DNA from: Candidatus Omnitrophota bacterium
GTDB taxonomy: Bacteria > Omnitrophota > Gorgyraeia > JABMRN01 > RBG-13-46-9
Direction: 5' to 3'
Length of the DNA: 64,000 bases
NCBI GenBank assembly: GCA_013203315.1
Contig: JABMQJ010000026.1
Location: forward strand, 32,001 to 96,000
Shown: positions 1 through 64,000 of the stretch, piece by piece
Numbering within the stretch: the stretch's first letter is position 1
Layout of the letters: each line of letters opens with the position of its first letter
Made by a program: the position numbers and the translations under genes
Notes under the pieces: model-generated
Told to the model about the DNA's origin: nothing
The model's database searches: none
What the model saw: only the letters and a program-made list of their open reading frames with translations

Positions 1-887
1 GCGTAAGTAACTCTCTTGCCGCTATTCTAAACGGCGCAAGGCAGGCCGAGTGCACCATTAACGGCCTCGGTGAAAGGGCCGGTAACGCGTCTTTGGAGGA
101 GATAGTCATGGCTATTGCCACAAGAGGCGATATACTTAATTTCAAAACGAAGATAAAAACAAAAGAAATCTATAAGACGTCACGCCTTGTCAGCAAACTT
201 ACCGGAATTCCCGTGCAGCCCAATAAGGCTATAGTAGGCGCCAATGCTTTTGCGCACGAAGCAGGTATTCACCAGGACGGACTTTTAAAGGAACGTACCA
301 CGTACGAAATCATGAAGCCACAGCACGTTGGTTTCGAGGAGACAAAGCTTGTCCTGGGAAAACATTCGGGTAGGCATGCCCTTAAAGCAAGGTTGAAAAA
401 AATGGGCTATACCCTGACCGATAAAGAGGTGGGAAAAGCCTTTGTTAGATTCAAGAAGCTGGCTGATAAGAAAAAGCAGATTTTCGATGAAGACCTGGCA
501 GCGATCGTAGAGGATGAAATCGGCACTACCCCCGAGGTTTATAAACTGGTGAGTTTTTATATTTTGAGCGGCAACAAGGTTACCCCGAGCGCAACAGTTA
601 CGTTGAAACACGAGGGCAGGAATCTTATAGCCAGCTCCACCGGAGACGGCCCTGTCGACGCATGCTATAAAGCCGTTGAAAAGATCGCGTTTATAAAACC
701 GAAACTTTTGTCTTACAATCTGAGCGCGGTAACTGCGGGTGAGGACGCCCTCGGCGAAGTTTCAATCAGAATTAAGATAAAAAAGCACGAGGTGAACGGC
801 AGGGGCGCATCGACAGACGTTGTCGAAGCGAGCCTAAAAGCGTACCTTAATGCCCTGAACAAATTTAAGGTATTAAACGCGAAATAA
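1..887 (+). CDS. leuA: 2-isopropylmalate synthase, 5'-truncated by window edge
   Basis: Frame is open from position 3 (VSNSLAAILNGARQAECTINGLGERAGNA). Contains AFAHEAGIHQDG, LGKHSGRHA and the C-terminal regulatory domain (GDGPVDA, GASTDVVEAS). Confidence 0.93.
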   Translation, partial: VSNSLAAILNGARQAECTINGLGERAGNASLEEIVMAIATRGDILNFKTKIKTKEIYKTSRLVSKLTGIPVQPNKAIVGANAFAHEAGIHQDGLLKERTTYEIMKPQHVGFEETKLVLGKHSGRHALKARLKKMGYTLTDKEVGKAFVRFKKLADKKKQIFDEDLAAIVEDEIGTTPEVYKLVSFYILSGNKVTPSATVTLKHEGRNLIASSTGDGPVDACYKAVEKIAFIKPKLLSYNLSAVTAGEDALGEVSIRIKIKKHEVNGRGASTDVVEASLKAYLNALNKFKVLNAK

Positions 888-900
888 CTTTTGAAATTTA

Positions 901-980
901 ACGGATAGCGGATAGCGTATAGCTGGTAAAAAGTGAAAATTCTTACAGAAACTATGCGTTATCCGCTATGCGCTATCCGT
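901..980. repeat. Intergenic imperfect inverted repeat built from tandem heptamers
   Basis: Left arm acggatag-cggatag-cgtatagc (901-923), right arm ctatgcg-ttatccg-ctatgcg-ctatccgt (952-980). The outer 10 bp are perfectly complementary. Confidence 0.8.
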
Positions 981-1004
981 AAGATGCGAATGAAAGTCAA
1001 AATT

Positions 1005-1856
1005 ATGAAAACATACGGCCTTCTGGGAAGGAACATAAATTACTCGCTTTCGCCCGCTATGCATAACGCAGCGTTTAGGGCGCTAGGACTGGATGCGGAG
1101 TATAAAATTTTCGATATTCCGGAAAGCGGTATCAGCGGTTTCTTTTCGGATTTGAAACAAGGTAAAATCTCGGGTTGCAACGTAACGATTCCGCATAAGG
1201 AAAAAACGCTTGAGTTTGTTGACGAATGTCACAATCTCGCAAAAGACATAGGGGCTGTAAACACTGTTGTTACTAAAGCCGCCAAACTTCATGGGTATAA
1301 CACTGACTATCAAGGTTTCGTGAAAGCGCTGACGGGGAAAAACGAGAACGACCTTGATTTTAACCCTAAGGGTAAAGAAATTTTTGTATTCGGCGCAGGT
1401 GGCGCCTCAAGAGCCGTTATTTTTGGCCTTGTAACTTTGGGAGCAAAAAAGATCGCTATAGTCGACATCGATGAAGCAAAAGCCGAAGAACTCGCCTCGT
1501 CTGTTATAAAAACCCACGTGGGAAATTCTTTGATAACGGTCGTAAAAGACAGGACTAAATATGAAGAATTTATATCAAAATCCGATCTTTTGATCAATGC
1601 GACACCGTGCGGTGTGGAAGAAAAAGATCCCACACTCTTTGATTATAGGTATATTCATGAAAAATTACATGTTTTTGATTTGATTTATACCAAAGAAACC
1701 CGGCTCGTAAAGGAAGCCCGGCCGCGTAGCGGAAAATCAATTAACGGATTAAATATGCTTTTGTATCAGGCAACCGAAGCGTTTACGCTTTGGACAGGCA
1801 TGCCGGCACCGCTTGAGGTGATGCAAAAAGCACTTCGGGAAGGAATCGATAAATGA
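1005..1856 (+). CDS. aroE: Shikimate dehydrogenase
   Basis: SLSPAMHN, NVTIPHK, GAVNT, GYNTD, GAGGA, NATP, DLIY, GLNMLLYQA. Start moved to ATG 1005 (MKTYGLLG) because the 933 extension runs through the repeat. Confidence 0.95.
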   Translation: MKTYGLLGRNINYSLSPAMHNAAFRALGLDAEYKIFDIPESGISGFFSDLKQGKISGCNVTIPHKEKTLEFVDECHNLAKDIGAVNTVVTKAAKLHGYNTDYQGFVKALTGKNENDLDFNPKGKEIFVFGAGGASRAVIFGLVTLGAKKIAIVDIDEAKAEELASSVIKTHVGNSLITVVKDRTKYEEFISKSDLLINATPCGVEEKDPTLFDYRYIHEKLHVFDLIYTKETRLVKEARPRSGKSINGLNMLLYQATEAFTLWTGMPAPLEVMQKALREGIDK

Positions 1857-2620
1857 TTATTGTTCTTTCCTTTATTATAGGCGCTATCTCGGGCAGTTTT
1901 ATGAACGTGTGTATTTACAGGTTGCCGCGCAAGGAATCAGTAGTAAGGCCGCGTTCTCATTGCCCGTCATGCGCCAGGGCGATACCGTGGTACGATAACG
2001 TCCCGATTTTAAGTTTTTTGATGTTGGCCGGAAAATGCAGATTTTGTAAAAAAAGAATTTCCGTGGTTTATCCGATTGTTGAAATCCTTTCGGGGTTGAT
2101 ATGTGTTTTACTTTTTTTAACTTTTGGGTTAACAGTTAAATTTTTCATACTATGGTATTTTTTAAGCGCCCTGGTTGTAGTTTCATTCATCGATCTACGG
2201 ATTCATGAAATACCGGATGAAATTACGCTTTCAGGAATAGCGCTCGGGATGGTTGCGGCAGCTTTGTACCCCCCGCTCTTGGGTAAGGTAGGGCATCTTT
2301 CATCTTTGCTTGATTCGTTTCTCGGGGTTATAGTAGGAGGGGGAAGCATTTATCTACTAGGTTTTATCGGAGAATTTATTTTTAAAAAAGAAGCAATGGG
2401 AGGCGGAGACGTTAAACTCCTGGCGATGATAGGCGCTTTTTTAGGATGGAAATTAGCCATCTTTACTTTTTTCCTGGCGCCGCTTTCCGGATCTATAGTG
2501 GGTATTACACTTAAAATAAAAAAGGGCGAAGAAATAATCCCCTACGGACCGCACCTCTCTCTGGCGGCTGTAATAGCGTTGTTTTATGGAGAGAGGCTTT
2601 TAAGAGGTCTGTTTTTTTAA
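1853..2620 (+). CDS. pilD: Type IV prepilin peptidase (A24, PilD/ComC-like)
   Basis: GSFMNVCIYRLP, RSHCPSC...GKCRFC Zn motif, FIDL, MGGGDVKL, IPYGPHL, multiple TM segments. Confidence 0.93.
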   Translation: MIIVLSFIIGAISGSFMNVCIYRLPRKESVVRPRSHCPSCARAIPWYDNVPILSFLMLAGKCRFCKKRISVVYPIVEILSGLICVLLFLTFGLTVKFFILWYFLSALVVVSFIDLRIHEIPDEITLSGIALGMVAAALYPPLLGKVGHLSSLLDSFLGVIVGGGSIYLLGFIGEFIFKKEAMGGGDVKLLAMIGAFLGWKLAIFTFFLAPLSGSIVGITLKIKKGEEIIPYGPHLSLAAVIALFYGERLLRGLFF

Positions 2621-2631
2621 AGGAGGAAACA

Positions 2632-3759
2632 ATGCGAATACGATATTTAACCGCAGGCGAATCGCACGGTAAGGCGCTTGTCTCGATTATAGAGGGAATT
2701 CCAAGCGGCATGAAGCTTGACGTTGGGTTCATTAACGATGAGCTCGCAAGGCGCATGAAAGGCTACGGCCGAGGGAAAAGAATGCTTATAGAAAAAGACA
2801 AGGTGCAAATTTTATCCGGAACAAGGAAGGGGAAGACGCTTGGAAGCCCTGTCACCCTTCTTATTGAAAATAAGGATTTCAAGATAGAATCTCTCCCATC
2901 CATAAGCTGTCCGAGGCCGGGACATGCTGATCTGGCAGGCGCGCTTAAATTCGGAGAACGGGACATAAGAAATATTCTGGAAAGAGCATCGGCACGTGAA
3001 ACCGCTTCGAGGGTAGCAACCGGCGCGCTTTGTAAAATTCTTTTAAGCGAATTCGGCATAAAATTTTTAAGCCATGTTGTAATGATCGGCGGCATTAAAG
3101 CCGAAAAGAGGTTTTCATTCGGCAAGATGAAGCTTCTCGCGGAAAAATCAGCCGTGAGGTGCGTGGATAAAGACGCCTCCGAATTAATGAAAAACGAAAT
3201 ACAGGATGCCAAAGATGCGGGTGACACTTTAGGCGGTACCTTTGAAGTGGTTGCAGAAGGCATTCCGTGCGGTTTAGGTAGTTACACGCAGTGGGATAGA
3301 AGGCTCGATGGAAACCTGGCAAGGGCCGTCATGGCGATTCCCGGCATCAAGGCCGTGGAAATTGGCGCAGGTTTCAACGTTGCCATAAAACGCGGCTCCG
3401 AGGTGCATGACGAAATATTTTTTGAGAAAAGCTCAAAAAAATTCAAAAGAAATCAGAATGCAGCAGGTGGCATAGAGGGCGGCATTACAAACGGAGAGGA
3501 TCTCATTTTGCGCGCAGCGATGAAACCGATAGCTACGCTTGTAAAGCCCTTAAGGTCGGTAAACATAAATACCAAAAAAGCCACGAAGGCTCAGGTGGAA
3601 AGGGCCGACGTTTGCGTTGTGCCGTCTTCGGGCGTTATAGCCGAGGGCGTCTCGGCTATTGAGATAGCGTGCGCCATGACAGAAAAATTCGGCGGTGATT
3701 CGCTCATCGAAATGAAACGAAACTACGAAGGATACTTGAAGCAGATTAAAAAGTTATGA
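2632..3759 (+). CDS. aroC: Chorismate synthase
   Basis: TAGESHG, PRPGHAD, ERASARETA, GGIEGGITNG, AMKPIATL. AAGGAGG RBS upstream. Confidence 0.97.
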   Translation: MRIRYLTAGESHGKALVSIIEGIPSGMKLDVGFINDELARRMKGYGRGKRMLIEKDKVQILSGTRKGKTLGSPVTLLIENKDFKIESLPSISCPRPGHADLAGALKFGERDIRNILERASARETASRVATGALCKILLSEFGIKFLSHVVMIGGIKAEKRFSFGKMKLLAEKSAVRCVDKDASELMKNEIQDAKDAGDTLGGTFEVVAEGIPCGLGSYTQWDRRLDGNLARAVMAIPGIKAVEIGAGFNVAIKRGSEVHDEIFFEKSSKKFKRNQNAAGGIEGGITNGEDLILRAAMKPIATLVKPLRSVNINTKKATKAQVERADVCVVPSSGVIAEGVSAIEIACAMTEKFGGDSLIEMKRNYEGYLKQIKKL

Positions 3760-4271
3760 AAAATATAGTACTAGTCGGCTTCATGGGAACGGGCAAAACA
3801 GCCGTTGCCAAAGAGCTATCCAGAAAACTCGGAATGAAATACATATCTACAGACGATATTATCGAAGAGATAGAGAAAATCAAGATATCAAATATTTTCT
3901 CTGGAAAAGGAGAGGATTACTTTAGAAAAGTAGAAAAAAAAGTTATTAAAGACATCTCGGAGATGGAGAATGTCGTTATTGACGCCGGCGGCGGTGTTTC
4001 GATAGACCCCGAGAACGTGCAAAATCTAAAGGAAAAAGGCATTATCATATGCCTGTGGGCGGAACCGGAAGTTATTTTGGAAAGAACGAAAAAATATGCG
4101 CACAGGCCATTATTAAACGTAAGCGATCCCCTGGCGAAGATAAAGGAACTCCTCGAAAAGCGAAAACCTTTTTACGAAAGAGCCGATCACCACATAGTTA
4201 CCTCGAAGTTATCTTTGGACGGTGTAATCAACGAAATCGAAAGGATTATAAAGGATGCAAAAAAAGATTAG
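3756..4271 (+). CDS. aroK: Shikimate kinase
   Basis: LVGFMGTGKT P-loop, GEDYFR, GGG, RPLL. Overlaps the aroC stop. Confidence 0.95.
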   Translation: MKNIVLVGFMGTGKTAVAKELSRKLGMKYISTDDIIEEIEKIKISNIFSGKGEDYFRKVEKKVIKDISEMENVVIDAGGGVSIDPENVQNLKEKGIIICLWAEPEVILERTKKYAHRPLLNVSDPLAKIKELLEKRKPFYERADHHIVTSKLSLDGVINEIERIIKDAKKD

Positions 4272-5286
4272 CAAAGAAATAGTCAACATGTTGGAAGGAT
4301 ATGAAACAATATCAGGAAAAGCAGGCTACGCTGTTTTCATACATGACACGAGAGGCAACATTTTTGAAGTAAATAAGAGGGCCGAAAAGCTGACAGGGTA
4401 TCCCAGAAAAGAATTGCTAAACATGAATGTAATGCAATTGCACACAAAAAAAGAACTAAATACCTCTATCAGGAAGCTTCGGCTAATAGAGGAGACAAAA
4501 AGAGAGGTTGAATTCGGATCTCAAATGCAGAAAAAAAACGGAAAAGCGATAAACGTAAAAATCACGGGGGATAAATTTAAATTTAAAAATATCACTTTTG
4601 TCATAGGCATGGTAAGAGAGATCGCGCCCCACGCAAAATTATGGAAAGCAAAAAAGAGAAGAAGTACCACAAAGCCAAATAGCGATAAATTCTCTAAACA
4701 GGTAAAAAATATGAATAAAGAAGGCATCGGCTCTCTTCATCTTTTGATAGAGATTGCTGAAGCAAGAGACCCCTATACAATGAAACATTCCGTAAAGGTA
4801 AAAAAATACGTAGAACTTCTGGCGCGGCGCGTGGAATTTTCCGAGAAAAATATAGAAAGTTTAAAACTTGCTTCAATGCTTCATGATATAGGAAAAATCG
4901 GAATAGATCAGGATGTACTTACCAAACCCGGCGCTTTGACTAAAGCAGAATACAGTAAAGTAAAAAAACATCCGCTCTTAAGCACAAAGATGATAAGACG
5001 CATACCGGTTGTCGATAAGCAGATATCAAAAATCGTGAAATATCACCACGAAAATTATGGCGGGGGCGGTTATCCCACAGGCTTAAGGGGCACAAAGATT
5101 CCTTTAGGTGCCCGCATCCTGGCCATAGCTGACACGTATGATGCCCTAAGAAGTAATCGGGCCTATCGAAAGGCGTATTCCTACCCGGAAGCAGTAGGAA
5201 TTATGAAAAGTGAGCGTGGAAAGAGATTTGATCCTAAGCTGGTAGACATATTTTTGGATTGTCTGCAATCCGAGGCAAAGAAGTAA
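4255..5286 (+). CDS. PAS + HD-GYP domain protein (probable c-di-GMP phosphodiesterase)
   Basis: N-terminal PAS (VNKRAEKLTGY..ELL). C-terminal RDPYT..HS, LHDIGK, HHENYGGGGYP, ARILAIADTYDA, RAYR, FDP. Confidence 0.9.
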   Translation: MQKKISKEIVNMLEGYETISGKAGYAVFIHDTRGNIFEVNKRAEKLTGYPRKELLNMNVMQLHTKKELNTSIRKLRLIEETKREVEFGSQMQKKNGKAINVKITGDKFKFKNITFVIGMVREIAPHAKLWKAKKRRSTTKPNSDKFSKQVKNMNKEGIGSLHLLIEIAEARDPYTMKHSVKVKKYVELLARRVEFSEKNIESLKLASMLHDIGKIGIDQDVLTKPGALTKAEYSKVKKHPLLSTKMIRRIPVVDKQISKIVKYHHENYGGGGYPTGLRGTKIPLGARILAIADTYDALRSNRAYRKAYSYPEAVGIMKSERGKRFDPKLVDIFLDCLQSEAKK

Positions 5287-5308
5287 AAGGAGAAGGCATA
5301 GGGCTTAA

Positions 5309-6193
5309 ATGCAAATAAATAGAATAAGCATAAGCGATAACGAATACCCGGCCGGCTTGCGGAACATATTTATACCGCCTGAGGAGCTTTTTGTTAACGG
5401 CGAGATTTTACCCCGGGATGATAATGCCATAGCTATTGTCGGTACAAGGCGGGCTACTCGCTACGGGTTGGAAGAGGCGAAAAAGCTTTCTTACGATTTG
5501 GCTTTAAAAGGGATAACAATTGTTAGCGGCATGGCGAGTGGTATTGATACTGCCGCGCACAAAGGGGCGCTTGCCGCAGGCGGAAGGACGATAGCTGTTT
5601 TGGGAAGTGGTCACGATTATATTTATCCGCTTGAAAATAAAAAATTATACGATGAAATCACAAGAAATGGCGCCGTAGTGACGGAGCACCCCGGAAATAC
5701 CCGCCCGTTCCCGCAGAATTTTCCCAGAAGAAACAGAATTATAAGTGGCTTGTCAAAAGGCGTAGTCGTAGTTGAGGCCCCGCAAAAAAGCGGCGCCCTG
5801 ATAACGGCGAATTTTGCCCTCGAACAGGGCAAGGAAGTATTTGCGATGCCGGGTAATATAAATTCGACAAGATCAGACGGTACCAACGCCCTAATAAAAG
5901 AAGGTGCGAAGCTCTTAGCTAGTGCTAACGATATACTCGAAGAATTGAAATACGTTATGCCCGTTTCGGCCGAACCCGCCCCGGATCGTAACCATGATAA
6001 AGAATTGTCTCTTAAGAACTTGTCTTCCGACGAGAAGACAATATTCGGTATTTTAGATTACAAGCCAAAATCAAGAGATGAAATTTTAGAAACCATAGAT
6101 CTCCCCGTACAGGAGCTTTCGAAAGCATTGCTTGGGCTGGAGTTGAAAAAGCTTATTAAAGCCCTTCCGGGAGAAAATTTTACAAAGGTGTAG
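5309..6193 (+). CDS. dprA: DNA-processing protein DprA/Smf
   Basis: AIVGTR, VSGMASGIDTAAH, FPRRNRIISG, SGALITA, C-terminal winged helix. Confidence 0.95.
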   Translation: MQINRISISDNEYPAGLRNIFIPPEELFVNGEILPRDDNAIAIVGTRRATRYGLEEAKKLSYDLALKGITIVSGMASGIDTAAHKGALAAGGRTIAVLGSGHDYIYPLENKKLYDEITRNGAVVTEHPGNTRPFPQNFPRRNRIISGLSKGVVVVEAPQKSGALITANFALEQGKEVFAMPGNINSTRSDGTNALIKEGAKLLASANDILEELKYVMPVSAEPAPDRNHDKELSLKNLSSDEKTIFGILDYKPKSRDEILETIDLPVQELSKALLGLELKKLIKALPGENFTKV

Positions 6194-6196
6194 AAA

Positions 6197-8239
6197 ATGT
6201 CAAAAAAAGCAATTGTTATAGTAGAATCACCCGCTAAGTCCAAAACGATCAATAAAATCCTCGGCCCGGATTATGTTGTGCTCTCCAGCATGGGGCACAT
6301 TGTGGACCTGCCGAAAAATAAAATGGGGATTGACGTTGAAAATGACTTTAAACCTGAATACATCGTAATCCAGGCCAGAAGAAAATACATGGCGCAATTA
6401 AAGAAGGAAGTTAAGAAGGTTGACACAATCTACCTCGCAGCTGACCCGGACAGAGAGGGCGAAGCGATAAGCTGGCATCTCAAGAAACAGCTTGGCAAGG
6501 GAAAGAAGGTCTTCAGGGTTACCTTTGACGAGATTACCGAAACCGCGGTAAAAAAGGCTTTCAAAAACCCGCACCCTATCGACATAAATCTTGTCAACGC
6601 CCAACAGGCGCGCCGCATCTTAGACAGGATCGTCGGTTATAGTTTAAGCCCACTTCTCTGGAAAAAGGTTACGCGAGGCCTTTCAGCAGGCAGGGTGCAG
6701 TCCGTAGCCGTGAGGCTCGTTGTGGATAGGGAGGCGAAGATAAAAAAGTTTGTTCCGGACGAATACTGGGACATAGAAGCGCATTTAAAGAAGAAAAACA
6801 AAGAGGAACGCCGCTTTTTCTCGGCAAAACTCGAGAAAATAAATAAAAAAGATTTCGAGATCAAAAACGAAAAGGATATCGAAAGTACGGTAGAGGATAT
6901 AAAAAAGAACGAGTTTGTTGTATCGAAAATAAAAGAGGCTAAGAAGAAAAGATCTCCCCAGGCGCCGTTTACAACATCAAAAATGCAGCAGGACTCTTTT
7001 AACAAGCTGCATTTTCCCGTAAATAAAACCATGCGCGTGGCTCAGCAGCTGTATGAAGGCGTGGAATTGGAGGGCAAAGAGAGCGTGGGTCTTATCACGT
7101 ACATGCGAACTGACTCTGTCAAGGTATCGCACGACGCGCAGGAGGCCGCTGCAAAGCATATACTGAAAGTTTACGGCAAAAAATATTATCCACAGAAACC
7201 AAACGTCTACAAATCAAAAAAAAGAGCGCAGGAAGCGCACGAATGTATAAGGCCCACACTTCCCCTGAGGACCCCGGAGAGCGTGAGAGAATTCCTGGAG
7301 CCGGATCAGTTTAAATTGTACGAACTTGTCTGGAAAAGATTCATATCAAGCCAGATGACCCCGGCGCTGCATTCTGTAAATACCGTAGAGATAGAAGCCG
7401 GTATCTATCTTTTTAGAACCTCCGGCACAAAAGTCGTCTTTGACGGTTTTATGGTCCTATATCCGGTTATAACCGCGCCCGAAGCAGAAGACGAAAAGCG
7501 ACAAATGCCATGGAAGATACCCATGCTGGAAATCGGGGAACGCTTAAATCTGATGAAATTGATTCCCTCGCAGCATTTTACGAAGCCACCTGCCCGGTAC
7601 TCTGACGCTACGCTAGTCAAGGCATTGGAGGAAAAAGGTATCGGAAGACCGTCTACTTACGCCCCTATTATCTCGACAATTATTATTCGCCATTACGTAA
7701 AGCGGATAAGGGGTTATCTGCACCCCACCGAACTCGGCGATATCATAATAGAGCTACTCGTAAAACATTTTCCTAAGATAATGGAATCGAATTTTACCGC
7801 AGAAATGGAAAACGAGCTCGATGATATAGAAGAAGGAAAAATCGAATGGCGCATGGTCCTGAAAAATTTCTACGCACCCTTTATGAGCAGAATCGACGCA
7901 GCGAAGGAAAATATGAAGAGCATAAAGAAAGAGGGCGTAAAAACCGACGAAATTTGTGATCTTTGCGGTAAGCACATGATTATCAAATGGGGACGGCGCG
8001 GAAAATTCTTAAGCTGTTCGGATTTCCCGAGATGTAAATTCGCTAAATCCATAACAACAGGTATAAAATGCCCGGCCCCGGACTGTGAGGGAGAACTCAT
8101 AGAGAGGCGTTCAAAGAGGGGCCCTTTCTACGGCTGCACGAAGTACCCGAATTGCAAGTATACCTCAAGGGGCCTGCCGAAGCAGGAAGAAAACCCCGAA
8201 GAAACGAAGAAAGAAGAACCAAAAGAAGATACCCCATAA
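6197..8239 (+). CDS. topA: DNA topoisomerase I
   Basis: IVESPAK, DPDREGEAI, SAGRVQS, ITYMRTDS, QEAHE, GIGRPSTY, C-terminal Zn ribbons. Confidence 0.97.
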   Translation: MSKKAIVIVESPAKSKTINKILGPDYVVLSSMGHIVDLPKNKMGIDVENDFKPEYIVIQARRKYMAQLKKEVKKVDTIYLAADPDREGEAISWHLKKQLGKGKKVFRVTFDEITETAVKKAFKNPHPIDINLVNAQQARRILDRIVGYSLSPLLWKKVTRGLSAGRVQSVAVRLVVDREAKIKKFVPDEYWDIEAHLKKKNKEERRFFSAKLEKINKKDFEIKNEKDIESTVEDIKKNEFVVSKIKEAKKKRSPQAPFTTSKMQQDSFNKLHFPVNKTMRVAQQLYEGVELEGKESVGLITYMRTDSVKVSHDAQEAAAKHILKVYGKKYYPQKPNVYKSKKRAQEAHECIRPTLPLRTPESVREFLEPDQFKLYELVWKRFISSQMTPALHSVNTVEIEAGIYLFRTSGTKVVFDGFMVLYPVITAPEAEDEKRQMPWKIPMLEIGERLNLMKLIPSQHFTKPPARYSDATLVKALEEKGIGRPSTYAPIISTIIIRHYVKRIRGYLHPTELGDIIIELLVKHFPKIMESNFTAEMENELDDIEEGKIEWRMVLKNFYAPFMSRIDAAKENMKSIKKEGVKTDEICDLCGKHMIIKWGRRGKFLSCSDFPRCKFAKSITTGIKCPAPDCEGELIERRSKRGPFYGCTKYPNCKYTSRGLPKQEENPEETKKEEPKEDTP

Positions 8240-8245
8240 GAGATT

Positions 8246-9118
8246 ATGAAGCGGTATATAGATAAATTTAAAAACTATCTGACTGTTGAGAAAAACTATT
8301 CCCCGCACACGATAAAAAACTATTTTATCGATTTAAACGAGTTCTCCGAGTTTCTGTCCGAAAGAAGCGTGCAGGATGTTGATTATCTTACGGTAAGGAA
8401 GTTTCTTGCGCATCTCCGACAGAGGCAAATTTCCAAGCGTTCGGTAGCAAGAAAACTATCCAGTCTCAGGACATTTTTTAAATTCCTACAAAGAGACGGA
8501 TATACGAAGAATAATCCCGTTGCAAGCGTATCAACGCCTAAATTGGACAAAAAATTACCTGTCTTTCTTGATGAGAAAAGCGCCTTAAAGCTCGTAACGG
8601 CGCCTAACAAGAATACCTTCCAGAGCGCAAGGGACAGGGCCATACTCGAAACGCTTTATAGTACAGGCATAAGGGTGGGCGAACTGGTAGGCATCGATAT
8701 CGATGACGTGGATATTATAAGCGGTGTAGTCAAAGTGTTGGGAAAAGGCCGAAAAGAGCGTATTGCGCCTTGCGGGGATAAAGCAATAAGCATTATCCGC
8801 GAATATTTAAAGTATAGAAACGTAAAAATAAGCCAGGATAAAAAAGCGCTCTTTTTAAATAAATCAGGGAAACGCTTATCAGACAGAAGCGTAAGGCGTA
8901 TCGTTGATAAATATATAAAAGATGTCGGAACTAAAGAACATATTTCGCCGCATACATTGCGCCATTCTTTTGCGACACATCTTTTAAATAGGGGAGCGGA
9001 TCTTCGTAGCGTACAGGAACTTTTGGGGCACAAGAACCTTTCGACCACGCAGATCTATACGCACGTAACGATGGAGCGCCTTAAATCAGTGTACGATAAG
9101 GCGCATCCCCGGGCATAA
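8246..9118 (+). CDS. xerC: Tyrosine recombinase XerC
   Basis: RDRAILETLYSTGIR, GKGRKER, HTLRHSFATHLL, LLGH, TTQIYTH. Conserved dprA-topA-xerC order. Confidence 0.88.
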   Translation: MKRYIDKFKNYLTVEKNYSPHTIKNYFIDLNEFSEFLSERSVQDVDYLTVRKFLAHLRQRQISKRSVARKLSSLRTFFKFLQRDGYTKNNPVASVSTPKLDKKLPVFLDEKSALKLVTAPNKNTFQSARDRAILETLYSTGIRVGELVGIDIDDVDIISGVVKVLGKGRKERIAPCGDKAISIIREYLKYRNVKISQDKKALFLNKSGKRLSDRSVRRIVDKYIKDVGTKEHISPHTLRHSFATHLLNRGADLRSVQELLGHKNLSTTQIYTHVTMERLKSVYDKAHPRA

Positions 9119-9130
9119 CGGACAGGACGC

Positions 9131-10396
9131 ATGACCATATACGATATATCTTTCTTCATGTTTTCCATAATATACCTGCCGTACCTTGTCGTAAAAGGCA
9201 AGGCGCATAAAGATTTTATGCAAAGATTCGGCAAATTATCCCCGGATTTTAAAAGGACGAGTTTACTGAAACCTGTGTGGATACACGCTGTAAGCGTAGG
9301 CGAAGTCCTGGCTGTTAAAAATTTCGTGGAGAATTTTCAAAAAAGATTTCCGAAACAAAAAATAATTCTTTCCACAACCACAAGAACGGGAAACGCTGTA
9401 GCCGGAAAAGTATTGAATAGGGATGTTTTAAAATTCTATTTTCCACTGGATTTTAGTTTCGTTGTTAAGCGGGTGGTGGATTTCATTAACCCGTCTATTT
9501 TGATTATTATGGAAACCGAGATTTGGCCGAATCTCATTTTGGAGCTATCCAAAAGAAGGCTTCCCATCGTTCTGATAAACGGAAGGATTTCAGATAAGTC
9601 GTTTAAGGGGTATCGAAAAATAAAATTTTTCTTCGGAAAAATACTCAAAAAAATAAATTTATTTTGCATGCAAACAACCGAAAGCGCCGAAAGAATAAAA
9701 GCCCTGGGCGCGGCCCCATCAGGCGTCAGGACAACGGGAAATATGAAGTTTGACGTACGCGAGCTTTCACAGCAGGAGAAACTCATGCCAAATCTTGAAT
9801 TATCCGGCAAGCTTATTATTGCCGGTAGCACGCATGCAGGTGAGGAAGAAATCGTATTAGAGGTATATAAAGAGCTTTTAGAAGCTTCAGACAGCCTCCA
9901 GCTTCTCATAGCGCCGCGGCACATAGATAGAGCCGAAGCAATAAAGAAAAAGCTGGAACAATATGGATTCGAGGGTATATTAATGTCGCAGATTGAAAAG
10001 GGCGCACGCAAGGCTCTTTCAAAAAAAACAATTCTTATTCTGGATACGCTCGGGGAATTAAAACATCTTTATAGCCTGGCAACGATTGTTTTTATGGGGG
10101 GAAGCCTCATAAAAAGAGGCGGGCATAATATAATAGAACCGGCAATATCGGGAAAACCCATCGTGTTCGGGCCTTACATGTTTAATTTTAAGGATATGGC
10201 AAGATCTTTTCTTGAAAATAACGCTGCCTTAGAAGTTAAAAATAAAAGGGCGTTAAAAGAAACATTGCAATTATTACTAAAAGACGAGAATAGGAGAATC
10301 GCGTTAGGACGTAACGCGAAAGGTTTAATAGACAAAAGTAGGGGCGCTACGGAAAGAAACATAGATGAGGTTGCGCTCCTTTTAGAAAAACGATAA
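9131..10396 (+). CDS. waaA: 3-deoxy-D-manno-octulosonic acid (Kdo) transferase
   Basis: WIHAVSVGE, ETEIWPN, GNMKFD, AGSTH, APRH, GGHNIIEPA. Confidence 0.95.
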   Translation: MTIYDISFFMFSIIYLPYLVVKGKAHKDFMQRFGKLSPDFKRTSLLKPVWIHAVSVGEVLAVKNFVENFQKRFPKQKIILSTTTRTGNAVAGKVLNRDVLKFYFPLDFSFVVKRVVDFINPSILIIMETEIWPNLILELSKRRLPIVLINGRISDKSFKGYRKIKFFFGKILKKINLFCMQTTESAERIKALGAAPSGVRTTGNMKFDVRELSQQEKLMPNLELSGKLIIAGSTHAGEEEIVLEVYKELLEASDSLQLLIAPRHIDRAEAIKKKLEQYGFEGILMSQIEKGARKALSKKTILILDTLGELKHLYSLATIVFMGGSLIKRGGHNIIEPAISGKPIVFGPYMFNFKDMARSFLENNAALEVKNKRALKETLQLLLKDENRRIALGRNAKGLIDKSRGATERNIDEVALLLEKR

Positions 10397-10417
10397 TTTT
10401 AGGAAGGCGGTTATTAT

Positions 10418-10879
10418 ATGAAGGTAAAAGATATAATGACGAAGGATGTTATAAAAATCAGCCCTTCAATCGGTATACGCGAGATCTACAATATTTTTCG
10501 CGAAAAAAATGTAGGCGGAGTACCGGTTGTAGATAACGATAACAAACTGCTTGGCCTCATCACGAAGACAGAGCTTCTTGATGTCCTGATTCCCGATTAC
10601 TTCGGCATGGTGACCGATTTTCTTTTTATCGATGATTTCGGAGCACTTGAAGAAAAACTCGAATCCCTGCCGTCTTTAGAGCTTTTTATAGCCGAAGACC
10701 TTATGATAAGCGGCCTTATCAGCATAAAAGAAAATGCCTCGTTAATGAAGGCGCCAGTTTTGATGAATAAATATAACATAAGAAGATTGCCCGTTGTGGA
10801 CGCTGACAATAGGCTCGTAGGCATTGTCACGAGAATGGATGTCTGCGACGCGTTATTCAACGGGAAGGGGCGGCACTAA
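10418..10879 (+). CDS. Tandem CBS-domain protein
   Basis: KVKDIMT, GVPVVD..LLGLIT..ELL, RRLPVVD..LVGIVTRMD. Confidence 0.9.
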   Translation: MKVKDIMTKDVIKISPSIGIREIYNIFREKNVGGVPVVDNDNKLLGLITKTELLDVLIPDYFGMVTDFLFIDDFGALEEKLESLPSLELFIAEDLMISGLISIKENASLMKAPVLMNKYNIRRLPVVDADNRLVGIVTRMDVCDALFNGKGRH

Positions 10880-12150
10880 TGGCTAACTACATCGTTGCAA
10901 TATCGATATTTGCGGTTACTTTTTATTTTATTATTTCCGGAAAACTTGATAGAACCATCGCCAGCTTTGCAGGCGCCCTGGCCATGATCGGCGCCGGAAT
11001 AACCCTTGGATTTTATTCGCAAGAAGAGGCGTTTCACGCGATAGATTTCAATATGATGGGCCTTCTCTTAGGAATGATGATTATCGTAAGCGTATGCAAA
11101 AAAACAGGCTTTTTTTCATATGTAGCGATAAAAGCAGCTAAGGCATCCGGCGGCTCACCGCTTCGCCTTATGATAATGATGGGTTGTATCACAGCCTTTC
11201 TTTCGATGGCCCTAGACAACGTAACGACGATAATTCTCGTTATCCCAATTACCATACTTATATGCGACATTCTCGGCATAAGCCCGCTTCCTATAATTAT
11301 GTCCGAAATAATCCTCTCAAACATAGGCGGCACCGGTACCATGATCGGGGATCCGCCGAACATGATGATCGCCTCAAGCGCTAATTTTTCTTTTACGGAT
11401 TTCTTAGTTCATCTTTTACCCATTACTCTTCTTGCTATGGTCATAAGCCTTGTTGCGCTTGCTTTCATATTCAGAAAACAAATGATACATCCGTCAGTAG
11501 ACTTTAGCCCGATTTCACAGATAAACGAACGGGCCGCCATACGTGACGAAAAAAGTTTACGCAAAACAGTTTTTTCGCTTATTATCGTATTTGCGCTTTT
11601 CATACTGCAGAAGCAATTACACCTTCACCATTCTTTCATAGCGCTTTTAGGCGCCGGCATTGTTCTCATTCTGGTACGGCCGAATATCGAAGAAATAATG
11701 AAGGATATACACTGGCCGATACTGGCTTTCTTTGCGTCTTTGTTTGTCTTAATAGGCGGACTCGAGAAGACCGGCTTACTGAACTTAATAGCCGAACAGA
11801 TAAGCAGGATAGCCAATGCAAATTATAATCTTGCAAAGATTTCGATTCTTTGGGTTTCGGCGTGTTTCGCCTCGCTCGTGGATCGCGTTCCTTTCACCAC
11901 CGCGATGATACCCATAATAAAACAAGTGGGTGTGCTCGGGTTTAACATTGATTCCCTGTGGTGGGTTCTTGCCCTAGGTGTCGGGTTCGGTGGAAGCGGA
12001 ACTCCCATAGGCTCTGTTGTTGGCGTAGTGGGCTTGGCCATGAGCGAAAAAACAAGCACCCCGATAGATTTCAAGATATGGTTTAAAACGGCAACAGTTG
12101 TTACGGTGATTACGTTAATTCTTGTAACCCTTTTAATAGGGATCATATAG
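10879..12150 (+). CDS. ArsB/NhaD-family (ion transporter superfamily) permease
   Basis: About 11-12 TM segments with LDNVTT, SNIGGTGTMIGDPPN and GFGGSGTPIGS. Confidence 0.85.
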   Translation: MANYIVAISIFAVTFYFIISGKLDRTIASFAGALAMIGAGITLGFYSQEEAFHAIDFNMMGLLLGMMIIVSVCKKTGFFSYVAIKAAKASGGSPLRLMIMMGCITAFLSMALDNVTTIILVIPITILICDILGISPLPIIMSEIILSNIGGTGTMIGDPPNMMIASSANFSFTDFLVHLLPITLLAMVISLVALAFIFRKQMIHPSVDFSPISQINERAAIRDEKSLRKTVFSLIIVFALFILQKQLHLHHSFIALLGAGIVLILVRPNIEEIMKDIHWPILAFFASLFVLIGGLEKTGLLNLIAEQISRIANANYNLAKISILWVSACFASLVDRVPFTTAMIPIIKQVGVLGFNIDSLWWVLALGVGFGGSGTPIGSVVGVVGLAMSEKTSTPIDFKIWFKTATVVTVITLILVTLLIGII

Positions 12151-13230
12151 ATGCCTTTTTTAAGAGAGTACATACAGGATTTAATGAATGACAGAAAAAG
12201 CGATCCATTGTCGCAGGGCATAAAGCTTTGCCTTTTGGTTTTTTCTTATGCTTACACTATCCTAATAGCCTGCCATCATTTTTTTTATAAAATTAACTTA
12301 TTGAAAAGTTATAAAGCGCCTATTGCCGTCTTAAGCGTCGGCAACATAACTTTGGGCGGTACGGGAAAAACCCCTTTTACGATAATGCTCGCCGAGCGCT
12401 TGGCAAGCAAAAACAAAAAGCCCGCCATTCTCATAAGAGGCTACGGCGAAGACGAATGGATAATGACGCAGAATAGGCTGGAAAAAATGGGCATAAAAGT
12501 TTTTGTGGGAAGAGACAGGGTGAAATTTGCCCAAGAAGCGCTTGGGCAGGGCGCGGATACCGTGATTCTCGATGACGGTTTTCAGCACCGCCGTCTCAAA
12601 AGGGATTTGGATATAGTGCTTATTGATTCCACGAATCCTTTCGGAAACGGATTTCTTTTTCCGCGAGGTATTTTAAGAGAGCCCCCAGGTAGCTTAAAAA
12701 GGGCCGACATCATTGTTTTAACCAAAACTGATAAGGGTTGTTCCGGGATTTTGGCAACAGAAGAGAAAATAAAAAAAATAGCACCGGATAAAAATATCGT
12801 AAAAGCCGAGCATAAACCGCAAAATCTTTGCGACATGAAAACCGGTAGTCCTACCGAAATATCTTACATAAACGGAAAGACGGTATGTGTTGTTTCCGCG
12901 ATCTGTGACTCATCCTATTTTAAACACACGGTTCAGGGAACGGGGGCCAAGGTCGGGCTCGAATTTGTTTTTTCAGATCATTACGCGTATATAAAAGGCG
13001 ACTTAGATCATATCTTTGAAGAATGCAAAAAAAAGGAAATAAATATAATCGTTACTACGGAAAAAGACGCTGTTAAGCTTAAAAAAATAATGTTGACGGA
13101 GAAAAATATTCAGAAGGCTTTTCCGGACACGCTTGTATTGGGTATAGAACTTAAGATTGTGCAGGGCGAAAAAGAATTAAATGAAAAAATTGATCGATTA
13201 TATATGCGCACTTCTAGTAAGGGCGCTTAA
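12151..13230 (+). CDS. lpxK: Tetraacyldisaccharide 4'-kinase
   Basis: SVGNITLGGTGKTP, RGYG, LDDGFQH, PRGILRE, DH, TTEKDAVK. Confidence 0.95.
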   Translation: MPFLREYIQDLMNDRKSDPLSQGIKLCLLVFSYAYTILIACHHFFYKINLLKSYKAPIAVLSVGNITLGGTGKTPFTIMLAERLASKNKKPAILIRGYGEDEWIMTQNRLEKMGIKVFVGRDRVKFAQEALGQGADTVILDDGFQHRRLKRDLDIVLIDSTNPFGNGFLFPRGILREPPGSLKRADIIVLTKTDKGCSGILATEEKIKKIAPDKNIVKAEHKPQNLCDMKTGSPTEISYINGKTVCVVSAICDSSYFKHTVQGTGAKVGLEFVFSDHYAYIKGDLDHIFEECKKKEINIIVTTEKDAVKLKKIMLTEKNIQKAFPDTLVLGIELKIVQGEKELNEKIDRLYMRTSSKGA

Positions 13231-15124
13231 TTTAATATTCCATTTACTCCCTATAAGCTTCACGTTGTGGTTAGGCGGACGGCTGGGATTAATCGCGTGC
13301 TTTTTTAATAATGAAAGAAGGATCATAGCCTATGCTAACCTGCGAGCCGCTTACTCTCGTGAGAAAACCCCGCGCGAACTAAAAAAACTCACCGAAAGGG
13401 TCTACAGAAATATAGGCCAGATTTTTTTTGAAATACTGTCACTCACGAAAGTAAATAAAAAATATATAGATAAATATATTGACGTCGTTAATGCGGAGGA
13501 TAAATATAAATTAACCGATCACCCAAACGGCGTAATACTTTTAACCGCGCATTTCGGAAACTGGGAGTTATCCGGAATGACAAGTGCCATTAAAGGTTTT
13601 CCGCTGGTCGTCTTGGCCAGGGAGCAAAGTATGAAAAAGCTAAACGGACTCCTAAATAGGCTTCGGGAATCAAAGGGCTTGCAGGTTGTTACAAAAGGCA
13701 TTACAACCAGATACATAGTAAAAGCACTCCATCAAGGTAAGACAATCGGCATGGTCGGTGACCAGGACGCGGGAAAAACCGGAACACTCGTAGAATTTTT
13801 CGGAAGGCCGGCTTCCACAGCACCGGGGTCAGCCAGAATCGCCCAGAAAACAGGAGCCTACATAATACCTGCTTTTATGGCCAGGGTCAAAGGGCCTTAC
13901 CATAAGGCGATACTCGAAGAAGCGATAAAAATCGAAAAAAAAGAAGATATAACGCCCTATTTGGCAAAATACAATAAGTTGCTTGAGAAATATGTGAGGA
14001 AACATCCCGAACAGTACCTGTGGCTTCATAAAAGATGGAAATCTTCGCCGCTTAAAAGAGTCGTTATCTTAAGTGACGGAAAAGCAGGACATCTTAATCA
14101 GGCAAAAGCGCTTTGTAAGCAACTGATAAGATACAGGAAGGATTCGGGCTATGATGTTCCGGACACCGTGGTAAAAATTGCGGAAATAAAATACAAAAAT
14201 AAATTTGCAAAAATGCTACTTAACTTATGTAGCCTCTTCTCTACGCATAGATGCCAGGGCTGCATGTCTTGCATGAGACACTGCCTTACAAGCGAGTCGT
14301 ATGAGAATTTAATGAAACTTCACGCCGATATAATTATAAGCTGCGGTTCAGGCGTTGCGGGCGTAAACAGATTTTTCTCCGTAGAAAATAACGCGAAGAG
14401 TGCTTGCGTGATGAAGCCCTCCATCTTAAGGCTAAATAAGTTTGACATGGTGGTCCTGCCCCAGCATGATCGCGTAAACGGCAAAGAGGGTAGCATAATC
14501 GTGACGGACACAGTGCCGAATCTGATAGACGAAGAATACATGGAGAAATGCTCTCGGAAAGTTAGCGAAACTGTGAAATTGGACGCTCCTGTAAAAATCG
14601 GAATTCTCCTCGGCGGCAACAATTCGGATTTTGAATTAACAGAAGAAATAACGGAAAGCCTTTTAAATAATGTCATAAATGCCTCGCGAAAACTAGACGC
14701 CGACATCCTTTTGACAACTTCTCGCAGAACCCCAAGAAATATAGAAGAAGTAGTAAAACATAGATTGCATTCCGAAAAACGCTGTAAATTTCTGGTGATA
14801 GCCAACGAAAAAAATACCCCAGAAGCTGTGGGCGGAATTTTAGGGCTTTCCGATATAGTAGTTGTATCAGGCGAAAGCGTTTCCATGGTTTCAGAGGCTG
14901 TTTCCAGCGGAAAGGCAGTAGTTGTATTTAATTTAAAAAACAAAAAGAGAAAAAACGGAAAATTCGACAGAATGCTCCGCCGCCTTGAAAAAAAAGGGCA
15001 TATAACCACGACAAGCGTTCGTGGGCTTTCCGATGCGATATATGGGGGCTTACGCGATTCAGAGCCAAAACCTCTCCTGCGCGACCAATATAACGTGTAC
15101 AAGTATATGTGGCGACTACTATGA
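13181..15124 (+). CDS. Fusion: lipid A late acyltransferase (LpxL/HtrB-like) + ELM1/GtrOC1-like GT-B domain
   Basis: N-half has AHFGNWE, DQD, FFG, PEQYLWLHKRWK. C-half has LSDGKAGHLNQ, PQHD, LLGG, TTSRRTP, ESVSMVSEA. Confidence 0.85.
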   Translation: MKKLIDYICALLVRALNLIFHLLPISFTLWLGGRLGLIACFFNNERRIIAYANLRAAYSREKTPRELKKLTERVYRNIGQIFFEILSLTKVNKKYIDKYIDVVNAEDKYKLTDHPNGVILLTAHFGNWELSGMTSAIKGFPLVVLAREQSMKKLNGLLNRLRESKGLQVVTKGITTRYIVKALHQGKTIGMVGDQDAGKTGTLVEFFGRPASTAPGSARIAQKTGAYIIPAFMARVKGPYHKAILEEAIKIEKKEDITPYLAKYNKLLEKYVRKHPEQYLWLHKRWKSSPLKRVVILSDGKAGHLNQAKALCKQLIRYRKDSGYDVPDTVVKIAEIKYKNKFAKMLLNLCSLFSTHRCQGCMSCMRHCLTSESYENLMKLHADIIISCGSGVAGVNRFFSVENNAKSACVMKPSILRLNKFDMVVLPQHDRVNGKEGSIIVTDTVPNLIDEEYMEKCSRKVSETVKLDAPVKIGILLGGNNSDFELTEEITESLLNNVINASRKLDADILLTTSRRTPRNIEEVVKHRLHSEKRCKFLVIANEKNTPEAVGGILGLSDIVVVSGESVSMVSEAVSSGKAVVVFNLKNKKRKNGKFDRMLRRLEKKGHITTTSVRGLSDAIYGGLRDSEPKPLLRDQYNVYKYMWRLL

Positions 15125-17214
15125 ACATACTACAAACTGTTACTAGATTAGACGCGAGTGATAGTGCAGACGATGTAATCCAGACCACAAGGTTTTTTAC
15201 GCTAAACGGCCATAAGGCCGTTGTGGTTTCGGAAAAAAGCGCGCGCACAAAAGAAATAGACGAAGTTGGTGCGCGGTATTACGCGCTATCCTTAAGGCCG
15301 AATATATTTTTAATGCCCCTCGCTATTTTTAAATTATCACAAATAATCACAAGAGAAAATATCGATATTGTGCACGCAAGAGACGCCTCTTCTTCATTTG
15401 CGGCACTTTTTGCTTCTAGATTTACCGAACGCCCGTTCATAACAACGGTATACGAACATCACAAAAAAAGCCTTTTTGAAAAATCGCAATTTTGGGCAAA
15501 ACGCGTAATTTGTTCCAGTGAAAGCGATGCGCGTAATCTCGTAAAGCGCGGTTTTCTTTCGGAGAACAAGGTACGCGTTATACCGCCTTTCATAAAATTG
15601 AAGGTAACTGATTCGGCGCCTCTGGCCAAGAAAGACGGAAGCTTCGTTATAGGAGCGGCAGTCCCTCTATTTTCCCTGGAAGCAAGGCAAAATTTTATAA
15701 GAGCTATTTCGATATTATCCCGCACAATTAGCAAGTTAAAAGTTTTTATTACTGATAGTAGCCCCCGCCGCGAAAAGGATGCCGCCCAAAAACTAAAACT
15801 TTTAATAAAAAGACATTCGCTTGCGAATCTCGTTACGCTTTTGCCGCAAGGCGAGGACATAATGCCGATCTTGGGCATAGATCTCTTTGTTCAGATTAAT
15901 GTGGACAAAAATCCTTCCGCAAAACGCCTTTTACTCGCGCAAGCCTACGGTATACCGATTATTACTACTTGCGCTGATTGGATAAGCGATTATGTCGAAG
16001 ATAAAAAAACTGCTATTATATGCCAGTCGCCTGCGGCGCAAGAAATAGCTTCAGGAATAAACGATCTATATAAAAACAAGGAATTGCAAAGTCGGATAAC
16101 AAGCGCGGCAAAAACACACTTAAAGGAAAATTTTAAGGCCGAAAATATAATGGAATCCACTCTTGCCCTTTATGAAGACGCGCTTTCCGGCACTAATATG
16201 TTAATTATAAAAATAGGCGCTCTCGGAGACTCTATATTGGCAACCCCGTCGGTAAGGGCTTTAAGAGAAAAATTTCAAAAAGCTACCATAAAACTTCTCA
16301 CGGGACTCGAGCAAAGAGAGGTTTTTATGAACTCACCTTACATCGACGAACTTATAGTTTGCGATTTTAAACGAAGAGATAAAGGTGTAAGGGGCCTTTT
16401 GCGTGTCGGCAAAAAATTGCGGACCGCAAACTTTGACATAGTCGTCGACTTGCAAAATAACAAAAAAAGCCATCTCTTATCCTTTTTATCATATGCACCC
16501 AGGAGATTCGGTTATGATAACGGTAAGCTCGGCTTCTTATTAAATAGAAAGATTAAGGACACGAAAATCCCCACCGGCCCAATAGAACACCAGTCGAAAG
16601 TTTTAGGCCTTTTGGGAATACACAATATGGACAAGCGTATTGAATTATGGCCCGCAAAAGAAGATAGAATATGGGCGGATAATTTCCTATCATCGCATTG
16701 GGTAAAGGGTAGCACGAAACTCATCGCACTTAATATCGATTCCAGCCCTAAATGGGTTACCAAGCTGTGGCCCATAGAGTATTTCACGGAAGTATTTAAC
16801 AAGCTTGCGAAGAATTTCGGTATCCGTGCCGTATTAATCGGCCGGGAAAGAAACACCCCCAGAATAGAAGAGTTTTTGAAACACGCCAAATGCAAACCTA
16901 TTGTAGCCCTGGGAAAGACCAATATATCGCGCCTGGCATCTTTAGTCAAAAAATGCGACCTTTTATTGAGCCCTGACAGCGCACCGATACATGTGGCATG
17001 CGCCATGGGTACGCCTTTTATCGCGCTTTTCGGCCCGACGGACCCTAAGCGGCATCTGGCATCATCAAAAAACGCCGTAGTTTTCAACAAGAACTTAAAA
17101 TGCAGCCCCTGTTATCGCGCGCGCTGTAATCAAGGATATGCGTGCATGCTATCTATCAAACCCGAAGAAGTATATGAAGCGATCTTGAAGCTATTAGGCA
17201 TTAAGAAGAGGTAA
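15121..17214 (+). CDS. Fusion: degenerate GT4-like domain + GT9 heptosyltransferase
   Basis: N-half is GT4-like (NILQ, IDIVHAR) but lacks E-x7-E. C-half has IKIGALGD, KLWP, DSAPIHVA, LFGPT, CSPC. ATGA overlap supports start 15121. Confidence 0.82.
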   Translation: MNILQTVTRLDASDSADDVIQTTRFFTLNGHKAVVVSEKSARTKEIDEVGARYYALSLRPNIFLMPLAIFKLSQIITRENIDIVHARDASSSFAALFASRFTERPFITTVYEHHKKSLFEKSQFWAKRVICSSESDARNLVKRGFLSENKVRVIPPFIKLKVTDSAPLAKKDGSFVIGAAVPLFSLEARQNFIRAISILSRTISKLKVFITDSSPRREKDAAQKLKLLIKRHSLANLVTLLPQGEDIMPILGIDLFVQINVDKNPSAKRLLLAQAYGIPIITTCADWISDYVEDKKTAIICQSPAAQEIASGINDLYKNKELQSRITSAAKTHLKENFKAENIMESTLALYEDALSGTNMLIIKIGALGDSILATPSVRALREKFQKATIKLLTGLEQREVFMNSPYIDELIVCDFKRRDKGVRGLLRVGKKLRTANFDIVVDLQNNKKSHLLSFLSYAPRRFGYDNGKLGFLLNRKIKDTKIPTGPIEHQSKVLGLLGIHNMDKRIELWPAKEDRIWADNFLSSHWVKGSTKLIALNIDSSPKWVTKLWPIEYFTEVFNKLAKNFGIRAVLIGRERNTPRIEEFLKHAKCKPIVALGKTNISRLASLVKKCDLLLSPDSAPIHVACAMGTPFIALFGPTDPKRHLASSKNAVVFNKNLKCSPCYRARCNQGYACMLSIKPEEVYEAILKLLGIKKR

Positions 17215-17215
17215 T

Positions 17216-18316
17216 GTGAAAATACTAATTTTAACCACACACTTAAACATAGGCGGGGTTGCCAGTTACACCGTTAACCTGGCAAAGGGGCTAAAAAAAA
17301 GAAACATACCGGTCTGGGTTGCTTCAAACGGAGGAGACCTGGAGAAGGTGCTGGGAGAGCACGATATTCCCCATCTTAAGGTAAGCGTGAAAACAAAATG
17401 TGAATTTCATCCCAAACTATGCTTTGCATTTTTTAAACTACTTAAATTCGTAAGAGAAAATAAAATCGATATCATTCATGCTCAGACAAGAACTGCACAG
17501 ATAGTGGCGTATGCGCTTTCGAAAGCTACCGGGGCCAAGTTTATCAGCACTTGTCACGGATTTTTCAAGAGCAAACGAATCTCAAGAAGGCTTTTTGGCG
17601 CTTGGGGTGATTCCGTCATTGCCATTAGTGACGCTGTCCGTGATCATTTGATAAAAGATTTTCGCATAAACCATGACAAGGTCTTCCTTATATATAGCGG
17701 CGTGGACACGGAAGCGTTTTCTGCCGAGATAAGTAGTGATGAAGAAATGCGTTTAAAGCGCAATTTAGGATTTGCCAAATGCCCGGTGATCGGGTCTATT
17801 TCGAGGCTTTCGCCGGTCAAGGGTCTTAAATACCTGCTTTTTGCCATGAAGGACTTACTGAAAACTGTGCCGGAGGCGCAACTTCTTTTGGTCGGCGAAG
17901 GGCCTTCCAAGGTTTTCCTGACAGGACTTGCCAAAAAACTTGGCATTGAAAATAATGTATTTTTCGCCGAAAGCACCGTTCAAATACAGAGATTTTTGTC
18001 CATAATGGATGTTTTTGTATTTTCTTCGCTAGAAGAAGGTCTGGGCCTTTCTCTTTTGGAGGCACTTGCCTCCGGAAAATCCTGCGTGGCCTCTGACGTG
18101 GGAGGTGTTTCGTCCATAATAGAAGACGGCGTAACGGGTATCCTTGTTCCCCCAAAAGACGCGCATGCGCTGAAAGAAGCGATAATCAAAGTCCTTAACG
18201 ACGAACACTTAAGGGTTTCGTTGGCGAGAAGGGGCAGGGATTTAGTTAATGAAAAATTTTCACTCGATAAAATGACAAAGGAAGTTATCAATGCGTATGA
18301 TAAAACCCGGAAATAA
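17216..18316 (+). CDS. Glycosyltransferase family 4
   Basis: IGGV, DIIHA, TCHG, RLSPVKG, SLEEGLGLSLLEA (E-x7-E), SDVGG. Confidence 0.92.
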   Translation: MKILILTTHLNIGGVASYTVNLAKGLKKRNIPVWVASNGGDLEKVLGEHDIPHLKVSVKTKCEFHPKLCFAFFKLLKFVRENKIDIIHAQTRTAQIVAYALSKATGAKFISTCHGFFKSKRISRRLFGAWGDSVIAISDAVRDHLIKDFRINHDKVFLIYSGVDTEAFSAEISSDEEMRLKRNLGFAKCPVIGSISRLSPVKGLKYLLFAMKDLLKTVPEAQLLLVGEGPSKVFLTGLAKKLGIENNVFFAESTVQIQRFLSIMDVFVFSSLEEGLGLSLLEALASGKSCVASDVGGVSSIIEDGVTGILVPPKDAHALKEAIIKVLNDEHLRVSLARRGRDLVNEKFSLDKMTKEVINAYDKTRK

Positions 18317-19100
18317 GCTTTTTTTTATTCTCGCTATCACGGCAACTGTAATTTTCCTTTTAGCCGGAAAACTCTTCCTGAACGCTGTATACGTGCCGGT
18401 TATTATTATGTATCACTCTGTAGGCCCGGAAAACATCGCGCCCGCCAATTACGGCGGGAAACTTAACGTGACTACCCGCACTTTTGAAAAACAGATGAAG
18501 TTTCTCTCCGACCACGATTATAACGTAATTCCCCTTGCCGAATTCGTAAAGCGCATAAAGAGAAATGAGCGCATTCCGCACAAAACTCTTACGATAACCT
18601 TTGACGACGGCCTTAAAAATAACTTTACCAATGCCTACCCTGTTTTAAAAAAATACAATTTTCTGGCTACAATATTTATCGTAACCGATTTCATGGGGAA
18701 AAAGAATTTTCTTACACCCGAAGACATGAAAATCATGCAAAAAAATAATATAACCATAGGAAGCCACACCATGGCGCATTCGTTCCTTCCCTGGATGGCT
18801 GATCGTGATGTCCAGAAAGAACTCGTCGAGTCAAAAAAAATATTAAAAAAAATAACGGGACAAAGAATCGATCTTTTTTCTTACCCCCTCGGTCGATTTA
18901 GCGATAAGACCAAAGAAATAGTCAAAGACGCAGGGTATATAGGGGCCGTAGCGACAAGCCCGGGCAGGCCCAAGCCAAGCGACGATATTTACGCCCTTAA
19001 GAGAATCCGGATATCAATGAGCTCTGATAACCTGGCTGTTTTCTGGATAGAGACAAGCGGCTATTATACCTTTATAAAAGAAGTAAGAGATGAAGACTGA
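18291..19100 (+). CDS. Polysaccharide deacetylase (CE4/NodB-like) with N-terminal TM
   Basis: IMYH, ITFDDG, ATIF, IGSHTMAH, FSYPLG. Confidence 0.92.
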   Translation: MRMIKPGNKLFFILAITATVIFLLAGKLFLNAVYVPVIIMYHSVGPENIAPANYGGKLNVTTRTFEKQMKFLSDHDYNVIPLAEFVKRIKRNERIPHKTLTITFDDGLKNNFTNAYPVLKKYNFLATIFIVTDFMGKKNFLTPEDMKIMQKNNITIGSHTMAHSFLPWMADRDVQKELVESKKILKKITGQRIDLFSYPLGRFSDKTKEIVKDAGYIGAVATSPGRPKPSDDIYALKRIRISMSSDNLAVFWIETSGYYTFIKEVRDED

Positions 19101-20118
19101 AAATCCAAGACGCATACTCATAGTAGAAGTAAACTGGCTGGGGGATGTCCTGTTTTCCACGCCGTTTATAAGAGCGCTTAGGGGTAAATTCAAAGACGCC
19201 CATATTGCGTGCATGGTTGTCCCGCGCGCCAAAGAAATATTACAATATAACCCTCACATAAACGAGATAATAATTTATGACGAAAAGCGTGCGCACAAAG
19301 GGCTTTTCGGAAAAATAAAACTTATCTGGCTTCTTCGAAAAAAGCGGTTTGACCTCGCTGTCCTTTTACACAGGTCGTTTACGAGGGCCTTTATAACATT
19401 TTTGGCCGGAATAAAAGAGCGCGCCGGTTATATCACTAAAAAAAGGCGCACAATTCTTACGCATCCGGTCGAGCCCTCCGAAACGGACCTTCACAAGGTG
19501 GAATATTTTTTAAAAATTGCCGAATCCCTGGGATGCGATATCTCAAGAAAAGATTACGAATTTTTCGTAACGGACAAAGAAAGAAAATATGTGGAAAAAT
19601 TGCTTTCAGAAAACGATGTCCACATGGAGGACTTCGTAGTTGTCATACACCCGGGCGCCAACTGGATTCCGAAAAGGTGGAGCGAGGATAATTTTGCGCG
19701 TCTTTCAGATACCCTCATAAAAAAGTACAACGCGAAAGTGATCGCGATCGGTGCCGAGAAAGATGCGAAAATCGCAACGCGCATAAAAAATAAAATGAAA
19801 GAAAAACTTATAATATTTTCGGGAAAAACAAGCCTTTTGGAGCTCGGCGCGCTTACCGAAAGAGCGGATTTTGTCATATCAGGCGATTCCGGTCCCATGC
19901 ACATTGCCTGCGCGATGAAGTCGGGCGTGATAGCGCTTTTTGGGCCGACCTCTCCTGCACTTACAGGGCCATATGGCAGCGGGAACTATCGCGTGATACA
20001 GAACGACACCGATTGCGAGATTCCCTGTTACGACCTTACCTGTAATGATTATAGGTGCATGGACGCGATAACCGTAAGTGACGTTTTGCGCGTATTTGAG
20101 GAAATGTATGCTAGATAA
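19090..20118 (+). CDS. waaF: LPS heptosyltransferase II-like (GT9)
   Basis: NWLGDV, HPGA..KRW, GKTSL, DSGPMH, LFGPT. The gene symbol is tentative among four paralogs. Confidence 0.8.
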   Translation: MKTENPRRILIVEVNWLGDVLFSTPFIRALRGKFKDAHIACMVVPRAKEILQYNPHINEIIIYDEKRAHKGLFGKIKLIWLLRKKRFDLAVLLHRSFTRAFITFLAGIKERAGYITKKRRTILTHPVEPSETDLHKVEYFLKIAESLGCDISRKDYEFFVTDKERKYVEKLLSENDVHMEDFVVVIHPGANWIPKRWSEDNFARLSDTLIKKYNAKVIAIGAEKDAKIATRIKNKMKEKLIIFSGKTSLLELGALTERADFVISGDSGPMHIACAMKSGVIALFGPTSPALTGPYGSGNYRVIQNDTDCEIPCYDLTCNDYRCMDAITVSDVLRVFEEMYAR

Positions 20119-21082
20119 ATCCGACATAAAACGAATATTAGTTATAACGTTATCCAACCTTGGCGACATTATCCTGACAACGCCCGTTGTCGAAGTGCTT
20201 TCAAAAGAATTTCCGAAGGCAAGCCTGGATGTTATGGTAAGCCCCGTGGGAGAGGACATTTTTAAATCCCACCGGAGAGTGTCCGAATGCATAATATACG
20301 ACAAGAAGGCGACACCCCTTCAAAAATTCAAACTTTTTTTAACGTTACGCAAAAAAAAATACAATCTTGTAGTAGATTTACGAAATACGATTCTTACGCT
20401 TCTTCTCGGAGCCAAATACAACACCGGCCCTTTCAAGCGCGGGCTAAAAAACGATATGCACAAGAAAGACGTGCACCTATCCTGGCTGCAGGCTATAGGC
20501 ATTGACGCGTCAAGCGCTTCTTTTCATATTCCCATAGAGAATGCCGACGAAAAATACGTAGATAGCTTATTATCTAAATTAGGCGGAAAACCATTTATTA
20601 CGATAAGTCCGGGCGCAAAAAGCCATGTCAAAAGATGGGCGCTTAAAAACTTCGCAAAACTCGCTGATATGGTAAAAAATGATCTCGGGATTGAAGTAAT
20701 ACTCGTAGGTAACGAATTTGACAAGATTATTATCGAAAGAATTTTATTCTACATGAAAACCAAGCCGTTCAATTTTATAGAAAAAACAAACGTCCGCCAA
20801 CTTGCGTATTTAATTAAAAAAGCGAAGCTTTTAATAACAAATGATAGCGCGCCGATGCACATAGCAAGCGCCGTAGATACGCCCGTCCTTGCCTTTTTCG
20901 GGCCGACAGACGAAAAAAAATACGGCCCAGTGACAAAAACAAAAAGTAAGGTGTTAAGAAAAAATATAAAATGCGCGCCATGCGAAGTCCCTCAGTGCAT
21001 AAATGCGGCAAATAAATACGAATGCTTAAAAACTATCTCGGCAGACGAAGCATTCGCCGCAGTCAGGGAGTTGTTAGGATAA
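20108..21082 (+). CDS. GT9 heptosyltransferase-like
   Basis: LSNLGD, PGAKSHVKRW, NDSAPMH, FFGPT, CAPC. ATG 20108 preferred as start. Confidence 0.88.
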   Translation: MLDKSDIKRILVITLSNLGDIILTTPVVEVLSKEFPKASLDVMVSPVGEDIFKSHRRVSECIIYDKKATPLQKFKLFLTLRKKKYNLVVDLRNTILTLLLGAKYNTGPFKRGLKNDMHKKDVHLSWLQAIGIDASSASFHIPIENADEKYVDSLLSKLGGKPFITISPGAKSHVKRWALKNFAKLADMVKNDLGIEVILVGNEFDKIIIERILFYMKTKPFNFIEKTNVRQLAYLIKKAKLLITNDSAPMHIASAVDTPVLAFFGPTDEKKYGPVTKTKSKVLRKNIKCAPCEVPQCINAANKYECLKTISADEAFAAVRELLG

Positions 21083-21083
21083 T

Positions 21084-22100
21084 ATGCGCATACTGCTGAC
21101 AAGAACAGACAGAATAGGCGATGTAGTTTTATCAACGCCGGCAATTAAAGCGGTGCGCGATAAATATCCCGAAGCGCATATCGCGTTTATGGTAAGGCCA
21201 TACGCGAAAGATATTGTCGACGGTAACCCATACCTTGACGAAGTAATAATCTACGATAAATACGGTAAGCATAAAAGCATTTTGAGCACGATTTTGTTCG
21301 CGCTTCGGCTTAAGAAAAAGAAGTTCGATAAAGCCTTTATGCTGCACCCGACAAACCGCGTTCACTTAGTTGCCTACCTTGCCGGCATCCCGGAGAGAAT
21401 AGGCTTTGATAGGAAAATGCCTTTTCTTCTTACGAAAAAAGTTCCGCACATAAAGCAGGAAGGTAAAAAGCACGAGTTAGAATATACCCTCGACCTTCTG
21501 GCATCTATAGGTATAGAGGCTAAAGATAAAGAACTTTTCGTACCGGTACACGAAAATGATATCGAAAAGGTTGAAAAACTTTTAACTGAACACCATGTCG
21601 GTAGCGATATTCCATTAATTGCCGTGAACCCGGGCGCCAGCTGTCCGTCCAAGAGGTGGAAGCCTGAAAATTTCTCCGAAGTTTGCGATAATTTAGCAAG
21701 TAAATACAAAGCAAGGATACTGATCGTATCTGACCAGGCAAGCAAAGAGTTTGCGGACAAAGTGGTAAGCGGCATGAAGTACGAACCGGTCAACTTGGCG
21801 GGCAGGACCACTGTAGGCGAGTTGGCAGCCTTACTTTCAAAGTGCAAACTCTTCATATCTAACGATTCCGGCCCGGTTCACATCGCCTGCGCTGTCGAAA
21901 CGCCGGTTATCTCCATTTTTGGCCGAAAAGACCCGGGTCTTTCACCCAAAAGGTGGGGCCCGACAGCCGAAAAAAGCGCAACATTCCACAAAAACGTCGG
22001 CTGCGACCCATGCCTTGCCCACAACTGCAAAATCAACTTCAAATGCCTCGAAGCTATTACCTCGGTCGAAGTCCTCTCCGCCGCCGAAAAGCTTTTATAA
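21084..22100 (+). CDS. GT9 heptosyltransferase-like
   Basis: RTDRIGDVVL, PGASCPSKRW, NDSGPVH, IFG, CDPC. Confidence 0.9.
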   Translation: MRILLTRTDRIGDVVLSTPAIKAVRDKYPEAHIAFMVRPYAKDIVDGNPYLDEVIIYDKYGKHKSILSTILFALRLKKKKFDKAFMLHPTNRVHLVAYLAGIPERIGFDRKMPFLLTKKVPHIKQEGKKHELEYTLDLLASIGIEAKDKELFVPVHENDIEKVEKLLTEHHVGSDIPLIAVNPGASCPSKRWKPENFSEVCDNLASKYKARILIVSDQASKEFADKVVSGMKYEPVNLAGRTTVGELAALLSKCKLFISNDSGPVHIACAVETPVISIFGRKDPGLSPKRWGPTAEKSATFHKNVGCDPCLAHNCKINFKCLEAITSVEVLSAAEKLL

Positions 22101-22153
22101 GAAGCAAGAGACGCAATTCCTTTCCCCACGAAAATTTTTACTTCACATAAAAG

Positions 22154-22294
22154 GGGTAACCGGGAGACAAGGCAGTCCCGGCGCAGCGCCTCATAAGATG
22201 TGCCATAGTCAAAAGTACCTCATCCCATCGTTCCGATGGTATTCGGCACTTTTGACTGAAACTGCGCCGGGACTGCCTTGTCTCCCGGTTACCC
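22154..22294. repeat. Nested palindrome with 33-bp perfect terminal inverted repeat
   Basis: 22154-22186 is the exact reverse complement of 22262-22294. Inner stems are 22207-22219/22245-22257 and 22225-22230/22234-22239. Confidence 0.92.
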
Positions 22295-22369
22295 ATTAAG
22301 GGGCTCCTTCTTTACTAATAAACTAAGAGCTTGATGCTTACTTATTCAAATAGAAGGAGCCTCTTTTAT

Positions 22370-22572
22370 CGGAATGAGAGGGTATTGGCGAAAGCGGCTT
22401 TTTTGCGGTCTTGTAGGAGATCCTTTCTTTCCATAATCGCCTTGGACCGTGTCCATCTAGTTATTGCTATATGGACACGGTCCAAGGCTTATATAGCTTA
22501 CTACAATTTGTTGAAGAAGAAAGAGCTCCGTCGTTAGCGCCAAGCCGCACTCGCCAATACCCTCTCATTCCG
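22370..22572. repeat. Nested palindrome (22-bp outer and 18-bp inner perfect stems)
   Basis: 22370-22391/22551-22572 and 22439-22456/22471-22488 pair perfectly. Shorter intermediate stems include gcggctt/aagccgc. Confidence 0.9.
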
Positions 22573-22599
22573 TAAGGTTTGGGGAAAGCGAAAAAGGGG

Positions 22600-22627
22600 T
22601 TGAATAATGCGGCTGGGTCATTATAAT
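22600..22627 (+). promoter_or_regulatory. Sigma70-type promoter for polX (probably leaderless)
   Basis: TTGAAT (22600) - 16 nt - TATAAT (22622). ATG lies 7 nt after the -10 box and there is no SD. Confidence 0.65.
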
Positions 22628-22634
22628 TGATAGT

Positions 22635-24350
22635 ATGAAGAATCTAGAGATCGCGGAAATATTTAATAACATGGCCGATATACTCGAGATAAAGGGCGAG
22701 AACCCTTTTCGCATAAGGGCGTACAGGAAAGCTGCCCAGAATATTGAGGGTTTGAGTGAAGATATTGCGAAGATCGCCCGTGAAAAGAAGCTGGAGGACC
22801 TGCCGGGGATAGGTAAGGACCTTGCCGGAAAGATGGAAGAGTATATTGCTACAAGCAAAATTGAGGCTTATGAAAAATTGAAGAAAAACGTCTCGAAACC
22901 GGTCCTGGAACTTATGGACATACCCGGCGTAGGCCCTAAGACGGCCATGGTTTTATGCGATAAGTTAAAGGTAAAAAGCATTAGGGATCTAAAAAAGAAG
23001 GCCTGCGAGGGAGAGATAAAAGGCATTCCCGGCATTAAAGAAAAAACGATCACGAATATATTGCGGGGTATAGATTTCTTAAGAAAGTCAGAGGGAAGGA
23101 CACTTTTGGGGCAGGCTATTAAGATATCAGAAGAGATTATTGCCCGCCTCAGGAAATTACCGGAAGTAAAGAGAATCGAACCCGCAGGCAGCTTAAGGAG
23201 AAAGAGAGACACGGTAAGAGACATAGATATTCTCATAACCTCCGGCAACCCGCGCAAGGTAATGGATGTTTTTACGCGCCTGCCGGAAGTAAGAGACGTC
23301 CTGGCCGACGGCCCCACCAAGTCGAGTATAATTACAAAGGGCGAAGTTCAGGTGGATGTAAGGGTTGTTAAGCCGTCCAGCTTCGGCTCGGCGCTTTGCT
23401 ATCTTACCGGCTCGAAAAGTCATAATATCAGGCTACGAAAAATGGCGGCGCAAAAAGGCCTTAAAATAAACGAATACGGCGTTTTTAATATAAAAACAAA
23501 CAAAAGAGTAGCAGGCGCAGAAGAAAAAGACGTTTACAAAACACTTGATCTTCCGTGGATACCGCCTGAGATACGGGAGGATAGGGGCGAGATAGAAGCG
23601 GCCATGAAGAATAAGTTGCCGCGTCTTCTGGAATTGAAAGATATAAAAGGCGATCTTCACGCGCACTCGGATAGTTCAGACGGCGTGCTTAGCTTCGAAA
23701 AAATAGCTGCCATATGCCAAAAACGCGGATATGAATATGTTGTCATAAGCGACCACTCCAAGACCTTACGCGTTGCGGGTGGGCTAAGCGAAAAGGACCT
23801 GTTTGCAAACATTAAAAAGGTACAAAAACTCAATAAGAGATTTAAGAAAATACGCCTTTTGATAGGTTCGGAAGTGGACATTACTAGCGACGGCGAAATG
23901 GATTACGAAAACGATATCTTAAAGGAACTGGATTTTGTAATCGCTGCAATCCACTCAGGGTTCAAGCAGTCGAAAGCGGTCCAGACAAAACGCATATTGA
24001 AAGCGATGGACAATAAATACGTTAATATGATAGCGCACCCCACAGGTCGCTTGATGGGCGTAAGGGAAGGCTATGAAATAGATCTGGAGAGAATCCTAAA
24101 GCAAGCCAAGGCGACAAATACAGCGCTTGAGATAAACGCCTATCCCGAAAGGCTGGACTTAAATGACGCAGGCGTCGGCCGCGCGAAAGAATTTGGCGTT
24201 ATGATTGGTATAGCTACTGATGCCCACGTTGAAGACCAATTTGAAAATATGCGTTTTGGCGTAAGTGTTGCCCGCCGCGGATGGCTAGAAAAGAAAGATG
24301 TTTTAAATGCGCATGGCCTGGAAAATTTCCTGAAAAAGATTAAAAAATAA
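22635..24350 (+). CDS. polX: DNA polymerase X / PHP 3'-5' exonuclease
   Basis: GENPFRIRAY, HhH motifs, AGSLRR, DIDIL, TGSKSHN, GDLHAHS..SDG, IAHPTGR, TDAH. Confidence 0.95.
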   Translation: MKNLEIAEIFNNMADILEIKGENPFRIRAYRKAAQNIEGLSEDIAKIAREKKLEDLPGIGKDLAGKMEEYIATSKIEAYEKLKKNVSKPVLELMDIPGVGPKTAMVLCDKLKVKSIRDLKKKACEGEIKGIPGIKEKTITNILRGIDFLRKSEGRTLLGQAIKISEEIIARLRKLPEVKRIEPAGSLRRKRDTVRDIDILITSGNPRKVMDVFTRLPEVRDVLADGPTKSSIITKGEVQVDVRVVKPSSFGSALCYLTGSKSHNIRLRKMAAQKGLKINEYGVFNIKTNKRVAGAEEKDVYKTLDLPWIPPEIREDRGEIEAAMKNKLPRLLELKDIKGDLHAHSDSSDGVLSFEKIAAICQKRGYEYVVISDHSKTLRVAGGLSEKDLFANIKKVQKLNKRFKKIRLLIGSEVDITSDGEMDYENDILKELDFVIAAIHSGFKQSKAVQTKRILKAMDNKYVNMIAHPTGRLMGVREGYEIDLERILKQAKATNTALEINAYPERLDLNDAGVGRAKEFGVMIGIATDAHVEDQFENMRFGVSVARRGWLEKKDVLNAHGLENFLKKIKK

Positions 24351-24351
24351 A

Positions 24352-25149
24352 ATGAAAATTATTCTTATTCTGCTCTTATTGTTTTCAAGTATTTTCAGTC
24401 AAGCCCCTGTCCTGGCAGTAGACATGGATGATATTGTCCCGATTTCAGCCGAGAAAGAAAAGAAAATGGGAGCCGCTATATCTAAGCAGGTAGAAAAACA
24501 ATTCGATGAAGTTGACGATCCGCTTGTCCAAAAGCGCTTCGAGGAAATAGGGGCAAAGCTCGCCAAGGTTTGCGACAGGCACGAATTCGTATACCACTTT
24601 AAGGTTCTGAAGGCAAAAGAGGGCCCCAAGGAGAGGTATTACAACGCCTTTACGCTTCCCGGAGGGTATATTTATATGTTCGAGCCTTTATTAGAAGCGC
24701 TCGAAACCGATGATAAAATCGCCGCTGTTACGGCTCACGAGATCGGGCACATTTGCGGCCGACATGTTGTAAAAAGGCTACAGTCATCCCTTGGCGTTAA
24801 CCTTCTCATGATTTTAGCCGTTGTTGCTGCGCGCGATGGCCGGACAGTAGCGCACACAAATGAGGCCATAACTCAGCTTATGATGTCGTATTCGAGGGAA
24901 GATGAATTTGAGGCGGACAGATTATCCGTAGAATACGTTAAGAGAGCAGGGTTCGATCCGGAGGGCGTTTTAGAAAGTCTTCAAAGGCTAAAGGAATTAA
25001 GAAAAAAGGGGCCTGATCGGAGATACATAGACTACAGGAGCCACCCCTATTTGTCGGAGCGAATTGCCGCTGCGAGGAAAGAAATTAAAGGTTATGCGGA
25101 TTTCGATAGTTATATAAACTTACCGCACAAAGAAAAGACTTTCGATTAG
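24352..25149 (+). CDS. Secreted M48-family Zn metallopeptidase
   Basis: Signal peptide, NAFTLPGG, AHEIGH (HExxH), YSREDEFEAD, SHP. Confidence 0.92.
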   Translation: MKIILILLLLFSSIFSQAPVLAVDMDDIVPISAEKEKKMGAAISKQVEKQFDEVDDPLVQKRFEEIGAKLAKVCDRHEFVYHFKVLKAKEGPKERYYNAFTLPGGYIYMFEPLLEALETDDKIAAVTAHEIGHICGRHVVKRLQSSLGVNLLMILAVVAARDGRTVAHTNEAITQLMMSYSREDEFEADRLSVEYVKRAGFDPEGVLESLQRLKELRKKGPDRRYIDYRSHPYLSERIAAARKEIKGYADFDSYINLPHKEKTFD

Positions 25150-25161
25150 AGTTTCGGCAGG

Positions 25162-25584
25162 CTAAAATATCCCCAGGATCTTCCCGCGTATTATCTCGAC
25201 ATTTTTGAAGCGAAGCGCGTTAAAAGACGTGCCGTCAAACATGCCTTCAAATTGGATTGTTTTTCCTTTTCTGATGCTTTTGGCGGTTTCGAGGCCTATC
25301 GTAAGCACTAGTTCGTATGTCTCACCTTTGAAGCGTTTCGTGAGATACACTACAGCGTCATTTTTGGTACCGGCTACCTGCAAAACGTCTTTCACTCTTC
25401 CTTTTCCAACCGCAACTTGCCCGTTATATTGACGAACGGCGTCTCTTCTCTGAATAGAGGTCAGCTTTGTGTTGGTGAGGTCTTTTAATATCGTATTGAC
25501 GTTTAAGGGTTTTGCGTAAGTATATATAGGAGAAAACGCGATAGAGAGCGCGAGAATTAATACAAGGATTTTTGTAATCTTCAT
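25162..25584 (-). CDS. Secreted hypothetical protein (possibly OB-fold)
   Basis: Signal peptide (MKITKILVLILALSIAFSPIYTYA), GGAGG RBS, fills the intergenic gap, beta-rich C-terminus. Confidence 0.72.
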   Translation of the reverse strand: MKITKILVLILALSIAFSPIYTYAKPLNVNTILKDLTNTKLTSIQRRDAVRQYNGQVAVGKGRVKDVLQVAGTKNDAVVYLTKRFKGETYELVLTIGLETAKSIRKGKTIQFEGMFDGTSFNALRFKNVEIIRGKILGIF

Positions 25585-25593
25585 TTAGGCCTC

Positions 25594-25613
25594 CCTGCCT
25601 GCCGGTAGGCAAG
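25594..25613. repeat. Short palindromic element CCTGCCTGCCGGTAGGCAAG
   Basis: Near-perfect palindrome tgcct-gccggt-aggca directly upstream of the RBS of the minus-strand gene. Confidence 0.6.
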
Positions 25614-25730
25614 CTTTATATTTTTTTGGCTAGTTTTATAGACCATTCAAATATACCATAAAATAGACAAAAATACAAACAAAACAGGCCTTGACTTACA
25701 AGTTGGGCCGTGGTAAAAATAAATGAGGTT

Positions 25731-27746
25731 ATGAAATACATAATTAAAAAAGACATACCGCGTAAGTTTAAAAATATTGACTATAAAAAAGCATTAAATC
25801 CGGAACAACTCAAAGTTGTTACAGGAGCCGAGGGTCCGAGCCTTGTGCTCGCCGGGGCGGGCAGCGGAAAAACAAGGACCCTTATTTACCGCGTAGCCTA
25901 TCTCCTCGAAAAAGGCATCTCACCGCAGAATATTTTACTCGTTACATTTACGAATAAAGCCGCAAAAAACATGGAGGAGAGAATTGAGGGGCTTTTGGAA
26001 GCCAAGCCCAAGCGACTGTGGAGTGGTACCTTCCATCACATCGGCAACCGGTCCTTGCGCCTTTTTACGAAAGACCTGGGATACAGGCAAAACTACAATA
26101 TTCTTGACCAAGAAGATTCCGTTGATTTGCTCAAGGTTTGTATAAAAAACCTGAATATCAAAGTTCACGAAGAGCGTTTTCCACGCCCGAAGGTCCTGCG
26201 TTCCATAATAAGTTATTCCGTAAATTCCGACAAAACTATAGAGGAGACCCTGGAAAGGCAGCACCCCTATTTCCTGCGTTTTCACGATACGATACAAAAA
26301 ATTAAAGCAGAATATGATGCTAAGAAACTCTCATCCAGCAACATGGATTACGATGATCTTCTCGTAAAATGGTTATGGCTCCTCAAGAACGTAGAAAGGG
26401 CCAGGGAGAGATTTTCGAAACAATTTCACTATATTCTCGTAGATGAATATCAGGATACTAACAGGCTTCAATCGGCTATTATAAAGGAGCTTTCCGGATT
26501 ACATGGAAACGTTCTGGCGGTCGGAGATGACGCCCAGGCCATATATTCTTTCAGGGGGGCGGACGTGTCAAATATACTGCATTTTCCCAAAGAATACCCC
26601 GATGCGAAAATATTTAAACTGGAAAGCAATTACCGCTCGTCTCCTGAGATCCTGGATCTCGCAAACGACTCCATATCGTATAACAGGAATCAATTTGAAA
26701 AGCACCTAAGGACTGTTAACGAAAACGGCTCGAAACCCGCCCTTATAGAGGTAAGGGATATGCGCGCCCAATCAAATTTTGTAGCCCAGCGCATACTGGA
26801 ATTGCGTGACGAAGGGGTGGAGCTAAAAGATATGGCCGTTCTTTTCAGGGCGCACTACCAGGCGGCGGAGCTGGAAATGGAGTTCACAAAAAGAGGTATT
26901 CCTTTTATTGTCCGCGGCGGAATCCGTTTTTTTGAACAGGCGCATATTAAAGACGTTTTAGCGCATGCCAAGATTTTGACAAATCCTTTTGATGAGATCT
27001 CGTGGATTAGGGCGCTTTCCATCCAATCCGGTATCGGCACCGCTTACGCGGGCCGCGTTTTTAATGAGTTTTTAAGCTTAGGTGACTTGAATAAAATGAC
27101 AGGCAAAGAATTCGGAAGGTTCCTTCCGGAAAGATCCCGAAAGGGCCTTAAGAATTTCAAGAAAATAATGAATTCCATAGTAAATGAGGGATTGGAAAAA
27201 AGGCCTGACGAAGTAATCAGGCGAATTATTGATTCAGGCTACGCCGACTACGTAATGACGCATTTCGACAATGCCAAAGACAGGGTAGACGATTTGCATG
27301 AGCTTGTAAACTTCGCGCACGATTACAAGAATATAAAAACGCTTTTGCATGATATTACGCTGCGGGAGCCGTTCAAGGGTGAAACCATCACCGGATCACC
27401 TTCACACGATGAATATATCGTGCTTTCTACGATCCACCAGGCAAAAGGGCTGGAGTGGAAGGCTGTTTTTATGGTAGGGCTTTGCGAAGGGCAATTTCCA
27501 CACCCAAAGGCCAAGGAGGATCCGCTACAGCTGGAAGAAGAAAGAAGGCTGTTTTATGTCGCGGCGACAAGAACAAAGAGCGACTTATTCCTGTTGCACC
27601 CGATCACGAGGTATGATTACCAGATGGGGACAGTTATTTCACGTAAGTCATTGTTTTTAGAGGAGTTAAGTCCAGAACTCTATGATCATTGGGAGATAGA
27701 GGAAGAATATGCTGAGAATTGCGTTATAGATCTTGACAGGGGCTAA
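25731..27746 (+). CDS. UvrD/PcrA-family SF1 DNA helicase
   Basis: LAGAGSGKT, TFTNKAA, VDEYQD, VGDDAQAIYSFRGA, NYRS, STIHQAKGLEW, EEERRLFYVA. ATG 25731 preferred over GTG 25710. Confidence 0.93.
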   Translation: MKYIIKKDIPRKFKNIDYKKALNPEQLKVVTGAEGPSLVLAGAGSGKTRTLIYRVAYLLEKGISPQNILLVTFTNKAAKNMEERIEGLLEAKPKRLWSGTFHHIGNRSLRLFTKDLGYRQNYNILDQEDSVDLLKVCIKNLNIKVHEERFPRPKVLRSIISYSVNSDKTIEETLERQHPYFLRFHDTIQKIKAEYDAKKLSSSNMDYDDLLVKWLWLLKNVERARERFSKQFHYILVDEYQDTNRLQSAIIKELSGLHGNVLAVGDDAQAIYSFRGADVSNILHFPKEYPDAKIFKLESNYRSSPEILDLANDSISYNRNQFEKHLRTVNENGSKPALIEVRDMRAQSNFVAQRILELRDEGVELKDMAVLFRAHYQAAELEMEFTKRGIPFIVRGGIRFFEQAHIKDVLAHAKILTNPFDEISWIRALSIQSGIGTAYAGRVFNEFLSLGDLNKMTGKEFGRFLPERSRKGLKNFKKIMNSIVNEGLEKRPDEVIRRIIDSGYADYVMTHFDNAKDRVDDLHELVNFAHDYKNIKTLLHDITLREPFKGETITGSPSHDEYIVLSTIHQAKGLEWKAVFMVGLCEGQFPHPKAKEDPLQLEEERRLFYVAATRTKSDLFLLHPITRYDYQMGTVISRKSLFLEELSPELYDHWEIEEEYAENCVIDLDRG

Positions 27747-27976
27747 AAACAAGCTTAAACGTTGTTAGGTTATAAAAAAGCCACATTCTTACCCTTCTTT
27801 TTCCCCCCATTCTGTGCTATACTCTATGTAGAGTTAAATAAAGTGCTTGAATGAAGACAACGAGCAAAACGTAAGATTTTCGACAGGCATTTTTTTTGTC
27901 AACTAACTAAAAGCTTTAAAAAAGTATTACCTATATGTATGATGCAAGTTTTACGCAAGTACTGGAGGAACCCAGA

Positions 27977-28567
27977 ATGAAACATTTCACGGACGAGCAA
28001 TTGATAAAGAAAGCGAAGCGTAAAGATAAGAGCGCTTTTAGCGAGGTCATTGATAGGTATAGCGATAAGATGCTCGGGTATCTCTATCGATACGTGGGTG
28101 ACTATCAGAAAGCCGAAGACCTGACGGTTGAAACATTTTTCAACGCGTATAAAAGGCTGAAAACCTACACGGAAATGGGCAAATTCAGTTCGTGGCTTTA
28201 CATGATAGCGACAAACTGTGCACGGAAAGAGTTACAAAAAAGGGCCCGCTCCAAGGAGGTTTCGCTTGAAAAGCCTTTGGGCGTAGGGGCGAAGGAAGAT
28301 ATAAACTTAGGCGACTTGATAGCCGATGAAAAAACACGTCCCGATTACAACGCCAGGCAAACCGAACTTAAAGAGCTGATTTACAGCGCGATATCAAAGC
28401 TGGATAAAAAGTATAAAGACGTTTTGCTATTTTGCGATGTCGAAGGTTTATCTTATGAAGAGGCAGCCAAGATTTTGAAGTGCAATCCGATAACAATCGG
28501 CACCAGAGTAAGAAGGGCACGAATCATGCTATACAATACACTGCGAAGATATGGTTATGAATTCTAA
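27977..28567 (+). CDS. ECF (sigma70 group 4) sigma factor
   Basis: DEQLI, AEDLTVETF, FSSWLYMIATN, EGLSYEEAA, GTRVRRAR. GGAGG lies 8 nt upstream of ATG 27977. Confidence 0.93.
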   Translation: MKHFTDEQLIKKAKRKDKSAFSEVIDRYSDKMLGYLYRYVGDYQKAEDLTVETFFNAYKRLKTYTEMGKFSSWLYMIATNCARKELQKRARSKEVSLEKPLGVGAKEDINLGDLIADEKTRPDYNARQTELKELIYSAISKLDKKYKDVLLFCDVEGLSYEEAAKILKCNPITIGTRVRRARIMLYNTLRRYGYEF

Positions 28568-28589
28568 AACAAGGTGTCTATACCCTGTA

Positions 28590-28622
28590 TATGGGGGCGT
28601 CCCCATAAAGATGATTTTTTTT
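28590..28622 (+). terminator. Possible weak terminator after the ECF gene
   Basis: tatgggg-gcgt-ccccata stem-loop, but the T8 tract is 7 nt downstream rather than adjacent. Confidence 0.35.
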
Positions 28623-28691
28623 GAAATAAAGTGAAATATTCCGGGATTTAGGGGATTATACATAATAGAAGCTTAAAAAAGCTTGGCAAAA

Positions 28692-28780
28692 ATCTACGTG
28701 TTTTGAGTTTCGTATCTACGTCTTTTTTTATGTCCTGAAACTTAGGACATTTAAAAAGGGATAAATAAGGAGATCTACGT
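28692..28780 (+). promoter_or_regulatory. Structured leader of giant gene: 3x ATCTACGT, hairpin, SD
   Basis: ATCTACGT at 28692, 28714 and 28773. Hairpin atgtcct/aggacat at 28730-28750. AAGGAG at 28767-28772. Confidence 0.55.
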
Positions 28781-31700
28781 GATGAATGCTTGGCGTCCTT
28801 GGCAGTCTTGGCGAGTTTGGCAAGAACGCAAACTAAATAAACGCGAAAGTAATTATAATAATATAGATGCTAATGGTCTATCCGGAGGCGGTGTGTCTTC
28901 GGACGATTCTATGGAAGGCATGGCAGTTTGGACAAAACGCCATGCCCTTTTAATTAAAACTTTAGCATGGGTTTTAGTTTTTGCTTTTATAGTTTATGAC
29001 ATAACATGGGCGCAGGGCGGCGAGCCGCTTAGCCTTGGCGCTAAGGCGAGCGCCGTAAAAGTAAACGGCAGAGTTCACGAAGAAGGCATCAGGATACCGC
29101 GCGACGCCGGCTGGGCTCACGAATCGCATATCAACGGCAGCGACGAATTTATATTTAACATACAAGACCCGCACGCAAGCCTCGATGCACAGCACTCAAT
29201 CGTAAGAATCCTCGAGTCACTAAGCTCAAACTACGACCTGAACCTAATCGCGTTAGAAGGCGCCGAAGGCCCGATAGACATATCGTTTTTACGGACCTTC
29301 CCGGACGCTGAGATACGGAAGCACGCGGCCGAATATCTAATGCGCGAAGGCCGCATGTCAGCGGGTGAATTCTTCGCAATTGTATCCGAAAAACCGATAA
29401 AGCTCTACGGCATAGAAAATAGTCGCCTGTATCTCGAAAACGTGGAAGTATTTACGAAATTCATGGAATCGAGGCAAGGCTGCATAGACCACGTAAAAGG
29501 CGCTTTAAAAGCCCTAGAGAAATTCGCGCCAAAAGTTTACTCAAAAGACCTTCAAAAGTTATTGAAAGCGTCCAGGCTCCACGAGGAAGACAAGCTCGCA
29601 TTCGTTAAGTACTGGGAAGTTATTACGAAAATCGCAGAAGAACGCAATGTTGAACTTGGGGATTTTGCGGGCCTTCCGCAACTACTGGCAGCAATTGAAA
29701 TCGAGAAGGAAATCGATACAAAAGAGCTCAACAAGGAAAGAAAGCAGCTTCTTGACGAGCTTACAAATACGCTCACAAAGCCAGAGCTCGAAGACCTCGT
29801 AAAAACATCTCTCGATTACAAAACCGGCAAAGTATCCCAAAGCCAGTTTCACAAGTACGTGATGCGCCTTGCGCTGGATAAAGGCCTTTTCCTTCAGCAA
29901 TACTCCAACCTGGCAACGTTTAGCCGATACATCGCCGCTTACGAAGACATAAACTTCATGCAGCTTTTCCTCGAGATAGAGCAAGTTGAAGCCCGTCTCA
30001 GGGAGATCTTATTCCTGAGCGATGAAGAAAGGGAGCTCTATAACTTCACAAAAGCAGTCCGCACCACAAAAAAGCTATTCGATATCGCAGTAGGCAATAG
30101 CGACTACGAATTTATCCTGGAAAGCAAGAAATACTTCAATACAGATAACCTGCGCGAATTTATTAACAAAACCTACAAAAAATATGCCCTGATCAATGAA
30201 GATGAGTATGACGTAAATCGCGTATTCGAAAAACTAAGTGATGGCACCGAGCTTTATAACGTAGCCCAAAAGCGTAATAATGCCATGATTTCAAACACCC
30301 TAAGAGCCATGAGGATTAACAAGGAATACGCTGCCGCTCTCATAACCGGTGGTTTCCACTCAAAAGGCTTAGCAGAACTCATAAGAAAAAAAGAGCTTTC
30401 ATACCTGATTGTAATGCCGAAATACGAAGGCGAAAACAAAAGGCCGTATATAGCCGTTCTTACACAGAAACGCCAACCTTACGAGGAACTTCTTGAAACC
30501 GGCGAATACATGCTAGCAGTAAGGGCTTTCTGTTGGGACAGCGATCCGCGGAACATGGCAAGGGTCATAATGCCGATCGCAATATTGGCAGAACGCGGGC
30601 CTCTATCATTTGAAGATCTTGTTACGCAACACTATGAACAATTTTTACCTGTTTTTGAATACTATCAGAAGGCAAGAGAACAGTGGGGTGGCGATGGCTT
30701 GAGAACGCCGGTTGCGGAAAAAGACTTCTGCGCTATATACGGAGCAGAGGCGGATGCAAGCGGTAAACCGATTAGGGGCGAAGATGGCAAAATTCAGATA
30801 AAAACAAAACCGGTTGTAGTTAGAACATCGGTAGCGAACACACCAGTTTTTGTCGTGCGCCTCAAAATAAACGGTGAGAGTTTTGTTGGCTGCTTCGCTG
30901 AAAAAGACGGAAATTTTGAGTACCTCAGCCTGGATAGCTCAATGGCTAAAAAAGCAATAAGGAGCGCGACACGAAAAACCAGGAGATTAGCTTCGGAAAG
31001 AAAAGAAATTACCGCCGCAGTAGCGCGAGACGTTTCAATTGACGGGGCTGAAGGCATATTAGAAGGGCTAGGATCGCTATATATAGAGGAAAGCGCACTT
31101 AATACAGACCAAATAGCAGAGCGTGATAAGGCGCTTGAACTTATTGGAGCAGCAGCCAGTCGGCTTAATGGCCAAGAGGTAACCGTTAATAGGGCTGTTC
31201 GAGCCTTTGCAGGCGCAGCAGGTGCAGCAGGATATAGGATAGACCGAAAGAAGATCGGAGAAGACCTTCAGAATGTTATTGCAGCAGAAATAAAAAAGAA
31301 ATTAACACCGGAAGCTGCAGTCATACCGGATTTAGATAACAGGCTTAGCGAAAAGATAGAAAGATCCTTAAAGGAGCACCCCGAACAGAGAAATCCGGAA
31401 TCCCTAGCAAGTTTAAAACAAAAGCTGCTGGAATTATACAAAAAGATTTCGTCTTCTAAAGATATATTAGGTAACCCGGAGAAACAGGAGAAACTAGCGG
31501 CATTAATTGAATATACATTTGACAAGCTTTTAGATCAAGACGTAGATGATCTGAAGCTCCCGTATACTCCTCACGGCGCAAAACACTCGCTTGACGTTGC
31601 TAATTATATGGAAAGCCTGGTAGAAAATACCCCCGGTCTTAAAGAAAGGCTGGAAGATCTCTACGGCGAGAATTATAAAGAAATAGTTTTTTTGCTTGGA

Positions 31701-34700
31701 CTTCTTCATGACATAGGATATGCCGGATTGGAAGGCGCTAAGAAACAATTTGGAAAAGATAAAGTCGAAAAAGGTTATCATGCTGACTTAGGTGCGGCTA
31801 TGGCAAGGGATGACTTATCCGCTATTTTGCGGGAACTTTTTGGCATGGAAAGAGATGGGTCTCGGGAAGACAAAAGCGCGTTAGACGATTTCATAGATGC
31901 GATATTGCTGCACGGCGCGGATAAACGAAGTGTAGAAGAAGAAGGTCCTGAAGGTTCCGGCGAGCATAAGCATACACCGGCAAGCGAAACTAATAACCCT
32001 CTCCTCATGCTGGTGAGGTTAGCAGATAATCTGGATGTCTCCAGGGATAGGCTGAGAGGTTGGCAGAAGAATCCGTGGTTTATGAGAATACTTTATCACA
32101 TGGCGAACGATCAGGTTCTGCAGGATATTTCAGAAAGAAAGGACCTGACAAAAGACCAACGCGAAAACTTAATCAATGAAAGATTGAAATATCTAAGGGC
32201 AGAGGAGCTTAAAAAGCTGAAAAAAAGAAAAAAACTTGCCCAAAGAGTGCGGGAAAGTGGTGATACGGAAGCCATGGAAGAGTTCTGTAATGAGTTTCAG
32301 ATTGATCCGCAGACAGATCAAGAAATGATAATGCAATTATTGGAACAACTAACTAAGCCAGGCTCTGAACAGGAGTTTAAGAGAATTGAAGAAATGATTG
32401 GCAAAATGGATAACGAGGCATTCAAGCACTTTATAGGTGCCTTGGCTATCAGGGAACTTATATTGAGCGTAGATGAAGAAGGAAATTTAGCGATAAAAGC
32501 CATCGTTACGGACAGGGCAGACAATCCTATTTGGAGGGAGGCTGCCGAATTCCAGATAAATGGTAAAGGAAGAACCAATAATGCGCTAGAGTCACTTAGT
32601 ATAAACGGAAGAACTGTGAGAGTCCAAATCAGCTATGGAAAAAAGCAGTTGGAACTACCAATGCCAGGTGATCTCGGGAAACCAGTTGGTGCATTGGCCT
32701 CAGTTGCTGCATTGGCCATTGATGTAATGGAAGCGCAGAGCGTACTAGCTGTGCCGGGAGCCGAAGTGCATGTAGAAGACGTTACCCTGCCTGCAGCCAC
32801 GTCTGTAGTAGACGTTACCCCGCCTGCAGCTACGTCTGTTGTAGATACAACCCAAATCCAGCCTCAAATCGAGCTGGATGAAGCCAAGAAAGTATCTCCG
32901 TATTTAGCAAGAGTACTCCCCACATTAAGCCCAGAAATATTGAGCCAAAAAACCGGTATAAAAGCCGAGGTAGTAGACCTTGCCGGCACGCTACTTGGCA
33001 TAAGAGATTATCTTTTAATGAAAGAAGAAGGCAAAGAATTAGTCATGGCATGGATCCTGGAAGATAACGAGAGAAAACAGAAGATGATGGAAAAAGCCGG
33101 AGAAGATTATAAAGGAGACGGTTATGATTTAGTCTTGCAGGTAGCTGAAAAGCGTTTTGTAGATGGTAAGAGAGAAAAAGAAAGCGACAGGGCTGCTGCC
33201 AGACGCGTTGCATTAGGAATGGTGGCGCAGATTATAGCATACTACGGGAAGGAAAATATCGCTGCCCCCGGTGTCGAAAAAATAACAGCCAAAGCGCTGC
33301 AGGGTAAAATAAATAATGCCTTTACAAGGAGAGATAGGGCCAGACGCGAACAGCTTCTTGTAGAACACGGCATAGACATAGCGGAAAGTAATGCCCAGCT
33401 ATTAGTAACCACAAATACAATCGACTTGGAAGGAAGAATAGGCATATTAGGAAGGTTCGGCGTTACGGTTACCGCAGATCTTCTTTTATGCAGCGAAAAG
33501 TTATTGGAAACCAATATACCTATTATAATTGGGCATGACATAAAACCGGAAGATATAACCGCAGATCACGTTCATAACTTTCAAGATACGTTAAGAACAG
33601 AGCGCGAGGAAGATGTAAGACACATAGCGAGCTTAGGTGCTGACGAAGAAAATGCAGGGGCGCAAGCAACCGCGCGGCACGAGGCCGTTCAAGCAAAAAT
33701 AGACCGAGTGGATCGTGAGCGTGAGGCACTTGTGAGGAACTTAATATCTGCGCGTCAAAAAAAGCACAATACGCGCATGAAGGCAGAAGGCCAGAACCCG
33801 ATCGAAGGTACATACGAGGATATTGCGTTTCGCAGGGACGCGCTAGGAAAAGAAATTTTCGGCAAACTTTCCTCGCTTAAAGAGGAACTTGCACAGAATA
33901 TTCCGGAGGACGATGCAATAACAGCAATAAAGCAAGAACTGGAAGAGCTCAAAACAAGGGTAATAGAACTTGATAAGAGAAGAAGAGAAAGAAAAGGTAT
34001 TTCGAGAATACTTAATCTCGTAACCCGAATGATAATAGGAAGGCGTGTCCGTAGGATAGCTCGGCTGGAATTTGAACTAAACGAACGAATTCCGCAAGCC
34101 GCGCTCATGATTCAAAAGATAGATCTTTATGAAGCAGGATTGCTTCAGGCCGAGCCGCAGGATATAGGCATGTTGCGAAATGAAATCGAGAATGCCCTTT
34201 CTCGAAATGACGCCAAAGACTTCAAAAAGCTAGTAAGAGAATATCTGACAAAAACAAGGGTATTAAACGATATAGATAACGAGCTAGACAAATTTGAATC
34301 GGATCGAGAAAATCAGGTTGCCCACGAGGAACGATTCTACATGTATTGCCCGCAGTCTGTAAGGGACTATATAGAGGTAAGGCGCTCTGAGATAGCCGAG
34401 CTTAAGGCCAAGATAGATGCGCTTGACGCAAAAATAGAATCCGGAAGAACCGTGAAAGGATTCAGGAGAATCCTTAGAGGTCGTCGCTTTGGAATTTTGA
34501 CTTTGTTAACACGTGTTAGAAAATTATTTCATAAATTGCAGCTCAACAGATTAGAGGCACAGTCAACCCCGGAAGCGATTATTGCCAGGCTTTCCGAGGC
34601 TGCAAGGAGACACCTTGCATTCCAAACCAATGAATGGTCCAGATTCAACGGATTTTTAGGAGGTCTTGCGGATATTAACACGCTTGTCAAGGGAGGTATT

Positions 34701-37700
34701 CCGGTGATAGCAGACATGGCAGTTCGTCTTGTTTCAAGGGAGCGGCAAAAACCCCTTACACCGGAGGAAAGAAAAGAACTTGAAGACAAAATAGATGAAA
34801 GAGTAAGAGAACAATTAGGCATTGAAATCACCGATGACGAAATAAAAATAGATGGGAATGGCAAAATACAAAGCGAAATTGCATTATTTTTCGGAAGAAA
34901 CCTGAATTTAAAACCCGGCGCACAGCAGCCATCATTCCTGAGAGACTTCGTTTTTCTTACCGCTGTTAAATCCGGAAAATTCAGAATAAAAGATAAAGAT
35001 GGAAATGTCAAAGAAGTGAATCTTAGTAAAAGGTATGAAGCGCTTACCGGTGAAGAAAAACAAGCATTCGATAGCGAACTTGCCGAGATATGCCGCGGCG
35101 CAGAAGATGACCTGGTAAAATTAGCCATACACGATTTTCTTATACCATGGGCCGGAGAACGGCAACCCAATATAGTAGCTACGCTCTCTGCAAAAAGTGA
35201 AGAACTAATGAAGAGCCTCGAGGCGCGCAATGAAGCCATAATCGATCTTTTCGAAAAGAATTTGTTAGTTACAGATAAGGAAATGATAATACAAATGGAA
35301 GCGCCGAGCATACCCTGGAGAGATCTCGGCAGGGTAGCTGCTACCATTGCCGGTATTTCCCTTGTTGGGGGCATCATTGCAGCGACCGGGGGATGTGGTG
35401 CATCGCCAGTACTCAACCAGCCTGCCGTTGAACAAGCAGCGCAGCAAGCTGCGCAGCAAGTTGCAGAAGTACCGCAAGAACCAGCCTTGCCGCCGGCAGA
35501 GCCAACAAAAGCAACCGTACCTACCCCTGCGAAACAACCGGAAAAGCGTGTTACAAAACCTAAAGCAAAGACACCCAAAGCCGAAGTAGCAGAGGAACCC
35601 GAGGTAGAGAAACCCAAGGTATCGGAAGGATTAGATGCATTAGATGTATTATTGCCACAGGTACCGGGAGAAGGCGAATGGCTAGATAAATTAGTGCCAG
35701 AGGTAGAACCGGGAGCAGCGATACCTAGAGCAAGAGTGCCAGAGATGGTAGAGCTGTCCGTGCGAGACTTCCATGAGAGCCTGTATGGTTTCCCACGGGA
35801 TCAAGCCGACGGACTTAAAGACACTCATTTAACACGCGATGATTTGAAGAATATCTTTTCAAGGCTTAGCGGAAGTGTCGGACATAATCAGTCGTGGGAA
35901 GGTGCGCTTAGTCAAACAACAATACATATGAACGGAGTTTTAAGATGGCTTCGTGATAACAACATAAAACCTGAACAAATTCCTATGCTCTGGAGCCGCA
36001 TTCCGCGCACAATGCTTACAGGCGACCAAGCGCATACGATAGACCAATTAAGCCCCGGATTTTTGGAAGTATTGGGCCTTGCAATGAGCTTTTACGCAAA
36101 CGATATTGCAAGCCCCGCAAATATTGAGGAACGCGGAGGAAGAGCGCTTTTGGCGCAAAAAAGAAGCGAAATATTACGCGACCTGAAAAATTATATAGCA
36201 GGCGGAAACATTATTGCGAAGCCGGGTTCGCGTGCCGCACGCTTTGAAAATATCCCCGAATCACGCCGAAGGCTTGAACTTGGGTGGAATAAATTTGTGA
36301 CTAATAGCCTTGGATCGATAGATGCCGCAACTATGACTCTTTCCGATTCAAAGGACTTAAGAAGTGAACAGGAAAAGTTATCCCCGGCGCTTGATATTAT
36401 ACTTGGACGACCGGTGAACCTTAGGAGTAAAGTTGATAGAAACCTACTGCAGACCCTCGCTTCCTTTGCAAAACTTAACGGAATTAAAGCAGAGGACATG
36501 ACCTTGCTTATAAAAGCCGGTATGCCATTAGGACAGCTTGTACCACTATTTCATAGTTCGGCTACAATATCAGAACAACAAAGAATCCAAGCCAATATGA
36601 CCCAAGAAGAGATCAGCAGAACACATGCCCGCCATAATGCAATAGCGCTTAGCCGAGCTCGCCAAAAACATATAGCAAGGCTAGATAAGGCCAACCAAAG
36701 ATTCCAGAGAAGAATGAGTACTCTTGAATCTCAAGGTCTTACAGGCCCACGAACAGAATACGTGCAGAGACAATTAGCAGACTTACAAAGCCAAATAGAT
36801 GCTCAGCAAACTCTCTTAGGTTATTGGATAGAAGCAGATAATTCCAAGTATTACTTCGAGAGGGAAATAAAAGAGAGTACAACATCACCTGGGGACATCA
36901 GGCAAGAAATCGATGGAACCATAGCCGCAAGCAACAGCATAATATTGTTAAACGAACATTTAAATAATTTCCTTAGCATAATAAAGGCGACGTTCGAGAA
37001 TCTCCGTCCGGGCGAGAGCTTGAGCGATATACTTGCCGAGGGAGATACGGCGCAACTCGCTAGGCTCGGACGTGAAGCTTATGCGGTAAGAGCAAATTTT
37101 GCAACTATGTACGAGGTCATTTCAAGAGTCGCTGACCAATACGAGAACCCGCTAGCAAGCGCACTTTACTTTGCCTCCCAGAACGGGAAGGCTTTTCCGG
37201 GCACATATGTTGATGAAAATGGTGCTAGAAAAAAACTGGCTTATTTTGTGGAAAAAGACGGCCAGCGCCCGATCATAAAAGTTATTTATGACAATGAGCC
37301 GGAACCGCGCAGGACCTATGTAGACTGCGAATTTGATGAAAGAGAATGGCGAAATATAGAGGCGTCGGTAAAAGGTGAACGTGACCCCAACCCTACCAGG
37401 GATATTAACGATCCAACCAAGCCCGGTAAGCTTCTTGAAAAATTAGGTCCCGCTATGGAAATAGAAGAAGGCATAGAGGGAATTCCCGAACCCGTAATCG
37501 GCTTACCCGGGGGTATAGGCGACTTGGGCGTGACTGGTGAAGATCTCTTACAGCCCGCGACACAACCCAAAGTGCAAACCGAAGCTGAAAAAGCGGAAGA
37601 AGCCCGTCTGGAAAAGGTGAAGGGAGAGATTGCAACTAACTTTGACCTAGCAAATAAGGCACTGGATGGGGCAACTGAGGCCCTTAACGCGGATAACCTC

Positions 37701-40700
37701 GAAAAAGCGGACGACGAAATAGAAAAAGCAAAGGCTTTATACGATAGACTTGTAAGATATTCCTTCCGGAATGAGCCGGTAAAGCCCGGGGACCTTAAGG
37801 CGCTAAAAAACAGGATATCCGAAGCCGAGACTCAGCGGAAGGAAAGCCGGATATATAAGAGAGTACAAAAGCTTGAAAAAAGGTTATCTAGAATCTCAAT
37901 AACCATAGAAAACATACGTAGAAACGCGAATAAATTTGAAAATGAAACGGACTATAAACGCGCGAAAGATATAATTGACGGCATATTCGCTTCTTTAAAG
38001 AAAGAATTTTCCACCGGGGAATTGGAGTATAAAAAACAAGAAATAGATGCCTTAAAAGTGGAGTCCCGGCTCGCCGATAGTTTTGCCAGGGCATTTTTAT
38101 TATTCAAGAAAGCAAAACAGGATCAAGCAAAATTCGATGCCCAAAGGGAAGAAGCAAAGCGTAAGTACGAGGCGATAAAGGAAAAAATAACCAACGCCCC
38201 GCGACTTCAGGGACTTCCCCTTGCCCGGGGAATGGTGCACGTATTTCTGCATGGCAACGGCAGCCCCAGCCTCGCGCGATTTTTTAACAGAAACAAACCG
38301 AGGCACGGAAGATTTGACGAAGGCGATGTTATTGTAAGTGATACACCGGTACCCGATCATCTTAAGGGTAAGAATGTGGAATGGTATCGTTATAAAATAA
38401 GTTTCCTCAGGAAAGAAAAAATTCCCCTTAAGTCCGGCGATCCCAAAGCGACCCATGTTTCGGTAGACGGAAAAGAGTACTCGGTATATGGCCCTGTTTA
38501 CATGGTATTGGAAAAGATAGAAAAAGGCAAAAAAACTATAAGGGTAGCGAACGATACAATTGATTTGATGAAGCTTGTAGGCACAGGGTATACACTTAAT
38601 GATGAAAATGGAAATCCGCTGTTCTCAGAAGCCGTAGTAAAACTCGCCAAGGACAACGACTACGATGCGGCTGCGATACAATGGAATATAGATTTATCGA
38701 GACAGAGACACGAAGGCATACGCCAGGCGAAAGAGAACTCAGAGGAGCATGTGGTAAGACTGATACTCGATTCCTGGCAGGCCCATGCGGAAAATCTTGA
38801 GATTGAAGAAGCGTGGGCGGAAATGCTTCGCACAATGTCCGAGGGCACAAAGGTTGAACTGGGCATATCAATAGGGGCCTATACAAAGTCGCTTCCATTT
38901 GTGTCGGTGTGGGCCGGTATTACCAGGATCATAGATAAAAGAAGAGATGCTTATGTCAGCCAGGGTTTCTGGAAATATTATGTTAAGATTCAAGAGGTTA
39001 AGAATAGACAGGTTAAGCGGGTAAGCAGGGCCCTCGCGGACCTGACTGAACTGGGAGAAGTAAGGGCCGAATTGACACGCCTCAAAGGCGATGAAACGAA
39101 TTATAAAAATCTCCTGAAGAAAGAAAGGGACAAAAAATCTCAAAGGGCAATAAGGGCCAGGCTGGCTTCTATCGGCGCAGAAATAGCAGGGCTCCAGGCC
39201 CGCGACAGCGAGTTAAGCGAAGGCGTTCTTACTGAAATGGGCGAAAAGCTTAAGATAGATGAGATAGTAATCGATCCTAATAGACGTCTGAGGAAATGGC
39301 AGATTAACCGGATTCTTGCTCAATATGGGGTAGACGCGGGCACGGTTTATCCTGTTATGCGCGCATACTATCTCAAAAAATGGGCTGAGGCCAAACAAAA
39401 AGAAGCAGAAGCAGGAAAAACACCTGTATATACCTCTAAATCCATCGTAAGCGGTTCTGCCAGCGCCGCCGGTTTTTATGGCGGCATATTCGCGAGCATG
39501 GATGCCAAATTCGTAGATAAGGAACTGACCCCGGCAGTGGCTGATGTAATAAAACTACGGCAGGATGTAAATGCCAATTGGACGGCATACAATTCGCAGC
39601 AGAAAAAGAAAAAACTCGAAGTCATTTCTAAGGCGATAGACGAAGTTATAGATGCCTCGAATAGGAAAATCAAGAATCTGGCAGAGCGCAAAGCCGATGC
39701 GGAGAAGAAATACAAAAAAGGACTTTTAACCTTTGGACAATACGACGAGGCGCTTATAAAACTGAGGGAAGCAGAAAAGGAACACTCCGCTATAGTAACG
39801 CAGGGAAGCGCAATACAATACGATTTATGGATGCTTCATGACGGCCTTGACAGACAGCTGGGAGACGCCGTTAAGCTCAAGAGAGAAAAAGGCGCAATAA
39901 CCGCAAGTAAGTTCATGGAAGATGTGCTCAAAACATCCCGCGAGATTGGCGCCGGCAAAATGGCAGATGTAGATGTGCTGGAACATACCCGGCGCTTGAA
40001 GGAAGGGAAGGATAAAGGCGTAGTTACAATTGAAGGCGTTGGTGGCTTTGTAAGCACCGGCTCGGACGGAAAAGGTATTTCCTTGGGCGCGGGGGCATCA
40101 ACAACCCTTAAAATCGATACCTCGCGGGAACAGAAATTAGATATATTGGCAGATACCCTTCTTATATCTGAATTAAGAAAAGAAGCAACGGAAGAAGACG
40201 CGGCCATTAATGCCTTAAACGCACTCATTAGTTATAGGGGTATAAAGAAACAGACAGAATACGCGACCGCAGGGAAGAAGCATTACGAGGACTATAAAAA
40301 AGGCGCCGGCACACGAGAAGAAAAAGCCGAAGCCGAAGGATATCTGGCTGACGCGGTTCTTAATTTGAGAGGAGCCGAGCGATGGCTGACATCCGCAATG
40401 AGAGAGGCAATCACGTTAAGAGGCGGAGATTTTGCGAATGTTACGGATATAGATGACCCCACTGTATTATCCGGTATTATAGCCGAACTAAAGGTGAATC
40501 GTTATAAAAGAGAACTTGAGATATTAGACCTGCAGAAGAAAATTATAGAGGCCATGGCCACAATAATAGCCAAAGGAGATTCGTTCTCCCTGGCTTTAGG
40601 CCTTGCCTACGCGGTTCAATCAGATGGTGGTTCCACGCTGCAGACGATCGGATTTAACATACAAATGGAATCGAATATATTCGGTCCGTTCTTACCCCTT

Positions 40701-43700
40701 ATTATCGGTAACCCGGAAAAAATAGATTTAGAACTAGCGGAAAAACTCTACCAGGAAAAGCGAGCCAAAATACAGGCCGAAGCTAAGGCGAGCGATGAAA
40801 AAATTGACAGCCTGGAAGTCCGGGTAACCATAGCTAGGCAAGCTGTCGATAGTGCTAAAAAGGCTCTTACAGAAGAAAAAGAGGCGAAGAAAAAAGCCCT
40901 TAGGCTAGCCGAACTCGAAAAAGCGAAAAGTAACTTACAAAGCGCGCAAACTGATCTCGAACTGGAAGAACTCCAAGCGCAGGCATATAAAGGTGTCCAG
41001 CGTGTGCCGAGAGAGGAAGGGATTTCAGTAAAAGAGGCGGAAAAATTAAGGCTAAGGTTGGCAGAAGCAAAGCGAAAGGCGGATGTCATAGATGAAGAAA
41101 CTGGAAGGGTGGAGCCACAAGAGGCAAGGGAAAGAGAAGCTAGGGTCAGCGGTGCTGTTAATTTTAGAATTGTCCTCCTCGACCCAAGGAAGCCGGATAC
41201 GTCTGAATATGATATCGAAGCCCTTAGAGAAGAATCCAGAGAAAAAGTCGAAGAAGGATTAAAAAATTATAAAACTCTTAAAGTTCAAGCCGCACGATAT
41301 GGTGTAGAGCTGGCGTGGCTGAATTATCTTAGGGCAATAGCGGTAAAACAGTTAAATCAATTCAAAGGCGACCTTCCGGCGTTAAAGCCGTTTGACAATG
41401 AAGAGACCAGTAGAATGAGGAGATTTACAAAATTTGTATCGGAATTAGATGCCAAAATTGCTAATATTGACGGAAAATTGGAAGAAACGGAAAAACAGAT
41501 TCCCTACGCGGGCGATGCGATTGGCGTGGTATACGTGGGCGACAAGATTGCCATAATAGTAGAAACCAAGCCCAACGGGAAAGAAGCAATAAGAGAGCTG
41601 AAGAAAATAAGTGAAAAAGATCGCGCCGCCGTATTGAAAGAGATAGAAGACCGGGACCCTGAACTGAGGCGGTTGAAAGCCCTTCGCGCACAAGCCCAAA
41701 AAATGCACGAGGCCACAGAGCCCCAACTGGGTTTTCTACCCGTTATTGATTTAAAGGGCATGTCTGGCATACCTATAACAGGCGCCCAGCTTGACCTTAC
41801 ATGGACTCTTTTCGATTCCGGGCTTAACGAGGCCAATAGGTTACTGGCGTGGATAAAATTAGTAAGGCAGGACCTATTAATTAAAGTGGAAGAAAACAAA
41901 AAGTACAACAGTCTTATTTTAGCCCTGGATCAACTTGAGAAGAAGACTTTGCGTTTAAAGAAGGCTGCAACGGCTAGAATGCGCTATCTCGGTTACATGG
42001 ATGAGAACGGTAAGTTCGTTCCGGGTTTATTGACAGATGTCATAGAATCGTTGGACAATCAGAATACGAATTTGGATGAAGTTAGAAGAATTTTCCGAGA
42101 GTCGCAGGACGCGGTAAGCGAAAATGCCGAAGCCGCTTTTGAAAGTTTAGCCGCCGTAGAAAATTTTATCGTTTCTTTAGAAGTAATAGGTGTTGATCCC
42201 GCAAAATATCTTAAAAAGCCAAAAAAATTATCAAAACCGGCCATAGAACCTGCGCAGCCGACGACTACTAGGCCGAGCGTTGCGCCGGCGGTGAGTGAAT
42301 ACAAAGTTCCCACCCAAAAGGTGCAAGATAAGGACATAAAAGACGAGATAGGGATTCTTATAGAGGCATCCGGCATGAGTGAACGAGCGGCCGTATTTGC
42401 GGTAATATCTGCTAAACGATTTGTCGAGATGAACCGTAATATAGTTAACGTGCAGGGCCGTGAGCCATGGACGTCTAAATTACACTTTATAGGGATGTCA
42501 GAATACGCCAGAAAAATAGCACGGAAAATGGCAGAAGATCCGGGCTTCAAAATTCCTGATCACCTCGGCTTCAGAAGCATCTATGATTTATCTACTACAA
42601 TGGAGGAATCGGGACAAGTTAACGACCCAAAGACAGGCATTTATCCGGGCCTGTTCAACCTGCTTGGCCTGGCACATTATATGCAATGCTACGAAGATAG
42701 ATTTGGTAAAGAGAAAGCCACGGCCCATTTTAATGAGGTTATAGCTAAAATTAAAGGTCCAAGGGATGAAGGATGGGAGATAGGGATACAGAAAAGATTA
42801 GCGGAACTTGGCCTTGGAAAAACAGAAGAGGAGATGCATGCAGGCAGGGTTGCCCTTTCCGGTATAGCCGGTAGAGCTGTCGGCAGAGACCTTAACGTTC
42901 ACACGAACCTTCATGACATGGGTATTGCGGGCAGGTTCTACAATTTCGGCCTTTTGCAACACTTAAATCCGGGGCAACTTGATGCTATGGTAGATGTTAT
43001 GCGGGAACTACGGTCGTTCCTTAACAGTATATTCGATAATTATGGGGACATGACGAATGACGAATTATCAAAACAGCAGGGTTCCTACAGGCTGAGATTG
43101 AACAGTGAAAGATTGAAGACGCTTACTCCCGGAACGCCGGAATATAAACATGTTGAGATGCTCGTAGAAAGGGCAAGAAATGCGCTCATAGAAGAATTAG
43201 AACTCGACCGTCTCTTCAGCGCCGCCAGGGCAATATTAGAGCAGAGCGGCAAGGTGCTGAAGAATATGTCGAAGAAGGACATACAGGCAATTCTCAAGAC
43301 CACGATTAGAAGCAAGGCGTGGCGTGACTCCCTGCAAGATAATATAATTCCACGAATGAAAGGTGAAGACGGCAAGTTCCTAAGCGATTACGAAAATCCT
43401 TTATTTGACGCACTTAACTTTTCCGATAGTCGCGGAAAAGCCTACCCGGGCAAGGACGCAAAAGGAAAACGCGTAACTTATTTTGTGGAAAGGATGAAAA
43501 TCGATGGAAAAGGAAAATTACAGCCGGTTGTAAAAATTATCTACGCTGGCGAGCAAGAACCGCACAAAATCTATATAGGCCACTTTGACAAAGAAGCATG
43601 GTTAAAGGGAGACGCGTTGCCTATTCTGGACTTGGAAGGGAACAAGCCAACAAAGCCCGTCATAGAATTAGGTCCCGCTATAGAAGTAGAAAAAGGCATA

Positions 43701-46700
43701 GAGGCGGTTCCCGAACCCGAACCCGGAATCGGCCCACGCGGGGCGATAGGTCTCTTGGGCGAGGCTGACGAAGTCGAGAAAAAGTTGCTAAGTGAAACCG
43801 GAAGACGCGAGTATGTGCCGTTGTCCGCAGCCGGAATGAAGGGTCTCCTGGCGGTATACCAGCGTGACGAAAAAACGGGCGTACGCGGTATGCGGATAGG
43901 AACCGTAAAAAATCTAAAGCTAAATGAAAAAGGAGAAGTCATAGGTGGGGATATTGTTGAGAAGAAATCGCTAAGTGAAACCGGAATACGCGAGTATGTG
44001 CCCCTGTCCATAGAAGGTATGGAGGGCTTCCTGGCAGTATACCAACATGACAAAGAAACGGGTGTACGCGGCGAACGAATAGGAACTGTAAAAAATCCAA
44101 AGATAAATGAAAAAGGAGAAGTCATAGGCGGAGATATTGTTGATAGAAGAAGAACCGCTACAATTGGCTCACGCGAATACGTAATTGCAAGAGTTGAAGA
44201 TGGAAATGATATACCGGAAAGCCTAGCATACCTTCCTGGAGACATGAAGGATGTAGTGCTTGTGTATTCCGGATATGACGAAAACCAGCCGATAGGATAC
44301 GCTGAAAGCGGTAAGATCAGCTTCAACGAAGACGGAACAGCCACGTTAAGCGATGATGTCATAATTATGAGGACAGCCCGGGTGCCGTTTACAGGTGAAC
44401 TTGGGGCAGTAGGCCACCTTTATGCAAATGGAGAATATTACAATCTTCGTAAGGGCGAAGTTCATGGTTTTGACGGAAAATATACTGCGAAATTATACAA
44501 AATCAAAGAATTCGAAAAAGAACGTGTAGAAATAAGATTTACAAGTACCTCGAAACATCCACGTCATGATTCGGCCAGAGAATCTATCGTATTGGTCCAG
44601 GACATGGAAACAGGCCTACCTATCCGTGAAGAAAATGTGCCACTGGTGATACGCGATGGAAAACAAGCTTATGTTGTTTACGGGACAATACACTTTTTCA
44701 ATTGCAATGAAGAAGGAAGGCCGCAGTACGTGGAACTACGATTATCAGACGGCAAATTCCATGATGGCGTGTCAACGCGCAAGGCTAAAACAATACGATC
44801 AATGGAATGCGAATACAGAGAAGACGGAACGCGTGTCAATACCCGATGGACATACGGAAAAGGAAAAGAGTGGTGGAAGAACAAAATCTTCCAGCGTGGA
44901 GTAGAAGCCGTTGTGGCCCCGGCAACTCGCATGAAAGGCGTATCGGTTGTCACGCTTGCTCAAGTAAGGTGGAAAAATGCATGGTGGAAAACCCAGGCAA
45001 GTTTTGGAAGTGGGATAATAAAGTTAACAGAGCCATTATCCCAAACCGACAGAGGGTGGGAGGCATGGCAGTCAGAGTTTGACGTTGAAATGCAGGATGC
45101 CGGACATTCCACCGCACCGATGGGAAGTGCTCAACAAGCTGCCCCCCATGACGATAATTGGAAAGATATGACTAAATTACCGCCGCAACCCCGCACCGCA
45201 ATAACTCCGAATAGTATTGCAGGAGAGGTCTACGAGATAAATAAGGTGATCGAAAAGCACCATCCCAATCTCATGAAAAGGCTTAATCAACATTTGTCGC
45301 AAGAAAATTGGAACGAATTCTGGGCTGATATATGCGAGATACACCGATTAAACGTATGGCCTGCCAGGGTCCACCTTGAAGGCGTTGCGCACTATCTCGA
45401 TCTTCTTTTAACTGAAATCGAAGAAGAAGGAGGAGACGTAACTCTTCTTTTCAGTGACCTCGAATTGGCAACGATTACATTTAAGGATAGAAAGCTTCGG
45501 GGAGTACTTGCAGCAGGAACAAGAGGAACTGACCCAGCGTTAGGCGAGGGATTGGATATTTTGATAAATGTTTTAAAAATTGCAGATAACCTAAAAAGCC
45601 GCGAAGATTCAATACTTTATATGAGTGAGTGGGAGATGAAGGCGCTTGGCGCCGAAACCAAAGAAGGAATAGTCACAGCAAGGCTTCGCATTTTCCTAAA
45701 ATTTCTTACAGACTATAAAAACGGAAAAATGACCAAGAGAGATTTTGAATACGAACTAAAAATCGTGAACAACACAATTCACGAGTACGCAGTCCGGCAT
45801 AATAGAGATGAACAACGCCAGGGAATAAGAGCTATCAAACCACTGCTGAAAAAACTTTATCCGGGACAGGAAAGATTGGATGAAGAGATCAACGTGTATG
45901 AAGCATCCGCGAATATGCTCTACTGGTTTATGGTAATGCTGGACCTCTCGCCGAAAAAAGTCGAACAACTTATGCCGCTACTTTCCAAGTTAAAAGCACG
46001 CCTCAATGAGTCATTGTTGGAATATGATGAATCTTTTGTGGAAATATTATTATACATAGCGTCTTTCAGGATATCCGGACCGAAGACTTACGAAGCTGAC
46101 CGCCTCTTCCGGGCCAAGTTACAAGCACGCCTCAATGAGTCATTGTTGAAATATGATGAATCTTATATGCCAACATTATTAAACATAGCGTCTTTCAGGA
46201 TATCCGGACGCCACACAACTAATAGAGGTATCGCGAGGGCTTACGAAATTGACCGCCTCTTCTGGGCGTTGATAGCACTGGTAGAGAATACCACTGACAC
46301 GGAAATCGCAGACCTTACCACGGAAGAAATCGAAGATATGATGAATAAAACAATCAACAATGATAGATGGATAGAATACTTTAATATGGCAATCGATGTT
46401 CAGATAAAAAATGACACGATGCCCGATGTGTTTAAGTCAGCTTATTATGCAAGTGCGTCTCAGAGGCCACCCGCAAAGATAGCACGAATAAGAGAAGATG
46501 TACCTACAAAAAGTGACACACACTATCTGAGCATAACCTATATACCAGGCTCTGAAATAAAAGAATCCAACGTAAAAGCCTATACCGTATCCGAAGATGC
46601 AGATGGGAAGCAGGAGATGATGAAGTTTATTATAAAGAAGGATGCAGAGGGCCACCCGATAGTAGAGCTTTTTAAGGGTGGCGAAAGCGATCCCAGCCAG

Positions 46701-49700
46701 GTTTGGGAAGGCGTATTCGATGTGAATGAATGGCTTGTAGGATCTGAGCTGGAAGAATGCATTACAATAGACGGGAAACCCGGCAAGCTTTTAGAGACAT
46801 TAGAAGAGGCAGAGGTCATCGAAGAACTAGGAGAAGAGGGTGTGCCGGCGCTTCCCGCTCCAGAAGTTCCTGGACCCGCAGTCGGCGAACGCGGGCCAAT
46901 AGGTGCCTTGGGCGCAACTAAACCGGCAGAAAAAGTATTGGCAACAACGCCGGATGGAACAAAAAAGTTCGTCCAGCGTCCGGATGGCAGTGTATGGCTA
47001 GTGGCGAAAGGAGACCCGAATCATCTTGAGATGTCTAGAGGAAAGACGCAAGCATGGGCGGACAGGAAAAATGCGCCACCCGAACCTCGCAGTGATATAA
47101 ACCCGGAAACGATAAGCGAGGAAGTAAGCGGAAAAACGGAATCTATCGCTGCAACGCTTGAAAAATATTACCCGGAAGAAATGAAAGCGCTTTCCGAAGT
47201 TATTACGCCGAAACAGTGGAACGAAATGTGGGCAGAAGTTTGCGAAGTTCATAGGCTAACCCCTAGAGGGGCCAAGGAGCATTTAGAGCGCGTAAATTAT
47301 TGGTTGAATGAAATTCTTAAATGGGAAGAAAATAATGGTGTAAAAATTGACATTCCGGAGGATATGTACTCGCTTCTTTACGCCATTCGGCCGCTAAAAA
47401 ATGAGGTATGGCCCATAGAGAAGGCGCTTCCCGGGTTACTGCGAAAATTGACCTATGTCGATTTTATGGCATCATTGGAAAAGCATAGGTTGTTATTTGA
47501 TGCCCCGGTTCTGAAGCTAGCCGACGCAACAGTCAGGAAAGATCTTCGGGAGGTTTTCGTTCGTTTCTTCAAGATACTAAAGGACCATCAGAAAGGGAAG
47601 CATGACAAGAGTGCCATTTTAAGATTTAGAAGGGAAATAGATGATAGAAACGCAGTGATTGTTGATCTCGCATTACGGCATAATACCGGGGAGCAGCTAA
47701 CTGGTGAGACCGCTGCGCTTGAAAAAATCTCAAAACTTTTCCCGGAGTGGAAACTAAAGTATGGAGTGAGCCAGAAGGGTTTTCACGACTCTCATATATT
47801 GTTTTCATTTTACATGTTTATGGTAACCCAGGACCTTTCATCCGGTAAGATCGATGAGCTTATGCCTTTATTGCAGGCGCTGAAACCTTTTCTTAATGAT
47901 TCCTTCGGCGAATACAAAGACATGGAATTAGGTAAGTTGCTAAAAACGCCGCGTGGCTTCGATCTTGACGGGGTTATACAAGTGTGGAAAACTCTGGGTG
48001 AGGACTTAAAGAAGCTTTGGGGCGGCGAGGTGCATAAGCAAATGCTTAGAGGCCTTGAACTTGACCGTCTCTTTGAGGCAGCACGGCTAATAGTAGAATA
48101 TCACAGCGGGGGAAAAAGGATAAAGGATTTATCAGGAAAAGAGATACAAGAGATTCTAAAACAGACGCTCGGGAAGAAAGGCTACACGGGATTTCTTGCC
48201 AGGGTAATTAATATTCAAAAGAAGAACGGCCTTACCCCGGACATGCATAAATCAATTGATTGCGCGAATACACGCAAGACACCGCCACAAGCCGAAACGG
48301 TGACAAGAAAAGACCTCCCCGGAAAACTACCGGGAGGAAAATATTACCTGAGCACGACCTACGAAAGCGGCTACAGGACCCCGGAGGAATATACCTTATA
48401 TAAAGATGCGGAAGGAGAGACAAAGATAATAACATTTTCTCTAAGAAAAGACGGAACTGTTAGGATAATATACGGCAATGATGAGGCGGCTTCGCAAGTT
48501 TGGAAGGGCAAATTTAATAAGAATGCGTGGTTACAAGGAAAGGCTTTAAAAGATTGCATTACAATAGACGGCGAAAAAGGCCAGCTTTTAGAGGAATTAG
48601 GTAAGCCAGAAGATGTGGAAAAAGGTATAAAACTAGAAGAGCCTGCGGTGCCCACGCCCACGCCTGCGCCCGGAATAAGTGAACAGGTACTTGGACGTGC
48701 AACTCAAGGCGCAAAGAGCGCAGTTGCAGGCACCGGTTCACCTTTGACGAATTTTGTGATGATCGTAGGTATGAGTGCGATAGGCGTTGTAACCGACTCT
48801 CAACAAGCACAAGAGCCCCCAGCGCAAGTGGCGCAAGTGGCACCGGCGAAGTCGGCGCAACCGGCGAAAAAGGCGGCGACGCCGCCGGCGCAAGCGAAAA
48901 AGCCGACAACGCAGAAGGCACAAACACAACCCGCAGCGAAACTGAAACCTGCTGAAAAAGCTAATCTACTCATGAACTACAGTGGGCCAGATGGAAAAGA
49001 TTCATACGGCCGTAATGCCGGAGAAAATTTCTGGGGACATGTTGGCATAAGCGATCCTATACAGGCAGAAAAAACAAGAAAAGCTTTTCGACACATGAAA
49101 AAGCTGGGCATCGACTCCGTGAGAATGGGATTAGTAGCCGATGGCCGCTCACTAATGGACGAAAATGGAAAGGTTGACCCCCAAAAACTTAATAAGTTCA
49201 TGGAGGACGTAGAGGCTTTACTTAAAATTGCAGAGGAACAAGAAATCCAAATAGAAATAGAATTTTCCCTTATCGACCATCTTATAGCGTATAAGGGCAG
49301 AATAGATAACGGCGTCCCAATTTTTGGTAGGGATGAAGTAATAAAAGACGCTGCAGGATTTGTTAAAGACTTCCTGACACCATTCCTTCAGAAATTCGGG
49401 AAACATAAGGCGATAAAAGGAATCGACATTATAAACGAACCGGAATGGATCTGGATTAATACCCCCGTTACAAAGGACAAGGTAAAACAATTTATAAGAA
49501 TATGTTCGAAAGCCATAAGGAAATGGGCTCCGGGTAAAACCATAACAGTCGGTGTTAATACCGAGTATACCGGAGAAATGGCCGCATTAGTTCGCGAAGG
49601 CGTGCTGGACTACGTAGCCATTCACCACTATGAGGATAGGTTCAGAAGGAAAAAAGCCGACGGCACATTCGAGAAAGATAATTTCGCGACATTAGAACGC

Positions 49701-52700
49701 TTCGTAAAGGCACTTAGCGTGCCTGAGGCACAAAGAGTGGCATGGGCAATCGAAGAATCCCAGATAAGAGAAGAAGATATCCCTCGGGTTCTGGAAATCA
49801 TTAATAAGTATAACGGAAAGATAATCGGAATTTGGGGATGGAATGATAGTGACAAGAGAAGCCTTAACCCGGCAACGCGCGGTCCCTTACTTAACAAACT
49901 GCAACAGCTTAGAAAAGAACTACCTGTGCCGCCTACTGTGACACCGCCCATGCATACCGTAGAAATGACGAAGGCGGTTAGCGAATTAGACCCCGGAAAA
50001 GCGCCGAACGAACCTGTTTCCCCTCTAACAGCACCCAAGATTGTGCGCCCGTCCAAAAAAGACATTAACCGGGTCCGCGTGCGCAAGAAAAAAGACGAAG
50101 ACGGAAAAATTAGCGAATCCTATAGATATGAAAAACGAACGAGAGATCACGAAGACCCCAGAAAGCGCAAACACAGCAAAATTCTTGATATCGGCGTTGG
50201 AGAAGTAGAAAGAACGGAAATTCCCAGAGCAGGCGTCGACCTTATTTATATAATACAGTTTGACCCTTTAACAACAGAAATAGTACGCATGGAGTTATGG
50301 CGCGGGAAGTTAAAGGTAGAAGACAAAGGGAAGGTAATAAGCTACTTACCTGAAGGAGACCTTGAGCCCATGCTCGTAGAGTACGCGGAATTCGAATACA
50401 ATCCTGACAAGACAGTAACGATGCGCCTCGCAAGGCGCGATGTTCTGGGAGGCGAAGAAAACTACATAGAGGAATACGTATTTAAAAAAGTAAAATTCGA
50501 GGATGGCAAAATAAACATAATGGTTTCGAAGACTGTCTATGACAAAAGCCTCGTAGAAAAAGCTACGGTAATTACGCAGATTGACAGGAATGAAAAAACC
50601 GGCGAAATAACAGAAAGGGAATGGATACAGTGGCAGGGCCAAGAACTGCAGAAGTCATCGATGACTGTCTACGCCTCTCACATAGATAAAACGGGCTTCT
50701 TGGTATGGGAAAGGCAAAGACGCAGAGACTTTGGCACCGGTGCGTGGTTAGAGACATTACGCAAAAAGGTTAAAGGGCAGAAAATAGAAATTGAGAAAGG
50801 TAAAAATAAAAAGGGCGCGTATTATGATGGCAAGGGAGGAAAAAGCCGCATTTACTATGCAGATGGCGGTAGGTGGGTTAGCATGGAAGACGGCGTTTCC
50901 GCTGCGGCCGAAATTAAGAAAGGCCAGAAGAGAGATAAGCCGTTCGACCCTATAAAAATCGGTTATACCGAAGCCATAGATATAGAAGGCAAAAAACATG
51001 TATTATATGAAGCCGACACCGAGATAGAGAACAACGCAAAGTTTGACCACAAAAATAATACACTTACATTACCTGAGGAGATTACCGTTGATGGCAAAGA
51101 CTTTAAAATCCCCGATGCCGCGCGAACTTACAAACTCCCTGCTAAACTACCTGGCGATAGGGCGATATATAAATTCCATGTAAAGAGGGAATACGACAGC
51201 GAGAAGAATAAAGTGTTAACTACCCAAGTAGAGTGGGTAGTAAGGGATGAGGCGGAAAAGCTGATCTACAAGGTTACAAAGAATTTGATAACGGGCGAGA
51301 CAGAAGTTTATGAACTTCATCCCGAGATGAAGATGGAAATAACCGAATTGGAACTTGAAGCAAAACCGGGCGAACATCATGACCAGACACATAAAGATGT
51401 TTCGGAAGGGACATTTTACGACGAAAAGGGTAGAGAAAAGGGAAAAGTATATCACAGAATGGTTTTTGACCCCAGGTACAGGGATAAAGACAAATGGCGT
51501 TTCCTGCAGGAAAGAGGAAAAATAGTCGAAGAGAAGGTGCGTGATGTCGAGAACAACAGGGAAATCACCGTGCTTTATAGCATAACAGAAACGATAGAGT
51601 TCAAAGAAGATGGTTCGCAGGTCGTGAGAAAGGTAAAAGTATCCGTAGATGAAAATTATAAACCCGATGGCAGGGTTCGAGAGGAGCTCATTGTAAAAAA
51701 GGATAAATATGGCAGGATCAAACAGGTTGATGGGGAACCGGATAAATTTGGCATACGCGACGGGCTTACTACTCAGGGTGTTAAGGATGTCGGAAAAAAG
51801 ACAGAATCCCGCTTTACCCCGCAAACGTATAAATTTGTGCCGGTTACGAAACCGGGGCAGGAGTTGCCGGGGTTAATTACGGATAATAAGGGTGTGCAAA
51901 AGGAATATGTGCTCGCGACTACAGGACGCGATTCTAAAGGTAAATTAGTTCTAAATTTCAAAAAAACCGATAAACGCTTCGGTTACACCCAAGTTGTGGT
52001 GCCCGAAGGCGCAAGATGGGTTACAGAGACTAAGGAAGATGTAATAAGGGATGAAAAAACAGGGAAAGAGATTACAAAGAAACAAGTGGTATTTGGCCTC
52101 TACGACGCCCATGGGAAACCTTTATATCAGGATATAGCTACTAAATACGGTGATAACGGAATAGTCCACCAGGTTTTGGTTTATAACCCCACTGATAGCA
52201 CGATGGCAGAATACGCCACCTACAGAAAAAATTGGCAGGATAAAGAAACACTCATGCTGAAAAAAGTTTCACAACTCCTGCGCTATCGCAACTCCGAACT
52301 GATCGATCAGTGGTTACTATTATACGAAGAATCATATCTAAAAGGATTTGTAAGGGAATACACATATGATATGCAAAGGGCCCTTAGCGGCGCTTTTGGC
52401 GGCATGCAACCCCTCACGAGTAAAAAATGGAAACTAAACAAAGACGGTTCGCGCGGCGAATTGACAGAGCACATGGCATTTCTTTACTATGGGCCGACAG
52501 GGCAGCGCCTGATTGTAGATATGCGTGACAGGAGAGACGACAACGGAAACCTCATAGATCACGAAACGCCGTTGGCAGCGGGTCAGGCAGTGACGGGCCT
52601 TGTTACCCCGTTTGCAATAGGGGAAGAATTCGAAACAGAAGAGTGGAATACAAAGATTGTAGAGCGTCCGGACGGAACGCTATGGATTGACACTTCACAA

Positions 52701-55700
52701 GGCGACCTTCTCACTTACAGGGTGTCCGCAAACGACGAGTTTTATCTCACGGTTCACTTAACAAGAAACCCTGAAACAGGAGAATATACGGTACGAAACG
52801 TATTTAAAGGTAAACCTGTTTCCGAATTCTACAGCGTTTATGGAAATAGAAGAATAAAGGAATATACAGAGCTTGACCGAAGGTGCGTAACTGTAAACTC
52901 CGAAACAGGCAGATGCGAAGTGTCTGAAGAAACAGGCGTGGTAATTCTCACGAATCCGGAAACTGGTAAAGCACTGGATACCGAAAATCCGAAGGACATA
53001 AGATTGCTCGAAAAAAACATGTTCTTAAGCGATTCGGCAAATCCCGATTTCTCTTACACCATACCTTTAAAAGGCCCTGATTTCGAAAATGGATATTTCT
53101 ACCTGAATAAGAAACTAAAAGGAAAAAGCATACCGCTTCTAAGATTAAGACTACGACGCGGCAAAACATTTGATGACTTACTTCGAAACGCACAGACCTC
53201 GGTCTCTGATAAAGCAGACGCCGAGTTGACTACAATAGATCCGAGAGATGCGGTGTTAGATGCCGTTTACGCTTCCTCTGAAGGCGTAACATATCGTGGT
53301 ACAGGACTTACTGTTGTATTTTCAATCATGAATATCGGAAAAGCCATCGGAGAAGGCCAGGAAATAAACATGGTTCCGATTCTGAACGAAAAAACAGGTG
53401 AAATCGATGAAGCGCGCGGCACGAGATTTGTCGTGAGGAAAGGCTCCGAAAAGATATTAGATCTGGATACTAATCTCGATAAAGTACCCCCTTCGATGCG
53501 TAAGATTAAAACCATTGGCGGCACGCCTGCTTCGAAATTTACGGGTACTATTAAATGCCGGGTAGAGGAGCAGGTCCATTGGAAAAAAGTGTCGGTAACA
53601 CCCGAGAACCGGGAATCTCTATCTGAAGAAATAGGAGAACCGGGTAAGTTAGGCCTACCAGGCGCAGAAGGGCCGATCGGTGCAAAAGAAATAACACCTC
53701 AGCCGGGAATGAAACTGACAGATAAAGATACAGATATCATCGTGAAAAAGTATTTTGATAAAGATGACAACTTCCTAAGGAATAAAACAGCTTTCGGAAT
53801 AGGTACAAACAAAGCAGCTAAGGATCTCGTTTTGGGAGCGCTCGGAAATTTAGAAAATTCCGACCCAGTATTTAATAAAAATGCAGGAAGCGATATATTA
53901 GATCTTCTTTACACAATCGCAAGGAAAAATAACTTAAATCAAGAAGAGTTACGACGTCTCATCGATGAGAAACTGATACCTTTAACCGATCTCGCCGTAA
54001 CAGGATTTAAGAATTTAGATATTCAAAGCATCGAAGGACTAACAAAGGATGATTACATAAACTTGAGTACTAACGAGAACGCAATGGCCCTCGGTGTACT
54101 TATTTATTGGGCAAGCAATCGCGATGAGAAGTTTAATTTTGACGAATTCTACGATGCATTTAATGAACTGTGCACATATCCAGAAGGGGACAAAGACAAG
54201 CAGGGCTTGAAAGACGCGCTACTATCATATTTCGATACAAGACTTAACTTGGCAGCAGCGGAGAACAAGGTCAAAGTCGACGAATTGTCAGAGGCTAAAA
54301 GATTTGGCATCTTCGTGGATGTCATGTCATCTTTTGCTAATCAAAAGGTTGCATTAGAAGAAGGACGTTTGTCTGGGGAAAGGTTTATAGAAGGGTTGGG
54401 TTTAGACGAACTTGGACTGGAACCGGGAGAAACACTTCCGCCGCGCATTATGAAATTATTCATTGAAGCAGAAGAAAAAAGGCTTCAAGGCGTACCCTAT
54501 GCTGAGGTGCAGGAGGAATTAGAAGAAAAGCTAAGCCCGGGTATCGGGACTCCGCTATTAGACGGTTTAAAGACAATTTGGAGCTTTGTTCCATATGTAA
54601 TGGGTCTTATGAGTGCTTTAATAGCAGCATTAATTGCAATTATTATTAGGAGACGTCTCCCACCGAGATTTAGGCCGGGTTCGTTAATGTCGCAGCTTAG
54701 GCCGCGCGCGTTACTGAGTCTAGGACGCTCGTTACTAAGTCTATCATTCAGGGGACTACGTCGTGCCGGTAAATGGATAGGGCTTCCCTTGGTTCTGGTA
54801 CTCTTAGTAGCAGGCGAATCATTCGGCGCCCCCGTTGGTGCGGATCAAGTTTTAACTCTTGTCGATGGCGGTCCAAGTTTTTTTTCAAGCCTTTGGGCCG
54901 CTGTTCCAAGTCTAATCTCATGGTGGGGTGTTTTTTATGCCTATTGCGCATTTACTATAGGTAGAGGGTTATATAGGGCTATTATTTCAGATAGAAGTTA
55001 TGTAGATCGAGGCACTCGCCACTTTGTAAGGCCTGCGACAGCTAGCAGAGAGTCTCTAACACTAGGTTCTCTTCACCAGTCGATTTCTGACATTGACGCA
55101 ACGGGTATGACAAAAGTAGAATTCCTGGCAGCAATAGAAGATGCCATGAGTGATCAAGACTTTAATGATGAATTCAACCGTATTTTTGATAGAGAAACCG
55201 CAGATATATTGCAAGGTGAAGGTATTCTTGAAAATATAAATAACAATGATGGCGTGGGAGCGAAACAAACCTTGCTTAATGAAGTCATGTGGAGAGAGGT
55301 AGGGACTTCTATAAGCCACATGCAAGGAGCTATGTGGGATATACACAGAACCCTCGAGCCTTCTAGAACCGGGACTACTGGCAAGAATAGGTATGTTCCT
55401 GTATATAGATTTTCAATCTCTACGTTTTTAGCATTTCTTGCAGGCAGCGGTCTTTTGCTTGCGAATTTTTTGAAAGCAGGCGCCACAGGTTGGTCCATGG
55501 GTTACGGCCCGGGCATGTGGATAGCAGGAGGTCTCCTACTTCTTGTTGCCGCTATAAACGGATATAGGTTCATATGGGATGTAGTCATGCGCATACTTGA
55601 CGGGATTCCTCGTATTGGTGCTTTCGCAAGGCGCCGTCGGTTAGCGCTTGAAGTAATGGAGAATGAGTTAAGCGCTTTGAGGGAGTACTACAACCAGCTC

Positions 55701-58700
55701 AGTACACAAGGTGGTTACGGTTTTAGCGCGGCCCAGTGGCAAGAAATTCTGAAATTCCCTGTCCATGTTCCGTTTGGCGGTGTCGATGAAGCCATTGAAA
55801 CCTATGAAGAAACTATTTCATTTATGGAATACATTGAATATTGCCGGGCCTGGGTAGATTTTTTAAAGAAAAATAAAAATTACAGAATATTTGCCAGACT
55901 AGCATATCCACCGGACCAGCAGAGGCGTGACGTAATGCCGAGGTTTTATACGCAAGGCCCCGAGTACTATATGGCGCATACTCCCGGTACTAACTCTATT
56001 ACAACTCTTATGCCTGGTAATGAAAACGATAGTCCCGAATATGACATAATAGGCCAAGACCAGCCTCGTAACGGCCATCGGAGATATACAAATACTACAG
56101 GTATTCCGTTTACGAGACGAGTTCCGGGTGTTGGGCGTATAAGAAATCCTTACGCGGATCCAATACACCCCTTTGTGCCATTTGATAACATGTATAAATA
56201 TTTGTCGCATATCAGAAATAGGGCGCGCGAAGTGCGGAATGCAGGAGGTAATCTTGCGCTTGTTACAGAGCGGGAAGAGGTTGTAGCGCATAATACGGTA
56301 GGAACAATTGCGGGAAGGTTTGGTCCGGGGTCGGAGCACACCAGCTATCCGGGTGTTTTATGGGACAGGCACCTCTGGCACACTATTCTATTCGCAGGCA
56401 TGGTAGTTCCGTTAGTGATGCTAGCCTTTCAGTTCAGGCTTGATCTCGTTGCCATGGGAATCGCTGAAGATTTGCAAACCATGTCTATGGGCTCATTTAG
56501 TGTTGCTGCGATTATTGCGGGTATCATAGGATTCCTTACAGTAGTCGGTTTACTTAAAACTCATCTTTTTGGATCGGGATATACCCAAAGAACGCGGCGC
56601 ATATTAGGTGTTTCTGTGGTTGCAGGACTTGGTGGCGTTATTTATGCATTTGGCCGGGACGGACTGGCAAAAATTGCGGAATTTTGGGCTCCATACATAC
56701 CGGACTTTCTCTCCACTTTATTTACACAGGACAGCGTTATAGTAAAAGGCATAATGGCTTTAGGTAGCATATTGAGTCCGAACGTGCTCTTTTGGGGGCT
56801 TTGTGTTACTTTGGTTATTTTGGGTGTAGTCGCGCTTGTCTTCATATTCCGTTATTTCTCTTCAGCCTTTCGCTCGCACGCCAATGAGATACAGGATGAG
56901 GATATTTCAGATTATGTTCCGGATCGCATCTTAAGAGAAGCGCTGAATAGGGCAATAGAGGATGTGATTACCGAAAACAAGCAAGCTAACTTACCCGAAG
57001 TGATAAGAGACCTAAGAAGAGGCAGGCCGGCCGGGACCCCGCTGATTCTGGAAACTGACAACGTGCAGGATATTTACAACCAGGTTTGCGCGTCATATAG
57101 AGGATTAAGAAAGGCCGCAAGGCTTCGGGCGAACGAAGCTCTATCAGATTGGCTTATTTACCGTATGAGAATACCGCATGAAGTTTCGTCTGCCGGAAGG
57201 AGTACTGTTAGCGTTGTTGATATAGGAACTGTCGTAAATGATGTTCGTAGAAGGCAGCATATTATCGATACCTTAAGAGCAAACGGTTATGCAGCGCAAA
57301 TGGCCGATTTACCCGCCGCAGCACCTGTAGGCGATGATGGCCGCACGACTAACAGGGACATAATCGAACGATTATCGTACGACGAGATAGAACATATTTT
57401 CAACACGCCTGCTATAGCGGAGGAGATATTCGAGCCTGTTGTTCTTGCGGATACTGTTTTTGGTGATGACATAGATGGCGTCCGCCAAACGTTGGAAAGC
57501 GCCAGGAAAAGTTATAGAGGCCGCGTATACATTGCTCTCGCCATGGATGACGACGACCCAATGGGCGGCCCCGCAGCTATTAGCGCAGCTATGGAACCGG
57601 GAGGGGCCCTGGCACAATATGCCGATAACATAATAATTTACACAGGTTCAAACTGGGGAGACAATTTAAGGAGATCCCAGGGCAAGATTCGCATGAAACC
57701 CGCTCTTGATGTCGAAACAATCCAATATCTTAAGAAGGTTTTTGGCGAACGGGGAGTAGCGCTACCCGCTTTTGTAGAGTTAGTTGACCAGGAAGATAAG
57801 CTAGGAGCACTTCTTCTAAATTCCAAAGCATTTTTGAGAAAAATGTATGACAGAACAATAGACGATGAAATAGCCGGAAGAAGAAATAGAAGAGACTATG
57901 ACAGGTGGGGAATAGGGTACGCCGGCTTGTTTGGCCAAAGGACCAAGTTTTTCATTACATATTATTGGACGCTTCTCAACTTAACAGTGAGATCCTTAGG
58001 CGCAACGCCTAACGAAGACGGCAGCGCTAGACACAGGATAGCATTTATGCTTGAGAAGTTCAAGGAAGTGTATGGCAACTGGCATGAATTTGCAGAGTCT
58101 GAATTTCAGGCAAGAAGTCATCCCTACATTATTCAGTCCGAACTTCGCCTTGTTCCTAATAAAGACCAGACACATGACTATCTGTCCCATTCCGATTATC
58201 TCATGTGGCATACGCAGATTCAGGTTGGTCAGACTGTCAATAAATTTCTATTCTTAGGCGGAACAGGAAATAATTTCCGATGGGATATGCTTGCCGGCGA
58301 ATCGTTTAATCCTGATGGAACGCATTGCGAGTATTTAAATCATAGAGCCGAACTTCAAGACCTTTTAATGCCTTTAAGAAGAAGCATTGAAAGAGATGAG
58401 TCGAGGGTCGCGGAATCTTACGCGAGATTCCCGCTTCCTTTAAGGATTATAATCCATTTAGTCATACATCCTTTACGCGCGCTTTTTGATCCGAGTGTAA
58501 GATCAACACGCATTTCTTCAGGACTTCTAAAAAGGAATCTTAATACCTATTCTATCGGCGGAACGTGGGATTCTTATAACATAATCGAAGACTCAGAGTT
58601 AGGTCGACGCCTCGCCCTCTATGGACTCGGCGCAACGAGGCTCACAGGTCCCTTTACCAAGGTTCTCGAAGATTTATTGCCGGTTATGGGAAAGCCGTGG

Positions 58701-61700
58701 TGGCAACAGAGGGCACGCTGGATTATAATGCAGACATTTGCCGTTGTTCTGTCACACCCTGCCGCATTCTTTATGTTTTTCGGCCAGTATGTAAGTATGG
58801 GACTTGGGTGGATGTTACTCGGAAGCGCAGGGGCAATACTGCCCGGGCTGGCAGGAGCTGCTATAGGGTTTCTTGTCGGGGGATTTGTATTTTATTACTT
58901 AGGGCACCTTGTTAATAACATTCTTATATGGACAGGCTACAAGAGGAACGCCCAGTGGCAAGTAGACCCCGTTAAGGCATTAGGATACTGGAGATTTCAG
59001 CATATTTCGCATTTGGCCGCAGCGGCCCCCGCTGCCATCGCAACCGCTATAGCGCTTAGCATATCACTTCTTTACGGAATAGCCTTAGTAAATGTTCCCG
59101 GATTAGAGCTGTCAGGTTCGGGGGTAGGAGCATTTCTTGTTGAAGCCATAAGGTTCTTAGGGGTTTACATTCCTTTTATAAACGGATGGTTACCTTTTTG
59201 GTGGGTCGGCGCGATCGTATTTCTCACTCCTCAAGTTATACAGGTATTTATGGGCTGGATAGCAACCGCTCAGCATGGCGTGCAGGATGAAGAATCTACC
59301 ACTGCAGCGGCGCGTATTTTTCTAACAGAACGCAACTATACTGGAAACAGTCCTAACCCGCTTATTGGAATACCAAGTTTGGATTTTGCTAACGTTGCCC
59401 CTGCAAGTGTGATTGGCACCAACCGCACGATAGCAGAACATTATAGTCGCTTTTCGGATGATGAATTTGTTCTGAATTGCTTGGAAATGTATATAGCAAA
59501 TGCCGGAGACGCACTTCGGGTTGCAACGCCAGGTAATGTTAATCCTGATTCTTTTGGCTGGGTCGATCTTGATGCTAACTGGACTGAAAGGGGGAGGCAT
59601 CTGTTAAACCTAGCAAATGCAGACGATATAGAAACTTACAGAAGGGCCCTAAGAGGGGCCATAAGCCACGCTAGGGGGCTCCAGGCAAAAGTAAGGGGAG
59701 ACATAAGATTTTCATGGGGGGTCGGTATTTTTGGCGGTGCCTTAGCCTTATGTAGCGCCTTCTTGGTGAGTACAGGATTCTTTTATCCATTTTTTGGTGC
59801 TATATCTATAACAGTCGGCTTGCTTTTAGTGCTTGGTACCGTTGCAACGCAGGTTCTAAGCTCGAGGCCCAGCAGAGGGCGCAGTTCCCCCGATGCCCCG
59901 CTCGGCACTAGGCCACGTCTGTCCTCAATAGGAAGACGCCCCTACCAGGGCTATCACTATTTTATAAGGCAGCCTCTTATGCTGGTCTATTTCATGAATC
60001 TTCTTCCTGCAATGGCCATAGGCCTTTTCATGTCAGGTTTTACGGGTGATAGATACCAAAATCAGTCTTTCTGGCCGAGAGGAAGGCAGGGGCTTGCTCC
60101 GCCTAGACTTGGTGAAAGAAGGACTTTTACAGGTTTTCGTAGGAGAGTACTCGATGTTATAAGAACATTTTTCCTTTCAGTTACATTGATAGTCGGTCCG
60201 ATATTGATCATTATACAAAACCCTGCTGAGAAAATGCACCTGGATCCAATAGTGCTCACACAGTCCATTGTTATGGGTCTTGAAGCGGAATACCAGAGGC
60301 ATATACGCCGTGTGGGGCGGGCCCCATCTCCAAAAGAAATATACGAAATTCTTAACAGCGATAAATATAAGCATCTTCAGTACGGATGGATTCTCGGAAA
60401 AATTACTGAGCTGGAAAAATATATTGCAGCAGGCGAAAAAGAACGCGCCGAGATATGCCTTATGTGGGTAATAGAAGGCATGAGAGTGCAGAATGACTCT
60501 ATGACTAAAGCAGACGAAACAATAGATTTGGGGGCAAAAGAAAATTTTGAGAAGCTTTCCCAGTGGTTCTTTGAATTTTGTTATCGCAACAATTGCATGG
60601 AACTTTATTACAAGGTATTGCCTATGACTCATAGGGCGCTACCCAACACAGATTGGAAGGTAGATGATTCAAATAAAGCAAAGGCAAAAGTGATTAACGA
60701 CAAAAACGGAGAAGCGCTTAAATTAAAATGTGAAATCGAGGGAAATAGAGGCGCCGGTGCAGGTTCAATTACTGTAAGAACAGAGCTACCGCAGGCCGTC
60801 GATATGAGCGATCTGGAATATGTACTGAGCTATGGCGTAGAGACCGATGACGGCTCAAAGTGGACCCGAAACATTACGGTCAAACTTATCGATGGAAATG
60901 GTAACGAATATTCCAATCCTCTTATTCGTGATCTTTACGCAAACAGCGCAAGTGTGAGGATAGCTCCGTTACTAAAAATGCAACGAGAACAGGCAAAGAA
61001 TACCGGGACTGAAGGGCAGTTTTTTGATCCGACAAATGTCACAGGTATTGTGATTGAAATAGGCGGGAACCTCGCGAGAGATTTTTCAGGAACAATAGAA
61101 TTGAAACACTCAAGAATCCAGACAACCCCTTCGGCAGCTACTGTAAAGGATGCCAAGGATATAGATGTAAGGTTATTAATAGACATGATGATGAAAAACG
61201 CTTTACCGCAAAGAGAACAGGTTATTCGCGCAGTAGATAGGCATGTTGCGGAGATGATGAGGAAAATTCTGATGCTTGAGCCATTTATTCCAACCGCAGT
61301 AGTGCAGCGACCTGTAGATGAGGCCGTGACGGCTACGCAACCACGAGTAGCCCCGGAGGTATTAAGCCCGAGAGCGAAAAAAGCGGCAGAGCGAAAAATA
61401 GCAAAAGGACAGGACATCGCAGCAGCAAGAAAAGCAAGAGCTTATAGCGCAAGAGCTAGAGCAAGAAGAAGGGGTATCGCCCTCACATTGATGATACCTA
61501 TAATAGCTTTCGCAGGGGCACTTTTCTCATCAGCTCCTTATATTATGGAAATAACCGGCGTAGGTAGCATACCTCTAGCTATGCTTATCGGGCTAGGCTC
61601 TATGCTCGCTTTTGCTTCAATAGCTGCTGTAATTAGTGTATTATTTGTAGTAGCCGTTCTCACATATATGCATTTACTCCTATACAAGACCCTGTCGAAG

Positions 61701-64000
61701 GTTGAACTGGCGGAAGAAACAGATCCTGCACTTTTGGCGCATATGAGTACAGTTATGGAGAAGGCTAAGCAGAACGCGGAAGAAGATGCAGCTCTTGTTG
61801 GTGTGGCTGCGATGATTGTTGATGCAGACGGGAACGAAGTAGTTATAGGGGCCCAGTCAGAGTCAGCACTTCCCTCAAAACGATTTGATCATGCTGAAAT
61901 CAATACACTTATCGCAAGCCGTAACGCCGGCACAGATTTATCCGATTGCACCTTACTTGTTTCCCTTGAACCATGCGACGGGTGCGCAAAGGCAATAATT
62001 AATAGCGGTATCAAAAAAGTAGTAATAGCGACATTGGAGCCGAGCCAATGGATATTAGGAGAGGGCGCTCGCGCACTATTATTGGCAGGCATAGAAGTAG
62101 TTATCGCATCTAAACCGGTTCAAAGAGACGCTTTGGAACATTTTACTGAAAGAATGCATGTATTAGGAAGAGAAGGAGAACTTGCTATTTCAGTTGAAGA
62201 AGCTATGCAAGTTAATGATCAACCGATTTCACTATGGAAATCAACAGGTGTGGAAGACTTAAAAGCATTGGCGAGGCAGTCACTCGATAATCAGACAGTT
62301 GATACCCACAACGATAGACATGATATATATGAGTTCGATAGACTAGTAGCGCACATTTTAAGAGACAGTTTGCAGCTTGATAGAGATAGATTACCGCAAA
62401 TAGTTACGATTAACGCAAATTCCTTTGATAACTCTCTGGGATTAGAAGAAGTTTACGCAGAAAGAAATGTAAAAAATCAAATACTATGGACAGAACAAAC
62501 TTATGACCCATCAAGGCCACATTCTATTATACTTGCCGGAACAGATGAAAATTGTCTTAATATCTTATCCCAAATCGAACGCCAAAATCTAGCACCCCTT
62601 GGGCATGTATTTATCATGAGAGGTTTCAAACCCGGCCAGCCGGTTACGCTTACAAGCGCTGCCGACTTCAAAGCGCGACAACTTGCAGAGCAACCACCGC
62701 TTCGCGCACCGCCGCTACCGGCAATACCACACGTGCTGCTCGAGGCCCACCGTGGGCTGATAGAAGGCACGAGCGCCGAGGAAAATACGGCTCTTGCACT
62801 ACAACAAGCTGCAAACGACCCAAGAACAAATGCGATAGAGTTCGATGTGCAGCGCTCAAGAACCGGAGAACTCGTGATTGCTCACAGAGGCGGCGCTATC
62901 CAAGATGCTGATGGCAACACCAGAAATATTGCTGATCTCTCGCCAGAAGAAATCCACGCTATTGACCCAAGCATTCCGATACTTAGAGACGCACTCGATA
63001 CTATCCTGATTCCATCCGGAAAAATTTTATTTATAGACATGAAGGATTTCAACTTGGAAGGCGACCAAATAAACGATTTCGTGAACCAAGTAGTGGAATT
63101 AATTCGAGATCGTCAAATCACTAACCATGTAAATATAGGTTCCTTCAATATAGATATTTTACGAAGAATACGGGCAAGGCTCCCTGCGGTTAGAATAAAT
63201 TACTTCGGTGATAGTGAAAGAGAGCACCCTACGCCGACTCCAAGCACAATGGATCAAGATATCCAAAACGCCCGCGAACTTGGCGCAGTATATTTTTCAA
63301 TAGCAACCGATGATTTTACAGGTGAAGGTGAGCTTGATGAAGCTATCGACAAGGTGCACGCAAGCGGCCTTTCCTCTGATCTGTATTTTAGAGAAGGGGT
63401 CCCTGCCGGGTTCGAGAACGAAATAGCCACTTTACAAGAAAGAGGGCTCGGTATTGTCAGCACAACTGATAGCGGTACCCTCGCAGAATTTACGCAGCCC
63501 ACACTCCAAACAGAAGGAAATGTATTGAGTATACATCCTGATGCAATCCTTGGCATGTATCGTGGATTCTTCATAGGCCATGTCAGGAGATTTACAGGTA
63601 TTGCCGGTATATTAGGCCGGGAGCTTAATCTTACTGAGGCACAACAGGCGCTGTTGGAGCAGGCCTCACGGCTTCATAATCTTGGTGAAGATGTAAGGGG
63701 CGCGTACGAAGCAGAATTTTTTGATTTGTCCAGTCAAGTGCGTAACGAGTTTAAAGAAGATGGAAAGCCGGGAGTTTCCATAAGGAGGGCAGTCGATCTT
63801 CTTATTTCGCGTGAGATGTCCCAGGATCCTGAAACTCAAGATCAGGAACTTGTATCGCTAGACGCAGATACCAGATATCGATTATTCAGAGCAGGCTTAT
63901 TAAAGATTTTGAATAAAGAAGAGTTAACCAATGTAGAAACGGAACTATCGCATTCATTGTGCAATGCCGCGGAGAATAGACTCAGAATGTTCGGTGAAAG
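28779..64000 (+). CDS. Giant multidomain membrane protein, >=11,740 aa, 3'-truncated by window edge
   Basis: SD AAGGAG, then GTG 28779/ATG 28782. I found no stop in this frame on manual translation, and it is still open at 64000 (..NAAENRLRMFGE). The ORF track lists no plus-strand ORF in this frame after 28779, as expected if no stop occurs. Many in-frame domain motifs are recognisable. Confidence 0.95.
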   Translation, partial: MMNAWRPWQSWRVWQERKLNKRESNYNNIDANGLSGGGVSSDDSMEGMAVWTKRHALLIKTLAWVLVFAFIVYDITWAQGGEPLSLGAKASAVKVNGRVHEEGIRIPRDAGWAHESHINGSDEFIFNIQDPHASLDAQHSIVRILESLSSNYDLNLIALEGAEGPIDISFLRTFPDAEIRKHAAEYLMREGRMSAGEFFAIVSEKPIKLYGIENSRLYLENVEVFTKFMESRQGCIDHVKGALKALEKFAPKVYSKDLQKLLKASRLHEEDKLAFVKYWEVITKIAEERNVELGDFAGLPQLLAAIEIEKEIDTKELNKERKQLLDELTNTLTKPELEDLVKTSLDYKTGKVSQSQFHKYVMRLALDKGLFLQQYSNLATFSRYIAAYEDINFMQLFLEIEQVEARLREILFLSDEERELYNFTKAVRTTKKLFDIAVGNSDYEFILESKKYFNTDNLREFINKTYKKYALINEDEYDVNRVFEKLSDGTELYNVAQKRNNAMISNTLRAMRINKEYAAALITGGFHSKGLAELIRKKELSYLIVMPKYEGENKRPYIAVLTQKRQPYEELLETGEYMLAVRAFCWDSDPRNMARVIMPIAILAERGPLSFEDLVTQHYEQFLPVFEYYQKAREQWGGDGLRTPVAEKDFCAIYGAEADASGKPIRGEDGKIQIKTKPVVVRTSVANTPVFVVRLKINGESFVGCFAEKDGNFEYLSLDSSMAKKAIRSATRKTRRLASERKEITAAVARDVSIDGAEGILEGLGSLYIEESALNTDQIAERDKALELIGAAASRLNGQEVTVNRAVRAFAGAAGAAGYRIDRKKIGEDLQNVIAAEIKKKLTPEAAVIPDLDNRLSEKIERSLKEHPEQRNPESLASLKQKLLELYKKISSSKDILGNPEKQEKLAALIEYTFDKLLDQDVDDLKLPYTPHGAKHSLDVANYMESLVENTPGLKERLEDLYGENYKEIVFLLGLLHDIGYAGLEGAKKQFGKDKVEKGYHADLGAAMARDDLSAILRELFGMERDGSREDKSALDDFIDAILLHGADKRSVEEEGPEGSGEHKHTPASETNNPLLMLVRLADNLDVSRDRLRGWQKNPWFMRILYHMANDQVLQDISERKDLTKDQRENLINERLKYLRAEELKKLKKRKKLAQRVRESGDTEAMEEFCNEFQIDPQTDQEMIMQLLEQLTKPGSEQEFKRIEEMIGKMDNEAFKHFIGALAIRELILSVDEEGNLAIKAIVTDRADNPIWREAAEFQINGKGRTNNALESLSINGRTVRVQISYGKKQLELPMPGDLGKPVGALASVAALAIDVMEAQSVLAVPGAEVHVEDVTLPAATSVVDVTPPAATSVVDTTQIQPQIELDEAKKVSPYLARVLPTLSPEILSQKTGIKAEVVDLAGTLLGIRDYLLMKEEGKELVMAWILEDNERKQKMMEKAGEDYKGDGYDLVLQVAEKRFVDGKREKESDRAAARRVALGMVAQIIAYYGKENIAAPGVEKITAKALQGKINNAFTRRDRARREQLLVEHGIDIAESNAQLLVTTNTIDLEGRIGILGRFGVTVTADLLLCSEKLLETNIPIIIGHDIKPEDITADHVHNFQDTLRTEREEDVRHIASLGADEENAGAQATARHEAVQAKIDRVDREREALVRNLISARQKKHNTRMKAEGQNPIEGTYEDIAFRRDALGKEIFGKLSSLKEELAQNIPEDDAITAIKQELEELKTRVIELDKRRRERKGISRILNLVTRMIIGRRVRRIARLEFELNERIPQAALMIQKIDLYEAGLLQAEPQDIGMLRNEIENALSRNDAKDFKKLVREYLTKTRVLNDIDNELDKFESDRENQVAHEERFYMYCPQSVRDYIEVRRSEIAELKAKIDALDAKIESGRTVKGFRRILRGRRFGILTLLTRVRKLFHKLQLNRLEAQSTPEAIIARLSEAARRHLAFQTNEWSRFNGFLGGLADINTLVKGGIPVIADMAVRLVSRERQKPLTPEERKELEDKIDERVREQLGIEITDDEIKIDGNGKIQSEIALFFGRNLNLKPGAQQPSFLRDFVFLTAVKSGKFRIKDKDGNVKEVNLSKRYEALTGEEKQAFDSELAEICRGAEDDLVKLAIHDFLIPWAGERQPNIVATLSAKSEELMKSLEARNEAIIDLFEKNLLVTDKEMIIQMEAPSIPWRDLGRVAATIAGISLVGGIIAATGGCGASPVLNQPAVEQAAQQAAQQVAEVPQEPALPPAEPTKATVPTPAKQPEKRVTKPKAKTPKAEVAEEPEVEKPKVSEGLDALDVLLPQVPGEGEWLDKLVPEVEPGAAIPRARVPEMVELSVRDFHESLYGFPRDQADGLKDTHLTRDDLKNIFSRLSGSVGHNQSWEGALSQTTIHMNGVLRWLRDNNIKPEQIPMLWSRIPRTMLTGDQAHTIDQLSPGFLEVLGLAMSFYANDIASPANIEERGGRALLAQKRSEILRDLKNYIAGGNIIAKPGSRAARFENIPESRRRLELGWNKFVTNSLGSIDAATMTLSDSKDLRSEQEKLSPALDIILGRPVNLRSKVDRNLLQTLASFAKLNGIKAEDMTLLIKAGMPLGQLVPLFHSSATISEQQRIQANMTQEEISRTHARHNAIALSRARQKHIARLDKANQRFQRRMSTLESQGLTGPRTEYVQRQLADLQSQIDAQQTLLGYWIEADNSKYYFEREIKESTTSPGDIRQEIDGTIAASNSIILLNEHLNNFLSIIKATFENLRPGESLSDILAEGDTAQLARLGREAYAVRANFATMYEVISRVADQYENPLASALYFASQNGKAFPGTYVDENGARKKLAYFVEKDGQRPIIKVIYDNEPEPRRTYVDCEFDEREWRNIEASVKGERDPNPTRDINDPTKPGKLLEKLGPAMEIEEGIEGIPEPVIGLPGGIGDLGVTGEDLLQPATQPKVQTEAEKAEEARLEKVKGEIATNFDLANKALDGATEALNADNLEKADDEIEKAKALYDRLVRYSFRNEPVKPGDLKALKNRISEAETQRKESRIYKRVQKLEKRLSRISITIENIRRNANKFENETDYKRAKDIIDGIFASLKKEFSTGELEYKKQEIDALKVESRLADSFARAFLLFKKAKQDQAKFDAQREEAKRKYEAIKEKITNAPRLQGLPLARGMVHVFLHGNGSPSLARFFNRNKPRHGRFDEGDVIVSDTPVPDHLKGKNVEWYRYKISFLRKEKIPLKSGDPKATHVSVDGKEYSVYGPVYMVLEKIEKGKKTIRVANDTIDLMKLVGTGYTLNDENGNPLFSEAVVKLAKDNDYDAAAIQWNIDLSRQRHEGIRQAKENSEEHVVRLILDSWQAHAENLEIEEAWAEMLRTMSEGTKVELGISIGAYTKSLPFVSVWAGITRIIDKRRDAYVSQGFWKYYVKIQEVKNRQVKRVSRALADLTELGEVRAELTRLKGDETNYKNLLKKERDKKSQRAIRARLASIGAEIAGLQARDSELSEGVLTEMGEKLKIDEIVIDPNRRLRKWQINRILAQYGVDAGTVYPVMRAYYLKKWAEAKQKEAEAGKTPVYTSKSIVSGSASAAGFYGGIFASMDAKFVDKELTPAVADVIKLRQDVNANWTAYNSQQKKKKLEVISKAIDEVIDASNRKIKNLAERKADAEKKYKKGLLTFGQYDEALIKLREAEKEHSAIVTQGSAIQYDLWMLHDGLDRQLGDAVKLKREKGAITASKFMEDVLKTSREIGAGKMADVDVLEHTRRLKEGKDKGVVTIEGVGGFVSTGSDGKGISLGAGASTTLKIDTSREQKLDILADTLLISELRKEATEEDAAINALNALISYRGIKKQTEYATAGKKHYEDYKKGAGTREEKAEAEGYLADAVLNLRGAERWLTSAMREAITLRGGDFANVTDIDDPTVLSGIIAELKVNRYKRELEILDLQKKIIEAMATIIAKGDSFSLALGLAYAVQSDGGSTLQTIGFNIQMESNIFGPFLPLIIGNPEKIDLELAEKLYQEKRAKIQAEAKASDEKIDSLEVRVTIARQAVDSAKKALTEEKEAKKKALRLAELEKAKSNLQSAQTDLELEELQAQAYKGVQRVPREEGISVKEAEKLRLRLAEAKRKADVIDEETGRVEPQEAREREARVSGAVNFRIVLLDPRKPDTSEYDIEALREESREKVEEGLKNYKTLKVQAARYGVELAWLNYLRAIAVKQLNQFKGDLPALKPFDNEETSRMRRFTKFVSELDAKIANIDGKLEETEKQIPYAGDAIGVVYVGDKIAIIVETKPNGKEAIRELKKISEKDRAAVLKEIEDRDPELRRLKALRAQAQKMHEATEPQLGFLPVIDLKGMSGIPITGAQLDLTWTLFDSGLNEANRLLAWIKLVRQDLLIKVEENKKYNSLILALDQLEKKTLRLKKAATARMRYLGYMDENGKFVPGLLTDVIESLDNQNTNLDEVRRIFRESQDAVSENAEAAFESLAAVENFIVSLEVIGVDPAKYLKKPKKLSKPAIEPAQPTTTRPSVAPAVSEYKVPTQKVQDKDIKDEIGILIEASGMSERAAVFAVISAKRFVEMNRNIVNVQGREPWTSKLHFIGMSEYARKIARKMAEDPGFKIPDHLGFRSIYDLSTTMEESGQVNDPKTGIYPGLFNLLGLAHYMQCYEDRFGKEKATAHFNEVIAKIKGPRDEGWEIGIQKRLAELGLGKTEEEMHAGRVALSGIAGRAVGRDLNVHTNLHDMGIAGRFYNFGLLQHLNPGQLDAMVDVMRELRSFLNSIFDNYGDMTNDELSKQQGSYRLRLNSERLKTLTPGTPEYKHVEMLVERARNALIEELELDRLFSAARAILEQSGKVLKNMSKKDIQAILKTTIRSKAWRDSLQDNIIPRMKGEDGKFLSDYENPLFDALNFSDSRGKAYPGKDAKGKRVTYFVERMKIDGKGKLQPVVKIIYAGEQEPHKIYIGHFDKEAWLKGDALPILDLEGNKPTKPVIELGPAIEVEKGIEAVPEPEPGIGPRGAIGLLGEADEVEKKLLSETGRREYVPLSAAGMKGLLAVYQRDEKTGVRGMRIGTVKNLKLNEKGEVIGGDIVEKKSLSETGIREYVPLSIEGMEGFLAVYQHDKETGVRGERIGTVKNPKINEKGEVIGGDIVDRRRTATIGSREYVIARVEDGNDIPESLAYLPGDMKDVVLVYSGYDENQPIGYAESGKISFNEDGTATLSDDVIIMRTARVPFTGELGAVGHLYANGEYYNLRKGEVHGFDGKYTAKLYKIKEFEKERVEIRFTSTSKHPRHDSARESIVLVQDMETGLPIREENVPLVIRDGKQAYVVYGTIHFFNCNEEGRPQYVELRLSDGKFHDGVSTRKAKTIRSMECEYREDGTRVNTRWTYGKGKEWWKNKIFQRGVEAVVAPATRMKGVSVVTLAQVRWKNAWWKTQASFGSGIIKLTEPLSQTDRGWEAWQSEFDVEMQDAGHSTAPMGSAQQAAPHDDNWKDMTKLPPQPRTAITPNSIAGEVYEINKVIEKHHPNLMKRLNQHLSQENWNEFWADICEIHRLNVWPARVHLEGVAHYLDLLLTEIEEEGGDVTLLFSDLELATITFKDRKLRGVLAAGTRGTDPALGEGLDILINVLKIADNLKSREDSILYMSEWEMKALGAETKEGIVTARLRIFLKFLTDYKNGKMTKRDFEYELKIVNNTIHEYAVRHNRDEQRQGIRAIKPLLKKLYPGQERLDEEINVYEASANMLYWFMVMLDLSPKKVEQLMPLLSKLKARLNESLLEYDESFVEILLYIASFRISGPKTYEADRLFRAKLQARLNESLLKYDESYMPTLLNIASFRISGRHTTNRGIARAYEIDRLFWALIALVENTTDTEIADLTTEEIEDMMNKTINNDRWIEYFNMAIDVQIKNDTMPDVFKSAYYASASQRPPAKIARIREDVPTKSDTHYLSITYIPGSEIKESNVKAYTVSEDADGKQEMMKFIIKKDAEGHPIVELFKGGESDPSQVWEGVFDVNEWLVGSELEECITIDGKPGKLLETLEEAEVIEELGEEGVPALPAPEVPGPAVGERGPIGALGATKPAEKVLATTPDGTKKFVQRPDGSVWLVAKGDPNHLEMSRGKTQAWADRKNAPPEPRSDINPETISEEVSGKTESIAATLEKYYPEEMKALSEVITPKQWNEMWAEVCEVHRLTPRGAKEHLERVNYWLNEILKWEENNGVKIDIPEDMYSLLYAIRPLKNEVWPIEKALPGLLRKLTYVDFMASLEKHRLLFDAPVLKLADATVRKDLREVFVRFFKILKDHQKGKHDKSAILRFRREIDDRNAVIVDLALRHNTGEQLTGETAALEKISKLFPEWKLKYGVSQKGFHDSHILFSFYMFMVTQDLSSGKIDELMPLLQALKPFLNDSFGEYKDMELGKLLKTPRGFDLDGVIQVWKTLGEDLKKLWGGEVHKQMLRGLELDRLFEAARLIVEYHSGGKRIKDLSGKEIQEILKQTLGKKGYTGFLARVINIQKKNGLTPDMHKSIDCANTRKTPPQAETVTRKDLPGKLPGGKYYLSTTYESGYRTPEEYTLYKDAEGETKIITFSLRKDGTVRIIYGNDEAASQVWKGKFNKNAWLQGKALKDCITIDGEKGQLLEELGKPEDVEKGIKLEEPAVPTPTPAPGISEQVLGRATQGAKSAVAGTGSPLTNFVMIVGMSAIGVVTDSQQAQEPPAQVAQVAPAKSAQPAKKAATPPAQAKKPTTQKAQTQPAAKLKPAEKANLLMNYSGPDGKDSYGRNAGENFWGHVGISDPIQAEKTRKAFRHMKKLGIDSVRMGLVADGRSLMDENGKVDPQKLNKFMEDVEALLKIAEEQEIQIEIEFSLIDHLIAYKGRIDNGVPIFGRDEVIKDAAGFVKDFLTPFLQKFGKHKAIKGIDIINEPEWIWINTPVTKDKVKQFIRICSKAIRKWAPGKTITVGVNTEYTGEMAALVREGVLDYVAIHHYEDRFRRKKADGTFEKDNFATLERFVKALSVPEAQRVAWAIEESQIREEDIPRVLEIINKYNGKIIGIWGWNDSDKRSLNPATRGPLLNKLQQLRKELPVPPTVTPPMHTVEMTKAVSELDPGKAPNEPVSPLTAPKIVRPSKKDINRVRVRKKKDEDGKISESYRYEKRTRDHEDPRKRKHSKILDIGVGEVERTEIPRAGVDLIYIIQFDPLTTEIVRMELWRGKLKVEDKGKVISYLPEGDLEPMLVEYAEFEYNPDKTVTMRLARRDVLGGEENYIEEYVFKKVKFEDGKINIMVSKTVYDKSLVEKATVITQIDRNEKTGEITEREWIQWQGQELQKSSMTVYASHIDKTGFLVWERQRRRDFGTGAWLETLRKKVKGQKIEIEKGKNKKGAYYDGKGGKSRIYYADGGRWVSMEDGVSAAAEIKKGQKRDKPFDPIKIGYTEAIDIEGKKHVLYEADTEIENNAKFDHKNNTLTLPEEITVDGKDFKIPDAARTYKLPAKLPGDRAIYKFHVKREYDSEKNKVLTTQVEWVVRDEAEKLIYKVTKNLITGETEVYELHPEMKMEITELELEAKPGEHHDQTHKDVSEGTFYDEKGREKGKVYHRMVFDPRYRDKDKWRFLQERGKIVEEKVRDVENNREITVLYSITETIEFKEDGSQVVRKVKVSVDENYKPDGRVREELIVKKDKYGRIKQVDGEPDKFGIRDGLTTQGVKDVGKKTESRFTPQTYKFVPVTKPGQELPGLITDNKGVQKEYVLATTGRDSKGKLVLNFKKTDKRFGYTQVVVPEGARWVTETKEDVIRDEKTGKEITKKQVVFGLYDAHGKPLYQDIATKYGDNGIVHQVLVYNPTDSTMAEYATYRKNWQDKETLMLKKVSQLLRYRNSELIDQWLLLYEESYLKGFVREYTYDMQRALSGAFGGMQPLTSKKWKLNKDGSRGELTEHMAFLYYGPTGQRLIVDMRDRRDDNGNLIDHETPLAAGQAVTGLVTPFAIGEEFETEEWNTKIVERPDGTLWIDTSQGDLLTYRVSANDEFYLTVHLTRNPETGEYTVRNVFKGKPVSEFYSVYGNRRIKEYTELDRRCVTVNSETGRCEVSEETGVVILTNPETGKALDTENPKDIRLLEKNMFLSDSANPDFSYTIPLKGPDFENGYFYLNKKLKGKSIPLLRLRLRRGKTFDDLLRNAQTSVSDKADAELTTIDPRDAVLDAVYASSEGVTYRGTGLTVVFSIMNIGKAIGEGQEINMVPILNEKTGEIDEARGTRFVVRKGSEKILDLDTNLDKVPPSMRKIKTIGGTPASKFTGTIKCRVEEQVHWKKVSVTPENRESLSEEIGEPGKLGLPGAEGPIGAKEITPQPGMKLTDKDTDIIVKKYFDKDDNFLRNKTAFGIGTNKAAKDLVLGALGNLENSDPVFNKNAGSDILDLLYTIARKNNLNQEELRRLIDEKLIPLTDLAVTGFKNLDIQSIEGLTKDDYINLSTNENAMALGVLIYWASNRDEKFNFDEFYDAFNELCTYPEGDKDKQGLKDALLSYFDTRLNLAAAENKVKVDELSEAKRFGIFVDVMSSFANQKVALEEGRLSGERFIEGLGLDELGLEPGETLPPRIMKLFIEAEEKRLQGVPYAEVQEELEEKLSPGIGTPLLDGLKTIWSFVPYVMGLMSALIAALIAIIIRRRLPPRFRPGSLMSQLRPRALLSLGRSLLSLSFRGLRRAGKWIGLPLVLVLLVAGESFGAPVGADQVLTLVDGGPSFFSSLWAAVPSLISWWGVFYAYCAFTIGRGLYRAIISDRSYVDRGTRHFVRPATASRESLTLGSLHQSISDIDATGMTKVEFLAAIEDAMSDQDFNDEFNRIFDRETADILQGEGILENINNNDGVGAKQTLLNEVMWREVGTSISHMQGAMWDIHRTLEPSRTGTTGKNRYVPVYRFSISTFLAFLAGSGLLLANFLKAGATGWSMGYGPGMWIAGGLLLLVAAINGYRFIWDVVMRILDGIPRIGAFARRRRLALEVMENELSALREYYNQLSTQGGYGFSAAQWQEILKFPVHVPFGGVDEAIETYEETISFMEYIEYCRAWVDFLKKNKNYRIFARLAYPPDQQRRDVMPRFYTQGPEYYMAHTPGTNSITTLMPGNENDSPEYDIIGQDQPRNGHRRYTNTTGIPFTRRVPGVGRIRNPYADPIHPFVPFDNMYKYLSHIRNRAREVRNAGGNLALVTEREEVVAHNTVGTIAGRFGPGSEHTSYPGVLWDRHLWHTILFAGMVVPLVMLAFQFRLDLVAMGIAEDLQTMSMGSFSVAAIIAGIIGFLTVVGLLKTHLFGSGYTQRTRRILGVSVVAGLGGVIYAFGRDGLAKIAEFWAPYIPDFLSTLFTQDSVIVKGIMALGSILSPNVLFWGLCVTLVILGVVALVFIFRYFSSAFRSHANEIQDEDISDYVPDRILREALNRAIEDVITENKQANLPEVIRDLRRGRPAGTPLILETDNVQDIYNQVCASYRGLRKAARLRANEALSDWLIYRMRIPHEVSSAGRSTVSVVDIGTVVNDVRRRQHIIDTLRANGYAAQMADLPAAAPVGDDGRTTNRDIIERLSYDEIEHIFNTPAIAEEIFEPVVLADTVFGDDIDGVRQTLESARKSYRGRVYIALAMDDDDPMGGPAAISAAMEPGGALAQYADNIIIYTGSNWGDNLRRSQGKIRMKPALDVETIQYLKKVFGERGVALPAFVELVDQEDKLGALLLNSKAFLRKMYDRTIDDEIAGRRNRRDYDRWGIGYAGLFGQRTKFFITYYWTLLNLTVRSLGATPNEDGSARHRIAFMLEKFKEVYGNWHEFAESEFQARSHPYIIQSELRLVPNKDQTHDYLSHSDYLMWHTQIQVGQTVNKFLFLGGTGNNFRWDMLAGESFNPDGTHCEYLNHRAELQDLLMPLRRSIERDESRVAESYARFPLPLRIIIHLVIHPLRALFDPSVRSTRISSGLLKRNLNTYSIGGTWDSYNIIEDSELGRRLALYGLGATRLTGPFTKVLEDLLPVMGKPWWQQRARWIIMQTFAVVLSHPAAFFMFFGQYVSMGLGWMLLGSAGAILPGLAGAAIGFLVGGFVFYYLGHLVNNILIWTGYKRNAQWQVDPVKALGYWRFQHISHLAAAAPAAIATAIALSISLLYGIALVNVPGLELSGSGVGAFLVEAIRFLGVYIPFINGWLPFWWVGAIVFLTPQVIQVFMGWIATAQHGVQDEESTTAAARIFLTERNYTGNSPNPLIGIPSLDFANVAPASVIGTNRTIAEHYSRFSDDEFVLNCLEMYIANAGDALRVATPGNVNPDSFGWVDLDANWTERGRHLLNLANADDIETYRRALRGAISHARGLQAKVRGDIRFSWGVGIFGGALALCSAFLVSTGFFYPFFGAISITVGLLLVLGTVATQVLSSRPSRGRSSPDAPLGTRPRLSSIGRRPYQGYHYFIRQPLMLVYFMNLLPAMAIGLFMSGFTGDRYQNQSFWPRGRQGLAPPRLGERRTFTGFRRRVLDVIRTFFLSVTLIVGPILIIIQNPAEKMHLDPIVLTQSIVMGLEAEYQRHIRRVGRAPSPKEIYEILNSDKYKHLQYGWILGKITELEKYIAAGEKERAEICLMWVIEGMRVQNDSMTKADETIDLGAKENFEKLSQWFFEFCYRNNCMELYYKVLPMTHRALPNTDWKVDDSNKAKAKVINDKNGEALKLKCEIEGNRGAGAGSITVRTELPQAVDMSDLEYVLSYGVETDDGSKWTRNITVKLIDGNGNEYSNPLIRDLYANSASVRIAPLLKMQREQAKNTGTEGQFFDPTNVTGIVIEIGGNLARDFSGTIELKHSRIQTTPSAATVKDAKDIDVRLLIDMMMKNALPQREQVIRAVDRHVAEMMRKILMLEPFIPTAVVQRPVDEAVTATQPRVAPEVLSPRAKKAAERKIAKGQDIAAARKARAYSARARARRRGIALTLMIPIIAFAGALFSSAPYIMEITGVGSIPLAMLIGLGSMLAFASIAAVISVLFVVAVLTYMHLLLYKTLSKVELAEETDPALLAHMSTVMEKAKQNAEEDAALVGVAAMIVDADGNEVVIGAQSESALPSKRFDHAEINTLIASRNAGTDLSDCTLLVSLEPCDGCAKAIINSGIKKVVIATLEPSQWILGEGARALLLAGIEVVIASKPVQRDALEHFTERMHVLGREGELAISVEEAMQVNDQPISLWKSTGVEDLKALARQSLDNQTVDTHNDRHDIYEFDRLVAHILRDSLQLDRDRLPQIVTINANSFDNSLGLEEVYAERNVKNQILWTEQTYDPSRPHSIILAGTDENCLNILSQIERQNLAPLGHVFIMRGFKPGQPVTLTSAADFKARQLAEQPPLRAPPLPAIPHVLLEAHRGLIEGTSAEENTALALQQAANDPRTNAIEFDVQRSRTGELVIAHRGGAIQDADGNTRNIADLSPEEIHAIDPSIPILRDALDTILIPSGKILFIDMKDFNLEGDQINDFVNQVVELIRDRQITNHVNIGSFNIDILRRIRARLPAVRINYFGDSEREHPTPTPSTMDQDIQNARELGAVYFSIATDDFTGEGELDEAIDKVHASGLSSDLYFREGVPAGFENEIATLQERGLGIVSTTDSGTLAEFTQPTLQTEGNVLSIHPDAILGMYRGFFIGHVRRFTGIAGILGRELNLTEAQQALLEQASRLHNLGEDVRGAYEAEFFDLSSQVRNEFKEDGKPGVSIRRAVDLLISREMSQDPETQDQELVSLDADTRYRLFRAGLLKILNKEELTNVETELSHSLCNAAENRLRMFGE
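29090..30420 (+). other. Giant-protein N-terminal domain with H..E..R..GxxH signature
   Basis: FNIQDPH (H 29172), IALEGA (E 29256), LYGIE, RNNAM (R 30273), LITGGFH (H 30357), SYLIVMP. Confidence 0.55.
31560..32055 (+). other. HD phosphohydrolase domain within giant ORF
   Basis: YTPHGAKHSLDV, LLHDIGY (HD 31707-31712), HADLGA, AILLHG, LVRLADNLDVSRDR. Confidence 0.85.
32778..32843 (+). repeat. 33-bp in-frame tandem repeat x2 (DVT[LP]PAATSVV)
   Basis: gacgttaccctgcctgcagccacgtctgtagta / gacgttaccccgcctgcagctacgtctgttgta. Confidence 0.9.
38730..42195 (+). other. Six tandem TolC/OEP-like half-repeats within giant ORF
   Basis: About 190-aa periodicity of helix / amphipathic beta-hairpin / long helices. 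The clearest copy reads DPELRRLKALRAQA..FLPVIDLKG..GAQLDLTWTLFDSG. YKKG turn motifs occur in copies 2 and 3. Confidence 0.68.
43773..44138 (+). repeat. 183-bp (61-aa) in-frame tandem duplication
   Basis: VEKK.LSETG.REYVPLS..GM.G.LAVYQ.D..TGVRG.RIGTVKN.K.NEKGEVIGGDI starts at 43773 and again at 43956. Confidence 0.95.
45985..46267 (+). repeat. 129-bp-period in-frame duplication
   Basis: ccaagtta.aagcacgcctcaatgagtcattgttg.aatatgatgaatct at 45985 and 46114 (KL.ARLNESLL.YDES..IASFRISG..YE.DRLF). Confidence 0.93.
48963..49900 (+). other. GH5-like (clan GH-A) glycoside hydrolase domain within giant ORF
   Basis: LGIDSVRMGLVADG, IDIINEPEW (acid/base E 49437), ITVG, DYVAIHHY, WAIEE (candidate nucleophile about 49755), IWGWND. 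Confidence 0.85.
57430..60095 (+). other. Processive GT2 polysaccharide synthase domain with flanking TM helices
   Basis: MDDDD, RMKP, VDQED, IIQSEL, LGGTGNNFR, GGTWDSYNIIEDSELGRRLA, WWQQRARW (QxxRW 58707-58721), FWPRGRQG. Confidence 0.88.
60648..61121 (+). other. CBM-like beta-sandwich domain within giant ORF
   Basis: GEALKL, PQAVDMS, VKLIDGNGNEY, FDPTNVTGIVIEI, FSGTIEL. The pattern recalls CBM11/CIA30-type jelly rolls and lies between TM segments. Confidence 0.6.
61740..62105 (+). other. Zn-dependent nucleoside/nucleotide deaminase domain within giant ORF
   Basis: HAE (61890), TLLVSLEPCDGC (PCxxC 61971-61985), AIINSGIKKVV, AGIEV. Confidence 0.9.
62730..63480 (+). other. Glycerophosphodiester phosphodiesterase (GDPD) domain within giant ORF
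   Basis: AHRG (H 62748), EENT, IEFDVQ, LVIAH, IPIL, FIDMK, GSFN. Confidence 0.88.

Follow-up and report, generated by a model that had tools for sequence, protein, structure and literature searches.

Single reading frames with internal start-transfer signals that are cut by host signal peptidase are known from the polyproteins of flavi-, pesti- and bunyaviruses; in those of the flavivirus type, a stop-transfer helix is followed by a positively charged loop and then by a short signal. Our literature search for polyproteins cut at internal signals returned viral cases only, and no case of signal peptidase II maturing a bacterial polyprotein was found in it. Export signals inside membrane proteins are used by the actinobacterial Rieske proteins, which are polytopic and dual Sec/Tat-targeted; an even number of helices precedes their internal signal, which is left uncut. 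Bacterial lipoprotein signal peptides have an n-region of positive charge, then an uncharged helix and small residues ahead of the Cys, which is followed by a disordered linker and lies within the first ~35 residues. The giant proteins of the phylum Omnitrophota exceed 10,000 aa and have many helices, few recognisable domains and glycan-active modules. For these giants, West-Roberts et al. 2023 (10.1101/2023.11.21.568195) proposed C39 or S8 peptidases as cutters, and a 2026 preprint (10.64898/2026.06.07.730766) attributes signal-peptide calls on later chunks to chunking artefacts; as far as the available portions of the two sources go, both leave the question of cutting open, and the words lipoprotein and lipobox are absent from their main texts.

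The giant protein described here, encoded in a 64,000-nucleotide stretch of DNA (the window) from an Omnitrophota bacterium, shares its phylum and all of these traits with the described giants. Its first buried hydrophobic segment (segment 1) is built like a lipoprotein signal peptide in its n-region, helix, residues before the Cys and linker, and both enzymes of lipoprotein maturation, Lgt and LspA, are encoded in the genome. Unlike in usual lipoproteins, the Cys of the lipobox is residue 2206 of a continuous ORF and not at the precursor's N-terminus, a Sec signal peptide and other domains totalling 2,100 residues precede it, and later helices would keep the product anchored. With the viral polyproteins the giant has in common a single ORF with internal start-transfer signals, and its segments 3 and 4 mirror the viral succession of stop-transfer helix and signal. 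Every internal viral signal, however, lies behind a stop-transfer helix, which is true of segment 4 and not of segment 1, and the viral enzyme is of type I, whereas the candidate enzyme of the giant is of type II. The likeness to the Rieske proteins lies in an internal export signal, in the giant a putative one, inside a membrane protein.

The reading frame and its hydrophobic segments

On its contig the giant ORF comprises 16,610 aa with ~40 helices in a hydropathy scan, has a ribosome-binding site (AAGGAG) 8-11 nt 5' of its GTG/ATG start, and contains, without a stop codon, all four hydrophobic segments that the preliminary description had located in it (Table 1). Per-run contigs from three public runs, all of a single study and possibly of the source samples themselves, span all four segments with 0 differences. 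The anatomy of the N-terminal signal peptide is common to 9/9 aligned relatives, and the domain that follows it is present in 217 of 401 genomes of the phylum. A Pfam profile search gave no match for this domain. Its AF2 model (pLDDT 71) retrieved as top five matches 5t09, 6xcq, 2rad, 2qgm and 2g5g (Z 8.2-9.2), which we take to be members of one superfamily (EreA/ChaN/Tiki-like), with the next unrelated fold at Z 7.6 and Foldseek E-values of 0.2 or worse; H93, E121 and H488 are invariant in the alignment. Because the shared domain occurs once within the giant, the gene is no series of giant genes joined end to end. From the signal peptide to segment 1, between aa 76 and 2185, no helix exceeds a Kyte-Doolittle value of 1.6, and the earlier caveat that this region holds no clear transmembrane helix stands.

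Table 1. Features of the giant ORF in the window (residue = (nt-28779)/3+1; a slash marks a candidate cleavage position)
Feature	Position (nt)	Strand	Residues (aa)	Basis or description
Giant ORF	28779..64000, continues beyond window	+		Single stop-free frame to window end
N-terminal Sec-type signal peptide	28947..29012	+		Lys/Arg-rich n-region, 13-aa hydrophobic core, DITWA/QGG
Shared N-terminal domain, EreA/ChaN/Tiki-like fold	29016..30638	+		Alignment, AF2 model, fold matches
HD phosphohydrolase domain, upstream of segment 1	31578..32036	+	934-1086	Pfam HD 31 bits, cut-off 22
Segment 1	35316..35396	+	helix 2186-2205	WRDLGR, 20-aa uncharged helix, Cys2206 (codon 35394), lipobox TGGC
Low-complexity P/A/Q/K/E linker behind Cys2206	35397..35648	+		Sequence read
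TolC/OEP-like stretch	39981..40319	+	3735-3847	Pfam OEP 31.9 bits, cut-off 22, one partial repeat
Segment 2	48735..48791	+	6653-6671	Weak hydrophobic, 13-aa core, Kyte-Doolittle 1.55, then Q/A/P/K linker
GH5-like domain	49071..49586	+	6765-6936	Pfam Cellulase 28.8 bits, cut-off 23.5
Segment 3 and RRR	54585..54656	+	helix 8603-8623	Stop-transfer helix, strongest of region
Arg-rich loop between segments 3 and 4	54657..54773	+		~11 Lys/Arg in 42 aa; predicted cytoplasmic (positive-inside)
Segment 4	54774..54830	+	8666-8684	Short N-in helix, 14-aa hydrophobic core, ESFG/A
Third helix of module, N-out	54876..54938	+	8700-8720	Hydropathy; equivalents in G258, G144

Segment 1 has two Lys/Arg before its helix and none after it, with R2181 and R2185 preceding the 20 uncharged residues. 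The lipobox TGGC had been called non-canonical; it lacks Leu at -3, passes the broad lipobox pattern (PROSITE PS51257) and resembles the N-terminal lipoboxes AGGC, TTGC and TSGC of the same genome. The genes for Lgt (PF01790, 221 bits) and LspA (PF01252, 136 bits) are adjacent on contig C14, and a type I signal peptidase is encoded as well. Conservation of the segment is divided: the helix is kept in 5/5 homologues and the Cys in three of them (G000, P0002 and G007, the last with Asn at position -2), whereas G003 and G020 lack it, and their helix must serve as an uncut anchor. P0002 is 55% identical overall and matches 21/22 residues of the segment 1 helix. Hydrophobic runs at this position are 17-23 aa long across four lineages, and linkers of a similar kind stand behind the helix in G003, G020 and P0002.

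Segments 1 and 3 bracket 6,399 aa, close to the ~6,390 aa first estimated, and the TolC-like and GH5 parts that had been placed between them are matched there by Pfam profiles. A weak AF2 model of the OEP-like stretch (pLDDT 62) had TolC-family channels in 13 of the best 20 Foldseek rows, none of them at E<=0.001. The GH5-like domain is homologous to a GH5 module at another place in G003, the stretch holds paralogous modules, and behind it comes a GT2 domain that bears a QQRARW motif. Because of its flanking charges and the domains on either side, segment 1 looks like a lipoprotein-type export signal that opens an exported stretch of ~6,400 aa.

The hydrophobic stretch reported as segment 2 is present, yet it is weak, and the collinear relative G003 lacks an equivalent; G003 carries homologues of both halves of the segment 1-3 stretch, and of both regions flanking segment 2, without a helix between its segment 1 and 3 equivalents. 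No plausible cleavage site was found in segment 2, which looks like a hydrophobic remnant and probably does not span the membrane. Segment 3 bears out its description as a stop-transfer helix: one Lys/Arg lies before it and five after it, and an equivalent helix followed by a Lys/Arg cluster is found in 7/7 relatives. Segment 4 has four Lys/Arg before it and none after it, and shows n- and h-regions and an S-F-G motif with small residues at -3 and -1. Its interpretation as a cleaved Sec signal is not upheld, given that another helix follows 14 aa later, that an equivalent occurs in G258 and G144 only (2/7 relatives), which do not have the cleavage motif in common, and that A-x-A motifs are not enriched in the family. 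Segment 4 is, from hydropathy and the comparison with these relatives, the second helix of a predicted three-helix membrane module.

Buried lipoboxes across the family

Topology was called with simple hydropathy and charge scripts rather than a trained predictor, and the chance level was taken from the internal helices of the remaining ORFs with 250 aa or more in the same genome, to which the same lipobox test was applied. Since 16 of these 1,030 helices pass, a single lipobox among the ~40 helices of the giant is what chance would provide. A survey of other giants for internal lipoboxes, as the preliminary description had proposed, did yield an excess, which appears only across the family. 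It covered 89 related giant or large proteins, in 71 of which the first helix behind the N-terminal domain was scored: eight of these 71 first helices carry a lipobox, compared with 6/566 later helices (p=2.8e-5). The difference persists once the two cases that had given rise to the test are excluded (6/69 vs 6/566, p=7e-4) and among helices free of charged residues (7/43 first vs 6/410 later), and is not significant in the hold-out sample alone (2/24 vs 1/89, p=0.11). As some of the proteins concerned are homologous, the eight first-helix lipoboxes represent about six independent groups; in one homologous group, all three members keep the lipobox at 29-41% identity, and the helix sequence drifts. 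Canonical lipoboxes at the equivalent position in related giants include LLAGC, LLTGC, FIAGC, FAAGC and a Tat-type SRRTFL...LTGC, and L112 has a Tat-plus-lipobox signal. First helices are also preferentially oriented N-in (25 vs 9 N-out, p=0.009). A crude test for A-x-A motifs showed no enrichment, with 3/43 first and 30/410 later helices positive. The junction motif R-[SA]-E-x-R does not occur in the giant, is found 21 times in 94 proteins where 24 would be expected, and stands upstream of none of 13 lipobox helices.

Buried lipoprotein-type signals are thus commoner than chance in the related giants, which may therefore be cut. In particular, cutting by signal peptidase II at segment 1 is plausible because of the family-wide excess of lipoboxes on first helices; cutting by signal peptidase I finds no support in these comparisons. 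The original proposal that signal peptidases II and I release subunits is accordingly narrowed to signal peptidase II at segment 1, where the enzymes encoded in the genome also speak for it, and loses signal peptidase I and segment 4; nor does any relative have its gene split at the segment positions.

Proposed topology and processing of the giant chain

Our preferred reading, which we hold tentatively and with somewhat less than even confidence, is that all four segments serve as topology signals in a single giant envelope protein, with a lipoprotein-type signal in segment 1 and a stop-transfer helix in segment 3. We infer the membrane side of each part and every processing step. Segment 1 would act as an internal start-transfer (N-in/C-out) signal of the lipoprotein type and open the exported stretch with its paralogous modules and its TolC-like and GH5-like parts; segment 3 would close that stretch and leave its Arg-rich tail in the cytoplasm; the multi-pass module that carries the GT2 domain would begin with segment 4 and the aa 8700-8720 helix. 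In this lineage, Lgt may lipidate Cys2206 and LspA may cut before it, and the lipid-anchored remainder would thereby be parted from the first 2,205 residues. Lipidation would bring no obvious release, because a product cut at Cys2206 stays held in the membrane by segment 3.

In the giant, a canonical N-terminal Sec signal is followed by segment 1, so that two start-transfer signals are consecutive, and the same clash between an N-terminal signal and an N-in helix is common to the whole family. Two such signals in a row are incompatible in one uncut chain, and the picture must therefore be partly wrong or incomplete. The family-wide nature of the clash suggests a gap in the understanding of the membrane topology of these proteins.

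All four segments could possibly, if rather doubtfully, be ordinary transmembrane anchors that are never cut, with a Cys that has no role in processing and a full-length chain that works as such. The length of segment 1 across lineages, which is that of a helix and not of a short signal-peptide core, the loss of the Cys in two relatives, the expectation of one lipobox per protein by chance, the conserved triple of helices that the aa 8700-8720 helix forms with segments 3 and 4, and the lack of A-x-A enrichment are all consistent with this explanation. The available portion of the 2026 preprint (10.64898/2026.06.07.730766) likewise treats such proteins as single chains, either with a signal peptide and transmembrane helices or with transmembrane helices only. 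Uncut anchors, however, leave unexplained that first helices carry canonical lipoboxes in approximately ten-fold excess, as well as the Tat-plus-lipobox signal of L112 and an N-in first helix directly behind an N-terminal signal peptide.

We consider it unlikely, if well conceivable, that this class of Omnitrophota makes its giant envelope proteins as genuine bacterial polyproteins in the following sense. The hydrolase-like N-terminal domain would be exported by its own Sec signal and be parted from the rest of the chain, perhaps through its own activity, and the buried Sec- or Tat-type lipoprotein signal would re-target the remainder, which Lgt and LspA would lipidate and cut at that signal. 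If this is true, signal peptidase II is a polyprotein-processing enzyme, and the rule that lipoprotein signals are N-terminal fails in this phylum. The buried canonical lipoboxes provide exact candidate cut sites, between Gly and Cys, for which the enzymes are known and globomycin is a known inhibitor. Should these sites be used, the giant would be, as far as our literature search shows, the first polyprotein of a bacterium to be matured by signal peptidase II; should they not be, signal predictors applied to pieces of giant proteins will call signal peptides where there are in fact anchors.

The segments might also be relics of genes for lipoproteins or secreted proteins that were captured in frame by module shuffling and now serve just as anchors or linkers. 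Modules are indeed reshuffled among relatives, as the GH5 module elsewhere in G003 and the different downstream order of G020 illustrate, segment 2 looks decayed, and in G000 and G308_7014 (MRGIMRG...) the signal is closely preceded by ATG codons. An origin of this kind is nonetheless improbable. A search of 1.84 billion representatives returned 4 matches and no complete separate gene starting at these signals, and similar-length proteins with segment 2 and GH5 were not found. About half of the nine buried lipobox signals have an in-frame start codon within 25 codons upstream, the other half being without one; moreover, the lipobox is retained throughout the divergent homologous group, and the P0002 helix is better conserved than its flanks.

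Very improbable, finally, is a full polyprotein with signal peptidase II acting at segment 1 and signal peptidase I at the N-terminal signal, segment 4 and perhaps segment 2 to free subunits, since the flavivirus-like order of stop-transfer helix, positive loop and short signal in segments 3 and 4, the 14-aa core and small -3 and -1 residues of segment 4, and an arrangement of the segment 3/4 type with a lipobox in L076 are set against a segment 4 that most relatives lack, a further helix directly behind it, unenriched A-x-A motifs, and a segment 2 without plausible cleavage site or G003 equivalent. The helix at aa 8700-8720, which starts ~14 residues after segment 4 and had been overlooked in the preliminary description, is followed downstream by ~35 further helices.

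Hydrophobic segments and their background

The four hydrophobic segments that the preliminary description had read as marks of a polyprotein cut by signal peptidases are all present at the positions first assigned to them, and lie within a single stop-free frame that runs from window position 28779 to the window end and comprises 16,610 codons on the contig. A further helix at aa 8700-8720, only 14 residues past segment 4, and about 35 more helices downstream had been overlooked. The host genome (1.5 Mb in 32 contigs) carries the Lgt and LspA genes for lipoprotein lipidation and signal peptidase II side by side, and also encodes a type I signal peptidase. Its N-terminal lipoproteins have boxes such as AGGC, TTGC and TSGC, so that the TGGC lipobox of segment 1, previously described as non-canonical, is not out of range for this organism.

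Helices were assessed by a fixed test consisting of one Lys/Arg, 14-24 uncharged residues and a lipobox of the broad PROSITE class. Of 1,030 internal helices in the genome's remaining ORFs of ≥250 aa, 16 pass, and with about 40 helices in the giant protein one match is therefore expected by chance. Segment 1 on its own proves nothing.

Features of the giant ORF (forward strand; aa numbered from window position 28779)
Feature	Position	Strand	Description	Source
Shared N-terminal domain	window 29016-30638 (aa ~80-620)	+		alignment A1 of this domain; loci L042-L141
HD	aa 934-1086	+		Pfam
Segment 1	aa 2186-2205, Cys2206	+	WRDLGR, 20 uncharged residues, TGG-Cys2206, then P/A/Q/K linker	sequence
OEP (TolC family)	aa 3735-3847	+		Pfam
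Segment 2	aa 6653-6671	+	weak, 13-residue core	sequence
GH5	aa 6765-6936	+		Pfam
Segment 3	aa 8603-8623	+	region's strongest helix, RRR behind, then loop with ~11 Lys/Arg in 42 residues	sequence
Segment 4	aa 8666-8684	+	14-residue core, then ESFG-A	sequence
GT2	near aa 9930-10040	+	weak match	Pfam
Cytidine deaminase and GDPD domain	downstream of GT2	+		Pfam

Buried lipoprotein-type signals in the family

The first ~600 residues are the best-conserved part of the giant protein (28-51% identity among nine relatives). In all nine of these, a canonical Sec signal peptide precedes this N-terminal domain; its sites include xWA-Q, SFA-M and VFA-A. A profile of the domain, in which His93, Glu121 and His488 (A1 numbering) are invariant, has matches in 217 of 401 phylum genomes, frequently more than one per genome, and the domain heads open frames of 500 to 14,309 aa, including ORFs of ~530 aa. 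Its AF2 model (pLDDT 71) is nearest to HopBA1, the erythromycin esterase EreC, two EreA-like proteins and ChaN (Z 8.2-9.2), which presumably form one superfamily together with the Tiki and TraB proteases; Foldseek alone returned nothing significant for the model. The predicted fold is closest to EreA/ChaN-type hydrolases. The domain is not mentioned in the main texts, as far as these were accessible, of two preprints on Omnitrophota giant proteins (West-Roberts et al. 2023, bioRxiv 10.1101/2023.11.21.568195; a 2026 preprint, 10.64898/2026.06.07.730766) and of Seymour et al. 2023. V. archaeovorus LiM, an organism with published proteomics, is not represented among the 80 related loci returned.

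This domain served as the entry point for the survey of other giant proteins that the preliminary description had proposed, which does find an excess of internal lipoboxes on the first helix behind the domain. ORFs were chosen by length from the 150 profile matches listed, with 482 further matches outside. The first sample comprised 40 ORFs (34 of >5,600 aa and six of 4,162-4,698 aa, up to 20 kb each) and nine proteins already in hand, and a helix follows the N-terminal domain in 47 of these 49 proteins. The first helix passes the lipobox test in 6/47 cases, compared with 5/477 later helices (p=1.2e-4). A hold-out of 40 ORFs of 2,505-4,319 aa, 16 of them without a helix, gave 2/24 versus 1/89 (p=0.11). 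Pooled over the 89 proteins sampled, the counts are 8/71 versus 6/566 (p=2.8e-5), or 6/69 versus 6/566 (p=7e-4) once the two cases that prompted the test are set aside; three of the matches fall into one homologous group and are therefore not fully independent, so that about six groups remain. Within that group the box is kept in all three members at 29-41% identity. Restriction to helices without a charged residue leaves the lipobox on 7/43 first and 6/410 later helices.

The boxes on first helices are textbook signals (LLAGC, LLTGC, FIAGC, FAAGC, SIGC and LTGC), all followed by Ser/Gly/Thr/Pro-rich linkers. The LTGC box belongs to a 4,049-aa ORF (L112, G051:C26), where it is joined at aa 865-884, behind the N-terminal domain, to the twin-arginine motif SRRTFL. 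Another ORF (L065, G236:C4) has two consecutive lipoprotein-type signals (Cys 823 and Cys 1607) that no helix separates; some 4,000 helix-free residues lie behind the pair. Pfam searches of the sequence on either side of five other buried signals returned nothing informative. Segment 1 is a member of a class of buried signals of the lipoprotein type that recurs in the family and is unlikely to be due to chance.

Conservation of the segments and membrane sidedness

The region of segment 1 is rare: it has three relatives among 41 near genomes and two among 401 genomes of the phylum, and aa 1901-2700 drew four matches from 1.84 billion representative proteins, namely a partial giant, a spurious repeat protein and two fragments whose contigs measure 580 and 536 bp. 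A hydrophobic helix occupies the same junction in all five homologues, with Lys/Arg before it and a low-complexity linker behind. The giant itself has a Cys immediately after this helix, as do the database homologue P0002 (helix 21/22 identical; 55% overall) and G007 (LNGC); G003 and G020 lack it. The conserved domain at aa 8150-8530 recurs in seven other genomes of 401 searched, and a helix with a Lys/Arg cluster, equivalent to segment 3, follows it in all seven. Equivalents of segment 4 and the third helix occur only in G258 and G144, and a soluble stretch takes their place in G003, G290, G293, G308 and G289. Segment 4 is best interpreted as the middle helix of a three-helix unit.

By flanking charge, evaluated with our own TopPred-like script, segments 1 and 4 come out as N-in and segment 3 as N-out. 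In G003 there is no helix between the equivalents of segments 1 and 3, yet homologues of aa 2944-5049 and 7143-8395 are found there; both halves should therefore lie on one side of the membrane, and segment 2 should not span it. The domain types agree with this sidedness, with HD before segment 1, the TolC-like and GH5-like parts between segments 1 and 3, and GT2 after. Strict alternation over all helices yields no scheme in which homologous modules are on the same side in both proteins.

The earlier caveat that no clear transmembrane helix lies between the N-terminal signal and segment 1 holds: there is no strong helix there, and the same is true of the sampled family. By charge, the first helix behind the N-terminal signal peptide is N-in in 25 clean cases, N-out in nine and tied in nine (p=0.009); for later helices the split is 153 to 199. 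Two consecutive start-transfer signals are unusable together in one uncut chain, which leaves three alternatives: the N-terminal part is detached from the remainder, one signal goes unused, or simple rules fail for these proteins. In the 2023 preprint (10.1101/2023.11.21.568195), too, some predicted localisations are described as unlikely.

Possible cleavage, gene continuity and module content

Of the polyprotein reading, the lipoprotein-type signal at segment 1 is retained, and cutting at segments 2 and 4 finds no support. Predicted LspA cutting at segment 1 is plausible but tentative. Signal peptidase I cutting, proposed for segment 4, receives no support: no common cleavage motif is shared with the equivalents in the only two genomes that have them, and A-x-A is not enriched on first helices (3/43 versus 30/410 later helices). 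The candidate junction motif R-[SA]-E-x-R is absent from the giant protein, occurs 21 times in 94 proteins against 24 expected, and does not precede any of 13 lipobox helices. In its accessible text, the 2023 preprint (10.1101/2023.11.21.568195) names C39 or S8 peptidases as candidates for the cutting, and the 2026 preprint (10.64898/2026.06.07.730766) likewise discounts, in its accessible part, signal-peptide calls on later chunks as artefacts of the chunking. The words "lipoprotein" and "lipobox" are absent from the accessible main texts of both and of Seymour et al. 2023, to which the supplements may add. A literature search on internal lipoboxes found no paper, and a wider one listed only viral and eukaryotic cases.

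Internal translation starts are rejected as a general explanation: only about half of nine buried lipobox signals have an in-frame ATG, GTG or TTG within 25 codons upstream, and no consistent ribosome-binding site precedes them. The start of the giant ORF itself is preceded by one. No split genes were found. Collinear relatives retain one ORF, and at 7/12 parsed loci a mid-size gene with the N-terminal domain is recognisable but its downstream genes are unrelated. What looks like a split in G293 is a stretch of N (C3, ~30218-30384) between ORFs of 2,661 and 9,459 aa with the same repeat, probably one gene of ~12,000 aa. No separate gene for the segment 1 region occurs among its database matches, and a search among proteins of 275-875 aa found no free-standing homologue of segment 2 plus GH5. 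Fusion of several giant genes is dismissed, as there is a single copy of the N-terminal domain, at the start, and a single copy of the conserved C-terminal domain, at the end.

This C-terminal domain with its end motif lies beyond the window at aa 16328-16605 (L001) and also forms the C-termini in G144, G258, G293 and G308. Family members of 1,256-1,914 aa consist of signal peptide, N-terminal domain and conserved C-terminal end, so that an ORF represents a single evolutionary unit whose ends are fixed and between which modules have been inserted. Separate assemblies of three public metagenome runs give contigs that span all four segments with zero differences; the three runs belong to a single study and are possibly the source samples. 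No RNA run is among those listed as containing this DNA.

Pfam recognises only few domains in the giant protein, in which aa 2788-6617 consist of paralogous modules. Between relatives, modules have been shuffled. The GH5-like module (window 49071-49586) is one case: its homologue in the collinear relative (G003:C95, L010, aa 1856-2051, E=3e-13) sits in a different place, between two strong helices. Mid-chain (window 39576-41078, aa 3600-4100), long helical hairpins make up a TolC-like stretch. Its AF2 model has a pLDDT of 62, and 13 of the first 20 Foldseek rows are TolC-family channels, none at E<=0.001, which makes a TolC-like reading beyond the Pfam match weak. PDB sequence searches with aa 3500-4299 and aa 76-700 gave nothing below E=0.18, and the ESM Atlas no usable match.

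A 362-aa antisense ORF (window 34529-35617, minus strand) overlaps segment 1 and probably arises as a side effect of the long sense frame. Outside the window, the giant gene has further very large ORFs on either side on its contig (C25): one of 5,926 aa where the contig begins and one of 2,813 aa from 112070, the latter beginning with the same N-terminal domain as the giant.

Follow-up and report, generated by a model that had tools for sequence, protein, structure and literature searches.

A six-repeat TolC-like block in a giant protein of Omnitrophota: a candidate single-chain outer-membrane anchor or duct

The window analysed here is a stretch of 64,000 nucleotides from a tiny freshwater bacterium of the Omnitrophota, and all features given below lie on its plus strand. 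It carries a giant open reading frame (28779-63998 in the window) that starts with GTG, exits the window and ends at position 110611 of contig C25; at full length it counts 16,610 codons, with 0 stops and 0 N. Pfam places HD, dCMP deaminase, GDPD, HAD hydrolase, NTP transferase, class II aldolase and HATPase_c domains elsewhere in this protein, together with a weak match to the glycoside-hydrolase-like DUF4434 (21.4 bits, under its cut-off of 30). Kdo transferase, LpxK and heptosyltransferases are encoded upstream of the giant frame, and the genome is that of a diderm, with Omp85/BamA present. The span 37500-43500 is covered by contigs of two runs with 0 differences, an agreement that is not independent because these contigs may themselves be the source of this DNA.

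Residues 3300-4490 of the giant protein (38676-42248; about 1,190 residues, the stretch that was modelled) form a block of six TolC/OMF-like repeats, which pair into three units. Unit A, the first protomer equivalent (repeats 1-2; 38733-39872, block residues 20-399), and unit B, the second (repeats 3-4; 39894-40997, block residues 407-774), are followed by unit C, the third and most diverged (repeats 5-6; 41010-42209, block residues 779-1178). In the AF2 model, hairpin 1 occupies 38847-38933 (strands 38847-38882 and 38898-38933, block 58-69 and 75-86), hairpin 2 39426-39509 (39426-39464 and 39471-39509, block 251-263 and 266-278), hairpin 3 40023-40118 (40023-40064 and 40077-40118, block 450-463 and 468-481), hairpin 4 40581-40670 (40581-40625 and 40632-40670, block 636-650 and 653-665) and hairpin 6 41742-41813 (41742-41765 and 41781-41813, block 1023-1030 and 1036-1046). 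Repeat 5 has one modelled strand (41139-41180, block 822-835); the 23 residues ahead of it, at the place of strand 9, are charged and modelled with low confidence, and two homologues (G003 and G004) have about 100-130 additional residues at this site. Successive hairpins are separated in the model by a long helix (49-62 residues) and a return helix (33-41 residues).

These strands coincide with the places where a preliminary description, made from the sequence alone, had put six repeats of a hairpin and a long helix, including a fifth repeat with one clear strand. The spacing that it had read as 560-595 nt is 558-603 nt between first-strand starts in the model, and the four motifs that it quoted are all found in the region: LPVIDL (41736-41753), LTWTLFDSG (41796-41822, at the end of hairpin 6), KKYKKGLLTFGQY (39705-39743) and YKKGAGTREEKAEAE (40293-40337). 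Across the 11 modelled strands, hydrophobic and polar residues alternate with a mean face difference of 2.70 Kyte-Doolittle units, well above the 1.33 (sd 0.99) of 20,000 random 13-mers from the same protein. Amphipathicity is weak in hairpin 2, whose first strand shows a face difference of 0.21.

The AF2 model, built from 15 homologues, reaches a mean pLDDT of 77.0 and a pTM of 0.74 over 1,191 residues. It repeats the order of elements of TolC (short helix, hairpin, long helix, return helix) six times over, with 11 regular strands only. The predicted fold is thus not the plain coiled coil, and the number of repeats not the count below six, that would have spoken against the original proposal. 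The pLDDT falls below 50 at block 778-826 and 947-979, in unit C. Over hairpins 1-3 and 6, 10-residue blocks average 62-93 with the deeper alignment, whereas the hairpins of the shallow-alignment model stay below 50. Among the Foldseek matches listed at E <= 0.001, all are OMF channels (36; 41 for model 1), and in VIA the best 29 of 29 rows are OMFs, the next standing at Z 9.0, a helical background. Unit B (model residues 408-774) superposes on TolC residues 1-406 with Z 21.7 in model 1 and 21.0 in model 2; unit A (20-390) superposes on VceC, OprM, CusC, OprN and others with Z 13.8-15.7 in 11 rows and an rmsd of 3.0-3.3 A across 351-358 residues. As modelled, each of these two units matches the fold of one whole solved TolC-family protomer. 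Unit C was the best superposition for no solved chain in the VIA comparison.

Sequence profiles point to the same family. The Pfam OEP profile matches the block with 30.9 bits (E 3e-7; cut-off 22) and the slightly longer 38481-42500 with 29.9 bits in three stretches, and among the 15 homologous blocks it recognises 7 at E <= 0.01 (best E 2.5e-13). Taken singly, repeats 3, 2 and 4 score 21.9, 14.0 and 10.1 bits against the same cut-off, which repeat 3 alone approaches, and repeats 1, 5 and 6 are unmatched by Pfam OEP. Profile-profile comparison with five ordinary OMFs encoded in this genome matches repeat 6 (E 1.7e-6), repeat 3 (1e-4) and repeat 4 (5.4e-3); the first of these is to the genome's own TolC alignment, with a probability of 89.9. 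Repeat 5 alone has no significant match to the TolC profile (E 0.33). The repeat profiles also align with one another in register (1 with 3, E 3.7e-7; 1 with 5, 3.1e-4; 3 with 4, 2.9e-4), and the profile of the 15 block sequences finds two ordinary proteins with two OEP repeats in other genomes (E 7.1e-10 and 1.3e-6). Similarity to OEP, on which the preliminary description had staked its proposal, was therefore found both above the Pfam cut-off and between profiles. Judged by these comparisons, the region is homologous to the OEP/TolC-OMF family. Searches with the single sequence are blank: phmmer gave 0 matches in 1.84 billion representatives, a PDB sequence search nothing relevant and NCBIfam no match. 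Self-BLAST of the block detects no similarity between repeats, which are therefore strongly diverged, and when whole units are compared only A and B score (z 3.7). The Atlas recognition value of the block is 1784, under the 2300 that most known families reach.

The module also occurs in the giant reading frames of other Omnitrophota, in 13 of 401 sampled genomes and in 18 of 54 genomes of one family. The homologues are full-length and collinear, in frames of 8,000-13,000 residues, and at 12-34% identity all 15 keep the hairpin positions and the alternating patterns. Number and order of the protomer equivalents are conserved for repeats 1-4 and 6 in homologues of several families; repeat 4 has large insertions in some of them.

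In TolC trimers, neighbouring protomers touch through the first strand of one, the last strand of the next and the adjacent helices. A contact of this type is predicted between the two ends of the block. Supplied as two separate chains, units A and C reached a docking mark of 0.65 (median of three runs; best control 0.33; 58 of 80 solved complexes attain this mark, as do 2 of 110 mismatched pairs), which may be model memory because TolC trimers are solved, and with separate chains intrachain and interchain packing look alike. The contacts of the runs agree to at least 82%, with a partner pLDDT of at least 60, and the predicted interface sets strand residues 57-69 against 1036-1050, while helix 1052-1104 faces helices 33-55 and 154-194. 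Such a contact of first with last strand would close the ring. The suggestion that the block forms an asymmetric pseudo-trimeric tunnel thus keeps its six OEP repeats, two pairs that correspond to protomers and a predicted closing contact, but only 11 of the proposed 12 strands are modelled.

The position of the block in the chain bears on where such a tube could be placed. The block is preceded by 3,299 residues of the same reading frame and has neither a signal peptide nor a lipobox of its own. The last hydrophobic segment before it in a Kyte-Doolittle scan (35325-35381, residues 2183-2201), 1,100 residues upstream, resembles a membrane helix; it has 0 K/R in its C-flank and leads into a Pro/Ala/Lys-rich linker. 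No strong hydrophobic segment was found in the same scan between residues 2202 and 8604. The first one after the block (54591-54647, residues 8605-8623) is followed by RRRLPPRFRP, with 5 K/R in 15 residues, which by the positive-inside rule would put the preceding stretch outside the cytoplasm; a weaker hydrophobic segment at residue 6653 complicates this topology. Two hydrophobic segments precede the block, and a literal count with the N-terminus inside would leave it in the cytoplasm; homologues have from 2 to about 9 such segments upstream. Neither an HlyD-type adaptor nor a transporter domain was detected by Pfam or NCBIfam adjoining the block, and no adaptor or pump genes were seen alongside; ordinary OMFs act together with a periplasmic adaptor and a pump of the inner membrane, the genes of which are often neighbours.

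On balance, we consider it probable that 38676-42248 is a covalently triplicated homologue of TolC and the OMFs, lying outside the cytoplasm as a pseudo-threefold tube that ties the protein to the outer membrane and offers a duct through it. Because its protomer equivalents are covalently joined and mutually unlike, we regard it as a homologue of the OMF family whose architecture is new, not as an ordinary member. Units A, B and C would stand side by side in one tube, with a beta-barrel of 11-12 strands, shut where the first strand pairs with the last, atop a helical tunnel of roughly 85-95 A. Since the three units have diverged, this tube could be asymmetric, unlike a homotrimer. The module would lie beyond the inner membrane, outside the cytoplasm, and BamA would assist its insertion into the producer's own outer membrane, so that a giant protein anchored in the inner membrane would be tied to the outer one, and the module would supply a fixed duct across periplasm and outer membrane. 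Its most likely function is that of a built-in outer-membrane anchor or duct. A natural chain with three protomers free to diverge would show that an asymmetric build of the TolC fold is possible, and it would offer a ready single-gene scaffold on which to study or engineer a TolC-type channel. For the Omnitrophota, the module would be the first tangible hint from structure as to how proteins of 8,000-16,000 residues are organised relative to the two membranes of the envelope, and it may reveal how giant proteins cross that envelope.

A bolder extension, which we hold to be doubtful, would make the whole polypeptide a trans-envelope machine, anchored by its helices in the inner membrane and equipped with its own asymmetric TolC-type duct, that delivers part of its own chain or its products to the surface or to a prey cell. 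The cargo would be the following ~4,100 residues, with repeated modules and the glycoside-hydrolase-like region, or their products, and the missing strand of repeat 5 might serve as a lateral seam or gate. If true, this would be a cis-encoded route of secretion and retention distinct from types I and V.

Other arrangements of the same repeats were weighed against the triplicated tube. An arrangement in which each two-repeat unit pairs with units of other giant-protein molecules, or swaps domains with them, to give several barrels or a larger ring would be equally compatible with the docking of separate chains, and to our knowledge every OMF assembles between chains; we nevertheless find this rather improbable given a tandem of exactly three protomer equivalents joined by short linkers, their constancy in number and order over repeats 1-4 and 6 across several families, the pTM of the single-chain model, and the divergence of A, B and C that is expected of fixed, non-equivalent places. 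A scaffold derived from TolC with decayed hairpins, a long stalk of helices that is periplasmic or extracellular and has no membrane barrel, is unlikely. It would account for the strand lacking from repeat 5 in this genome, the low hairpin pLDDT with the shallow alignment, the small face difference in hairpin 2 and the insertions in repeat 4, whereas the hairpins that persist in position and alternation in all 15 homologues, the pLDDT that most of them gain with the deeper alignment and the mean amphipathicity of the strands speak against it. That the block has no true relationship to TolC, its matches stemming from charged, coiled-coil-like helical sequence, can hardly be maintained: the blank single-sequence searches and the low Atlas value agree with it, but the OEP match lies over the curated cut-off, the block profile retrieves ordinary OMFs in return, whole-protomer folds match at Z 14-21 against a helical background of Z 9, and the hairpins recur with the period of OMFs.

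A different target membrane can also be imagined, with a module displayed at the surface that puts its barrel into the outer membrane or envelope of another cell, host or prey, as a pore or as a docking duct for enzyme domains. The block does lie in a 6,400-residue stretch devoid of strong membrane segments that also holds the weak DUF4434 match, and attachment and prey cell-wall digestion are among the roles proposed for giant Omnitrophota proteins in two sources (10.1101/2023.11.21.568195; PMC10066038). We judge this use as a weapon to be unlikely, as Pfam and NCBIfam showed no feature peculiar to pore-forming toxins. In the OMF barrels known to us, moreover, insertion proceeds from the periplasmic side and relies on the BAM/TAM of the producer. 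A TolC-type unit has its two termini at the periplasmic end of the tube, and the 1,100 and 4,100 residues that flank the block would therefore be on the side of the tunnel mouth.

Ordinary TolC/OMF proteins are obligate homotrimers of ~420-500-residue protomers (about 450), each with two OEP repeats. The trimer of TolC, with 12 strands and about 140 A long, carries an internal duplication within the protomer, according to one source (PMC8277102). The block shares with TolC, OprM, VceC and CusC its repeat order and a two-repeat unit that equals a whole protomer (Z 14-21), an FDSG-type motif at the end of hairpin 6, Y-x-x-G turns at two helix tips and, by prediction, the contact of first strand, last strand and neighbouring helices between units. 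It differs from them in having six repeats in one chain instead of two repeats in three chains, in the mutual divergence of its units, in being embedded at residues 3300-4490 of 16,610 instead of free-standing, in the single modelled strand of repeat 5 and in an additional element that the model places at the tip of repeat 6 (block 1106-1127). Three TolC subunits fused in one chain appear to have no earlier description; TolC, OEP and efflux go unmentioned in the main texts searched on giant or Omnitrophota proteins.

Type V autotransporters, whether classical, trimeric or inverse, combine a 12-strand barrel (3 x 4 strands in the trimeric ones) and a large surface passenger in one polypeptide, and by analogy the giant protein would join an outer-membrane barrel to a large protein in the same way. 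No autotransporter barrel occurs among the matches listed by Pfam, Foldseek and VIA, and unlike these systems the block has a predicted helical tunnel of roughly 90 A and a barrel in mid-chain, not at a terminus. In Pseudomonas fluorescens, the giant adhesin LapA is reported to be retained in the TolC-like pore LapE (10.1101/198937). Here too a very large protein would be physically tied to an outer-membrane duct of the TolC family, but LapE is a separate homotrimer threaded by the adhesin, whereas this duct would belong to the chain itself and threading is hypothetical. The structures described for the giants of Omnitrophota are beta-helix tubules and CBM35/dockerin-like ladders, and a type II secretion locus is reported upstream (10.1101/2023.11.21.568195); no such locus lies in the 28 kb upstream of the present reading frame. 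With the Archaeovorin-type and Dockerin-type giants, the protein shares its phylum, its size class, its many membrane segments and a mosaic with few known domains.

The block of the giant protein encoded at window 38676-42248 (giant residues 3300-4490, numbered separately as block residues below) had been proposed in the preliminary description to hold six OEP half-repeats that could fold as a single-chain, pseudo-trimeric TolC. The four motifs quoted there are all found in the sequence, and an AlphaFold2 model has strands at every place named, i.e., five hairpins and one single strand, the latter in the fifth repeat (41139-41180) as described. Strand starts lie 558-603 nt apart in the model, against the 560-595 nt read from the sequence. 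Each hairpin is modelled with a helix of 14-25 residues before it and one of 49-62 after it, then a return helix of 33-41, and the strand faces alternate between hydrophobic and polar residues (mean 2.70, vs 1.33 for random 13-mers of the same protein). The divergence among the repeats is beyond the reach of BLAST, which found no internal matches when residues 3201-4700 of the giant protein were compared with themselves. Repeat profiles based on 15 homologues match each other in register (E-values of 3.7e-7 for repeats 1 vs 3, 3.1e-4 for 1 vs 5 and 2.9e-4 for 3 vs 4), and all 15 pairs of profiles have E <= 0.05. When the units formed by repeats 1-2 (A), 3-4 (B) and 5-6 (C) were compared as single sequences, similarity was only local between A and B (z 3.7) and was absent from comparisons involving C, which argues that the triplication of the units is ancient.

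The expected similarity to OEP is present: the block scores 29.9-30.9 bits with the Pfam model (cut-off 22). Taken singly, repeat 3 scores 21.9 bits, repeats 2 and 4 match weakly, and repeats 1, 5 and 6 give no match. The OEP match has E <= 0.01 in 7 of the 15 homologous blocks (best 2.5e-13). The genome encodes five ordinary two-OEP TolC-type genes elsewhere, and the alignment of their products (outer membrane factors, OMFs) is matched by the profiles of repeat 6 (E 1.7e-6, probability 89.9), repeat 3 (1e-4) and repeat 4 (5.4e-3), those of repeats 1, 2 and 5 being not significant; a first hhalign comparison with a 6-sequence alignment (E 0.002-0.24 per repeat) was replaced by this 15-sequence version. 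The profile of the whole block also matches two ordinary two-OEP channels, each about 500 residues long, from other genomes (E 7.1e-10 and 1.3e-6). The relationship to TolC is remote, since single-sequence searches were blank: phmmer returned no match at E <= 0.001 among 1.84 billion representatives, the PDB sequence search only a 12-bit chance match, and NCBIfam nothing on the block or its flanks. Leads from the ESM Atlas, searched by sequence, were weak (score 0.92, recognition 1784); of the clusters, one was named putative TolC family protein and another TP096X_N.

The AlphaFold2 run with 15 sequences gave the TolC-family fold that had been anticipated (pLDDT 77.0), and replaced a run with 6 sequences (pLDDT 59.2, pTM 0.46). 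Among the listed Foldseek matches with E <= 0.001, all are TolC-family channels for both models. In VIA-align, 29 OMF entries come first for the 15-sequence model, after which Z falls to 9.0. Eighteen rows place a whole protomer on block residues 407/408-773/774, i.e., unit B (with TolC residues 1-406, Z is 21.0 and rmsd 4.6 A over 345 residues), and 11 place one on residues 19/20-389/390, i.e., unit A (with VceC, OprM, CusC and OprN, Z is 13.8-15.7 and rmsd 3.0-3.3 A over 351-358 residues). These protomer-sized matches group the six repeats as three protomer equivalents, A, B and C, in keeping with the original proposal. The weakest of the three is unit C: two stretches of it (778-826 and 947-979) have a pLDDT under 50, and none of the solved chains had its best alignment with this unit. 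With a pTM of 0.74 over 1,191 residues, the relative placement of the units is confident in the model. We consider the homology of the block with OMFs, and its fold, very likely.

In TolC trimers, protomers contact each other through the first strand of one and the last strand of the next, together with the neighbouring helices. Ring closure was probed indirectly: units A and C, between which unit B intervenes in the protein, were folded as individual chains. They docked with a score of 0.65 (median of three runs), compared with 0.33 for the best control; of the solved complexes, 58 of 80 reached that mark, as did 2 of 110 mismatched pairs. At least 82% of contacts are shared between the runs, with a partner pLDDT of 60 or more. 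The confident interface sets the first strand of the block (57-69) against its last (1036-1050), and helices 33-55 and 154-194 against helix 1052-1104; as modelled, this is the contact that closing a ring of three units needs. The pass may reflect the predictor's memory of TolC trimers, which have already been solved, and the docking test scores packing within one chain and between chains alike. The CmeC row of VIA-align, which spans block residues 20-1070, gives a hint that the single-chain model has the helix of repeat 6 next to unit A. Fold and docking support the structural interpretation of a pseudo-trimeric single chain, its closure being predicted, and we hold it probable that the block is an intrachain pseudo-trimer.

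Repeat 5 is the main structural uncertainty. It has one modelled strand, preceded by 23 charged residues of low confidence; two homologous blocks (in genomes G003 and G004) carry about 100-130 extra residues at the site of this strand, and other homologues are hard to align there. In a TolC-type unit every repeat has to take the chain through the membrane two times, which in repeat 5 leaves two options: a crossing made by an irregular segment, or a seam in this copy. An additional element of two short strands and a 10-residue helix is present in repeat 6 (window 41985-42056, block 1104-1127), at the tip between the long and return helices; it is partly missing in G003, and its expected place is the periplasmic mouth of the tube.

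An assembly artefact, in which the six repeats would have been mis-joined, was rejected because they are too dissimilar for this and because contigs (not independent ones) span the stretch. A joint that rests on 21-26-letter matches of a different contig, of 6,566 nt, was taken as chance. The giant ORF runs in one frame from a GTG at window 28779 past the window end, and is complete in the genome (1.5 Mb in 32 contigs, estimated completeness 97%), with 16,610 codons, no N, and its end at position 110611 of contig C25. Five of 61 close relatives, the window's own genome included, matched the block, and full-length copies occur in G003 (9,518-aa frame, 32% identity) and G004 (34%). The closest named relatives bearing it are 'Omnitrophica bacterium' and 'Candidatus Omnitrophota bacterium'. 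The family of a further carrier, G102, has matches in 18 of 54 genomes, most of them in frames of about 2,000-13,000 aa. When 401 genomes sampled evenly across the phylum were searched with the 15-sequence profile at E <= 1e-5, 16 matched: 13 in frames of at least 2,000 aa, two ordinary OMFs and one short fragment. All nine added homologues examined are collinear over repeats 1-4 and 6; in six, the alignment of the repeat-5 region is poor. One genome (G329) has two six-repeat copies on the same contig C68 (stretches L032 and L029), one in a 10,443-aa frame and the other in a frame cut by the contig end. This distribution and collinearity indicate that the six-repeat module is old and recurs in some of the giant proteins of Omnitrophota. 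Genome G020, whose matches lie at contig ends and cover just the flank preceding repeat 1, was left out of the alignments; G300 fell below E 1 and was thus left out of alignment A3, whose profile it matches at 5e-114. In G052, a 122-aa frame has a 39-residue match (E 0.0046) that was taken as chance. Word-indexed searches of proteins of 5,500-17,500 aa, 2,584-5,000 aa (alignment A2) and 389-2,583 aa (A3) returned none, and no free-standing six-repeat protein, a negative weakened by the word filter. In related genomes, two-repeat OEP units of the ordinary kind also occur within longer frames (G020:C6:104940-106244, 2,237 aa; G126:C18:17784-19085, 1,569 aa; G102:C7:65343-66677, 1,090 aa), and OMF units fused to other domains may be common in the phylum.

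The location of the block depends on the membrane segments of the giant protein. Strong hydrophobic segments are found at residues 57-75 and 2183-2201, and then none until 8605. The segment at 8605 has five K/R in the next 15 residues; the one at 2183 has no K/R after it and is followed by a Pro/Ala/Lys-rich linker. By the positive-inside rule, these flank charges would put the 6,400 residues between the two segments, block included, outside the cytoplasm, an assignment that is not firm. A literal count of segments with the N-terminus inside gives the opposite answer, with the block in the cytoplasm, and homologues have from 2 to about 9 hydrophobic segments upstream; we consider the cytoplasmic location less likely, given the flank charges. 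A weaker hydrophobic segment at window 48735-48791 (residue 6653, score 1.55), followed by a Pro/Ala/Lys/Gln-rich linker much like that after residue 2201, may be a further membrane segment and would alter the topology downstream of the block. Before the block (window 35325-35420), the hydrophobic segment at 2183 is followed by ATGGCGAS, a weak lipobox-like motif, and a clearer one (FLLTGC) lies in an internal segment of the G102 homologue (L045); were the giant protein processed, such motifs would point to lipoprotein-type signals inside it.

From its gene content, the organism is diderm: genes for Kdo transferase, LpxK and three heptosyltransferases lie within the window, and the genome has an Omp85/BamA gene. 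With BamA and an outer membrane present, the simplest reading of an extracytoplasmic block would be insertion into the outer membrane of the same cell, the helical tube being periplasmic. A block so placed would link the outer membrane with the giant protein, itself anchored in the inner one, and serve as a fixed duct, through which part of the giant chain might be threaded, by analogy with adhesins reported to be held in TolC-like pores (10.1101/198937). An action on prey is likewise hypothetical. The whole statement, i.e., a triplicated OMF that forms an intrachain tube located in the cell's own outer membrane, seems to us somewhat favoured.

The giant protein (window 28779-63998 and L042:3-14612) intermixes cytoplasm-type enzyme domains (HD phosphohydrolase, dCMP/cytidine deaminase, GDPD, HAD hydrolase, NTP transferase, class II fructose-bisphosphate aldolase and histidine-kinase-type ATPase) with clusters of hydrophobic segments (residues 8605-10961, 14293-14368 and 15512-15863). 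A module of about 110-140 residues recurs at window 37140-37535, 43389-43760 and 46596-46919 (residues 2788-2919, 4871-4994 and 5940-6047), with a likely fourth copy near residue 6600; copies are 34-43% identical (E down to 3e-23) and each ends in a Pro/Gly-rich stretch. The TolC-like block is placed between copies one and two, and the copies may mark the limits of cassettes or sites of processing. An ECF-type sigma factor gene (window 27935-28567; Sigma70_r2 and r4_2) immediately precedes the giant gene, which is followed by a second very long ORF (L043:1471-9909, contig C25 112070-120508) of 2,813 aa or more, open where the contig ends, with GNAT acetyltransferase, MbnB/TglH-like and pyruvate phosphate dikinase N-terminal domains.

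A type II secretion locus is reported to stand upstream of other Omnitrophota giant genes (10.1101/2023.11.21.568195). It is absent from the 28 kb upstream of this one, which hold LPS-core, DNA repair and housekeeping genes. The main texts of the two Omnitrophota giant-gene preprints, the Omnitrophota survey and the huge-protein survey do not mention TolC, OEP or outer-membrane efflux, and their supplementary domain tables might list such matches. A literature phrase search for single-chain, fused or monomeric TolC-like proteins gave nothing relevant, and broader searches on such channels returned ordinary efflux papers only. According to a review (PMC8277102), OMFs are homotrimers whose barrel has 12 strands and whose protomers are each internally duplicated. 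The block keeps the fold of this family but departs from its homotrimeric and free-standing character. On this evidence, it is an OMF-family homologue with a new architecture.
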